A DNA stretch of 64,000 bases from Octopus vulgaris (lineage: Eukaryota): positions 36,270,001 to 36,334,000 of the forward strand of contig OX597840.1 of NCBI GenBank assembly GCA_951406725.2, given 5' to 3'. Shown here piece after piece: positions 1 through 64,000 of this stretch. A model generated the notes under the pieces. It saw only the letters and a list, made by a program, of their open reading frames with translations, made no database searches and was not told where the DNA came from. The position numbers and the translations under genes are program-made. The first letter of the stretch is position 1, and every line of letters begins with the position of its first letter.

Positions 1-1
1 C

Positions 2-41
<40 letters not shown>

Positions 42-879
42 TTGTGTGTTGGTGTTTATCCCCCCCCCCCCCGTCACTTGACAATCGATGTTGCTGTGTT
101 TACATCCCCGTAACTAAGTGGTTCGGCAAAAGTGACCAACAGAATAAGTACTAGGCTTACAAAGAATAAGTCCTGGGTTTGATTTGTTGGACTAAAGGTG
201 GTGCTCCAGCATGGCTGCAGTCAAATTACAAACAAATAAAAGAATATATATATATAATATATATATGTACGTATACACATATATGTATATAAATGGATGT
301 GTGTGTCTGTCTTCCTCCACCACTGCTTGACAACCAGTGTTGGTGTATTTACATCCCCGTAACTTAGCATTACTTGACAACAGAGCCCAAAATTATAAGT
401 ACCAGGCTTTAAAAGAAATAATAAATACTAGAGTTGATTTGTTCTACTAAAAATTGTTCAAGGTGATACCCCAGCATGGTCGGAGTCAAATGACTGAAAC
501 AAGTAAAAGATATATTGTTTTGCATTGTAATAATGCGTTTCCTCTTAATCTAACACACCTTCTTTCTACTGTTTCCCAGCCTATTCTTACTCACTGTACA
601 CTAAAAAGCTTATAAAGTGGAATATATTGTAATCTGTCTTTATTTCTTATTTAATGTAACCTCATTTCATTTCTGTAACAGAGGATGTAACAAAATTACT
701 TCTTAGGCAATGAAAAATTCAAAAGTTCTTCATTGTTCACTATTTTTTGCTTAGTCTTTCAAATATCAGGAAATAAGATTTTTTTCCTCTTTTCTAATAT
801 TGTATCAAAATAGTGTGACGATTAACCCTTTAATCTTATCTCTATTAATAAGTATTCATGTTTGAAAAAATACACTCTT

Positions 880-2070
880 ATGATAAGATTTACCCCTAAC
901 ATAGACTAGTTATTAGTGACTTTAGACTCAAAGCCAGAAAGATGCCAAAAAGCAGACCAATCTGGAAAAGAAGGACTTGGAAGCTGAAGAACCCTTCACG
1001 TGGTCAAAGATTTAGGGATATTCTTTCTGAAAATTTTGATGAGTGGGAGGAGGGGGGAGCTACAGTCCTGTGACATAGAAGGCAGCTGGGAATTCCTGTG
1101 AGACAGCTTGCTGAGCACCACAGACCAAATCTGTGGCTGGTTCAAAGTCCCTTCCAGGCCTGGGATAACATTGTGGTGGGACAATACTGTAGACAGAGCC
1201 ATTAGAGCAAAGAAACAGGCCTGGAAGAGCTGGGGTAGCAAAGGTAGCAAGGGACTGTAGCAGGTATCCAGAAGGGAAGCTAGGAGACAGCTATATATAT
1301 ATAGCTAAGGGAGTAGCAGAAAACAAGAAGTTTGCCGAGTAGCAGAAAACAAGAAGTTTGCCAATATTCAGTGATATAAGGACCAAAGAACTGAAGTATG
1401 TGTGAGAGAAAACCATGATGTCATATGAGAGAAAAGTGTCCCCATGGATGATGGTGCCCTTGCATTTAATGATTCTGCAAAGAAAGATGCTTGGAGATGC
1501 CATTATGAAAGACTGCTGAATGTGTAGAATGAATTGGAGGAGAGTATGCCAAAGGTTGACCCAATTGAGGGACCAGCTACCCGAATTGACAGTATCCTGG
1601 TGGATAAAGCAATTAAGGATATGAAGACAGGGAAAGCACCTGGTCTATCAGAAATCATTGCTGAGATGCTTAAAATATCGGGTGGTATGGGTTATAGTCA
1701 TGTCACCCACATCGTAAATCAGGTAGTTCATGAAGGAGTTGTACCCAATAACTGCTGTAACAGCACCATAGTCAACTGCTGCAAAGGTAAAGGTGATGAT
1801 TTAAATAGAAATGACTATAAGGGTATTAATTATTGGATCAGGTGATAAAAGTTACAGAGAGAATCATAGCCCAACTAGTTACGGAGAGTGTTAGCCTAGA
1901 TGAGATGCAGTTTGGTTTTGTGCCAGGCAGAAGCACCACTGATGCTATATTCCTGGCAGGAGAAATATCTAGCCAAAAATAAACCTCTGTATTTGGCTTT
2001 TGTTGACTTGGAGAAAGCCTGCTCAATATGTAGAACAGGTGTCAGTAGAAACTCCATATGATGTACCTGT
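880..2070 (+). mobile_element. RTE-clade LINE fragment (decayed)
   Basis: Translates to KAIKDMKTGKAPG...AEMLK, KGKGD.L.RN.Y.GI, MQFGFVPGRSTTDAIF; contains stops and deletions; same family as 32535-35306. Confidence 0.85.
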
Positions 2071-2844
2071 TGTACATTGAAGCAATGAAAATAGTTTCAA
2101 ATTTTGGCACAAGGTCAGAAATTTTAGGAGTGGGTGTAAGTCAATTACACTGACCTCAATGTACAACTGGTGCTTATTTCATAGACACTGAAAGAACAAA
2201 AGGCAAAGTTAACGTTGATGATATTTTAACTCAGAACTGAGAGAGAGTCGGAACAAATGTCACTAAATATATTGTCTGACATTCTAACAATTCTACAATG
2301 TCTTTTTACCATATATACTCATGGATAGATTGCACTAGTGATAGGTTATGCCCTTAGTTTGGGTTGCTGAAGTAGGTATTTGTGGTGAACTCACAGATAG
2401 GTCACACTATAATCTGGGAGTAACATGACCCTTTTTAATGTAAATATAACAAATATTTGTTAAATATTATCAAATATTCACCATATTTCAAAACTTTGCT
2501 TACTAATATTAAAACATTTTTGCAGAAGTGACTTCATGAAAATAATTTAATTGATAAATCAACTCAACAAAAATATCAATAAGTATCAGCTTGACAAGAA
2601 ATGCATCTAAAATTACAAACAGAAAAAATGTTACATAAGAAAAGTGTTTATTCATTAGAAATAGTAACTAAAATTCCTCAGGATTGAAACTCAAACACTC
2701 TTCTGGAAAGCTGATAAACCAATGTCTACTTCAGATCCTTGTGGTGCCTAGTGGATAGGTCACACCCCTGATTTTTATTGACATTTTTGGTAAAATATGT
2801 GCTTCCTGTCCGTGAGTATATATAGTAATTATGGCATATTTTTT

Positions 2845-3055
2845 TTTATTTCTTTATTGCCCATAGGGGGCTATACAAGGATTAAGTCGATTATATCGGC
2901 CCCAATGCATAACTGGTACTTATTTAATTGACTCCGAAAGGATGAAAGGCAAAGTTAGCCTCAGCAGAATTTGAACTCAGGACATAATTGCAGACGAAAT
3001 ATTGCGAAGCATTTCGCCCAGCGTGCTAACAATTCTGGCAGCTCACCACCCTTAC
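2845..3055 (-). mobile_element. tRNA-derived SINE (family 1)
   Basis: Reverse complement of the recurrent motif gagctggcagaatcgttagc...gagttcaaattc...ctttcatcctttc...taagtaccagtt. Confidence 0.75.
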
Positions 3056-3239
3056 GGGCATATTGGTAAGAAATGAAAGTAGGTGCTAAGCTGGCCGTGT
3101 CATTAGAGCAGATAAACAAAATCACTTGCGTTTTTTGTTGTGGTTCTCTAAGATTAAATCTTACCAAGGTCAACTGTTCCTTTTTATGAATTTTGATTTG
3201 ATAGATAAAAAACCAGTTCGATATTAGGGAATGTTCTAA

Positions 3240-3452
3240 GGCTGCGAGCAGGCAGAATTGTTAGCATGCTGGGCAAAAGGCTTACTGGCATTTCATCTGT
3301 CTTCACATTTTAAATTCAAATTCTACCGAGGTTGACTTTGCCTTTCATCCTTTTGGGATCAATTAAATAAGTACCAGTTGAACACTGGGGTTGATGTAAT
3401 CGAATATCCTCCTACCTAAAATTGTTGGCTTTGTGCCGAAGTTTGAAACCAA
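3240..3452 (+). mobile_element. tRNA-derived SINE (family 1)
   Basis: ggcagaattgttagc...ttcaaattctaccgaggttgactttgcctttcatcc...aagtaccagtt; many copies in the window. Confidence 0.75.
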
Positions 3453-3706
3453 TATTAGGGAAGATTCTTCTCTGTTAGCAAAACTGTCTGTGTGTCAGGA
3501 AGAAATCCATTGTATTTACAGCTAGAAAGGGTGGGTTCTGCCAAATCTAAAATTCTGTAAACACATTGTATATTATGACTTGTTCTCCTATGTCTCCAGC
3601 CCATTTCAAGAAGCCAAGGAAGGAATTAGTGCATTATTATGTTAATTTTTTTTATAAATCTCACCAATTTATTTTTAAATAACAATATTGAACCAAAATA
3701 TTTTAC

Positions 3707-3819
3707 CTGAATATGACCAGAATCTTTGAAAATGTCTTGATCAATTTTCTCTTTGCGTAAATTGAGTGGGTCTTTAAGAAGGAGGTGTGCGACATATTTG
3801 GCGATTATTTCATCAATAC
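3707..3819 (-). CDS. GCLC-like coding exon 10 (gene continues beyond window start)
   Basis: atcag|GT+IDEIIAKYVAHLLLKDPLNLRKEKIDQDIFKDSGHIQ|gtaaaa; 113 nt; homologous to GIDHLLAQHVAHLFIRDPL...DHFE. The next exon (GWRVEFR motif) was not found in 1-3700. Confidence 0.9.
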
Positions 3820-4001
3820 CTGATTAATCAACAAATATTTGAATAAATTTCAGCAATTTAAATTTATTAAATTGTAACATTGTTGCATACTTACAACAGA
3901 GAATTTATATATAAACATAAATATATATGTGTGTGTATGTATATATGTATATATGTATATCAGTGGTGTGCAGTGACTTTTGAGGTTAATCAAACAATAA
4001 A

Positions 4002-5220
4002 TATGAGGAGTGGCTGTAAAGTTTATGGGCTGACCAAAATACTCTCAGAGAATGTAACCAAATGAGGTTTATTTTTCAATGTAGTCCCCACTTACAATTA
4101 TTCCATTGGTGTTGCAATGCTTGGATCCTATTGGTGCAGATACTTTCATCACATGGTCAAAAAAGTCATCAACAGCAGATATGACCTCATTATCACTATG
4201 ATACTGGTTCCCAACCAAGTGTTTTTCATGTTGAACAGATGATAGTCAGATGGGACCAAAATAGGAGAATAGGAAGGGTGATCAGCCAATCCAGAGCTAT
4301 AGTCATGCACAGCAGCCATTGAAACCAAGGATGTGTGTGCTAGAGCATTGCTCTGATGAAAGAAGAACCATTTCATTAGTTTTTCTGGGTGTTTGTTAAC
4401 TGCCTCGGCAAGTTGGTGTAGTACGCTTCATTGATGATGTGGCCCTTATGAAAATAGTTGAGAAACACAAAGTGTTTTGATATCAAATAACTGAGACCAT
4501 CAAATGCAGATGAAATGACATTGGTTTTATTTCAAGCAGGTGAGGAAGAATGTTTTCACTGCATAGATTGTCTCTATGTCTTAGATGAATCTTACACCTC
4601 ATCATGGGTTACAAAACATTCAAGGAGACTAGGTAGATCAGCCTCAAACAATGTCAGATTTTCCCACCATGTGATTAGCACTTTTGATCAGGTGTCAGAT
4701 GTGGCACCCATTGAGCATAAACCTTCATTGTGCCAAGTTGTTCAAATTATTCTCAACTCTCTGAAGGGATATGCTAATAACATGGGCTATTTGATTTATA
4801 TCCAATTGCCTGTTATCCATCAACATGTAGGGAACACGATCAATGATTTCCTCAATGGTGGCAGTTGTAGGATGTCCAGACATTCGGTCATCTTCGAGAC
4901 TCTCCCTTCCCCTCCTAAATTCGGCTGCCCACTTTTGCATTGTTGATAAAGCTGGAACATCATCCTGTAATGTAGCAATTATGTCAGCATGTCCATGTGG
5001 CCGAAAGCCTTTTTCTGAAGGTACGTGATAATAGCACGATGCACATTTTATCTATTTTTGAGAAAAATTGTTACTAGTTTCGTTTGAAGTCTTCTTTGAA
5101 CAGTCAGATGTCAGTTTACCTGAAAGGAAACAAATTAAGTAATTAATATGCAGGGTTGAAACAAGACATCTAGCAATACTCTTTCAAATTCAGCCTTTGA
5201 ACTTTTCAGCCCACCCTTGT
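4002..5220 (-). mobile_element. Decayed mariner transposon
   Basis: ORF pieces W..EFRRGRESLEDD.(R)SG.P and HPSYSP.L.PSDYHLF; degenerate TIRs at 4002-4030 and 5190-5220. Confidence 0.85.
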
Positions 5221-5808
5221 CCTTAGTTGTTGAGCTGATTCATTTTTTAAATTGTTTAATTAAGAGAACCAAAATAGTTTTGTATTATGGTCATGAGGTT
5301 CATTGTTTGAATGCATTGGCATTAATAGTTGTGCTATTCCATCACTTGTTGAGGTTATTTCTATAGATTTTCAAAAGAAATTATAGCCAACACTGATTTT
5401 GTTAGAACGTTTTGTATCGGAGATGCCTGATGTAAACAAGAATGAGGTCAAAGGTAAAAAATTGCTAATGGGCATATATAATATATTTTAAAAGTTTTGG
5501 ATCCCTCATCAGCACCTGACCAATCCATTAATCATCCACAATCACATTGCTTAAACAGCCACTAAATATAGCAGTGTAATGTTATTGGATTGACCAATTT
5601 TACATGGATGATCAATGGGTTGGATGGGTGCAGATGAAAGAAGAAAAACTCCTGAAATATGCTCATTACCCAATTTTCATCTTTGATCTCAATGTTGTTC
5701 ATGAGAAACTTTGTAACAAAAATCGGTACTGGTTACAATCTATAGAGATAATCTTAACAAGTAAAATCAAACAATATTTTTATATGATTTTTTAAAATTT
5801 CTAAATAC

Positions 5809-5947
5809 CTTCAGCCTTCAGTAATTCATACTGCCTATGGTCATAACGGTAATCATAGTCATTATAGAATTGGTTGTCCACAGAAATGTATCTTCCTATT
5901 GAATCAAAACCAGTTTTGTCCACCAAAACTTTGCCTTCTGTCAAAGG
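5809..5947 (-). CDS. GCLC-like coding exon 9
   Basis: cttttag|PLTEGKVLVDKTGFDSIGRYISVDNQFYNDYDYRYDHRQYELLKAE+G|gtattt; 139 nt; homologous to PLK...KSRYDSIDSYLS...YND. Confidence 0.9.
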
Positions 5948-6359
5948 CTAAAAGGAAGAGAAGGCAGTATAAAAAAAAGCAGTTCATTTTATGAAATGTA
6001 TTCTTTTATAAAACTTATTTAATACCAACCCACCTGAGTCCACCTATAATAAAGGGTTTTCAATTAGAAAACAATTAAAACTTTCATCATATGAATGTGA
6101 AGGACAATGACAAAGATAATGATGAAGGGACTGATGACGACCAAGATTATAATGACAGCGATGATGATGGTGACGACGACGACAGTGATGATGTTTATCT
6201 CCAACTCAACCCTCAAAAGTAAGGGTTATGTTCAAGGACAAAAGATGGTCCATTTGTGACCATTTTTTTACAGTTATCTAGGATTACATTATAGAACGTA
6301 TACCTTCCTTATTTATATTTGACACATATTTGGTATTTGTCCTCATCTTGTTTGTTGTT

Positions 6360-6405
6360 AACACAACATTTCGGCTGATATACCTTCCAGCCTTCATCAG
6401 GTGTC
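6360..6405 (-). ncRNA. Minimal type I hammerhead ribozyme motif
   Basis: GACAC-CUGAUGA-A-GGCUG(10-nt loop)CAGCC-GAAA-UG-UU-GUGUU: intact core boxes, stem II and stem I; stem III reduced. Confidence 0.7.
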
Positions 6406-6505
6406 TTGGGGAAATTTCAAACTTGGGTCCTCATTCGTAAAGTATTTTTCGATGGTGTTGTTGTTGTTGTTGTTGCTGCTGTTATTGTTATTATTATTAT
6501 AACTC

Positions 6506-6578
6506 AGGTCACTGCCTGGAATCGAACTCAGAATCTTGGGGTTAGTAGCCTGCGCTCTTAACCACTACGCCATATGCC
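6506..6578 (-). mobile_element. tRNA-like SINE head (Pol III A and B boxes) upstream of the hammerhead
   Basis: A box TGGCGTAGTGG (6572-6562) and B box GAGTTCGATTCC (6529-6518); anticodon and acceptor stems do not pair well. Confidence 0.7.
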
Positions 6579-7007
6579 TGTGGGCAATTATGTAGTGAAC
6601 TGTCAGGGCTTATAAATCTAATAATTTCCTATCCTTCCTTAATACCAGTTCCCATTTACTATTCATATCTGCTCTCGGTCTGCTTAGGAGGTTGTTGTGT
6701 CCTAGCATATGTGCTGTATACCTTCCTTCTATTGAACAATAGGTTTTGCTTTGAGGGAAATTTGCCTGTTATTTCTAGCATGCCAAGTTTCACAGGAAAC
6801 AACATGTGTAGGGTGATACAATATCTTGTTTTTGTCTTTACTGGCATCACCTGACATATTTTTACCTAGCTTTTCATCTCCATTGTTTAAATGTTTTAAA
6901 ATATTGTTAACTTTCAGAATGATTTTTACTTTGAAATTAGGGAAGAATTTTTAAGCATTTCCTTCAGAAATTCTTTTACAGGGTGAGATAAATATATTAG
7001 AACTCAC

Positions 7008-7124
7008 TTCTATTCCCCGTTCTTGTCTGGTACGATCATCACAAGACCAAGACATGGGTCTCCAAGCGGAATCAAATTCAGATAAAAGTCCTCGATAAAT
7101 CGGTGATCCAGCTGTCAGTGCTGT
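7008..7124 (-). CDS. GCLC-like coding exon 8
   Basis: ttttgcag|TALTAGSPIYRGLLSEFDSAWRPMSWSCDDRTRQERGIE|gtgagt; 117 nt; homologous to [39 protein letters not shown]. Confidence 0.93.
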
Positions 7125-7775
7125 CTGCAAAAAAAAAAGGTTAGCATTATATGCAATAAGACAAAGCTCCTTACTTGATCCCTACCTTTTACACACAAAG
7201 ATCTAGATTAAATCAACTATGCATTTAATTTTTTTTTTACTTGTTTCAGTCATTGGACTGCAGCCATGCTTCAGGACTGCCTTGAAGGTCTTTTAATCGA
7301 CCCCAGTACATATTTTTTTTAATCCGGTATATAACATTCCTCGATAAGTGATGGGAAGATAAGCAAACCAACACTGGTTGTCAAGTGGTGATGAGGATAA
7401 ACATAAAAGCAAAGATACCCTCGTAGATATATATACATACATAGATACATACACATACATGTGTGTATTGATAGTATAGCTTATAGTGACAGTATAGTCT
7501 ACATGGATAGCTTAATACATGCTAACTATGTAGAATAATGTTTGCTTAGTTTATATTGACAATGTGTGAATGTCTGTGGCTTAGTGGTGAGGCTATTTGG
7601 CTGACAATTGTAATGTTGTCAGTTCAATTCCCAGCAGCATGTTGTGTCCTTGAACAAGATGCTTTCTAAAAACAAAATTGAGATATGAAGAGAACATTCC
7701 ACTCGTATTAATTGACTGCTTACCTACCTTTGCCCACCTCTCTATCTTAACACGAATAAATGAAGCAATGCTTAC

Positions 7776-7993
7776 CATAATCGGAGTAAGAGGCACAAAA
7801 TTGTCAAAGAGATAAGCAGCTTCTTTCAGACCAGCAGCTTGAAATGTAACTTGTATAACACAGCAACTGACTCCGAATGATTTAGTATCCATGTAAATGT
7901 GGCCTGGTTTCAATGCTTTCATCATCTCTTCATTGTCTTCATACTCAGACAAATCCTCTCCGTATGGCATCATCGTATTTTTGTCTATATAAA
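7776..7993 (-). CDS. GCLC-like coding exon 7
   Basis: tttcag|TT+YIDKNTMMPYGEDL...KPGHIYMDTKSFGVSCCVIQVTFQAAGLKEAAYLFDNFVPLTPIM|gtaagc; 218 nt; carries the GCLC signature region HIYMD...FG...QVTFQA. Confidence 0.93.
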
Positions 7994-9449
7994 CTGAAAC
8001 AAGAATTTTATAATCATGCAAACTTGGCTCAAATTAGGTTATTAATCAGTAAAAGACAGAGTCAAATTGATTGATAATCAGTCAAAAACCAAATGCAATT
8101 AAACAGGACTGGATGAAGAACTCTCGTGTATTTTGACAACACTTACAAAAAAAGGATAATGCACAGGAAATTACAAGTTTCTACATAAGTTAGCTTCCCT
8201 TCTCTGTGTATCCTTTACCTCATTCGATACTACAAAACAACATTTAAAACCTTGTAGTATCTTGTATATTATCATGTAATCTTATCCACCATGGAACTGG
8301 ATTACCAGCATTTTCATGTGGGATGATCGAAAATGTGAGTTGGGGGGGGGGGGGCATACAATCAAGACTAGACTTTGTAAGGGATGAAATATATCAAGGT
8401 TGATGACCCGAATAAGTCTCTTCATTAGTTCAACATAAGTTAGGCTCTTCTTAAAACAGTCACTGACAGGGTTATGAAGTCAGAAGCCAATAAGTATTTC
8501 CAACTAACAAAAAAATTCCAATTTATATCACAAAATATTTGAATGACGTCCTAATCACGTTGACATATCTCTACAACTGCTTTTATATTAGGAAGCTCAA
8601 CAGAGCACACTCAGCCAAATCATGTAAGCATTGATAATCTACAAATAAACTATATATATATATATACATATATACAATACATATAATGGAGAAATTGTAC
8701 AAAATGTATAAATGGATGATGAGTAAAGCACTGGCACAGTTTTGATTCCCTGTTGTTATCCGTAGATTTACTGCAGGAACTTCGAAGTGGCAGTTGGGGT
8801 AACAGTATTAATAAAATAAGAGCTGGAATAGACTTTATTGGGTACAACACATGTTTCAACCCGTTCCGGGTCTCTTCATGTATTCAGTAAAAAGTCTCAC
8901 CAGAGATTTTTTGAGTCGGCTAATGTAACGCTCTATGCCCATCAAATTCGAGAATATGTATATATAAGATGAATTGGGATTAAAAAATCCTGGCAGATAT
9001 CAAGTAAGCACTCAGTAAAAAGGAATAAGTATAAATTTCCAAAAAGTAGTTAAAGTAAATGTATGTAGAATACAAATCTCAGGTAAATCCTCATTTATGA
9101 CAGGTAAATCCAATAATCCTTTTGCAGAATTTTAAAAAATTCAGATATTAACAACAATCAATGATTTGTACGAAGAAAATCCTGTCTTTAATTTATATAT
9201 ATGGTGGTTGTTTACTCCTTATACAGAGTCTGACCCCTCCTTGTGTACTTACACCTTAGATCCATCATGGCATCTGATATGGTTTCTTAAAACAGACAAT
9301 GTATTGAAAAGACATCCACACAGATTGCACATCTGATTTGGACCACCAAGAGCTGCAGCTAAGTTCTGGTCTTTGTGGATCTTAGAATGTTTTTTTGCAA
9401 CACGCATCTGTTAGATTTCCAGACCTTATGGCACACATGGCATTGAAAG

Positions 9450-9495
<46 letters not shown>

Positions 9496-9504
9496 CACAC
9501 GCAC

Positions 9505-9650
9505 ACAACAGGCTTCTTTCATAAGGCTTTGGTCAACCCAAGGCTGTAGTGGAAGATATTTGCCCAAGGTGCCACACAGTGGGATTGAACCCAGAACCAT
9601 GTAGTTGGGAAGCAAGCTTCTTACAACACAAACACACATGCACCTATGTG
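9505..9650 (-). mobile_element. tRNA-derived SINE (family 2)
   Basis: ggttctgggttcaatcccactgtgtggcaccttgggcaa...; further copies near 14815-14965(+), 23140-23285(-), 42220-42375(-), 48855-49015(-), 57445-57560(+), 63590-63690(-). Confidence 0.75.
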
Positions 9651-9969
9651 ATATAGCTTTTATCTTCAATCTTTTGTTTCACTTGTTAGACAGCAACCAT
9701 GCTGGGCACCTGGAACTATTTTTAGTCAAAAGGATTGACCCTAGTACTGAATTTTTTTTTTATATGGACCCAGAATCTTGTTGTTGGAAACAAGCTGTCT
9801 ACCACACACCCACGCCTGTGCCTTGAAGCCAATATTAAAGTTGAGTTGAAGGCAGCAAGTATGAAGAATCGTTAGCACAGCAGGCAAAATACTTAGCAGC
9901 AGTTTGTCCATCTTTACTTACCACTTTGTTTATTAGAAAGATAATGTATTTTATGCTTAGTATACTTAC

Positions 9970-10029
9970 GCGGTACATTGATTACCATTCTTTCTTGTCT
10001 TCTTTTAGCTAAATTTTTTATACGAGGTT
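9970..10029 (-). CDS. GCLC-like coding exon 6 (apparent +1 frameshift in A6 run)
   Basis: Long pyrimidine tract, then caag|...KNLAKRRQERMVINVP+C|gtaagt; homologous to TRNIRHRRGEKVVINVP. The exon is 60 nt, but the flanking phases require 59. Confidence 0.82.
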
Positions 10030-11354
10030 CTTGATAAAACAAAAAAAAAAAGGAAAGAAGAAAGGAAGTAAATAAAAAAATAAATAAAACATTGAATATA
10101 TCAAACATTAACAATTATGAAAATTGGTCTTAATTAAGTCAGCAAGCTGGGGGAATCGTTAGCATGCTGGGTGAAATGCTTAGTGGCATTTTGTCCTTTC
10201 ATCCTTTTGGGATCAATGACATAAGTACCAGTTACGTACTGGGGTTGATGTAATTGATTAGCCCATCCCACCTCTCCCACAGTTTCAGGCCTTGTGCCTA
10301 TAATAGGATGGATTATTTTATTAGAAAGGATGATGAAGATAGTTGTTTCTTTTTAATCTCATTCGAATATCAAATCCTATTTGAAACTGACCCAGATTCT
10401 GTCATACAAAATCTTCATCCTTAAGTATCCGGACCTATTAGTCAAATATTTCTTCCAATTTGTGGCACTCAAGATGTTTGGAAGGTTCTTGTCATCGTTG
10501 GCAGCTTGTCTCACTGCAGTGTCAGGTGATGCCTGAGGGTGCTTCACTTTTCCAATGTCCAAGCCTCACCACCACCTGTTGTAATGCTGTGAGTGTGTCA
10601 GCTTGTTTTAATAGGTTCCGTTTAACCTTGAAGTGTTTCAACAATTGAGACACTTGGTATTGAATTGATGTGGGGTTTTTTCCCCTCTTCTTCCATTTTT
10701 CTACCAGTTTGGAATTTATGTTTTCAAATGTGGTCTTGTATTATGTATGTATCATATGTGAAGGTGCATGATTTAGTGGTTAGAACATTCAGCTTACAAT
10801 TATAGGGTTATGAGGATTTTAATTCATAAACCAATAAATAATTTACCGTTTTGTTGCTAGTGCATTTGAGTCCAATATATTACTGGTATTTTATTTTATC
10901 AGTGACAGAGGGATCGGCAGCAAAGTTAATCATTGTCATTTATTATAAGTTCATTCACATCTACAATGCTTTGGGGTCAAATTGATTGGTACTTTATTAT
11001 AACAACACAAATATGTGATTGGTCTTTTGTAATACTGATCCCAGTACTTGAATGGTACTTTATTACCTTGACATCAAAAAGATGACAAAGTTGATCCCAA
11101 TGAGATTTGAACTCGGAACATAAAAGGACATAGTGCAACAATCGATATCTTACAGAGGCACAATGCCACACATTTTAAGTGGGTAATAAAGTATAATGGA
11201 TTATATTGAAACCCACCCCCTAATTGACTGGTACTTTATTTAATTGACCCTCAAAAGATGACAAAGTCAACGTCTTCAAGATTTGGATTATCAAGCAACA
11301 TAGGAATAACACAGAATAACACAAGAAGATGTGCAAAAATGTTTTATGACTCAC

Positions 11355-11471
11355 ATATAGTATGGAGTCTGGGAGCACAGTGCTGCATCTCCTATGAAAA
11401 CTGATTGGTGAAGTTCGACTGGATGCTTGTTTACTTTGTAAGATGGAAAAGTGAAATTAGGACAGCCGAAT
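11355..11471 (-). CDS. GCLC-like coding exon 5
   Basis: ttttttcag|A+FGCPNFTFPSYKVNKHPVELHQSVFIGDAALCSQTPYY+AT|gtgagt; 117 nt; homologous to LGCPGFT...SLFFPDEAINKHPRF. Confidence 0.9.
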
Positions 11472-12216
11472 CTGAAAAAAGAAAATTTTTAATTAATTAT
11501 CATTATTATTTGTATTGAGTGAGAAAGCAATGCATGCCATCAAAGTGACACTGGAATACAAATATGCAAAGCCTAATATACCCATCTGATAAGGGTACAC
11601 CAGGCACATGCCTCAGAGCCATACGTGCGTGACACAGTGATTTCATATCAAGTTAAACAGTGCAGGTTTAACTTGATATGAAGGTGGGTTCCAGTTAGAA
11701 TTTTCTTCAGGTTAAGTAGTCAATCCTGCATCAAGACATCGTGCATTTAAGAAAGAAACTACACCTTATATAACAAAAGTCTTTCTGATTTGTTGTGTTC
11801 CTTTGTGTTAACAGAACTTTTCCCATTGTTGTATTACAACATTTTCCTTCCATCGCACTGATGTTATTGGATTAAGTTTGTTTTGTGAAAAGAGCTTCTT
11901 AGGGTACATCCATGTTGTCATTTAGCCTGAAGCTATTTTTATTGTTATTATTATTATCATTATGATTATAAGTAGTAGTAGTAGTAGTAGTAGTTGTTGT
12001 TGTTGTTGTTGTTGTTGGCATTGAGCTGGCAGAATCGTTAGTGCCCTGGATGAAATGCTTAGTGGTATTTCACCTGTCAATACATTCTGAGTTCAAATTC
12101 CGTCAACGTCAATTTTGTCTTTCATCTTTTCAGGGTCGATAAGATAAATACCAGTTGAACACTGTAATTGATTTATCCCCTTTCCCAAGATTACTGCCCT
12201 TGTGGCAAAATTTGAA

Positions 12217-13178
12217 ACTGTGATGGCCAGATAAGATGTTCAAGTTCACTAGAATGTTCCTCGTACCATTCAGTAAAGCTTTAGCGGTGTGAATTGGTAC
12301 ATTATCATCCTGAAAGATTGTGTTTCCATCTAGAAACAGTTCTGTGAACATAGGATGAATTTGATCTGATAAAATACTTAAATAGTCTTGACTATTAATT
12401 CTGCCATGAAGGGAAACCATTGGGCCGGCAGATTTCCAAGATATAGCCCCCCACCCCCGATCATCACAGATCCTGCTCTATGTTTAACAGTGGGAAGAAG
12501 GCAGTCTGGGTCAAAAGCTTCTTTTGGCTGTCTCCACGCGCATACTTCGCTGGAGGTCGGAAATAAGGTAAAGGATGACTCATCCGAGAAAATAACATTC
12601 TTCCACTGCTCTAAGGACCAATTCTGTAGGGGTTTTTTTTCCACTCTAAATGCTTTGCGACTTTTATTTTTGAAAGTATTGATTTTCTGATTGCAGCTCC
12701 TAGCGAACAGTTTTTATGGAAACTGTGTTCTCTAGGTGGTCATTAAGCTCTGCAATAATTTTGGGAGCTGTACTTTTGTGATCCTTTCTAACAATTCATG
12801 TAAAAGCCCGATGGTCCCTATTGAAAAGTTTTGGTTTTCTTCTGGAGTTTTGTTTCGACAAGGAAGTTTTTCCCTCTTTCTCAAAGGCTGTCATTACTTT
12901 TGAGACAGTACTTCTTGAAACACCAACCATTTTGTCTGTTTTCGTTACGCTAGCACCTGCCAATTTCATCTCCTTGAAAGTCCGATAGAGGTGTCATTTT
13001 AATGAATTTTAATTACCTATTTCTGAGGATATCTGAAAAGAAACAGCAATTTTAGCAAAACATATTAAGCGACGCTATTAATAAATCAAAAAAAAAAAAA
13101 CTAACAAACTTTTGACAGTTTTATAGATATTTCAGAATTATGATGCTAGGTGTTTCCATTATTTTGTCCAACCCTGTA
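12217..13178 (-). mobile_element. Tc1-like transposon, truncated
   Basis: WKNVIFSDESSF, PTVKH..GSVM and FQDDN.PIHTA motifs; TIR CAGGGTTGGACAAAATAATGGAAAC next to TA at about 13152-13178. Confidence 0.88.
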
Positions 13179-13272
13179 TATTCATTCACAAAAATGTTTT
13201 ATAAAAATACATACATTTATTTTCCCATAAAAATATAAAGCTGTATTTACTCAGAAACAAACTCTACGTAAA

Positions 13273-13482
13273 TACGAGTGGTAATAAAACGTTTCTGGCT
13301 TTACGAAAGGCCTAGCTGGAGACCCAATATTCCGAGTTCTTTTAAAGGGCTTGGAAAAACTGAAGGGCTGCTGCAATAAGCATGTGAATCTGAGAGGGGA
13401 ATATGTTGAATAACATCATAATTAACTGATCCTCCTCTATTTTCTTTTACCCAAAACCAGGAACTTTCAGCACCCCCTCGTA
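13273..13482 (+). mobile_element. Mariner-derived MITE
   Basis: TACGAG...CTCGTA ends and internal gctgcaataag..tgtgaatctgagaggggaatatgttgaataa; related copies at about 14990-15208, 18330-18530 and 24661-24870 (inverted). Confidence 0.7.
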
Positions 13483-13530
13483 TCTACATAAAATAACATA
13501 CATAAATATTAGCTTCAAGATTTCACTTAC

Positions 13531-13596
13531 CTTGGAAAATGTGGCACACTAACTAGAGTTTGGTTTGGGCTGAGAAGTTGTTTAATTGCTTTACGT
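13531..13596 (-). CDS. GCLC-like coding exon 4
   Basis: ttttag|A+RKAIKQLLSPNQTLVSVPHFP+AG|gtaagt; 66 nt; homologous to RKEATSILEENQALCTITSFPR. Confidence 0.88.
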
Positions 13597-15531
13597 CTAA
13601 AATATTAACAAGATAGATTCTTGATGAGTCATGGAACTGAACAAAACAGATTTCATACATATTGTACTTAAAAAGTAACAACAACAAAAACAACGATGTT
13701 TGGAAAATATTTAATATTTTGAGGTTGGTTTTGTGAAGGCAGAAGGCTTAATGGTTAGGGTATTCAGCTCACTATTGTAAGGTTGTGCATTGTGTCTTTG
13801 AGCAAGGCACTTTGCTTTGTTGCATTGTTTCAGTATACTCAGCTGGCAAAAATGAGTTGCACATGTACTTTAAAAGGCCAGCAATGTCGTATTTTGTGTT
13901 AAGCTGAATTTCTCTGAGAACTGTATTAAGGGTACATGTGTCTGTGGAGTAGTTCAGCTATTTGCATGGTATTTTCGTGAGCAGGCTGTTGTTCTGCTGA
14001 TCGGATCAACTGGAATAACTGCCAGTTTTGTGTGGTTGTTTTGCTTTGTCTCTTTCTTTTTCTATCCTGTGATGTCCATTTAAAAGCGGTTTTAGAACAG
14101 CAGTGGTCTGTTAGCCAGAGTATGTGATCTGCTAGTTTTAACCTTTGCTCTTTGATAATCTATAATGATTTTGTAGTCTTGTGGTGGCTCTCTTGAGGCC
14201 AATATCACATGACCATACATATGACAGCCCATAAATGGTGATGGCTTGGTCAATCGATCCAAAACAGTTATCCTCTTCTGCCTCCAACTCATTGTTTCTC
14301 ATGGAAGTAGATGTGGCTGACAAAACCGATATAAGATAGACTGATCCTGTGGCACTGAGGGCCCTGAAATTGACCCTGAACAACAACTGCAGGGGGTTGA
14401 TTGCAATATCTCCTCTCTTTATGCAGTTTCACACGTCCAGATTCAAAGCACTCTACTTCAGCATCACACATGTATCTCAATGCCTTCTGGTTATCACCCA
14501 TAACAATTTTTCTTGAAACAAATTTTTAACAGCTTGATGGCCATCCTGTCACCAACCCTCACCTGTATCGAAGCAGGATAATACTTACCCATAGCCAAAC
14601 ATGTTTTTCATGGAAGATTTCAAATGGGAAGTGTCGCTTGTATGACAATGATGCTTGTTTACAACCGTCCCATGATGTTGAGACAAGGACACATACACAC
14701 ACATAAATAAGTCATCACCAGAAATACAGAGAAAGTGATTTGTCTCTTAGGAACCAATAACCAACAACGATGTTATTGCTTATGCAATATACAATGTGAA
14801 AAATAGTTCTGCAAGCCTGGCTGTGTAGCAAGAAGTTCATTTCACAATCATATGATCTTCAGATCAATCCCACTGCATGGCACCTTGGTCTTCTCTTAAA
14901 GCCAGAGGTGAACCATTATCTTTTGAGTGGATTTGGTAGACAGAAACTGAAAGAAGCCCATTTATATGTGTGTGTGTGTGTGTGTGTGTACACTTGGGGT
15001 TGCTGAAAAATGACTGTCTTTAAGAATATCACAAAAGCCTGGTTGGAGGCCCAACCTTCTGAGTTCTTTTGTGGGGATAGGAAAACTGAAAGACCTCTGC
15101 AATAAGCATCTGAATCCCAGAGAGGAAGATGTTGAATAAAATCATAATTCACTGATCCACCTGTATTTTCTTTCATCCCAAACCAGGAACTTTTCAACGC
15201 TCCTCATACGTGTGTGTGTGTATATGTGTACACACGTGGTATTGTCTTCTTGCCTTGACTTCATGCGACAATTGTAAACAAATATCACTGACATACAGGA
15301 GGTGTCCTTTGTTTCCAGTCCTTCATGAAAACATGTCTGTTCATGAGGAATATTGCCTTGCTTGGAAGTTGATGTCAACAAGTGAAGTTGATGACAAGAA
15401 GGGCATCAGATCATAGAAAATCCACCTCGGTGTTTCCGTCCAACCCATGCAAGCATGGAAAAGTGGATGTTAAATCAATGTCAATGATGATGATGAAATG
15501 TAAATAAAGTACATGAAAATATTTTGCTTAC

Positions 15532-15639
15532 CTTTCTTTAAAATGTTCTTCGGTAAGGTTCAAATCTGTGATGGAACTGCCAAATGGGTTTTTTGGTATG
15601 CCTTCCAGAATATATTCGAGACTTTCTGGAACCCATTCG
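15532..15639 (-). CDS. GCLC-like coding exon 3
   Basis: aag|C+EWVPESLEYILEGIPKNPFGSSITDLNLTEEHFKE+AG|gtaagc; 108 nt; homologous to WRPEYGSYMIEGTPGQPYG. The acceptor is weak (purine-rich), but phase fits. Confidence 0.85.
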
Positions 15640-15784
15640 CTTTTAATGTATTGTTTTTAAAAAGATAAATTATATTTATCAAGTTAGAAAGCATATAATT
15701 TTAAGAATTAATTATAGATTTTTTCCAGTTGTTTTTGTTTTGAGTATGATGAAAGAATGTTTAAATTGCAATTTTATATAATTA

Positions 15785-16370
15785 CTAGTAGAGATACTCA
15801 GCATTGCTCGGGATTAAAATGGCATAGTTTGTATATATATCAGTTATTATATATAGTTTGTATATATATATATGAGTTATGTTGAAACTGGTGATACGGG
15901 AAAGTGCAACATTGACAACAAAATATTTTGGGAGTAAATGATGGTCTAATTTGACTAAGCGACAAGCAGTAAGTCCCTTTGGAGGATTTCAGGCCTTAAC
16001 CTATCATGGAAAACTGGGAGTAGTGCGGTATGTAATTTTTGAACCCACCAAAAAGTTGTCAGTAGATATACTTGCAAATTTCTTTATAATCATAATCTAT
16101 GCCGTTTGAAAGGGATTTGTATAAATTGTCATTAAAAGACACCCATTTTCCTGAAAGTTATGAGGGGAGAAAAGTTACATCATGTGAATTTTCCGAAACA
16201 CTTCTCTCCACCCCCTCGTAAAAATTATTTCCCATCAATCCCTGTATACTCTGAAACCACAACATCTAAGCGGTATTTGTAGAAAATTTTGTTAAAAAGT
16301 ATCCATTTTTCTGTATGAGACAACAAAGTTGGGAGCGTATACATCTGTAGTAAGGCCCTTTTATTTATAA
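15785..16370 (+). mobile_element. Possible Helentron/DINE-like non-autonomous element
   Basis: Begins ACTAG...cattgctcggg, has internal sub-repeats and ends ccttttatttata; related pieces near 47470-47730 and 55590-55930. Confidence 0.4.
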
Positions 16371-16437
16371 AATTTTTCATTTCATGTTCATTTCATTCAT
16401 TGTTTGCAATGTTCTCTCTTCTCGTCTGTCTGTCTGC

Positions 16438-16470
<33 letters not shown>

Positions 16471-16838
16471 ACTCACACACACACTCTGCAAAGCTTACAG
16501 ATGGACTGCTGAATTGAAATCTCTATGCTGCTTTGAGGGGAAGGTAAAACTTGATAAACTGCCTCTCCTTCTGTTGTTAGACTACCGTGATGTTTGTTTA
16601 AAAAAAAAATTATGACTGTGATAAAATAATGAAAGCAGTATTTACTAAGCAAGTGAACACTATTATACAAAGAAATGATTAGACATAAAATATAAAAATT
16701 ATTAGAATTGAGAATCAAATGTGAAAATATTATCAAGGGGATAGCAGAAAACCACCCGGAGGCTGTCTTTCTGCCAGTATAGATAATGAAAATTAATTCT
16801 AAAATATATGATAATTTCATTCTTGCTGTGTTTCTTTA

Positions 16839-16876
<38 letters not shown>

Positions 16877-17429
16877 TTCTGTCAGTTATGGCAATGAGGG
16901 TTCCAGTTGAGCCAATCAATTCAAGAGCCAGCTCATGAAATTGACATGTAAGTGGCTGAGTCGATCACAGAAAGTGACAAAGCTGGTCCCTTAAAATATG
17001 AATACTACTCAAGCTTCTATATCACTGGAAGAAAGGGATCCAAACCAAAGAGATTAAACCGAAAATGGTGTAATTGTTCAACCCATGCTCTTGCTTTGAT
17101 AAATTACAGAAACTGTCGCATATAAAACAGAGGCTTTCCGTTGGTGCACAAGGCCAGCAATGTTGAGGGAGTGGATTAGTTGATATTGTTGAATCCAGGA
17201 ATTGACTAGATAAATATTTTATTGATCCAAGAGGGACAAAAGGCAAATTTACCATGGAGAGATTTGAACTCACAATGTAACGCTTAGTATAGTATATATA
17301 ACTATGTGACTAAATCAACCACTAAGATGGCATTCAATGTTGAAATCCCTCTAAACATTAAAATCAATGAGTTGAGACAGAAAAGAGAAACAGGTTCCAG
17401 TGATGTGAACCAAACTACGCATCTGTCTC

Positions 17430-17485
<56 letters not shown>

Positions 17486-17574
17486 AATTATCCAAATTAT
17501 TGTTTATAATAACTTCCATTCATCATCAAGGATTAAAGGATTATTGAAAATCAAGTGCACATAATTATACTCAC

Positions 17575-17681
17575 CTTGATTCTAATCCCTTTACTTCAGG
17601 AGATTCAAGTAAGGACATGGAATTCAACAATAACTGGACAACTTTTTGATCATGGTCAAATTGTATTAATGAAAACTCAAT
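17575..17681 (-). CDS. GCLC-like coding exon 2
   Basis: ttttttag|IEFSLIQFDHDQKVVQLLLNSMSLLESPEVKGLES+AG|gtgagt; 107 nt; homologous to VEYMLVSFDHENKKVRL; phase fits neighbours. Confidence 0.9.
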
Positions 17682-20139
17682 CTAAAAAAAAGATCAAATC
17701 AGTTGTTTCTGAAAATCATATAAATGGGAGAAACAGATGTTTGAAAAAGTTCACAGAATATTAAATAGCACTTTGTAAACATCATGTCCTTACTATTGGT
17801 CAACTGAATCTACTTTTTTATCCAAAGGTTCTTTAAGCAAATATTTAAACGGTATCATTTATGGTTTTATCTCCTTTGAGATCCATCAATAAAACCTGAT
17901 TACTTTTCTTGAATTCTGTTGTTCCAGCTTCTATAATTTTTAGAGAAATATACTTCCAAAACTCAGTGTCAAAGGAACCAGAAATAGAACAGCCTGCCTC
18001 AGAGCCCTTTAATTTGTTGCGAGTTTTAAAAGAAAAGAGGACAAAGCTGTAATGAAAAACTGTTCTATGAGTAGAACCTGAAGGCAGTTATAAACAGGTA
18101 GTTGTTTGTGAAGCATACAGATTTAAGCACTCACCAGTGAGAAAAAAGGTAAAAAAAAAGGAATGTTGTTATTGGGTAGGAGATGCTCTGAAGACAAGTT
18201 GGATGCTGAAGCAAAACCAAGGTCATAAATACATTCGTCATACAAGTAATCACATACAGCTTCAATGTTATTAACTATTGCTGATATCAACAAAGCTGAT
18301 GTAAAAAATCTGAAAGCTGATATCAGTGCATCATATACAGGATGAGGTGTTGAAAAGGATATCGTGAAAGGCCCAAACTTCTGAGTTCTTTCAAAGGGCT
18401 TAGAAAATCTGAAGGGCCTCTGCAAGAAGTGTGTGAATCTGAGTGGAGAATATGTTAAATAAAATCACAATTGACTGATCCCCTTGTATTGCCTTTTACC
18501 CAAAGCTAGGAACTTTTCAGCACCCATCACATCACCTAAAAGAAGACATAGATCAAATATATCTTCAGAAAAAAAGTTGTTGTAGTGGGCTGTTAATGCA
18601 ATCCCAACTCTCATTGAACATTGCAACCATGTCCACATGAAACATGGTTCTCAATCTTGAAAATACCAAAACGTTGCACTCAGTGATGGAAAAAGGCTAT
18701 AATATACCTGAGGGAAATACAACTAGATACTATTTGAACCAGAACCTGAAGACAATATGTCTCCAAATGAAATGGCATAACAAATAAAAATACAACCAAA
18801 CAAACCAGCCACCAAATATACTAAAAGGAAAGGAGAGCAAAAGCTACTGCATGGCAAATACCTGATTAGAATTATTAATCATGTTGTAGACCAAATTCTT
18901 AACTGCCAATTCAGAAACTATTGTTATTACTAATAAGGATGAGTGCCTTTCAGTTAAGAATTGCCAGTGGAATGTTCTAAAAAGATGAAAGCAGTCCATC
19001 ATGTTGCATATGCAGAGAACATTCAGAGACAATTGGTCCACATCATCTCTGGATGAGAACAACTGATACGAAAATATTACTTGCAAAGACGTGGCAGTAC
19101 AGTTCAGTATATAGACTGATCAAGATGCCTCTCATACAACTTCCCTCACAAAGATGTAGGAACACAAGCCACATGTTGCTCAGAAGGATGGTGCTTCCAT
19201 CCTTTGGAATTTCAGTGTTCAGACTGATCGGCAAACTCAGGCTAACCAGCCAGATATCATGTTCATTAAGAAAATCTCTTTTAATTAATTAATTTGTTAG
19301 TTGCAAAACCATTGACTGTGTGACACTGTTTTTCTATATATTGCAAGCTGGAGTAAACTACCACTATGTCTAGCAAACGAGTATCCACTACAAAGGATGA
19401 TCAAAATAAGATTGAAATCACATGATATAGTGGTCTCCAAGCTAGGATACTAGAAAGGTCTCCCCCCACATGCAATATATATCCTGGCGTTAAAATAGCA
19501 GTATTGTCTGTTCTTGTACAGTTGGCAATAAACATTACAACTAGATATCTTTTTAAAAATTCATATTGAAAAGACATCTTTTGATGGATGCCGACGAAGC
19601 ACATCTGTGAAAACGTCGAAGAATGTGACATCTCAAATCAACATTACCTACAGCTATTGGGGAATTTGGGATGATATCAAAAGGAGCAAACAAAAATGCA
19701 AGCCATAATTTATAGCAACCTCAAAATAAGGTCCATTAAGGGTTCTTTACAAATCTTATGTAAATTCCTTTCCATGTAAATACAATCTTATTCATTAAGT
19801 CTTTTTTGTGGAGGCACATGGCTCAGTGGTTAAAGTATTGCACTCTTGATTGTAAAATTATGGTTTTAATTGCTGGACTGGGCAATGTGTTGTGTTCTTG
19901 GGCAAAACACTTCATTTCATTGCTCCAATTGATTAACTTGCAAAAAATGAATAATCCTTAATGGACCACCATCACATCTGACAGCAAAAGAAAATCTTGG
20001 TAAACACAAGCATGACCACAAAAGAAAACCTTTTTTTTCTTTGTTACTATTGTGTATATCAGATGATGAAGAAGAGGATGAGATGTTGTTTGGGAACAAA
20101 TCCATCCTAACCATGCCAGCTGATTGTTGTTGTTGTTTA

Positions 20140-21060
20140 TAAAGGTGGCAAACTGGCAGAATGGTTAGCATACTGGATGAAATGCTTGGCAGTATTTTGC
20201 CTGTCACTACGTTCTGGGTACAAATTCTGCCGAGAATCGACTTTGCCTTTCATCCTTTGGGTTGATAAATTAAGTACCAGTGAATCACTGGCATTTTATT
20301 TATTTATAATTAATTGACTAGTCCCCTCCCCTCAAATTTTGAGCATTGTGCCTATAGAAGAAAGTATTATTATCATCATCATCATCATTAAGGCTTTGAG
20401 GGTGGTCAACTGCCAAAATTGTTAGCATGATGGGCAAAATGCTTAGTGACATTCCGTCCGTCTTTACGTTCAAATTCCTCTGAGGTCAGCTTTGCTTTCT
20501 CCTTTCGAGGTTGATAAATTAAGTACCAGTCATACGAATGGGATGTAATTGACTATTCTCCTCCTCACAAATTTCAGACCTTATTCCTTTTGTAGAAAGG
20601 ATTATTAAGGTTGCAAGCTGACCATATCATTAGCATGCCAGGAAAAATATTTAGCAATATTTCACCAATCTTTACGTTCTGAACTCAAATTCTGCTGAGG
20701 TTGATTTTACATTTCATTCTTTCGTGTTTGATAAAATAAGTACCAGTTGAGTACTGGGGTCAATGTAATCACTACACTTCCCTTGAAAAAGCTGCTGGCC
20801 TTGTGCCAAAATTTTGAAACCATTGTTATTGTTATGAAGAAGGTAACAAGCTGGCCGAACCATTGGACACCGGAAAAATTGCTTAGCAACATTTTGTTTG
20901 TCATTTTGTTGAAATTTAAAATTCTGCTGGGATCAACTTTATTTTTCACCCTTTCAGGGTCGATAAAATAACTAACAGTTAAGCACTGGAGTCTATGTAA
21001 TTGACTAGCTCCATCCTACTAGATTCCAGGCCTTGCATCTTTAGTACAAAGGATTATTAC
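20140..21060 (+). mobile_element. Head-to-tail cluster of four family-1 SINE copies
   Basis: Copies start near 20143, 20400, 20608 and 20841, each with the aaattc...ttt...gataaa.taagtaccagt core. Confidence 0.75.
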
Positions 21061-21235
21061 TGGAGAATTTTAAAACATTAATAACTGCAATGCTTTTTAG
21101 ACTCGAGGATTAATTTAAAATCGACAAACTCTCCCCACTTCTCTCTCTCTCTTTCTGTATCTCTCTTCCTTTCTCCATCTTTCTATTTCTCTCAGTTTTT
21201 CTCATGCATAAATTTCTATAGTAGGTTATACTTGC

Positions 21236-21385
21236 CTCATCGCCCCAATAAAAGGGATAATTATTTTGGTCCTTATATTTTCTATACAGATGAACAAACT
21301 GCATTCTTGATTGGTCCTTAATATGTGGAATCAAGGGTTCGATTTCCTCCCATGTCAAAAAAGAATGGTCTGTTGCTGAAATCAT
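21236..21385 (-). CDS. GCLC-like (glutamate-cysteine ligase catalytic subunit homolog), coding exon 1
   Basis: Translates MISATDHSFLTWEEIEPLIPHIKDQSRMQFVHLYRKYKDQNNYPFYWGDE (50 aa), matching the GCLC N-terminus (L[ST]WEE...QF...Y...WGDE). Upstream acceptor ttgcag ends at 21449. The donor is GAG|GCAAGT. Confidence 0.9.
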
Positions 21386-21617
21386 TTTGAATCTAATCCA
21401 CAAACGATTCTTACAACCAGTTTTGCTTTGTTTGATCTTCAAGAAGAACTGCAATTGGAGATAAAAGAAAATATGAAACTGAACTTAATGAGCAAAAATT
21501 TTTTTATCTTATAAATATTTAGTTCTTTGTCTCTTAAATGATTCCATATGCAGCAAAAATGTAATTTATATATATTTCTGCATCTTATTTAATGTTTGAT
21601 GTAAATTACTTAATTGT

Positions 21618-21707
21618 CATATATATAAGTAAGTATGTGTGTATGCATATATGTATGCATATATATATATATATTTATATAAGTGTGTGTATATATATAT
21701 ATTTATT

Positions 21708-21748
<41 letters not shown>

Positions 21749-21798
21749 GTGTGTATATATATATATATATTTATGTGTGTATATATATATATATATAT

Positions 21799-21846
<48 letters not shown>

Positions 21847-21882
21847 GCGTGTGTATATATATATATATATTTATATATGTGC

Positions 21883-21915
<33 letters not shown>
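21618..21915. repeat. (TA)n/(TG)n compound microsatellite
   Basis: Directly visible; similar tracts at 31974-32136, 35307-35532 and 61695-61962. Confidence 0.95.
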
Positions 21916-21919
<4 letters not shown>

Positions 21920-21926
21920 GTATAAA

Positions 21927-23103
21927 CACATAGAAGTGGTTGATAGCTTCCGTTACATAGGTGACCAATTCAATAATAGGGGTGGGTGCTCTGAAAGTGT
22001 AGCTGCTAGAATAAGAATAGCCTGGGCAAAGTTCAGAGAGCTCTTACCTCTGCTGGTGACAAAGGGCCTCTTGCTCAGAGTAAAAGGTAGACTGTATGAT
22101 GCCTGTGTATGAACAGCTAAACTACATGGCAGTGAAACATGGGCCGTGACTACTCAGGACATGTGTATGCTCGCAAGGAATGAAGCCAGTATGATCCGAT
22201 GGATGTGTAATGTCAGTGTGCATACTCAACAAAGTATAAGTGCCTTGAGAGAAAAGTTGGACCTAAGAAGCATCATATGTGGTGTGCAATAGAGATGACT
22301 GAGTTGGTATGGTCATGTGGTGAGAATGGACGAGGATAGCTGTGTGAAAAAGTGTCATACCCTTGCAGTTGAGGGAACCTGTGGAAGAAGTTGACCCAGG
22401 GATGAGGTGGTGAAGCATGACCCTAGAACATTAGGCCTCTCCGAAGCAATGACTAGTGACCGAGACATATAGAAATATGCTGTACTTGAGAAGACCTGAC
22501 AAGCTAAGTGAGACCTTAACCTGTGGCTTATGCCTGTGGTGTAACCAGCCCACTTAGGCATACATTTCCTTCATTGGACACTAAACCCTGCTTGCGAAGT
22601 TCTTTTTGAGGCAAGTGAAATTGTAATCAAATTCGATGACAGCACCGCATGACTGGCATGCATGCTAATGGAGCGCTAAGAGCACCATCTGACTGTGATC
22701 GCTGTGAGGGCCACTGACAGGCTCCCATGCCAGTGGCATGTAAAAAACATCATCCAAGCATGATCGTTACCAGTGTTGCTTCACTGGCACATGTGCCAGT
22801 GGAACGTGAAAAACAACATTTGAGCAAGGTCGTTGCCAGTGGGACTGGACTGGCTCCTGTGCAGGTGGTACATAAAAACACCATTTGAGCTGGCCGTTGC
22901 CAGTACCACTTTACTAGCCCTCATGCTGGTGGCACATAAAAGCACCCACTACACTCTTGGAGTGGTTGGCGTTAGGAAGGGCATCCAGCTGTAGAAATTC
23001 TGCCAAATCAGATTGGAGCCTGGTGCAGCCATCTGGCTCACCAGTCCTCAGTCAAACCATCCAAACCATGCCAGCATGAAAAGTGAACGTTAAACGATGA
23101 TGA
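21927..23103 (+). mobile_element. RTE LINE 3' fragment with 3' UTR
   Basis: [12 protein letters not shown]...[12 protein letters not shown]...KGRLYDACV; UTR sub-repeats ggtggcac.taaaa; (GAT)n tail. Confidence 0.9.
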
Positions 23104-25020
23104 CACACACACACACACACACATATACGGCGCACGATAGCCCTCTTTCAGTTTCCATCTACCAAATCCAGGCTTTGATTAGTCCAGGGCTGTAGTAGAA
23201 GACAACTGCCCAAGATGCCACACAGTGGGACTGAAGCCAAAACGATGTGATTGGACGGCAAACTTCTTAGTTCATAGCCACTACATATTCAAACTGAAGT
23301 GTAACAAAAGATCTTTAATTAGAATTAAAAATTTGAGTAAAACGAAGTAATTGTGAGATCTGACCTGAAAGAAATTAACACTGAAGTAGAAATATTCATC
23401 TCCCCTAGATAAACCCAAATATATGGTTTATTACAAGAGATATTGGCAAAGGATTAAAGGACCTTCTCAAACCATGGGTGCATAAAGCCAATTTCCTGAA
23501 TCCTGTGATTATAAATTATGCCTTACCTAGACAGAGTGCCAGTCTGTGACAGGATTACTCATGTTTACAAGTTAAGTGGACTGGAGTAACATGAAACGAA
23601 GTATTTTCCTCAATAATACAAGGCCTCGTCCGGTCTAGGATTCGAAACCACAATCTTACAATCATGAATCCAACACCCTAATCATTAAGCCATGTGCCTC
23701 CACAGGTTATTTTATATGTGGATCATCCAAAGAAAATTTGTGTTGAGACAACCATAAAATGCAAAATTCACTAACTTCAGTAATGTATGATAAAATTTTA
23801 CACAAACAACCAAACTAATCATCCCTGTTTACTGTGAAACTATATAATTTTGAATGCAACACCCTAACTCCTAAACTAACAAAAGTACCAACCTTCGTGA
23901 TACTAAACTACTTGAGAGAGGCCCGTGTTTTAGCATACAAAATCCACTTGTTTTAAACATTTTGTATTTAATTTTGATCAAAGATGGATTCTCTTTTTAA
24001 TGTAAGTTACGTTCTAAAAAAGTTAGAACTGTTTGTGTCCTAGGGACTCAAAGGGACGGTTGCTAGGTTACACGTAACCAAAATCATCACATTCCTCCTG
24101 AATGATGCCAGTCCATCATAGAGTTATTCTTTTACAGTTGAGTAGACTAGAGCAACATAAAATGAACTGCCCTGCTCAAGAACACAATGCAGCACCCAAT
24201 CCAAGAATTGAAACCATGATTTTGTGATCAGATGTGCAACACCCGAATCAACTTTGTCACATATTTGTACTTGTATTCTAAATGTCAACTTAATAAAGAC
24301 AACCAACCTATTTTAAGAAATTTCTACTCTAAATTCTTGTATTGTGTTTTAGTATGATTCAGTTCATATCTAGAATGTATTATAAGAACCAACATTGAGT
24401 ACTTGACTGGTATTCAATTTTTATTGACCCAAGGATAAAAGACAAAGCTAACCTCATCAACATTTGAACTCAAAATTTAACTAAATATTCCGGGTGTTTT
24501 GTAACTGCAATAATTTTGTCAAACTACTATGTTAATTATTCTAAAAATTAATTAAAACGGATAGGCATATTCATTAGGAATATACTCAGTTTAGAAAACA
24601 CCCACAAGAAATTGCCTGAAATATTCCAGAAATGCTACAGACAATTGTAAAGAACCAATACTATGAGGGGGTGCTGAACAGTTCTGACATTTGGTAACAG
24701 AAAATACAGGACAATCTGTTAATTATGATTTTATTCAACATATTCCCCTCTCAAATTCACATACTTATTACAGCAGTCCTTCAGTTTTTCCAAGCCTTGT
24801 AAAAGAACTCTGAAGCTTGGTCTCCAACCACACCTTTAGCAACACCCTTAAAGCCAGGAACTTTTCAGTGGAGACTAAGACATCAACCAATAAATACTAA
24901 TTCATGTTAATTCAAAATTTGATTTACTATATAATTTAATTAATTATCATTTAAGATGTTAAATCATTTTAAATAACTTATAAACATAAAGAGGTCATTA
25001 ATAAATTTAAACATGCTCAC

Positions 25021-25130
25021 CTCAGATATTCAAAGCTTTTTCTTATCTTGCTTGCAGGTATCTGGCAGCTACCAAAGGTATGTTAATTTAAACATTAGAA
25101 GAGAGATACACTGCTTTGACAGTTTTTATA
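25021..25130 (-). promoter_or_regulatory. Candidate TATA promoter and non-coding first exon of the GCLC-like gene
   Basis: Minus strand has TATAAAAA at 25130-25123 and a strong donor GAG|GTGAGC at 25021/25020. Coding exon 1 begins with an acceptor, so an upstream UTR exon is needed. Confidence 0.45.
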
Positions 25131-25324
25131 CTCCCCAAAAAATGAAAGGACAATGAACTTTCTCTATAAATAGTCATGTAACCTTATATCTCTCTTTCAA
25201 CCCAGTAGTAAATCACATCTTGATACAATTCACTACTGTTTTTTCTTCTATATTTCTCTCACCACCTCATAACTTGTTACCTCTGTTTAAACATATTCTA
25301 CATATTATTCAAGAATATATCATC

Positions 25325-25612
25325 GTTTATCATCATCATCGTTTAAAGTCCGTTCTCCATGCTAGCATGGGTTGGACGGTTCGACCGGGGTTCTGGGAAG
25401 CCAGAAGGCTGCACCAGGCTCCAGTCTAATCTGGCAATGTTTCTACAGCTGGATGCCCTTCCTAACGCCAACCACTCCGTGAGTGTAGTGGGTGCTTTTT
25501 ACGTGCCACCTGCACAGGTGCCAGGCGAGGCTGGCAACGGCCATGGTCAGATTGGTGTATTTTATGTGCCACCGGCACGGAAGCCAGTCGAGGCGGTGCT
25601 GGCATCGGCCAC
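25325..25612 (-). mobile_element. RTE LINE 3' end
   Basis: (CAT)n followed by gtttaaagtccgttctccatgctagcatgggttggacgg..., the reverse complement of the 52560-52730 terminus. Confidence 0.85.
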
Positions 25613-26344
25613 GTACTTTACAAACTACTATGTACGTAACATCCCTCTATAGGAATCAACAAGGGAACTTCTGAACCGGGGATGGCCAACCTGTGGCACA
25701 TGTAATGACTGAATTAGGTTTAGTGGAGTCTGCATGTGACAGTAAGATATGTAACAGTTTGGTTAAGGTGGAAGTAGTGATCACCAGTGTAATGGTTGTT
25801 GTTGTTGCAGATGTACAACATGAAAGAAGAACAGTGATCAAAGTTGTAAAGAAATATTTATTTACTGTTACTTTATTTGAGGCCATACCTCAGCGGCCGG
25901 TGATCAATTTGTAAATCATGCAAAGTAAAGATGGATGTCGTAGATTTTCCATGTAGAGTTTGTGTTTGCGTTCTCGTCGTTGTGTAAAACTACAGAGATT
26001 GTGATGTTATAAAGGAAAGAACGTGAGCTACTGAAAGTTATGGAGTTGAGGGAAGTTGTGTCTCATCGTTGGCTGATTGGAACCTTTTTTCTCTCTCTGG
26101 CTGTTTGTTTTTTATGGCTACCTGCTTGTGGCCTTGACTCTAGTCACCTCAGTTCACTAACTGTTGTTCTCACTGACTAATTTCTTTTATTTGGCACACA
26201 GGCCATGAGACAGAGGGATCAGCACAAGGACAAAACAAAAAAAATTTAGGGGCTGGGGTTATGCATCAGTTAATTCATCTAAAAATCGAACATAATGAAA
26301 TAGGATGAATTTAAAAATTAAACGAAATATAGGGTTCGACCCAC

Positions 26345-28460
26345 AGGTTTTTTCCTTTTTTTTTTTTACTTTTTATAATAACTTTTTATTATTGTTGTTT
26401 TTTCTCCCGTTTTTTCCATTCTTTTCCATTCAGGCCGGCTACACTAGCATGGCCCCATTCACTCTCAACTTCCTTGCGACATTTGTCCCTCTTTTCTCAA
26501 ACGTTTTTTGAGGCAGGCACCTTTTGTCCAGACTGATCTTTTTGGACAGTTGGTAGTTAAAAAAAACTAGCCAAGCCATGTCCGGAGATAAAGTTGCCTG
26601 TCTCAATTCCTCTTCACGCCTCACCCATGCTGTCCAATATGGCTACTATGCAGAAAAATGATGCCTCTGTTTCCTTGTTAAAGGAGGGAGGTGGCACAAT
26701 CTTGATGATAGACTCAGTCGATAACCATACTCTTTCTGTATCTGACACCAGTTGTTCAACATAGGTTATCAGTCCCCTCAGTTCCTCACAATGTATGAAG
26801 GCATGCGTGACAGTTCCACTGACACACCCACACCTCGAGCGTGTGGGTGGCATACCAGCACCATGTCTTAACAACCTCTCTCGAACTGGCAAAGCTGATC
26901 AGTAGCGCAACATTCGAGAAGGCCTGCAGCTTGTCCAACTTGGTATCTGTGGCAACCATAATATCAATTTTATGTAACCTGAGGTCGTCGAGGAAACAGG
27001 CTTGCTTCCACTTCGAGCTCAGGCCACGCACATTCAGACAGCCTACTTAATCCAGAGGGAAACGTTCTCAGTACCACTGAGGTTGAGACCACTCCCTTCG
27101 TCTCTTCTAAGGTGGGTTCCATCGGCGGGCCAAACTCTTTGGGCGTATCTGTTAGTTCACGTATATCTTTAGGATACCTGTTTTTTTGGTCCATAAAAAG
27201 ATCTCGTGGTATTTTCGCTATACTGTTCGGGTTTTTAGAGTTACTTGTCCAAAAAATGTTACTCTTTAAATGGTGCTTAATTATCTCCATCATTGTGTTG
27301 TTCGTTTTTTTTTTTTAAACTATGGTTATCCTTTCTTCTAAATTGTGGATTATTTCCACCTCTTCTTGATGAAATAAATTTTTCCTTTTCTCTGAATTAA
27401 TCTTCTTCCTTTCCTTTTTTGGAGCCGCCTCTTTATTTGGTGACTCCGTTAACTTTTTAGGCCTTTTTCGCAACACCGTTTCAAAGTTCATTTCTTCTAC
27501 TACCGGTGTCACTTCGGTCGGTTTGTTTACAGGTTCAATTTCGCACGGTTGCCCTCTTTGTTACAACCTCTGTGACCAAGGGCACCGCCTCCTCTGTACT
27601 TCCCTCTTGTTCATTTTCTTGTGGTTTTGCCTTTTGTGGAGAGGAGTATTTTGACCACAGGTGCCCTTTTTTCCCATATTTGAAGCACTTGGGTTTCCTC
27701 CCCTCCACATGTAATGCTAACATGATATCATCTCCGAATATCTTTTCGGTTAACTTTTCTAGATCGATCATTGCAGCTTACCCCAAGACCTCCAGTGTCT
27801 GTTGTCTTCAATTTTGCGGAGCATCTCTCGTTATTTGGATTATGTCCAAGTCATTTCCACCTGCGGGTGGATATTTTGAATTTTAATCCGGGACGTTCTA
27901 CTTCCCAGATATAGTGGTAGCATCATAATGCTACTACTTTGCAAGGTTCGAGTCGATAATTATTTTGCCTTCTCAATCGACTCAGACCTTTCCTCTACCA
28001 TTGCGAATCTTGTACCACGCATTAGTTACTTTATCTGGCCCATTACTAGCCCGAGACACCTTTCAATTGTACTCTCTTCTAAGTGTTCAAAATGCATTTT
28101 GTTTTGTGTTGTATATTTTATAAACAATTGTACACTCCTCAGTCTTGTTCAAAATTTCGCCAGATGAGGGGTGTTGTAATCCTGCTTTCACCGTTTTCCT
28201 CACAAATCATTCCGCATAAAGCCTGAATTTTCTTTTTTTTTTGTAGGTCAATATTTCATTTCCTCTCACAATGGAGGCAAAATTTCTCTTTTCTTCAACA
28301 GAAGTCATTCTTTCCCCTTCAACAGAAGACATTTTCCAAAAAATTTTCACAATTTCACAAAAATAGTAATAACAAAACAAATTCCGCAATGGAGCGCAGT
28401 CTGCACAAAGGTAATAAGCAAATCCTTCACCTGTGGGAGAGAATAACAATTTCAACTATA
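26345..28460 (-). mobile_element. L1/Tx1-clade non-LTR retrotransposon with internally deleted ORF2
   Basis: ORF1 remnant with degenerate zinc knuckle CFKYGKKGHLWSKY; ORF2 start GCLNVRGL...DIMVATDTK (APE); C-terminal RCG...TVTHAFIHC; poly(A) near 26356-26367. Confidence 0.75.
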
Positions 28461-29270
28461 AATATATGTAAAAACAGTTCAACAATATTTCCCTTATGGG
28501 GAAACCACAACATAAATTAACAATTCCTGCAAGCAGGCAACAAAACACTAACCTTACAGTATGATAATAATTAACACACACTCCCAGTCAATGACAGCTC
28601 AAACACAAGGTTCTTGCTGATTTTGCTTTACCAAATTCTAGTATTTATAACTATGAAAAATCAGCTAGAAGTATAGACATATTGTTGAGAACAATAGACT
28701 TTGTTGGGGGTCTGTCATCACTGTTCTAGCTTTTGGTGAAATAGAAGAGCTTAGAAGGGTCAAGTGGCAAAGATATTATTTTGCTTAGCAAAGGCATCTG
28801 GTAAAAATGTAACTGCTACCACTCTCAGAAAAACTATTGTTTTGGCGTGAAAAAAGTGGTGTTGGACTGTTAAGTGAAATTTGGCGATCAAGGATCGAAT
28901 CCATGCCATGCCTGCATGAAGCTACTACAGACATGTATCAGAATATATTGACGAAAGGAAAAGTGGTTTATCACTGATTTATTCATGTGTCATTATTTGT
29001 CTCCCAAAACTTTGTTGAATTAGATGTATAATAAAGGCTTGTATCTGTCGGCTGGTTTTATGTGGATGGAGGAGGGTAATAATGGTAAGGCACATGCTCC
29101 AGAAAAGTTAGAATGAGTCTCAATGAAGATGCTAGGAAGTGGTAGGCATAGACTGTCAAAGAGTGAAGAAGGCACTGACTGAAAAACACCGAAGGAATTC
29201 AAATCATCCAAAAGTTAAAAGTAGATCAATAAAACAAGGAAAGTGAATGGGTTGACTAGAATATCACATA

Positions 29271-29495
29271 AGATGCTAAGGAAGTTGACGGCTGAAGATG
29301 CTGAGGAAGTTAACGGCTGAAGATGCTGAGGAAGTTAATGGCTGAAGATGCTGAGGAAGTTAACAGCTGAAGATGCTGAGGAAGTTGATGGCTGAAGATG
29401 CTGGAGAAGTTAATGGCTGAAGATGCTGAGGAAGTTAACGGCTGAAGATGCTGAGGAAGTTGATGGCTGAAGATGCTGGAGAAGTTGACGGTTGA
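29271..29495. repeat. 25-bp minisatellite, 9 copies
   Basis: Unit AGATGCTGAGGAAGTT[AG]A[CT]GGCTGA repeated with period 25 from 29271. Confidence 0.95.
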
Positions 29496-30224
29496 CTCAC
29501 ATTAATTTCTCAATGCGAATCCATGGAACAATGAAAAGAAGCTTGCAGAAACATTCGGACTGAAGTTGCAAATCCAGACTTGGTCCCTTCCTACACAGGC
29601 TGTATGTGGCCCTTTATGGTTTTGCATTTGTTTGACACATCTAATGCTATAATTATTGATTTCAAATTTTTGCAGGGAGTAAGTCAATTACATCAACCCA
29701 AGTGCTCAACTGGTGCTTATTTTATTGACCCCTGAAAGGATGAAAGGCAGAGTCGACCCTGGTGGAAATTGAACTCAATGCCATAATTATAGAAACATAA
29801 CAATTAAAATTTCATTTCTTTTTCTATCAGTCTGTCTATCTGTGGCAGTCACTCTCTCCCTCACCCCACCACTCTCTCTTTCTCTGTCTCACATATAATC
29901 ATGTTTTATCTCGATCAAGGTTTGATGGGACATCACACTGAGCATGAGGTTTGTTAAATTATTATTTCCATTTGTATTATGGCCTCATTTATGTTGAAAA
30001 TTGTTATCTCGTGAATGCACTTAACCTAGTGGTTGGGTTACATGTTATGTCCTTGATCCTGTACTCTATTTCATGTTTGTTTAGTCCAGTTGAAAATGGA
30101 CCTCACTCAGGGCCTCACTCACAACCAGTCCACAAATCGTGTTAATAGAAGATGTCAATGGCCCTTAAGAGCGAGGATACACAGAATGTTGATGATGCAC
30201 TCTAAAGTTTCCAATATCTGTGAC

Positions 30225-30640
30225 AGCCGAGAAAAATATTGGATTTGAAGCTGAATGCTAGTAATATAATTTCAGCAATGAACCCACACACAGCCACAGT
30301 AGTTCAGTATGGCTCTGGAATTGTAAAGTGGACAGAGAATGAGCTAAAGGAGTTGGACAAAAAGACAAGAAAGCTCCTAGCAATGCATGGAGCGCATCGT
30401 CCATGTGCAGACTCTGATCACCTATACATGAAGAGAGTAAATGGAGGAAGGGGACTGATAAGTGTGGAAGACTGTAAACATATCGAACTTGACGGCTTAA
30501 TGACATACCTGTCCTAAAATATGGCAACTTTGCTTGTGTCAGTTAGGGATGAGGGCATGTTGAAAGCAGAGAAAAAGGGAAAAAAGTATATAAAAAAAGG
30601 ACATGAAGAAGCACTGTGCAACAAGGGATTAAACAATCTC
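30225..30640 (+). mobile_element. R4/Dong-like non-LTR RT C-terminal fragment
   Basis: WTENELKELDKKTRKLLAMHGAH...LYMKRVNGGRGLISVED, typical of the post-RT region of restriction-like-endonuclease non-LTR elements. Confidence 0.7.
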
Positions 30641-30717
30641 TCTTTTCAGTACTCTTTTCGTCAGCCAGTTCCACTTGTTTTCCAGCAAATTCAGTTGTGG
30701 GTACATATATATATATA

Positions 30718-31973
30718 CAGGGTGGGGAAGCAAAATTTACAATATTTTGAGGCAGGGATTGAAAAACATTGTATGACGAATTAGTTTATTGAAAGTCATG
30801 AGAATTTATTTGCCACAAGAAAATGTACATAATAGAAAATGTTTTTATTCTATGTGTCCTTCTTTCTCAATAACTGCCGTCACACGCTTCCTGAATCTTG
30901 TGCAAGTGTTCCTTAAATATTTGAGAGACAAAGTCTCCCATTCTTCTTTAATAGTATCTTTAAAAGAGTCGACATTACTGTGTGATGTTGTATTGGTAGC
31001 ATGTTCTAAAACGCCCCAAATAGCATAATCCAGAGGGTTTAGATCTGGGCTAGGTGGCCATAAACATGATTCCAAAAAATTACTAAAGTTGGATTTCCAG
31101 AAATCTTGTATTTTTCTAGCTGTGTATGCTCGAGCACCATACTGTGTCCATACATAATTACCATCTGGGTAGTTTGCTTTAAGCCATTGCAATAACTGGT
31201 ATCTCAGAGTCTTGTACTAAGTATCAACATTGATATTTTCATCAGCTTTGTAGAATTTTACATGCACTTTCTTTCTATCGGAAGCCACAACACCAAAAGC
31301 CATAACTTGAGCCGGATGTTTTGTTTTGAATGTCCCCTTAACCTCAGCTGTTGATTTTGCAATAAATCTGTCATTTCTGCAGTTCACAACATCATCAACA
31401 CTGAAGATTTTTTCATCTGAAAAGATCATTACAATGGAGGACTTTTTCTTGAACCATGTAATAATTTTCTTGCACCTTTCCAATCTCTTTTCCCTCATAG
31501 CTGTTGTCAACAAGTGTTTTGGTGTTCTTGTGTAAGATTTTAACTTAGAATCATATTTTACTGCATTTCTAATGGCCTTGTTGACTACCTCAAGTTCAAT
31601 TGCCATTCTTCTCATGGATTTGGTTGGATCCTTTAGGATTTTGGTACGTTTTTGTTGATTCCTCCACTTCCAGACCTCCTCATAATAGTTTTGCTCATAG
31701 TCATTATATTATTTACATCATAAACAGTCTTTATGGACACTCCAACTATTCTTGAAGTCTCCTTTGGTGTGACAAGTGCATTCAGCAAATCACACACTCT
31801 TTGACATTTCCTTTCCTGATTACTCATAAGGGCAAAAGTTTCTGAAAAGGTAAGGATAATAGTGTTAGGTATGATTATGACGTCAATATATGCGAGGTTT
31901 CAAAACAATTGACTTTGTGCCTGCTGGGTAAAAACAACTTAATGTTCATTGTAAATTTTGCTTCCCCACCCTG
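30718..31973 (-). mobile_element. Full-length but inactivated maT (DD37D-type) Tc1/mariner transposon
   Basis: Perfect 26-bp TIRs CAGGGTGGGGAAGCAAAATTTACAAT flanked by TA; transposase in three ORF pieces (IFSDEKIF, QYGA.A, WPP-SPDLNPLDYAIW). Confidence 0.92.
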
Positions 31974-32011
<38 letters not shown>

Positions 32012-32079
32012 TATATATATGTATGTATATATATATATATATGTATGTATGTATATATATATATGTATGTATGTATGTG

Positions 32080-32110
<31 letters not shown>

Positions 32111-32534
32111 ATGTATATATGTCTCTATATATATATAAAACTGAGAATGTGTGTCTGTCTGTGTGTTTCCCTAAAACTTGAGAACTACACAACCAATTTC
32201 ATTCAAATTTTACTCATGCCTTACTTAGGGTCCACATAGTTTCATGGGCAAAAAAAATGTTCAACTTCTTGCCTAGAGCGAGCACATAGCAATATCATAT
32301 CTTCTCCACTATTTCAGTATTACGTGTTAAAAGTGAAACAAAAACATTTTTCTATTTTATGCCAGATGCTTTCGCTTTAACAATAAAAATAATAATAACA
32401 ATTGAATTATATGTAGTAAGTAATAATTAAAATCAAACTAAAGTATAATATAATCGTGACATAACAAAAGTAAAAATAGCAATTGGTATAAAATTGCATC
32501 AATGACTTGAACTTGAATAAGTGGTTTCACATGA

Positions 32535-35306
32535 ATGGACAGTTGGACAGTTTGACCGGGGTCTGGGAAGCCAGGGGCTGCACCAGGCTCCAGTCTGATC
32601 TGGCAGTGTTTCTACAGCTGGATGCCCTTCCTAACGCCAACCACTCCACGAGTGTTGTGGGTGCTTTTTACATTGCCACCGGCACAGGTGCCAGTGGAGT
32701 CTGGCATCGGCCACAATCGGTTGGTGCTTTTAACGTGCCACCGGCATGGAAGCCAGCCAAGGCGGCACTGGCATCGGCCACGTTCGGATGGTGCTTTTTA
32801 TGTGCTACCGGCACAGAATCCAGTCGAGGCGGCGCTGGCAACGGCCATGTTCGGATGGTGTTTTTTATGTGCCACCGGCACAGGTATCACAACTACTATT
32901 TCCATTGATATTTTTTCGATGTTCATGTACATGTACTTGACTCAACAGGTGTCCTCAAGCACAGCGGGATGTTCTGGGATCCAAGGTACTTTGAATGGGC
33001 AGGGGCTATGCGGAACTGGTGCAGGAAGCAGCCTGGGTCTTTGCAGTCACAGCACATCTCCAGAGATCTCGGTCCTTCGCCATTGCCTCAGTGAGATCCA
33101 ATGCTCTGAGGTCATGCTTGACTACCTCATCCCATGTCTTCCTGGGTCTACCTCTCCCCCTGATTCATTCAACTGTTTGGGAGCGGCACTTCTTCACACA
33201 TCTCTCCTCATCCATCTGTAGTACATGACCATACCATCGCAAGCGTCACTCTTGCACACCACATCTGATGCTTCTTATGTCCAGCATTTCTCTCAGGGTG
33301 CTTACCCTCTGTCGTGCACGCACACTGACATTACACATCCAGCGGATCATGCTAGCTTCATTTCTTTCAAGTCTACGCATGTCCTCTGCAGTCACAGCCC
33401 ATATTTCACTACCGTGAAGCATGGCAGTTTGCACACATGCATCATACAATCTACCTTTCACTCTGAGTGAGAGACCCTTTGTCGCCAGTAGGGGTAGGAG
33501 CTTTCTAAACTTTGCCCAGGCTATTCGTATTCTAGTGGTGACACTCTCTGAGCATCCACCTCCACTACTAACTTGGTCACCCAGGTAGCGGAAACTATCG
33601 ATTACTTCTAGTTTCTTCCCCTGGAGTGTGATGGAATCTGTTTTCTGAGTATTTGTGGTGTCTATTGTACCTGTGCATCTGCCGCACATGAAAGCTATCT
33701 TATCAGTTAATTTCCCTTTGATGTTGCTGCACCTCTTATGCGTCCATAGCTTACACTGGGTGCATCTTATGGAGTTTCTACCTACACCTTTCCTACAGAT
33801 CGAGCAGGGCCACCTGCCCGATGGGGTGTGTGCTGAGTTTGCCTTTCTGCTTACTATAACTTTGGTCTTTGCTACATTTACTCTAAGGCCCTTTGATTCT
33901 AACCCTTGTTTCCACACCCGAAATTTCTTTTCTAGTTTCAGTAGTGATTCTGCTATGAGAGCCAGGTCATCAGCATAGAGGAGCTCCCAGGGGCAACCTG
34001 TTTTGAATTCCTGTTATTGCCTGGAGGACTATGATGAATAAAAGGGGACTGAGGGGTGGGCCTTGGTGTACACCTACTTCTACCCGGAATTCTTCACTAT
34101 AATCGTTGCCAATCCTAACCTTGATGACAGCCTCTCTGTATAGGGCCTGTACAGCCCTTATTAGCCATTCGTCAATCTCCAGTTTCCACATCGACCACCA
34201 GATAAGGGATCGGGGGACCCTGTCAAAGGCTTTCTCCAAGTCCACAAAAGCTATGTAGAGTGGTTTATCTTTAGCTAGGTACTTCTCCTGCAGTTGCCGG
34301 ACCAGGAATATAGCATCAGTGGTGCTTCTACCCGGCACAAAACCGAACTGCATCACATCTAAGCAAATTCTCTCCCTAATGAGATGGGTTATGACCCTCT
34401 CTGTGACCTTCATCACCTGATCCAACAGTTTAACACCCCAGTAGTTATTTCTATCTAGAGCATCACCCTTACCCTTGTAGCAGTTGACTATGGTGCTGCT
34501 ATGCCAGTCTTTGGGTATGACTCCATTATGAACTACCTGGTTTACAATACGGGTGACTAGGCCATAGCCCACATAACCAGCTGTTTTAAGCATCTCAGCA
34601 GTGATTCCTGATGGGCCGGGGGGCTTTACCTGGTTTTATACCCTTAATTGCCTTAACTACAAGGGAGCTGTCTATTTGGATAGCTGGTCCCTCTACTGGG
34701 TCAACATTCGGCAGGCTCTCCTCCTCCCATTCATTCTCCACATTCAGCAGTCTTTCATAATGGCTTCTCCAAGCCTCTTGCTTTTCACCAACATTAAAAG
34801 CAAGTGCTCTATCATCCATGCGGACACATTTCTCTCCTGTAACATCACTATTTTCTCTCACACACTGTCTAGCGATCCGAAATACCTGTTCTTTGGTCCT
34901 CACGTCGATGGACATTGGCAAACTTCTTCTTTTCTGCTATATCTTTGGCTATGTATACCTGCCGCCCAGCCTCCCTTTTGGCTACTTGGTACAGTTCCAT
35001 GCTACCCCCATCCCTCCAGGCTTTCCAGGCCTGTTTCTTTGCACTAATGGCTTTGTCTACTGCACTATTCCACCACCACCTAACTCTAGGTCTGGAAGTG
35101 ACTTTGCACCATCCACAGACTTGGTCTGTGGCACTCAGCAAGCTGTCCCGTTGGAATTTCCAGCTACCTTCTATGTCCGACGTCTGTAGCTCCTCCTCCC
35201 TCTCATCAAATTTCTTGATGAGGATGTCCCTAAATCTCTGACCATGTGAAGGGTTCTTTAGCTTCCAAATCCTTCTTTTCTGGATTCCAAATCCTTCTTT
35301 TCTGGA
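32535..35306 (-). mobile_element. 5'-truncated RTE LINE (about 2.8 kb) with RT, PHD-like insert and 3' UTR
   Basis: QFGFVPGRSTTDAIF, AFVDLEKAFDRVPR, GVHQG..LSPLLF, LYADDL (33963-33980); broken by frameshifts and stops. Confidence 0.93.
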
Positions 35307-35322
35307 TATATATATATATATA

Positions 35323-35353
<31 letters not shown>

Positions 35354-35481
35354 GTGTGTATATATATATATATATGTATGTGTATATATATATGTATGTA
35401 TGTGTATATATGTATGTATGTATGTATGTATATATATATATACACACACACACATATATATATATACACACACACACACAT

Positions 35482-35532
<51 letters not shown>

Positions 35533-35535
<3 letters not shown>

Positions 35536-35985
35536 TGGGGCCACTGCTGTTCATAGTGGCCCTTTCAGACATGCCCTCAGTTGCTAAGATGGCCACTCTT
35601 GCTAGCTATGCAGATGACACAAAAGTCTCTCACACAATACAAAACCCTGGAAATATTGCACATCTGCAATGGGAGTTGGATACAATATACAGGTGGGCTG
35701 AGGACAACAACATGCAGTTTAATGCAGAGAAATTCCAAGCCCTGCACTACCTGACACAAAGGTGAACGACATACAGACCGGATACACTGGCCTGGGAAAA
35801 AATTGTAATTCCTGAGTCACAATCAGTGCGTGACCTGGGCATTTACATGAGCAATGAAGCATCTTTCCAAATGCATATTACTAACCTGGTGATAAAATGC
35901 AGACGGCTAGCTGGATGGATTCTCCAAACTTTCAGAACAAGAGAGAAGGAGACACTGTTGATCCTTTGGAAGACATTCGTCCAGC
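35533..35985 (+). mobile_element. CR1-group LINE RT fragment
   Basis: LGPLLF...YADDTKV...[18 protein letters not shown], and F..R....L..LWKTFV.P motifs. Confidence 0.85.
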
Positions 35986-37559
35986 CAGAGGGAAGAGAGA
36001 GAGAGAAGCAGTAAAACCTTGATATATGTTTCTCTCCCTATTTCTCATGAGCCTTGGATTCTTTCTCTATCCCTGCGTGCATTCATTTACTCATTGCCTG
36101 CTGGGCATTCATCTTGCCATGGCTCTAATGTCGACTCTCTCTGTATCTCTATTATCCTCTCATTTCTCCTCTCTCTATACAATGTAGAGCATGACTGAAG
36201 AAACCAACCAATCAGTCAATCAATCAACCAAATGACCGACCAACTATCTGCTTTATTTATTCAAAATTATTAATATTTATCGCCAAGCTTACATGGCAGT
36301 CCAGATAAATAGGACGAATGCTGTCGTTGATTAGCTCCAATTGGCCATCGCCTCTAGCTAGCTATGTGACACACAAACCTGTATCCATTATAACCTTCAA
36401 ACAGGGGAGGTCAGCAGCTTCCCCTTGCTGGTCTGGCATCCACAGACTAGTTTTGAGGTGTTTGTCTCTTATCAATATGGAATCCAGCACGCATCGCTGC
36501 TGACCGACTGTTCGAGGGATTGTTTACCTAAATTCAGTGGAATACATCCACTGGTTTTCAAAAATCAAAATATCATTATTTCTATATTTAAAATTATTAT
36601 ATAGAAATATGTAATAATCTGTTTAAACCAGATGAAAGGAGTAATGTAACCTACATTCCCATGTAGGTTTTTAATGATGAGGTCAACGCCCTAGCTATGA
36701 CACCCCATCTTCTGTCTATGTAATAATGGTTTATATATACTATTATAGAACAGATGCATAATAACCTACATTTAAAACAACAACCAAAAGAAATGACATA
36801 ATCTGTTAATATTGTTTACGCTTATTTTTTACTAGTTTTAGTCATTGGACTGTGTCCATGCTGGAGCACTACCTCGAACAGCTTTACTGAACTAATTTCC
36901 AGAACTTCTATTTTAAGCTTGGTACTTATTGGTCTCTTATTGGCGAAACCACCAAGTTGTGAGAACAGAAATATTGATACTTTGATACAATTGAGCACTC
37001 AATATAAATTCAGTATATAATATTCTCACACGTACATACAAAATAGATGTATGCATATGTATTTATGTATGTACGTATAGATAACAACACACCCCTTTAC
37101 TCTCTCTCTCTCACACACACACATATACACACACACACAAACACACATACATAAATGTTGACAAACGTACATACAAAAACCAAACGTGTGCGTGTGTGAC
37201 TGCCAACAAATACATAGATATTGAACACGGCGGGCAAGTTGTGGAATTTAACAAAGTGTGCGGGTTCAAGCGAAACAATCTCTGTAAGGTAATAATACCC
37301 TATCCTTGTCTTTCTTATCATTTATTGACATCACTTCATATATCTTGATTAACAAGTCATCGACATTGCTCAAATATTTTCAAGCATTTATCTCTTTTAT
37401 ACATACTGTAATGCTTCAAGCAAATTAAAATACACCTTTACACAATGTGTGTATATGCGTGAGCATACGTTTTTATGTGTGTTTAAATATAAGTGTATAT
37501 TCTTATGGATATATACGTGTCTCAATACAAACGTGTGTGTATATAGTTATGTTTATGTT

Positions 37560-38420
37560 CAGGGTGTTCGAGCTAAATTTGACAGTTTGCGTAAAACGAA
37601 AAGAAAACTAATAGTCACTTCCCAAATTTAAAGTATTATAAAAAAAAAAGCCAAAATCTTAATCAAAACGGTTGTGGCTGGGATAAAAATTTCCTCAAAA
37701 TGACCGCCCTCGGCTTCCACAACAGCCTCAAAATGGACCAGGAACCTAGCGCATGTGTTCCTCAATATGTCACAAGGAAAATCTCTGAAAACCTCCTTGA
37801 TCTTGACCACCTACTCAGCCTTGGTGTTGCAGAAAGAGCTGTTGGAGTCTTTTTCAACCACACCTCACACATAATAACCCATGGGACTATCAGGGGAATT
37901 TAGAGGCCAGAAATTGGGGCTGGATGAAGTAGAAATTCTCCGACAACCCCCTCCGACCCTTCCCGGAGGTATGGCAAGGAGCAGAATCCTGTCGCCTTCC
38001 AGCAGCAACTCTCTCCAGCAGGCTTTGACCACAGCCTCCAGCAGCTTCACATAGCCATCTGGGCAAACCCTAAAGCCCTTTTCAAATGTGTGGGGCGATA
38101 TCACGTCACCCTCAATGGAGACACTTGGTTTTCATGTTACATGAGACATCCCATTGGTTGTAGGCAGGTCACCTGGTCTGGATGTTGTGCAACTGGACAT
38201 GGCAGAAGTTATTTTTGTATGAGAAGATCCAAATCATCCCCGGCTCAACAAGATGCATCAGTTTGACCAGAAGACCAGACTTTCCAATCAACAAGCTTTC
38301 ATGTCCATTTTCTGTGGATATGAGCGAATGATTTTAGAACTTGCCCCTTGCACCTCGTGTACGAGTAGTGAAGGTCTTCTTTTAGAGCAAGCTTCATATT
38401 CGCAACTCCAACACCCATCT
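37560..38420 (-). mobile_element. Decayed maT-like Tc1/mariner transposon
   Basis: FWPLNSPD..MGYYV and CARF...EAVVEAEGGHFE; CAGGGTG terminus at 37560. The other boundary is uncertain. Confidence 0.75.
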
Positions 38421-39199
38421 CTCTCGCCAAAGCTCAGATTCCTTTGCTTATTTCTTCGAAGAAAAATTCCCAGAATTTCTATACATTTCTCAAACAAATT
38501 GCTGAAATTTATCAACACTAAACTCTACCTTCTCCTCCTTAATAGCTTTGAAGTACAAGATCATGATGCCATTGTGAAAAAGATCAAATCTGAGTTCTTG
38601 ACCTGTGTATGCACGAAAACAGCGGCAAAGGCGTACACAAGTATGCCACACCAGAAATCATTTTGACAGCTTTCTTCAAATTATGCCAATGTGATCTTTT
38701 CGCTCGAACACTGTTGTATGTTAAAGTTCCCGTGTACTATACCTGGGCACACAATAAATGGATCAGATGCAAGCAAATAGCTTGCGTTGAGGGCTGGGAA
38801 CAAGTATTTAACAGAACGGGCACTTGAAATCCAGTTTGATGAAGAGGCTACAGAGGAGCACCAAAAGCTTTATTGCGCCAGTTTGTAAATGCTTCTAGAA
38901 ACAGTTTGCAACCGTGGTAATTCATATTTCGCATTCTTACTTATATTATTTTTGTAGTTTCAGAAATGAGCACTCGAGTACTTGTTTCAACTCCATCTTA
39001 AACTTTTTTCTTAATGCTGGAATGGCGAATCGTGCTTCCACTACATTCGGTGCTGGTTCGTGATCATGACTATTGATTGTTGAAATAATTATAGGTTTAC
39101 CTGCTTTATTCTCTGTATGAACACAAACACGACATGTATTGCGAATCTCACAGCGCTACAGATTCCATGTCTCATCGGAACTAAACTTATGAAAGTCGT

Positions 39200-40740
39200 A
39201 AACATAAGTTCATCAATCAATTTGTCTTTGTTTTTCTCACTTTTTAAATATTTTGCCGTCATATTGGGGTTTCTTAAAATTGGAAATATTTATTATCCTG
39301 TGGACGAACGAACTCAATTGTGGACAAAATGACCGGAAAACAATTTGAAAAATTGTCTTGGACCAAATTTAGATTGATGAAATCAGTAAAATATGTTACC
39401 CTTTACTTAGAACAGGAAATTAGGGTTTGCATCAGAGGGGTCAATGGGAAAGGAACTAAAACGAAAGGAAAAAAAATTAAACTATGTAGAAACCCTGGAT
39501 TATGTCCCCTTGATTGGGGATTATCTAATTACTAAAGCAAAGCATTAAGGATGAGGAAATTTAGATAAGTTTTATAAAGGTAGTACGGTAAATTTTAAGG
39601 CTCTACCATGCTTGCATCTTATATACACGATCTAATGAGGAATAATGAGAGTTATTCTCTGGAATGGTCAATTATTTCGAGAGCCCCTTCCTTCAGAGTA
39701 TATATAAATCATTGTAAGTTGTGTGTAAAAGAATCTCTTGTCATCCTTAAGTCTTTTGGGCCAAAAATTTTGAATAGATTTACTGAGGTGACCCCTTTTT
39801 GCAACAATAAGTTTTCCTCCACCTTTTTTACAAGTGTATAGAAATAAAAGTAGATGTAATAAAATTGTGTAGCGTTACGGGGATTTGAAACCGGCGAGGT
39901 TGAATTTCTGTTAACTACAGCCACCTAAATATTTAGCAATAGACTTTTTTTTTCATTAGAAAATTTGGACTGGTCCGTCTATTAAAGTATATAAGCTTTT
40001 CATTAACCGTATAAGCTTTTCTGTTGGTTTCTGAGGTGGGGGTCATCGCTGTGTTGCACTTTAGTGTAAACTGCAGTGGTGACCCGAAATGGCCGTAGAT
40101 TATATGTGAATGTTGAATTTGACCTTTTGGATGTACCTGAGTGGAGAGATTAAAGGACTTTATTTTAATTTTTCAAGATGTCTGTGAATTTGACCCGTGG
40201 AAGTTTGTTTACTTCGGAACTTTGGACGTACTCGTATGAGGTAAGTAAAAGACTTTTGTCAAATATTTTTAAAATATTTTAATCGTCTGATAAAGCTTTT
40301 TTTTTATACTACTTAAGAGCAGTGGTCCCGGTGCGCGCACTCGCGTATCCGCGCTAGCTAGTCATGACTAGTCGATCCTTACTTTGAGTTTTTGTGTTTT
40401 ATTTACTTTGTTCAACAAAATTTATTTACTTTGTTTAACAAAAATTATTTACTTTGCTAGGTAGTCGTTGGATGTTTATTTTATTTTTACCTTATTTTAT
40501 ATTTGTCTTAGATTTTTGGTTGTTTTTGAATTTTTAGCCCTTTATACATTTTTGATAGGCCGTTTTATTTATATTTTATTCGATTATATATTTTTACCTT
40601 CTGTGATTTTATGTATATGTATTATTTTTATGTATTTAGGAACCATGGTGATTTTTATATACGATTAAATGTTTGTGGGGTGATGTTGTATGTAAAGTCA
40701 TTGGCCCAAATTTAAAGTTTGTTCTATAACCAATGCTCTT
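39200..40740 (+). mobile_element. Penelope-like element 3' part (GIY-YIG C-terminus plus pseudo-LTR)
   Basis: LASYIHDL...YSLEWSIISRA...CKLCVKE...ILNR.TE...C, followed by a hammerhead-like motif at 40027-40100. Boundaries are approximate. Confidence 0.7.
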
Positions 40741-41029
40741 TGATATATATATATATATATATATAATCGTTCACGTAACATTTATGTAAATAATGATATT
40801 TTGAAAACAGAAGTGTTTAATATCTAATTTCATCTGTATATATGTGTGTGTGTGTGTGTGCGTGCGTGCGCATTTGTGAGAAACTGATAATTACAATTTA
40901 TGTCAAAACTTCGGAGTTTATCAGCATCTCTCTCACTGGCACTCTTTCCCATTCTGTCTGTTGTTTTACTCTTCTTTCTTGGGATACTGGAAGGTTTACT
41001 TGTGGAAGCTCCTAGAAGCTTGTTCACCG

Positions 41030-42090
41030 GTCCTTTTTCCTTAGTACAATTAATTTGTCATGTGTAGTACAACACTTCGACAGTTGTAGCAAACAATAAC
41101 AGACTGGGTCAAATTTTGCAGGAAGCTCCCTCAGGTGCAAGTCAAGCCTGTTTTTGAAGGCATTGACCGATGGAGCTGCGACCACACTGTTCCAGGTGGC
41201 GGTCACACGCTGTACGAAAAGGCAGCTTCTAATGTTGAGCCTGCATTGTGATCTTTCCAATTTCAGGCTGTGTCCTCTCGTATTTCTGCCTTGGAAGAAG
41301 TTGAATTGGGAGCGGTTGGTCAGATACAGGCTGTGCGTATACTTATACATGTTGATCCTATTCCCCCTGAGACGGCGATGTTCGAGACGAGGCAGGTTTA
41401 GTGCAGCCAAGCGCTCTGGGGGTATAGCTTTCTTTCAAGGATGCAATGAGTTTGGTGGCACACCTCTGAACATCCTTCATCTCACAATACAATGCCTTAT
41501 GCCGGGGTTGCCAAAGCGTGTGTCCATATTCAAGAATCGGGCGAAATAGAGACTTGCACAGCTGGATGAAGACAACAGGGGGCGATGAAGTCAAATGATC
41601 GTCGGATGACTCCAAGGATTCGATTTGCTTTTGCAGTTGCTTGGTTTATGTGGTTCCTGAAGGTCAGCCCTTTGTCGATCAAGACGCCCTTCCACCTCAC
41701 TTTCTGCTAGCTCCACCACAGTCCGTCTTCGGATTCTCCACTCTCAAGACGGAACCACATTTGCCGGTTCATCGACCACTCGCGAAGGCGATCCAGGTTA
41801 TCTTGTAGCGTTGTCATGGTCACATCAACGTTACTCCTTGCGAAGATCTTTGTGTCGTCAGCAAATAACCTGACGTGGCTCTGGACATGCCGAGGCAGAT
41901 CGTTTATATACATGAGAAACAGTTCTGGCCAACGACACTGAATTGTGGGATGTCATTTGTCACCTCTTTGACTTCACACCGTTGACACAGACTCATTGTG
42001 ACAAGAAGTCCTGGATCCACTGAAGGACATTTTCCTTGATACTGTGAGCTTCTGCTTTGGCTACAAGCCTACAATGTGGGACGATGTCGA
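41030..42090 (-). mobile_element. CR1-clade LINE 3' fragment
   Basis: YINDLP...LFADDTK, RPILEYG..LW.P, LEHRRLRG, TRGHSLKL and WNS...SVNAFKNRLD motifs. Confidence 0.88.
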
Positions 42091-43328
42091 ACGCTTTCAT
42101 GTTTCTCCGTTAGCTTTGTAGCAAATGCTGTCACTGCTTTAGCATCTCCCATTTCATGTTTCTTTACTCTTCTTTCCGTTCAGTGTGACCGACACACTAT
42201 GCATTTTATAAGATATAACAGGCTTTTTTCAGTTACCATCTACCAAACCCACACACACAGCTTTGGTCAACTTGAAGGCTATAATAAAAGACACCTGTCC
42301 AAGGTGCCACAAAGCAGGACTGAACCTGAAACCATGTGACTGGGAAGCAAACTTCTTACTGCTCAGCCATGCCTGCATTATTCCAGTAAATGTTAAATAT
42401 CTATCAAACAAAGAACTGGTATTTTCTAGACGTATATAAAACCCTTTTCTACAGTTAAAGGTAATAAATTTGGGAAATGGTATATCTGATTTCTGAAGTA
42501 AAAGGATTAACCTACAACTAATTCTGTCACATATTCTGGACACTTCTATGTTACCCCACCATTTCTCTGCTATTAGTATGCCTACTCCACTTAAACTGGC
42601 ATTGTTACTTACCTGAAGAATCTACACCTGTATTCTTTGCCTGTGATGGAATGATTGGATGCTCTTATGACAACAGCCTATTTGATGCAACATGTGCTGT
42701 TGAGGCTTCATGTGAATGGAAAGGTGCCATTCTTACCATGACTCTAGCTTTTGTATGTAGTCTTGCTTTGCAACGATCTCTCTACTCGCATTACCAACAT
42801 TTCAATTTATGGTTTGTTTTTGCTTACTTGGTCTGTATAGAAGAAATCCACTGGAAAAAAAACTTTAATTATCTACATTTTGGCAATATTTCACCAGCCA
42901 TAAAAGCAGTGAACTGACAGAATTGTCAGCAGGCTCAGCAATATTTTGTCTTTATTTGTTCTGAGTTTAAATTTCATTAAATTCGACTTTGCCGTTCATT
43001 CTCCATATATAAATACACACAAACACTTCTATACAACTCACATAGTCTCATATGCATATAATTATGTCAGGACAGAAGCAAACACACCCAATTGTCATAA
43101 TTCTACCGAAAGCAAGACAGAGTGTCTAATGAGCTGCCAAGAGGGGAACATTCATGACTCTTTCAATCAACAAATGAAGGGAAGTGGGATACAAAGGTGT
43201 GTGCAGCTTTGGCAGTCTGAGTGTTAGAGCAGGGGTCACGCCTGTCTGTCAATCATCACAAAATATCAAGGTACAAAGCAATTCTTTGAAAAATAAATAA
43301 GAAACACAAATAACAAATTCAATAGAAT

Positions 43329-43334
43329 TTTATT
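43329..43334 (-). terminator. Candidate polyadenylation signal of ZNF gene A
   Basis: AATAAA on the minus strand about 180 nt after the stop codon, followed by a GT/T-rich tract. Confidence 0.4.
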
Positions 43335-43510
43335 TTATCTTAAGAATCCATAATTCAACGTGGCAGTTTGCTGCAAAGTCCCTTAGAGTAAAATAGATGC
43401 CTCCTAGAATCCATGAAAATCATCATCACCATTTTCATATACACTTTCCCATGCTTGCATTGGTCGGACAAAGCTTATTATTGACTGATTTTGCACATCT
43501 GTCAATAATA

Positions 43511-44866
43511 TCACCTCTCTTCTGTATGAATGGATCTGTGTCTAGTTAAGTCTTTCATTTGACAATATGATTTTCCACAGATATCACAGTGATATGGTTT
43601 GTCTCCTGTATGAATGCGTTTGTGATTAGTTAAGTTACTTGCTACAGTAAATGATTTACCACAGATATCACAGGTATAGGGTTTCTCCCCTGTGTGAATG
43701 CGTTTATGATTTGTTAAGTTACATCTAACAGAAAATGACTTACCACAGACATCACAGTGATATGGTGTCTCTCCTGTATGAATATACCTATGCCTAGTTG
43801 AGTTACTCTTCAAAGAGAATGACTTACCACAGATATCACAGGGATATGGTTTCTCTCCTGTATGAATATATTTGTGTTTTCTTAAATTACTTCTGACAGA
43901 AAATGATTTACCACAGACATCACACGGATATGGTTTCTCTCCTGTATGAATGCGAATGTGATTAGTTAAGCTACTATTGGCGAAGAATGATTTGCCACAG
44001 ATATCACAGCGATATAGCTTTGCTTCTTCATGATTCTCTTTGTGACTACGGAGGAGATTTTTATCAGAGAAAAATTTACCACAGATGTTACAGTAACAAC
44101 GTTTCTCTCCAACATGAGTCAGTTTGTGCTGAGTTAAATCTCCCTTTAAGGAAAACAATTCATCACACATATCACAGTGATAAGGTTTCCCTCCTGTGTG
44201 AGCATACTCGTGTGCAGTTAAGTACCATTTTTGAGAAAATCCTTCACCACAGATACTACAGTGATATGGTTTCTCTCCCGTATGAATATATTTATGCGTA
44301 GTTAAGTGACTGTTTTGAGAAAATGATTCACCACAGAAGTTACAGTGAAACGGCTTTTCTCCAGTATGGGTCCGTATATGTTTAGCTAAAATATATGTCT
44401 GAGAGAATGATTTATCACAGAAATCACATTTATATGGTTTTTCTCCTGTATGGCTTTTTATGTGTCTTGTTAAGTGAATAATCTGAGAGAATGATATACC
44501 ACAGATATCACAGCGATATGGTTTCTCTCCTGTATGAATACGTTTGTGTTTAGTTAAGGTACTTCCATCGGAGAATGAATTACCACAGATATCACAATGA
44601 TGTGGTTTCTCTCCTGTATGAATATAGTTGTGTCTAACTAAATGATGTTTATGAGAAAATGATTTACCACAAATTCCACAGCTATATGGCTTTTCTCCAG
44701 TATGGGAATATTTGTGTGAATTTAAACTATCTGCACGCGAAAATGATTTACCACAGACATCACAGTTATGGGAATTAATGCATTTGTGAGTGGTGAGTGT
44801 AACGGCCTTACAAAATGACCTTTTACACATATCACAGTTGTAGGATTTTTCTAATACTTTTGGCAT
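43511..44866 (-). CDS. C2H2 zinc-finger array protein A (15 fingers plus a degenerate N-terminal finger)
   Basis: 451-aa intact ORF of tandem CxxC-x12-HxxxH units with TGEKPY linkers; no KRAB/BTB. Upstream acceptor tttcag; exon starts at 45073. Confidence 0.93.
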
Positions 44867-45692
44867 ATCTCAGGGAAAAGATGGACTCCGTTGGAGTTTC
44901 TCACATAAATTTCCAAGTGATTTTCTTCTTTCACCAGATTAACCAGAATTCACCATGGATTTATACAAACAAGGTTAAAAGTTACAACTGTTCTGTACAA
45001 CATCTTTTCTCTTAGTCATTATAAGATAATAACGATGATGTGGCTGAAGTTAATTCTGTTCTGCCAATGTCATCTGAAATAAAAAACAGAATAAGATATA
45101 AGGGACACTTAAGAAGTTAGGATTCAACAGTAGAAATTTTACAATGTTCTTCTTGATAAAATGTAAACAAAACTCTTTACATGAATGACTCAACTTATCC
45201 AAAGTATCTATATTTATGATAAGAGATAGATGTGTGTGTGTTCCAAGGATCAAGGTATAGGAAGTTGGTAAGCTTCAAGCAGTCTGTAGAAAATATAAAA
45301 GACAACTTTCAGAAACAATAGTGCTTTATTGACGTAGAAAGTTCAATAAGCTGAATAAAAGTTATTTTATAGTTCATGGTTAGCAGCTGGGGTTGCTGTG
45401 TATGTGAATAAAAATCCAAATTTAGGAAATGAAGTGAATAAAATTCAGGCTACATGTTTCATTGCTAGCAGAATCTCACATGTAGTAATTGCCCAAATAT
45501 AATCTAATGAAGTTTGCATTGTAATCAAGGGGCCCTATATTAACTCACAGGAGATAAGGTATCTTTGGTCCGACAAGTAGCTGGGGGGTTACCCCTCATT
45601 TGGGAAATTATTACTTCTGATGTTCTGCTAGCTATGAAAATATATGTGTCCTGAATTTTGGATACATATGTATATATATACATACATACACA

Positions 45693-46423
45693 CAAGGGTT
45701 GGATAAAATAATGGAAATACCTTAAAATTTCAAACAAATTCATTTTAATAGGGAGTAGGACTGCCTTTGGCAGTAATTACAGCTTGAATTATACAAGGTA
45801 TAGACTCGTACAAAGTTTGAATTGTTTTCAAAGGAATTTTTGTCCATTCTTCAACTAAAACAGTCTCCAGTTCTTGTAGAGATGATGGTGGAGGATATCG
45901 ACTCCTTACTTGTTTTTCTAAAATACACCATAAATGTTCAATAATTTAATATTTGGGGACTGTGGTGGCCTGATAACCTATGGGTTCTCTAGGTGGTCAT
46001 TAAGCTCTGCAGTAATTTTGTGATCCTTTCTAACAATTCGGGTAGGAATCCGACAGACCCTATCTGAAAGTTTTGGTTTTCTTCTGGAGTTTTGTTTCAA
46101 TGAGGTTTTTACCCTCTTTGTCAAAGGCTGTCATTACTTTTGAGATAATACTTCTTGCTACACCAAACATTTCTGCTGTTTTCGTTAAGCTAGCACCTGC
46201 CATATGAGCACCAACAATCTGACCTCTTTGAAAGTCTGATAGATCTGTCATTTTCATGAATTTTAATTACCTTTTTCTGATGAAAACAGCAATTTTAGCA
46301 AAACATATTAAGCAATACTAATAATAGATCAAAAAACATGAAAATAAACAAGCTTTTGATGTTTTTATAGAGACTCCAAATTTATGATGCTAGGTGTTTC
46401 CATTATTTTGCCCAACCCCTGTA
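45693..46423 (-). mobile_element. Internally deleted Tc1-like transposon (same family as 12217-13178)
   Basis: Both TIRs present (gggttggataaaataatggaaa / tttccattattttgcccaacccctg); N-terminal MTDLSDFQRGQIVGA; the catalytic middle is missing. Confidence 0.88.
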
Positions 46424-46940
46424 TGTATAAATTTGAGTAATGTTTCTCTGCCTGCTACATTATGTTCATTAACTCCTCCTAAATCATTAGTGTATGGACA
46501 ACAAAACGCAAACCAGCAACTCCCCTAATCCCAGGCAATGTCTTTAGAGGATCTATTTTTTTAAGGGCCCCACTGATCCCCCACCCACTATTTTTACTGC
46601 AACTAAGTACATGGCATTGGCGACCAAACCAGAGCAATAACAATGATTTTTATACCATTAACTCCTAGGGAGTATCACAAGGAGGTTCAATTTCTGAAGG
46701 GCTGCTTAAATGGGGACCCACTGATCCGTTTACCTCGCTCCTTCACTTATTTATTAAACTATGATCAGCATCAGTGCTGAACACATTTGCAGAAATATAT
46801 TTCATTACACAAGGGTAGAGGACTATGAAGCTGCCCAACTGTGGGGCCCGAAGGCCTCAAAGGTGCTCTCCACAGGAGATAGCTGGAACGCTGCCCAAAG
46901 GGCGGTTTCAGAACTAGTATATATTTATATACATACATAC

Positions 46941-46971
<31 letters not shown>

Positions 46972-48344
46972 TAAACAGTCATACCTATTTATTTACTGCC
47001 CACAAGGGGCTAAACATAGAGGGGACAAACAAGGACAAAGGGATTAAGTCGATTACATCGACCCCAGTGCGAAACTGGTACTTTATTTATCGACCCCGAA
47101 GGGATGAAAGGCAAAGTCAACCTTGGCGGAACATAAACATACATATATATATATGAAGTTCGGTTTATTGGAAAGATATAGGAGAACAATTAGAAGGTGG
47201 CCAGATGTCACATAAGTGTCCTAGGAATGAGTGATCACACTAGTGTGGAAATTATTAATTCCAGGGAGAAGTGACACATATTTTGGAGAAGATAGGAAAA
47301 GCTGAAAATGGAGACAAACGCTCAAGATGAAGTTGATTCATATCTTCGTATCACCGACATATGTTTCGACGGCTGCATTCAAAATAAATTTCAAGTTGCC
47401 TTTTGTAGATGTATGTCAGTTGGTATGTGTGAGCGCCCGACAATTTGTCTCTTTGTCCACATTAAATTACGACGTTATCGTAATCTACACGCTCTGAATG
47501 ATATATATGTAGAAAATTTCATTAAAAAATACTAATTTCTCTGGAAGTTATGAGGAAACAAAACCCGATTCGTGTAAACTTCCCGAAACTCCTTTGTCCC
47601 GCTCGGAAATGTTTTCACAAATTCCCATATATTCGTCATCTACACCACCTGAATGGTATTTGTAGAGAATTTCATTTTGAAAATAATTTATTTTTCAGTA
47701 AATGACGAAGGATCAAAGCTGGGGTGGGCACACATGTGTAGGTGTGCCAAAGTAGCATCACATTCATAAATTACTTGAATAAAAGGCGGTTTTAGGTTTC
47801 AAATACACATATAAGCATATCTGGGATCCGACAGTGCAGCCCAGGTACAAGAGTTGTAGGGTTTTGAGGAATGAGGAACTGCCTTTTAACCACTGTTGGT
47901 CTTCGGTCTACTCTGACAAGGATCGGTAGCACCTGTTAGGGTCCAATCAATGGGATAACTAGCACGTGAAGCCCTGGGAGTAGTAATGGGTCCTTAGTTC
48001 TCTTTAGTACTTACTTTTAGAAGGTAAACTCGTATAAAAACAAAAACCTGAAGTGGTGTTTGTTTCTGTATTGTACCCTTGGTTTTATAGCTGACTGCGC
48101 CAAAAAGTGGGCGCTGTGCAACAGGCACAGAGAAGTCTTGGACTTAATGAGTTTCAGAAATGGTTAGGGACCCTAATTCGGTCGCGAGTTGACTTCCACC
48201 AAATCCGAATTCCTTTGGAAAGGTTTTGGGGCGATCTTTGCACCAGAGATCGTTAAACAGTCTTCCCTAAACGATACAGTAAATAAATACAGTATGGCTG
48301 GTAAATATGTATTAGAAAACAGTAGATAAATATGATTACTTTAC

Positions 48345-48470
48345 CATGTCGTTATGTTTCATCGGAAACGGATTTTCTCTCCGATGAATCGGATGAAAAT
48401 AAAGACATTCGCCTGGCGACCCACCGCGACGGCATCAAGTGGCCAATATCCGTTTGCGCATGCGTATCAC
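48345..48470 (-). promoter_or_regulatory. Putative promoter and short first exon of ZNF gene A
   Basis: Donor ATG|GTAAAG at 48345/48344; locally CpG-rich; CCAAT at 48443-48447 (plus strand); TGCGCATGCG (NRF1-like) at 48455-48464; paralogous to 56945-57070. Confidence 0.65.
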
Positions 48471-49445
48471 GAAATACAAGGCAAACGAATGTGAATTGAC
48501 TGCAGCAGTCTCGCTGGTCCAACGGATCGAAGAGCTCCAATCGAACAAATTCATCCCCAGGACTTATTGATTGTATGTGTTTGACGAACCGCTATGTTAC
48601 AGGGACATAAAGAAACAAGCACCGTTTGTTAAGAGGTGTAGGGAGACAAACACACATATATACCTTTCGGCTGTTTCAGTCATTACTGTGCGGCCATACT
48701 GGGGCACAGCTTTGATTTTTTTTTTAATCAAATGAATCGACCTCAATACTTCTTTTTTAAGCCTGGCTTTTATTCTATCGATCTCTTCCCAACACTGGTT
48801 GTCAAGTGGGGGTGGGGGAACAAACATAGACGTGTATACATACATATATACAACAGTCTTCTTTCAGTTTCCATATAGCAAATTCACTGTCAAGCTTTTG
48901 CTCAGCCCCAGGATATAGTAGAAGACACTTGCCCAAGGTGCCCTGCAGTAGGAGAGAACCTGGAACCATGTAGTTGGAAAGCAGGCTTCTTCCCACACAG
49001 CCATGCCTGCACCTATAGCCACGTATGACATATCTTATTTCAGTTTCCGTCTAACAAATCCACACGAGTATTTTGTTGTCCCAGGGCTATTAATTGAGAA
49101 AGCTATTCAATGAGACGACTACACCTGCATTTTGCATGAAATTTGTCACAGGTAAGTTATCCAAAATGCTAATTACAATTAAGATGACGGAATTTTTTTA
49201 AAATCCAGTATTTTTATACTTGGACCACCTCGTTGCCTGGAAGTTGAATAAAAACTGTCTACACCTTTGTTGCTTGGATGGATGTTATGCATTTAAGGCT
49301 GGCTATGAATGATATAACACCAATAATTTAAATTTTATTTCACTGCACAAGTAACATTGTGGCTGGTCATGAATTATAAAAGTTCCACAATAAATCAACA
49401 CAATTTATCATCAACGTCCATTTTCTATATTGGCATGGGTTAGAC

Positions 49446-49757
49446 CAGATGTGCTCAACCCTTTTCTATCTATGGACCCCTTTGATTACTATTTTATTCT
49501 GGTGGACCCTTATACCTATTCGATGTTTAAAACTTGTTTTATAGAAATTTCTTTCAAAATTCCTAATTTGTTTTTCACACATTAACTTCTGTAGCTTGAA
49601 CTATGTAAAATGTTAGAAAAAAAAACCCAGCAGTTTCTTGCAATACCAAAACCAAATATTTTCAGGGGTCCTTAAAATATTATTGTGGATCCTCAATTTA
49701 CTGTTTTGTTGCATGGTCCCTCGAAAATCTTGTATGGACCTCACTTGAGAACCATTG
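49446..49757. mobile_element. hAT (Charlie-like) MITE
   Basis: Termini CAGATGTGCTCAA / TTGAGAACCATTG with an exact 8-bp target-site duplication GGTTAGAC (49438-49445 and 49758-49765). Confidence 0.85.
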
Positions 49758-50383
49758 GGTTAGACAGTTTGACTGGAGGTGGTAAACTAGAGGGCTTCCA
49801 TGGCCCCTATTTTGTTCTTAGTTTTTGTAACAGTAATAACCTGAAACCTGTGATTTCTGACAGCTACTAGTATTGGTTGTTGTGGATCTTCTTGAAGTAG
49901 GGCTGGAATAGATGGTATCAGGTGAAAGTCCATTGTCAAAAGGGTTGAGTTAGCAGGAACCCTATGCTGTTTGTTGGGTATCATATGTAGGTCCTTAGAA
50001 TTCCTAAGCTTAAAGTTGTTAGTGTCAGCAAGGTTAGAGGTTGTGGAGTAAGAGAGATTATGTATTTTTTGAATATTTAATAGTATTTGTAGTGTTGTGG
50101 AAGTTTGTTTTAAGTAGATGAAATTTTACTTGAAGATTGAAAGGGGGGAATTATAACAGGTAACTTTCTCATTTCTATTCTTCTTCTCTTAATGTTGGTG
50201 TTATTAAAGTTTCTTATTCTGAGGAGTTAGGGTTTTAACTGACACGGTGCAGGAGTGATTTGTGGGCCTGGGCACAGGATTCTCAAGTTGATTTATTATG
50301 ATTATGCAAATGAAGTTTTAGGGTGTTGAGTTTGGTATATAAAGGATCTTTTCTGAGTATCCACTCCTGGTAAGAGCTTCACT

Positions 50384-51070
50384 GATTCTGCAAAGAAAGA
50401 GGCTTGGAAATGCCATTATGAAAGGCTGCTAAATGAAGAGAATGAGAGTCTTCCAAAAGTTAACCCAACTAAGGGACCAGCTATCCATATCAATAGTACC
50501 TTGGTGGATAAATCAATTAAGGATATGAAGATAGGGGAAGCCCCTGGTCCATCAGGAATCACCACTCAGATGCTTACTGTTACAAAGGTAAAGGTGACAC
50601 CTTAGATAGAAATAATTACAGAGGTATCAAATTGTTGGATCAGGTGATGAAAGTCATGGCCCAGTTAATTAGTCTAGATAAGATGCAGTTTGGTTTTGTG
50701 CCAGGGAGAAGTACTCTTCTATATTTCTGGTAAGACAGCTGCAGAAGTAGAGAAGTTTCAGGTGTGGAAGCAAGGTCTAAAATCGAAGGACCTTAGAGTT
50801 AACCTAGCAAAAACCAGTGTTAGTAAGTAGGAAAGCAGATAAATCACAAATACCCTCAGGTAGATGACCCTGCTCAGTCTGTAGGAAAGGTGTAGGTAGA
50901 AATTCCATAAGATGTACCCAGTGCAAGCAATGGTTACATAAAAAAGTCAGCAATATCAGGAAAGTTAACAGGGAAAATAGTTTTTGTGTGGTAGGTGCAC
51001 AGGTACAATTAACACTAAAAACGTGCAGAAAATAGACTCCATCAAATGCCAAGGGGGGAAACTGGAAGAA
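50384..51070 (+). mobile_element. RTE LINE fragment with multiple internal deletions
   Basis: Collinear pieces of the RTE ORF (EAWKCHYERLLN, KGKGD.LDRNNYRGIKLLDQVMKV, PHD-like region). Confidence 0.82.
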
Positions 51071-51398
51071 TCAGGTCATCAATAATGAAATATTCTATTT
51101 TCAACTGAAACTTAATTTTATCTCAACAAAAAGTAATGCACCTAAATTATCAACACAATTTTACCATTTTATTGGTAGCTTATTTATGCTAGCAGTGAAG
51201 AATTCTAGAGGGCAAGAGGTGACACAAAATGTTTCCTTGCAAAAAATTGTCTAATGCCTGGAAAATGTGTCCGACAAATGGGAACAGGAAACTCTGAGTA
51301 ACAGTTTTGTGTGCGGCTTTATTAAAGCATATTTCTCTACCTCCAGGATTCAAGTATTATTTTTTCCACCTTGTTTCATGTCTATGTGCTTACACTGG

Positions 51399-51431
<33 letters not shown>

Positions 51432-51645
51432 ATATATATTTATATATACAGTATGTAATAACAAAATATTTTCTTTCATGATTTCGATATTTATTTTGAA
51501 TATAACAAAACAACCTTCTGAGAATATATTTCTCACCTACAGACCAACAATGTCCCATGAATCTAAAGTATATTTTGTCCTTTTTGGAAAATATCAGATG
51601 GAGTATATGTCAGTATTATAAAAGTCAGTGATTCTTTTGTTTGTA

Positions 51646-52730
51646 TGAAGAAATAGTTGATAGTTTCCGTTACCTAGGTGACCAAGTCAGTAGTGGGGGC
51701 GGGTGTGCTGAAAGTGTAACTGCTAGAGTAAGAATAGCATGGGCAAAGTTCAGAGAGCTCTTACCTCTGCTGGTGACAAAAGGCCTCTCGCACAGAGTGA
51801 AAGGCAGACTGTATGATGCGTGTGTACGAACAGCCATGCTACATGGCAGTGAAACATGGGCCGTGACTGCTGAGGATTTGCGTAAGCTCGCAAGAAATGA
51901 AGCCAGTATGCTCCGATGGATGTGTAATGTCAGTACTCACACTCGGCAGAGTGTAAGTACCTTGAGAGAAAAGCTGGACCTAAGAAGCATCAGTTGTGGT
52001 GTGCAAGAGAGATGTTCGCGCTGGTATGGTCATGTGGCGAGAATGGATGAAGATAGTTGTGTGAAAAAGTGCCACACCCTAGCGGTTGAGGGAACCTGTG
52101 GAAGAGGCAGACCCAGGAAAACCTGGGACGAGGTGGTGAAGCACGACCTTCGAACTTTAGGTCTCACTGAGGAAATGACTAGAGACCGAGTCCTCTGGAA
52201 GTGTGCTGTGCGCGAGAAGACCCGGCAGGACAAGTGAGTCCATAACCCGTGGCCTTCTACATGGGATGGAGCCAGCCTATGTATGCATACCTTCCCTTCT
52301 TGGGACACAAAACTCTACTTGTGAAGACCTGTTGAGGCAAGTGAGGATCAGAATCGAAATCGATCAATGGAAATTGCAGATGTGTTACCAGTGCCGGTGG
52401 CATGTAAGAGAACCTTCCGTTTCGCGACCGTTGCCAGCACTGCCCCGTTTCGTTTCCGTTGCCAGCCTCGCCTGGCCCTCGTGCCGGTGGCACATAAAAA
52501 GCACCATCCGTTCGTGGCCGTTTGCCAGCTCTGTCTGGCACCTGTGCGGGTGGCACGTAAAAAGCACCCACTACACTCACGGAGTGGTTGGCGTTAGGAA
52601 GGGCATCCAGCCGTAGAAACACTGCCAGATTTGACTGGGCCTGATGAAGCCTTCTGGCTTCACAGACCCCAGTAGAACCGTCCAACCCATGCTAGCATGG
52701 AAAACGGACGCTAAACGACGATGATGATGA
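51646..52730 (+). mobile_element. Young RTE LINE 3' fragment
   Basis: Uninterrupted C-terminal ORF (51641-52237) ending RGRPRKTW...W...V; full 3' UTR and (GAT)n tail. Confidence 0.92.
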
Positions 52731-53178
52731 AGACTTTGTTAAAGATGTTAATTTTATTACATAAATTGACTTTGAAACAATGGTTTGCCCCATATACTAC
52801 AGAGACATAGCTTTCTTTAATGAAGTGCTGCCATCAGAGAATGAGTTACCCCAAATGTCACAGTGACTTGGATGCATTTGTGAGCAGTTAGGATGATTAT
52901 GTACTCATTCCAGTGAGTAAAGTAGAGAAATTTTGCTAGTAATCTTATTTAGAGCAAATATTTCACTATAATTCCTCACAGATTTACATAAGTGTCTGTT
53001 CAGTATAACATATACTTTTGATAATCAATAATGACAATGTGTCTGAAGTTTGTTACCATACTATTTTATTATCTGTGTATATAATGTATGTTTACATATT
53101 AGTTTCATAGAATGAGTTGTGACATCAATACAATATGTACAGTTAATTGAGAGGGTATTACAAAAACCATCAATAATA

Positions 53179-54786
53179 TTACTTCTCTCCTGTATGAACG
53201 GATTTGTGTTTAGTTAAGTCCTTGATCTCAGAGAATGTCTTATCACAGGTATCACACTCATATGGCTTCTCTCCAGTATGAATAGACATATGTTTCTTTA
53301 AGTTATTTGTTGTAAGAAATGATTTACCACAGATATAACAGCGATGTGGTTTCTCTCCTCTGTGAATTCGTTTGTGTTGTTTTAAGGTACTTCCGAGAGA
53401 GAATGATTTACCACAGATGTCGCACTGATAGGGTTTGTGTCTAGTATGAATGCGTCCATGATTAGTTAAAGTAGACTTTATAGAAAATGATTTGCCACAG
53501 ATATCACACTGATATGGTTTCTCTCCCGTATGAATAGATGTGTGTTCAGTTAAGCTTTCTTTTTCACAGAATGTGTCACCACAAATCTCACAGCGATATG
53601 GTTTTGTTGTTTCGTGAATCTGCTTGTGCCTACTTAAGTTACTTTTATCAGAGAATGTTTTATCACAGACATTACAGTGAAATGGTTTTTCTCCAGTATG
53701 GGTCCGTACATGGTTAATAAGAATAAATTTTTGTGAGAATGATTTATCACAAAAATCACATTTATATGGTTTTTCTCCTGTATGGCTTTTTATATGCCTA
53801 GTTAAGTAAATAAGCTGAGGAAAAGATTTCCCACAGGTCACACAATGATATGGTTTCTCTCCTGTATGAACGTGTTTGTGCTGTTGTAAGACGCTTTTCA
53901 CAGAAAATGATTTACCACAAATCTCACAGTGATATGGTTTCTCTCCTGTATGAATACGTTTGTGATTAGTTAAGCTACCTTTTACAGTAAATGAATTCCC
54001 ACAGATATCACAGGTATAGGGTTTCTCTCCTCTATGACGGCGTTTGTGATTGGCTAAGTAAGTGCTTACAGAGAATGATTTACCACAGATATCGCAGTGA
54101 TACGCTTTCTCTTCTCCATGAATCTCTTTGTGATTACGTAAGCTACTTTTATCAGAGAATGATTTTCCACAGACATCACAGTGATGTGGTTTTTCTCCAG
54201 TATGGGTCCGTACATGTTTAGCTAAAATATATGCTTGAGAGAATGATTTATCACAGAAATCACATTTAAATGGTTTTTCTCCTGTATGACTTTTTATGTG
54301 TCTAGTTAAGTGAATAATTTGAGGGAAGGATTTACCACAGATAACACAGCAATATGGTTTCTCCCCTGTATGAATGCGTTTGTGTTTAGTTAAGGTACTT
54401 CCATCGGAGAATGAATTACCACAGATATCACAATGATGTGGTTTCTCACCTGTGTGAACATAGTTGTGTCTAACTAAATGATGTTTATAAGAAAACGATT
54501 TACCACAGATTTCACAGCTATGTGGCTTTTCTCCAGTATGAATATATTTGTGTGAAGCCAAACTGTCTGCACGAGAAAACGACATCCCACACATATCACA
54601 GTGATATGGTTTCTCTCCGGTATGAATGCGTTGATGTGTAGTTAAGGTGTTCTTATCAAAGAAGGATTTACCACAAACATCACAATGACAGGGACTCACA
54701 CATTTGTGAGTGGTGAGTGTCACGGCCTTAGAAAATGACTTTTTACACACATCACACTTGTAAAGCTTTTTTTTCTCTTTTGCCAT
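53179..54786 (-). CDS. C2H2 zinc-finger array protein B (18 fingers plus a degenerate N-terminal finger)
   Basis: 535-aa intact ORF with TGEKP linkers. Upstream acceptor tttcag; exon starts at 54972. Confidence 0.93.
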
Positions 54787-55049
54787 GTCTCTCAGAACAG
54801 AGTGACTCCTTAAAATTTCTTGAAATTTTCTTCTTCCAAAAATTCACCAGAGGTTTACACAAACAAGGTCATATCTTCTGTGAAACATCCTCTTTCTTAA
54901 GCCTTTAGAAGATAATAATGATGATTTAAGCCTGAAGTTAAGAATTCATTTCTGCCAAGGTCGTCAAATGCTCTGAAACAGAATAAGAGACAGAAGATAA
55001 CAAAAATATGGTTAACATTAAACTGTGGATATTCTCTAACTTTCTACAT

Positions 55050-55296
55050 TAGTTTCAAATATTGGCACAAGGCCAGCAATTTCAGGGGAGGGTGTAAGTT
55101 GATTATATTGATCCCAGTGTTCAACTGGCCCTCATGCTAGTGGCACGTAAAAAGCACCCACTACACTCTTGTAAGAGCATCCAGCTTGCCAGATCAGACT
55201 GGAGCCTGGTGTAGCCTCCTGGCATGCCAGTCCTCAGTCAAACCGTCCAACCCATGCCAGCATGGAAAGCAGACGTTAAACAGTGATAATGATGAT
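55050..55296 (+). mobile_element. SINE remnant joined to an RTE 3' end
   Basis: tttcaaa..ttggcacaaggccagcaat SINE piece, followed from about 55128 by ggcacgtaaaaagcaccc...catggaaagcagacgttaaac. Confidence 0.7.
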
Positions 55297-56944
55297 ATAT
55301 AATATATTGCTATACCATAGAAAGTTTCGGTAAACTTCGTCACTCTCTCTCTCTCTCTTTGTTTCTTTCTCTACAATTTCGGAAAATTGCAAAGGGAAAC
55401 TGTTAGTGTTTCAAATCTATTCTGCAACCTGGGATTATTATATCTTATATTATATCCAGTGATTCTATCAAAAGATAATTTTGTTTTAATATACTTGTTT
55501 TATACACAAACTGTTTTTTTTTAGATTATCTTTCTTTATCTCTCCACTGACTTCAGTACCACTCTAACTTCTATAAAGCATAACTACAGATTTCTGTAGC
55601 CCCTGACTTTGGAAATATGGAAATTTTCTACGAATGTGTAATATCATGTAGATTCCGAATATACAAAATTTTGGGAGGAGGTGGGGGATTTCGAAAAATT
55701 CACCGGAGTCCACTTCAATTTGCCTTAACTTTCAAGATAATGGATATTTTTTAATGATATTCTCTACAAATATACCTCGGACTATGTAGATTCCGAGGAG
55801 ATAGGAATTTGGGGTGAAAGCAATCGGGGGTTATTTTTGAGAACAGTTCATTGCACGATTGTTGCTTCAGTAGAAATCTACGGATGGACAAAAATTTCCA
55901 ATGATTTCGGGATGGGGGGGGGGTCTAGTTTCCAACACACCCTTTTTTTTTCCTAACAAAAATAAGGGGTTTGCAGCATATTAGGAGGTCAGGGAATTTG
56001 ATTCCACGCAAAAAATCAGATTTTTTTTTCTTGGTGAGAATCGTACGGATGAAAGGAATCAAATAATAACGATTGTTCTTACACTTATATAAAGAACTTT
56101 GTACGAAGTGATCCACGGCTGATTGAAGGGAAGTTCTGGCGGTGAGGGGCAACTCCTTCGTCGAGTCCTTTAATGCATTGCATAAAAACATTATTTATCC
56201 ATTCCTTTATTTATATTTTTTAAAAATCAAGTCTGTAAACACAATACAACGAAAGTTATAACAATTCTAAAACAGTAGGTCCGTTGTTCCCTGAAAAATA
56301 ATGCAGCTTCAGGAAAAACTATTGTAGGGGCGAATCAGTGTTGTAAAGGTTCGCATCTTACCCCAGGGGCTGCATCCTGATCATGACCCCACAACTGATC
56401 TTCTGCTCTTTTTAGCCAATTGGATATCGGACACAATTTGTGCATTTAAACCCCCTTCAGAAATTTTTAGTCAAAAGAAATCGACTTTTTATCTCCTTTA
56501 AGTCGGGGAGGGGCGGTCTTTTAGGCCGAACCGCTAAGTTACGAGGACGTAAACACCGGTTTCAAGCAGAGACAGTAAGACACACACACACACACGTATA
56601 TGGTACTCACCTATATATTGTCTGTATTTTGTTGGGGAGTTTTTATATGCTTTCGGAAGAGATTGCAGATAAAAAATAAAACCCGAAGCTCTGAAAGAAA
56701 TAAGGCTTACAGACGTGTAAGTCTGCCAGTCTCACTTATTCCAGCCATAAAACAACATAAAACCCCTGAATATGAGGGGTCAGATGGGGTGCTTGAACCA
56801 GAATCCCGCCAACCGCAGTCATTACGTATCAAAACAAAGACTGGAATACGAGATAACATTTTAATTTAATGGTGCATATTACAGTCTTTGTTTTAATAAA
56901 GTAAATATATATTAAGAAACTGTAGATAAATACGATTACTTTAC

Positions 56945-57070
56945 CATGAATATAAGCTTCATACGAAGCAGACTCTTCCTCCGATGAACCCGATTATAAT
57001 GACTTATTTCTTTGGTCGATCTCGGTGAAATGATACCATAAAGGAAGTATTTATTTACGCATGCGTATGG
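56945..57070 (-). promoter_or_regulatory. Putative promoter and short first exon of ZNF gene B
   Basis: Donor ATG|GTAAAG at 56945/56944; palindrome TACGCATGCGTA at 57056-57067; same spacing as the gene A copy. Confidence 0.65.
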
Positions 57071-57599
57071 CGAACTAAACGGTTATACAAATGTAATTAT
57101 GAACACATAGACGTATAACTACACTTTAGTGCTCCATCAATGTATTTCCTTGCAGCCAGTTAGCAAAGTTGTCAGTATGCTGATCGAAATGTTTAACGGC
57201 CTTTCCTGCATCTTTACGTTCTGAGTTCATATTCCGCTGAGGTTGACTCGGCCTCTTCTCTTTTCAGGGTCGATGTAATCTGCTAGTTCCCTTCCCTAAG
57301 TTTCTTTAGTAGAAAGTTTTACTTTTGACCGACAGATTTAAAAAATAATCTTTTGTAACTAAACCCTTTTTTAAAACTGTCGGTCAAAAGGTAAAGATCC
57401 AACATAAGATCTGGGTTTAGCTGCTATTTCTAAAATATTCAAGTGCTGGCGTAGTTTTTTGGTAAGTTTGCTTTCCAACCACATGTGCTTCGATTCAGTT
57501 CCCACCGTGTAACACCTTGGGCAGCTGTCTTCTATAAATGCATCACAGGACCAAACCATCGTAGTCTTTTCTCTTGCATTCTACACCTGGTTACTCTTA

Positions 57600-58880
57600 T
57601 GCCTAATTTTTCGATAATTATCTTCACACTTTGTCATTAATGCACACTTGCAGTGGTTAAGGTGTCTATCAGAATGTGCTGAGGTAAACAGATGCGATAG
57701 GCATGTGGATGCCTTCCAAGTAAATAATGAAATGACATCGATTTATAGTTTAAATAATTTATTTACGGGACTTGCACTTGCTGTTGGTATATACAATTTT
57801 CCACTACATCAATTTGTTGCTAACTGCTTCGAGCTGGAGAAGAATTTCGACATATCTGTGGATATGATGTAGAACTGAATATGTTTTGTGTCTGTGTGTG
57901 TTGTTCATCGGAGAAAATACTGGTCGGCTGGGTCCCAGGTTTTTTCTACCTGTCCCTTTGCTGACCACGGTATTTATAACAGCCGTGGCAGCTAGAAAGA
58001 CGGACATACTGCAGGAGAGATTGCGTCTAAATAGGTCAGCTCCTGTCCATTTGAAATTCGCCTGACATGGCTGAGGTCGTAGGTCAAAGGGAGACGATTT
58101 TTCATTTTTTGACATGACAAAGAAAATTCTTTCGCGCCTGTTTGGTCAGTGGTGGCTCAGACGAGCGAGAATTCTTACATTTGGTTTCGAATCTAGGCTT
58201 GGAGAAAGGAAGTGTTAGTTTTTACACACTGATGTTGCACATCCATCAGAGCTTGACCCTGCTTGAGATTTGAAATCAAATCCACCGACTTGTTGCTTGT
58301 CAAAACGAGTGGGAAATCTACACTAGATGATTGATGAGGAAACACTCCACCCCTTAGGACCTGTGCTGGTCCTTTAAGGTTTGATCTACATTACTGACCA
58401 TAGTCTATATAACAGAATGTTGTCTCTTCCTCTTATGTGTCAACCAGACCAAGGCGCAACAACCGCTTTTGCATCAGCCTTTACCAAGAGCAGCACTTGC
58501 CTTCTCTTGACATGCGAAGAGAGGCTTTCGACCGTAAGAAAAGCGATACCGCATTTTTCTTTTATTCCTTTCTAGTCAGCACCATGACTACCTTACTCTT
58601 TCTCTCTCTACTGACAGACAACCTTTTTCTACATATCAACACCTGAGTCATCCTTATCACTAGAATTGCTACTGTCTCTGTAACAACCTGTCGGGTAAAC
58701 GAATAAATATATGTAAATAACATTACTTCCTTCTTGGTGTTTATTCTTCAATGTACTCTGGTTACTCCGACGGGAGAACCTTGAAGCGTTACATCTATAC
58801 GCTACATTTAGTGGGCTACAACGTATCAGATATGGCACACCGCATCCAGCCTGCTACATTTGGTGACCCTGTCAAACAAT
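57600..58880 (+). mobile_element. Highly decayed Ty3/gypsy LTR retrotransposon remnant
   Basis: NLGL......F..TDVAHP near 58190-58250 resembles gypsy protease C-terminus; PBS-like TGGTGACCC at 58861; frames are broken. Confidence 0.42.
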
Positions 58881-59254
58881 CACAACCTTCACATCGCCCG
58901 GCAATGAATTAGAACTGGAAAATTCCTGCTATTAATTGGCACATAATATCTCTCCCGGAACACATCCGTGGTCGACATGGCATTCCAGGCGGCGATTACG
59001 TTGAGGATTCCCCCATTTTGGATGCACGACCCCTCTGCAATCAGAGCCCATATCTCACTACTATAGAGGATAGTCAAGCATCATACAATCTTGCTTTCAC
59101 TCTGGGAGATAAGCCTTTTGTTTCCAGCAGAAGTAGCATTACATGTATAATTACGAACACATAGACGTATAACTACACTTTAGTGCTCCATCAACTTATT
59201 TCCTTGCAGCCAGTTGACAAAGTTGTTAGCATGCTGATCAAAATGTCCAACCAA

Positions 59255-59530
59255 CACCTAACCAGATTTGATGAAGAATTATATAGTATAGTCAAGAAAG
59301 TGAAGTTCAGGAAGTACCATAGAAGGTGTAATATATATCAACAGAAAATTACTTGTTGACTTCAAGAAAGCTCCAGGGGTACTTGTTCCAGCGGACAAAA
59401 CAAGTAACATTTATATTGTTGATATTGAACTGTATAAGTCTATGATTAGGAAGGAATTACGCAGCAGATGTAGACATGCTAGTAAAGATTTATTAAAAAG
59501 AATTAACAATACAGGGCTACAAATCATCAG
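59255..59530 (+). mobile_element. Penelope-like RT N-terminal fragment
   Basis: FDEELYSIVKKVKFRK and LVPADKTSNIYIVD...Y motifs. Confidence 0.65.
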
Positions 59531-60291
59531 AGATCTGGCTCCTGGCAAACCGTCCAATCCTTGCCTGCATGGAAGGCAGACATTAAATGATGATCATCAA
59601 CATGATATTATATGTATTATGTTATGAAAAACTGCTTTCTTTTGTAGTTAATATATTTATTTAAAAAACAAGTGATTTCTGAGAATACATTTCTCACCAA
59701 TTCATTAACAATGTCACATGTATTTTGTGCCTTTTGTTGAAATATATTAGAATAAGTATGTCGGTATTATAAAAGAATGTTTTATTTTTATCAAAAAATA
59801 TTAGCGATAAATTAACTGTTCCAGATAAATGGATAGAAAATGTAGTTCTTGAAGGTTCTTATCACCATTATAGATTTTTTTTTTCCACCAGTGACAATAT
59901 ATTTAAATTTATATTAGATAAGTGTCAGAGAATGAGTTGTGATACTGGTTTCAAGTTTTGGCACAAGGCCAGGTATTTCAGGAGGGGTGTTAAGTTGATT
60001 ATATCGACCCCGGTGTTCAAATGGTACTTATTTTACTGATGAAAGGCAAAAGTGACCTCAGTGGAATTTTAACTCATAATATAAAGAATTAATGGTTATT
60101 TTCATCATCATTGTAATTTAATGTCCATCTTTCATGTTGGGTTGGAGAGTTTGTCTGGAGTTGGCGAGCCAGAGGACTGTAACAAGTGCCATTGTCTGTC
60201 TTGGAATGATTTTTACTGCTGAATACCTTTCCTAACAGCACACAGGAGATAAGCCATGCATGGACAGTTAATTGACAAAGATTTATTAAAC

Positions 60292-61227
60292 TTAGTTCTT
60301 TCTCATATGAATGCATTTGTGTCTAGTTAAGTGAATAATTTGAGAGAATGATTTACCACAGATATCACATCGATATGGTTTCTCCCCTGTATGAATACGT
60401 TTGTGTTGTTTTAAGTTACTTTCTACAGAGCATGATTTATCACAGATATCACAATGAAATGGTTTCTCACCTGTGTGAACACGTATGTGACTAGTTAAAT
60501 TACCCTTTACAGAAAATGATTTACCACAGATATCACATCTATATGGCTTCTCTCCTGTATGACTGCGTAAGTGATTGGTTAAGCAACTACTTACAAAGAA
60601 AGATTTACCACAAATATCACAGCGATATGGTTTCTCTCCCACATGAATCTGTTTGTGATTACGTAAGACACATTTATCAGAGAATGATTTACCACAGATA
60701 TCACAATGATATGGCTTTTCTCCAGTATGGGTCCGTATATGTTTAGCTAAAATATATGTTTGAGAGAATGATTTATCACAGAAATCACATTGATATGGTT
60801 TTTCTCCTGTATGGCTTTTTATGTGTCTTGTTAAGTGAATAATCTGAGAAAATGATATGCCACAGTTTTCACAGCGATATGGTTTCTCTCCTGTATGAAT
60901 GCGTTTGTGTTTAGTTAAAGTACTCCCATCGGAGAATGAGTTACCACAGATATTACAGTGATATGGCTTCTCTCCTGTATGAACATAGTTGTGTCTAACT
61001 AAATGATGTTTATGAGAAAATGATTTACCACAAATTCCACAGCTATGTGGCTTTTCTCTTGTATGAGTAAATCGGTGTGAATTTAAACTATCTGCACGAG
61101 TAAATGATTTACCACAGACATCACAGTGGTGGGAATTAATGCATTTGTGAGTGGTGAGTGTAACGGCCTTACAAAATGACCTTTTACACATATCACAGTT
61201 GTAGGATTTTTCTAACACTTTTGGCAT
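60292..61227 (-). CDS. C2H2 zinc-finger array protein C (10 fingers plus a degenerate N-terminal finger)
   Basis: 311-aa intact ORF whose first 33 aa are identical to protein A. Upstream acceptor tttcag; exon starts at 61444. Confidence 0.92.
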
Positions 61228-61738
61228 GCCTTTAGGAAAAGAATGACTCCTTCAAATTTCTTTAAGTCTCTCACATAAATATTATTTTTTTTTATAAATT
61301 ATCTTCTTCCACCAGATTAATCACAGTTCACAAAAATTCACCATAGATTCATGCAAACAGGGTTATATCTGTTCTGTATAACATCTTCCCTCTTAGTCTT
61401 TAGAAGATAATAACAATTCTGTTCTGTCAATCTCATCCGATGTTCTGAAATAAAGAAAAAACAAAATAAGAGACAGCAAACACTAAAAAAAGTCATGATT
61501 CAACTGTGGAAATTTTACATTTTTATAATGTGGTAAATTGTAAATCATTAGAGAGGCTGTTCCAGGGTTCACTGGCCAACATTCCCCAGTTCCCTCTCTA
61601 TGTTGTGCGGCATACATGCAATCAGCCAGGCTCATTTGCAGTCCATTCTTTGATGCTATCAGTCCACAAACGTCTTTGATAACTCTCTTGTTCATGTATG
61701 TATGTATGTATGTATGCATATATATATATATATGAACG

Positions 61739-61801
<63 letters not shown>

Positions 61802-61807
61802 TATATG

Positions 61808-61964
<157 letters not shown>

Positions 61965-62890
61965 CAAAACTGTCCAACGAACGGGAACGTGAAACTCAGA
62001 GTAACAGGTTTTGTTGAATTTCTGCTACTTTTAAATAAAGTATATATATATATATATTATATATATATACAAATTGAGATAGGGGTTGTAAATGCAACCC
62101 TCTATGGGATAACGTATATCCAATATACTGCTAGTGAAGTACCCAACAAAGTTAATACATAAATGTTAATGATTGCGATGCAATCAATTCATTTACTGTA
62201 TTATATGGGCGAAGGTAATGTATGTATATATATGAAACGCAGAGTAGATGAAACCATGGCGACTGAAGAAGGGGAATTTTCCTTTGTGTTATTTGTCCTG
62301 TACTCTATCTTTTCGTTGTTTAAGAAAAATGTCCAGTTCCTTGGTTTTATATTTATGTTTTCGTTTCTCATTTTGTTCGACGTTTTTTTGGTGTCCTGTA
62401 CCCATATATGCATGTATATATACTTGTAGAGGTAGGTTTGTACATATATGTATGTATATATGCATGTTTTATTTATTAATTTTATATATATATATATATA
62501 CGCTTATGAATTTGTGTTGCATGATTCCTGATGTGAAGTTTTGCGTTGAAACAGATATTGTTGTATTTCGGGATCGTCATTTTTCTTCACTCATTTATAA
62601 CTGTTCTTATTCTAACTCATGTCCATTGCCCATAAATCTTTCATCACCAGTCTGTGACCTCCTCAGCGACACTTTCTGTCTTCGTGTGTGCTCTTACTCT
62701 GCCTATTCCATTCACAAAGACAGAGTGTAGCCGTGGTGGTCACAGGTGTGTGATACAAAATTTGCAGACAAAATAGACATTCATCAGAATAAGAACAGTA
62801 ATAAACGAGGGAAGAACGAATATATAGAAGATGTTTATCTGAGATAAAACAAATGACCATCCCAAAATACAACACACAAACATATATATA

Positions 62891-63563
62891 TAGGGTCATC
62901 CCATAAATAATGCAGTTTTTTCAATTGCCTGAACTAAAAGTCGGAGGTAGATATGATTAACAATCTGCATCAACTTGCTTTAAAACCCGGTAGTAATTTT
63001 AATTTTTCCTTATTCATAGTGCAAGTTTTAAAGAGTGCAGTTCGATTTCAAGTTAATTTTTCTCAGTGAGAAAGGTGCATATTCGGCATACTTTGCTTTA
63101 TAAGTTCAATAAAGGCAACAACGGAAATTGCGAGGAATATTAAAGCAGTATATGAGGATCGGTCAGTAAACGTAAGCGAGAACCAGAAATTCCGAGCCTG
63201 AAACTACAGCCAAGAAGACAACCCTTGTCCTAAAAGATCTGCAGAGCTCGACAAGGACGTCCTGCAAACCCTGGTGGAACGAAATCCCATCGTAACTGTT
63301 GAAGAACTTGTAGAGAGGCTTGGATTTGGTCATTCAACTATTCATTGACACCTGCGTGCCATTGGAAAAGTTAGCAAATTGGGTCAATGGGTTCCTCACA
63401 AACTTTCCGACTGAATGTTTGCTCTTCTTTGCTGTCGCGTCTCACAAAGGAACCTTTTGGGGGACCAAACGGAGACTGGCGACGAGAAATGGGTTCTCTA
63501 AACGAAAGAATACCGAACTTTGTTTATAAAATAACCCCGCATTATTTATGGGATGACCCTTTA
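62891..63563 (+). mobile_element. Internally deleted mariner transposon
   Basis: TIRs AGGGTCATCCCATAAATAATGC / GCATTATTTATGGGATGACCCT in TA context; RH.LLY.F and KLGQWVPH remnants. Confidence 0.88.
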
Positions 63564-64000
63564 TATATATATACACACAGACACACGACGGGCTTCTCCT
63601 GTTTCCAGGTACCAAATCCACTCAAAAGGCTTTAGTCGGCTCCAGATTATAGAAGACACCTGTCCAGGGTGTCACGCAGTGGGAGCACTCGTCAGGTACG
63701 GAAATCAACAGACATCGCTTAATGTGTTCAACGTTTTATGAATCTGGGGCAGAAGTCATTTTCACTCATTGAAAAACATAAAATAAGATTTTGACGGAGA
63801 TCAGAATCGTGAAGGGTCCAACTGGAGACGACGAAAATGCTGGGTTTTCAGGGATTTCAACAATATATATTTAAAACAATTTGCCTCGTCTTTTTTAGGG
63901 GCGTAGTGCAAAAAAAGAAATTGAAAAAGTTCGTCCCGGATGCCCCACGGTGGGATTAAAGAAAGTTATAAATTTTCAAGCGATTCTGAGAGAAAAAAGA

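Follow-up and report, generated by a model that had tools for sequence, protein, structure and literature searches.

Structure of the locus

The window, a stretch of 64,000 nucleotides of Octopus vulgaris DNA, carries on its minus strand a paralog of the glutamate-cysteine ligase (GCL) gene GCLC, here called the focal gene. Ten of its 16 exons lie inside the window and six (exons 11-16) past its left end. Exons and features are as follows, with residues in yeast Gsh1 numbering and motif positions in brackets.

Exon 1, 21236..21385, minus strand: first coding exon, residues 1-50, ending in WGDE (21247); E50; GC donor at intron 1
Exon 2, 17575..17681, minus strand: E52
Exon 3, 15532..15639, minus strand: PES (15629) and LEG (15608); E96 and E103 kept, Y97 changed to S
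Exon 4, 13531..13596, minus strand
Exon 5, 11355..11471, minus strand: HPRF loop reads TPYY (11368); R196 changed to Y; covered by spliced contigs in 4/4 runs
Exon 6, 9970..10029, minus strand: 60 bases as assembled; spliced to exon 5 in 4/4 runs
T6 run, 10014..10019, plus strand: site of the one-base frameshift of the assembly; the contigs have T5
Exon 7, 7776..7993, minus strand: MDTKSFGVSCCVIQVTFQ (7892); M258K, M262V and C266V; Q268 kept
Exon 8, 7008..7124, minus strand: SPIYRG (7106), DSAW (7073) and DDRT (7040); R313A, DDRT kept
Exon 9, 5809..5947, minus strand: KTGF (5917); R361G and Y362F
Exon 10, 3707..3819, minus strand: KDP (3775) and GHIQ (3718); R416K, F437I and E438Q
Exons 11-16, G000:C27:36269488-36258063, minus strand, outside the window: W445G; K451, E470 and R472 present

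The kept and altered motifs listed by the first-pass annotation, which was made from the letters of the window, are all on the minus strand where it had placed them. The +1 frameshift in exon 6 went unreported there. The exon structure is conserved, as it had claimed: 14 of the 14 introns compared have the same position and phase in the canonical gene, and canonical exon 2 (canonical intron 1 lay outside the comparison) starts at the same residue as focal exon 2. Focal exon 1 is identical to O. sinensis P0013 at 50/50 residues. The GWRVEFR motif, which remained to be looked for in the 3' exons, was found beyond the window as GWKVEFR. Exon 15 is duplicated in the focal gene.

Exon 6, 60 bases long in the assembly, has 59 in the canonical gene and in each of the six sisters, and the public model of the focal gene (P0014) begins after the resulting frameshift. 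Spliced contigs from four studies (runs presumed to be RNA) read T5 and contain the exon 5-6 joint in 4/4 runs, so the frameshift, absent from all four, probably reflects either a private allele or an error of the assembly. The same runs also differ from the assembly at 11433 and may therefore represent a different haplotype or a sister species. Four other runs under the same species labels contained almost none of the words looked up, which weighs neither way. Exon 6 has one match in genome G000, with no processed copy elsewhere in it. Orthologs are intact in O. sinensis (XP_029652703.1, 607 aa) and O. bimaculoides (476/529 identical); the focal protein differs from the O. sinensis one at 5 positions, compared with 3-11 in four sister ortholog pairs, and three or four amino-acid changes are private to the present assembly.

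Fold and catalytic core

The focal protein carries the GCS domain (Pfam PF03074) and matches yeast Gsh1 (3IG5) with E=1e-77. Its predicted structure (pLDDT 89.4) superimposes on 3IG5 with a TM score of 0.86; an initial prediction from a 26-sequence alignment reached a pLDDT of 53.5 and was set aside. The metal-binding glutamates and the catalytic arginine are present on the central sheet of the model, as in carboxylate-amine ligases of the GS/GCL fold.

The yeast numbering used in the first-pass annotation proved correct when counted along alignments to 3IG5. The metal/ATP residues that it reported as retained (E50, E52, E96, E103 and Q268) are indeed kept, as are K451, E470 and R472, and the O. 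sinensis ortholog likewise has all eight. Across 107 canonical GCLCs, 173 columns are near-invariant, and the focal protein is altered at 58 of them, which places the substitutions beyond chance; retention of 8/8 core residues despite these changes has a hypergeometric p of 0.035. One sister, a4, carries E50K in the present assembly.

Remodelled substrate sites

R196, F197, Y97, M258 and M262 are, we assume, cysteine-site residues of yeast Gsh1. The passages and Table 3 of PMC5613772 cover the roles of E50, E52, E96, E103, E470, K451, R472, Y362 and W445. According to that table, E52 contacts the alpha-amino group and R472 the gamma-carboxylate of glutamate, Y362 belongs to the glutamate alpha-carboxylate site and W445 to the cysteine site; the passages also give Ala as the C266 equivalent in the active Leishmania enzyme. 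The role of R313 was reached through its Leishmania equivalent in the same source, by numbering offset.

The glutamate alpha-carboxylate site of the focal protein departs from the canonical pattern through R313A, Y362F and the neighbouring R361G. R313 is arginine in 107/107 canonical proteins and 143/146 cluster representatives; R361 is arginine in 107/107 canonical proteins, in 148/148 representatives with a letter there, and in all 7 other paralogs examined, Argonauta included. Both are kept in all six sister genes, so that within the family their loss is confined to the focal copy, and it is common to the orthologs in two other Octopus records. The loss of glutamate contacts claimed in the first-pass annotation (R313A, Y362F, C266V) is thus real, but the last two changes are not diagnostic: C266 is altered in 7/7 paralogs and in Argonauta, and Y362F occurs in 5/7 paralogs and 2/107 canonical proteins. 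The residues it listed as altered are so, but it overlooked R361G, W445G, Q441F, E438Q, R449K and R468K, of which R449 and R468 are replaced by lysine only. Further substitutions are R416K and F437I. Two new polar residues, K240 and N402, lie near the glutamate site.

The cysteine site likewise no longer shows the canonical pattern (Y97S, R196Y, F197Y, M258K, M262V, W445G). The S/Y/Y/K/V series described earlier exists, but the S at Y97, that of PES, is private to the present assembly, being C in O. sinensis P0013. R196, M262 and Q441 are lost across the entire paralog family and W445 in the focal gene and one sister; loss of the cysteine pocket is family-wide and differs from copy to copy. 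Six residues, each invariant in 107/107 canonical proteins, are all altered in the focal protein: R196, M258, M262, R313, R361 and W445. At the C-terminus the focal protein is about 40 residues shorter than canonical GCLC. All paralogs lack this tail and also the cysteine found at mammalian position 553, which presumably has a role toward GCLM; position 553 is P in the focal protein.

An octopod gene family

The separate canonical GCLC that had been expected was found on C4, and seven full paralogs, the focal gene and six sisters, lie on C27. In mixture-model IQ-TREE trees (both quick searches without bootstrap) the octopod paralogs and the Argonauta protein form one clade nested in cephalopod GCLC and set off by a long stem branch of about 0.84-1.0 changes per site, where the canonical sister has <0.2. 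FastTree instead clusters the octopod paralogs among other remodelled GCLs with long branches. A single clade of all 11 remodelled rows was rejected by the AU test (p=0.017), and this, together with the mixture-model nesting, disfavours an ancient second GCL lineage.

Homologue searches, in which most short matches have no species name, returned no decapodiform-named paralog, and we provisionally regard the family as octopod-only. A literature search found no description of it. The enzyme name is absent from the supplements of PMC7693380, PMC10138644 and PMC7656900, from portions of those of PMC12607849 and PMC9712504, and from the main text of PMC7656900 and PMC6635378. One peptide in the portion of ink-proteome data considered is compatible with several sister paralogs, and with neither the focal gene nor canonical GCLC.

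Selection

The focal gene is under purifying selection, with a slowly evolving core and a fast acceptor pocket. Its branch omega of 0.43, the highest in the family, is below 1 (p=7e-7) and above the background of 0.27 (p=0.005). Across the seven paralogs, mean site omega is low in the catalytic core (0.13, p=0.002), high at the six acceptor residues singled out (1.0, p=0.0003) and 0.36 at the remaining sites; the donor-site residues show no such acceleration over background when the whole family is considered (p=0.27). M8 was preferred over M8a (p=0.0045), with M258 as top site. Gene conversion is visible in 3' exons, and restricted to residues 1-360 the positive-selection signal has p=0.052.

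R313A, R361G, R416K and W445G are common to P0013 and P0016. With these shared substitutions, omega well below 1 and spliced transcripts, the focal gene is neither the sole normal GCLC of its genome nor a case of neutral, unexpressed decay, the two outcomes named beforehand as speaking against a new function. The marks of a pseudogene (a fixed broken frame, omega near 1, no spliced transcript) were not found.

Discussion

From residue conservation, ATP-dependent amide formation is predicted for the focal protein. We lean, by a small margin of belief, towards an active ATP- and Mg-dependent amide ligase whose donor and acceptor would be other than glutamate and cysteine. The neofunctionalised amide ligase of the first-pass annotation survives as regards paralogy, selection and core; the family of seven and the family-wide change of the cysteine site had been overlooked. 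As in GCL, Mg ions would be held by E50, E52, E96, E103 and E470, ATP would phosphorylate a carboxylate with the aid of K451 and R472, and the amide would form by attack of an amine on the acyl-phosphate. With R196, M262 and Q441 lost family-wide, cysteine would be shut out and each paralog would prefer an amine of its own. The six sisters, with R313 and R361 kept, would still use glutamate as gamma-glutamyl-amine ligases. In the focal protein the loss of R313 and R361 (and of W445, together with one sister) suggests a donor without a free alpha-carboxylate, either GABA-like or a glutamate with a blocked or bulky alpha-carboxyl; GABA or beta-alanine is a guess. Losing two invariant arginines could also merely cripple the enzyme.

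The focal protein might instead still take L-glutamate, its alpha-carboxylate bound more weakly or in a rearranged way, and differ only in its acceptor amine, as predicted for the sisters. The alpha-amino and gamma-carboxylate contacts E52 and R472 (roles from Table 3 of PMC5613772) are kept, K240 and N402 could stand in for the lost arginines, and other proteins tolerate Y362F and changes at C266; with R313 and R361, conserved as given above, both gone, we nevertheless consider this unlikely. A non-catalytic protein, binding a metabolite or nucleotide or serving a structural or regulatory role as in S-crystallins and lengsin, would fit the degradation of both pockets, purifying selection on a kept fold, the missing tail and position-553 cysteine of all paralogs, and E50K in a4. 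It is rather doubtful, as the core residues are the slowest class, with all eight kept in the focal protein and its O. sinensis ortholog, and the pocket positions diversify in a way that random decay does not.

That the copy is redundant and decaying, its frameshift a real loss-of-function allele in the lineage, is quite improbable. The extra base in exon 6, a public model starting past it, the highest branch omega, the duplicated exon 15 and the assembly-private changes are what such decay might leave, but the break sits in a homopolymer run and is missing from 4/4 runs, two other species have intact orthologs, and both the 5 differences from O. sinensis, within the range of the sisters, and omega argue otherwise. 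Database naming, PF03074 and the shared fold and introns would suit an ordinary, somewhat divergent GCL raising glutathione supply in some tissue; given a canonical copy and the alteration of all six residues invariant in canonical proteins, we give this very little credence.

The amide ligase that we favour is closest to GCLC and yeast Gsh1 (group 2, PF03074, PDB 3IG5), with which it shares fold, intron positions and the eight metal/catalytic residues. It descends directly from cephalopod GCLC and shares 50% identity with the canonical octopus protein, but differs from it in the glutamate site (R313A, R361G, Y362F), in the cysteine site (Y97S/C, R196Y, M258K, M262V, W445G), in its shorter C-terminus and in being one of seven diversified copies. 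YbdK, PafA, gamma-glutamyl-methylamide synthetase and 1-naphthylamine GS, matches of the structure search, have the same GS/GCL fold and direct the same kind of acyl-phosphate chemistry to new amines. These ligases are bacterial, with 7-12% identity in structural alignment, whereas the focal gene arose recently in animals, by duplication of GCLC itself.

A gamma-glutamylhistamine synthetase, which we take to be EC 6.3.2.18, is reportedly present in Aplysia; to our knowledge no gene has been assigned to it. It is an example, from a mollusc, of the ATP-dependent glutamate-amine ligation that the six sisters are predicted to perform; in sequence, the sisters combine, as expected of this type of enzyme, an intact glutamate site (R313 and R361) with a non-cysteine acceptor site. 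The focal protein lacks the former (R313A, R361G) and so differs from the Aplysia enzyme, which is compared here by activity. No remodelled Aplysia paralog occurred among the proteins identified by name in our comparison.

Vertebrate lengsin is glutamine-synthetase-like. Cephalopod S-crystallins are GST-derived, according to the relevant part of PMC6635378, and thus also come from glutathione metabolism; both are, like the octopus paralogs, lineage-specific duplicates of a metabolic enzyme. In the octopus genes, however, constraint is strongest in the catalytic core, and this speaks for retained chemistry.

The usual view of animal GCLC is of one housekeeping enzyme under tight conservation. 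Databases label all the paralogs glutamate-cysteine ligase, which makes them unsafe as glutathione markers in octopus expression studies. They supply biocatalysis with a ready set of natural variants in specificity, as well as gene candidates for the amine-conjugating activities reported in molluscs, and seven octopod genes with a fixed core and a fast acceptor pocket hint at new amide metabolites. More tentatively, octopod GCLC may have been recruited as a family of small-molecule amide ligases, a possibility that we hold well short of even: six makers of different gamma-glutamyl-amines, which might account for the amine-conjugating activity long known from molluscs, and the focal enzyme with a non-glutamate donor would yield unrecognised octopus metabolites, and the same recruitment would have occurred independently in bivalves, horseshoe crabs, mites, sea cucumbers, rotifers and fungi.

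A GCLC paralog family on one contig

The O. vulgaris assembly (G000) contains 49 PF03074 matches, which resolve into the canonical glutamate-cysteine ligase gene (GCLC) on contig C4, seven full paralogs on C27 and two 3' fragments (C9, C28). A separate canonical locus, expected in the first-pass annotation, is thus present, and a search with exon 1 returned exactly 7 + 1 matches. The paralogs on C27 are distributed as follows:

13.34-13.59 Mb: four paralogs
23.94 Mb: one paralog
36.19-36.29 Mb: two paralogs

The exon structure is conserved, as had been noted, with 16 exons in the canonical phases in all seven paralogs and open frames of 605-607 codons in six. Identity is 65-81% among the seven and 51-56% to the canonical protein. 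Between copies otherwise 60-90% identical, nucleotide identity rises to 96-100% in patches of exons 10-16 (e.g. a3/a4 exons 15-16; a2/a3 exon 11), which suggests gene conversion. Both 3' fragments (G000:C9:8400-16800 and G000:C28:20820400-20822500) are 95-97% identical to c1, the neighbour of the window gene; that on C9, close to the beginning of its contig, covers 8.4 kb, and its last exon has a broken frame. No description of an octopod GCL expansion or of such paralogs was found in the literature searched, which covered subscription journals in part; gene-family tables may list the expansion.

Quick tree searches with GCLC proteins placed the Argonauta hians protein P0025 inside the octopod paralog clade (SH-aLRT 100). 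This clade is sister to octopod GCLC (SH-aLRT 86-87), both being nested in a cephalopod clade (SH-aLRT 100), and protein P0028 branches just outside. Given the position of P0025, the duplication is likely to be older than the Argonauta-Octopus split.

Structure and probable expression of the window gene

The window corresponds to G000:C27:36270001-36334000. A six-frame search located all motifs previously named, on the minus strand.

21385 to 3707, minus strand: exons 1-10 of the window gene, with splice sites
10014-10019: run of six T in exon 6, containing an extra base

Six further exons lie outside the window, past its left end. Exon 7 is identical to an O. sinensis record (72/72 residues), and the full form of that record, the ortholog P0013 (607 residues), differs from the window gene by five residues and one break. 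Exon 6 has 60 bases in the assembly, one more than in the canonical gene and in each of the six sisters (59). Some of exons 7-8 was present in 20 of 24 listed runs, and 13 of these, from four studies, contained 28-30% of the words searched for, approximately the exonic share. Contigs were examined in four of the 13 (one per study; presumed RNA). In each, a contig ran from exon 5 (position 11355) directly into exon 6 (position 10018); five T were seen in two, and the identical joint in the other two implies the same, so that the reading frame is intact after splicing. Since G000 holds a single copy of exon 6, these contigs are unlikely to stem from a processed DNA copy. All four runs differ from the window at 11433, there matching the O. 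sinensis and O. bimaculoides proteins, and may therefore not represent the population of the assembled individual. The extra T is probably an assembly error or a private allele.

Exon 15 is doubled (G000:C27:36261307-36261170 and 36258788-36258651; L031, L032; 258 bases, 98.4% identical). The duplicate is apparently common to O. sinensis: at the P/L position the second copy agrees with isoform X1 of that species and the first with isoform X2, which reads through into the intron. Exon 3 (15532-15639; the same exon in the sisters; 108 bases, phase 2-2), which carries E96 and E103 (yeast Gsh1 numbering, PDB 3IG5), is skipped in several public models (P0006, P0007, P0011 and the O. bimaculoides ortholog P0016), which reflects either faulty annotation or a dead isoform that stays in frame. 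Inspection by eye showed three C2H2 zinc-finger-like open frames upstream (minus strand; 43514-44869, 53182-54843, 60295-61251) and, in introns and flanks, broken mariner/Tc1-like transposase (4066-5051, 12130-12993, 30848-31708) and LINE-like reverse transcriptase pieces (1290-2040, 33249-35200).

Conserved core and altered pockets

Comparison was made with 107 canonical proteins (the non-paralog rows among 120 listed) having 173 near-invariant columns, of which 58 are changed in the window gene and 44-51 in the sisters. The yeast numbering used in the first-pass annotation proved correct when residues were counted along 3IG5 alignments, and the reported retention of E50, E52, E96, E103 and Q268 held. 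Together with K451, E470 and R472 these core residues are kept in the window gene and five sisters. In the assembly the remaining sister, a4, carries E50K (G000:C27:13592569-13592718; L075), possibly an inactivating allele or a base error; the residue is E in P0018 (O. sinensis) and P0008 (O. bimaculoides).

R468 is K in all paralogs. All lose R196, M262, C266, F437, N439 and Q441, with replacements varying by copy; the HPRF motif appears as TPYY, IEYF, DPFF, FPLF, LPLF, HPVY and FEFF. We take R196, Y97, F197, M258 and M262 to belong to the cysteine (acceptor) site of the yeast enzyme. Among the seven, R313, R361 and R416 are lost in the window gene only and W445 in the window gene and a1, and all four losses are common to P0013 and P0016. 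The predicted structure of the window protein (pLDDT 89.4; alignment of 117 sequences) matches 3IG5 in overall fold with TM 0.86, the next matches being YbdK and plant GCL. According to PMC5613772, yeast E50, E52, E96, E103 and E470 contact Mg, K451 ADP, E52 the glutamate amino group, Y362 the glutamate carboxyl OXT, R472 the side-chain carboxylate, and E96 and W445 cysteine; the Leishmania enzyme has Ala at the C266 position and is active.

Selection

Pairwise NG86 omega among the paralogs is 0.19-0.39. In our own codon likelihood fits (branch lengths scaled from M0, naive posteriors) overall omega is 0.29. On the window-gene branch it is 0.43 versus 0.27 elsewhere (p=0.005), and lies below 1 (p=7e-7), away from the value near 1 that had been named as a mark of pseudogene decay. 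These values firmly indicate purifying selection on the paralogs. M8 was preferred over M7 (p=9e-6) and M8a (p=0.0045), the latter also without the window gene (p=0.013); M8 against M8a on residues 1-360 gave p=0.052, and M2a against M1a was borderline (p=0.055). The top sites, 240 (M258), 186, 179 (H194), 93, 185, 183, 241 and 402, lie in or adjoin acceptor segments. Core sites have a mean omega of 0.13 and six acceptor residues (from the first reading, plus W445) one of 1.0; the mean of the glutamate (donor) set, 0.46, is not significant, and the remaining sites average 0.36. A higher value came from an 11-residue acceptor set, which was set aside because it had been partly picked after the variation had been seen. 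Positive selection in the family is suggested rather than proven, given the M0-scaled branches, the naive posteriors and the signs of gene conversion in some 3' exons (96-100% identical between paralog pairs).

Remodelled GCLs in other groups

When remodelling was defined as at least three cysteine-site or at least two glutamate-site changes, 27 of 149 other cluster representatives qualified, mostly with the core kept. Organisms are known for 13 of the 17 examined in this respect: Mytilus, Mercenaria, Mactra, Lingula, Tachypleus, two mites, Apostichopus, Rotaria and four fungi.

P0136, P0139, P0143-P0145, P0154, P0155, P0157, P0165, P0187, P0239, P0246, P0274: GCL-like, core kept, pockets remodelled (bivalves, brachiopod, horseshoe crab, mites, sea cucumber, rotifers, fungi)

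In the sequence set compared, a canonical copy beside the remodelled one was seen for Mactra only. A single clade uniting these proteins with the octopod family was rejected (AU p=0.017). R361 is kept in 27/27, so the donor-site loss in the window gene is unusual even among remodelled GCLs. The Tachypleus protein keeps its glutamate site; gamma-glutamyl amine conjugates occur in horseshoe crabs.

Proposed function

The family would perform acyl-phosphate amide ligation with new substrates, the six sisters joining glutamate to various amines and the window gene using a donor that lacks a free alpha-carboxylate. The site of the window protein would also be widened by its small residues at 313, 361 and 445, which makes a donor that is blocked or bulkier as good a fit as the GABA initially considered. 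In the O. vulgaris ink proteome (PMC10142993) one peptide (2 spectra) comes from some sister paralog, which is therefore translated; this peptide is not from the window gene. In the window gene, fold and core are kept, the pockets have diversified, purifying selection acts and splicing is seen. The window gene may alternatively encode a pseudoenzyme. It is a real, expressed (runs presumed RNA), divergent form of a known enzyme family and, judged from its sequence, likely a re-targeted ligase.
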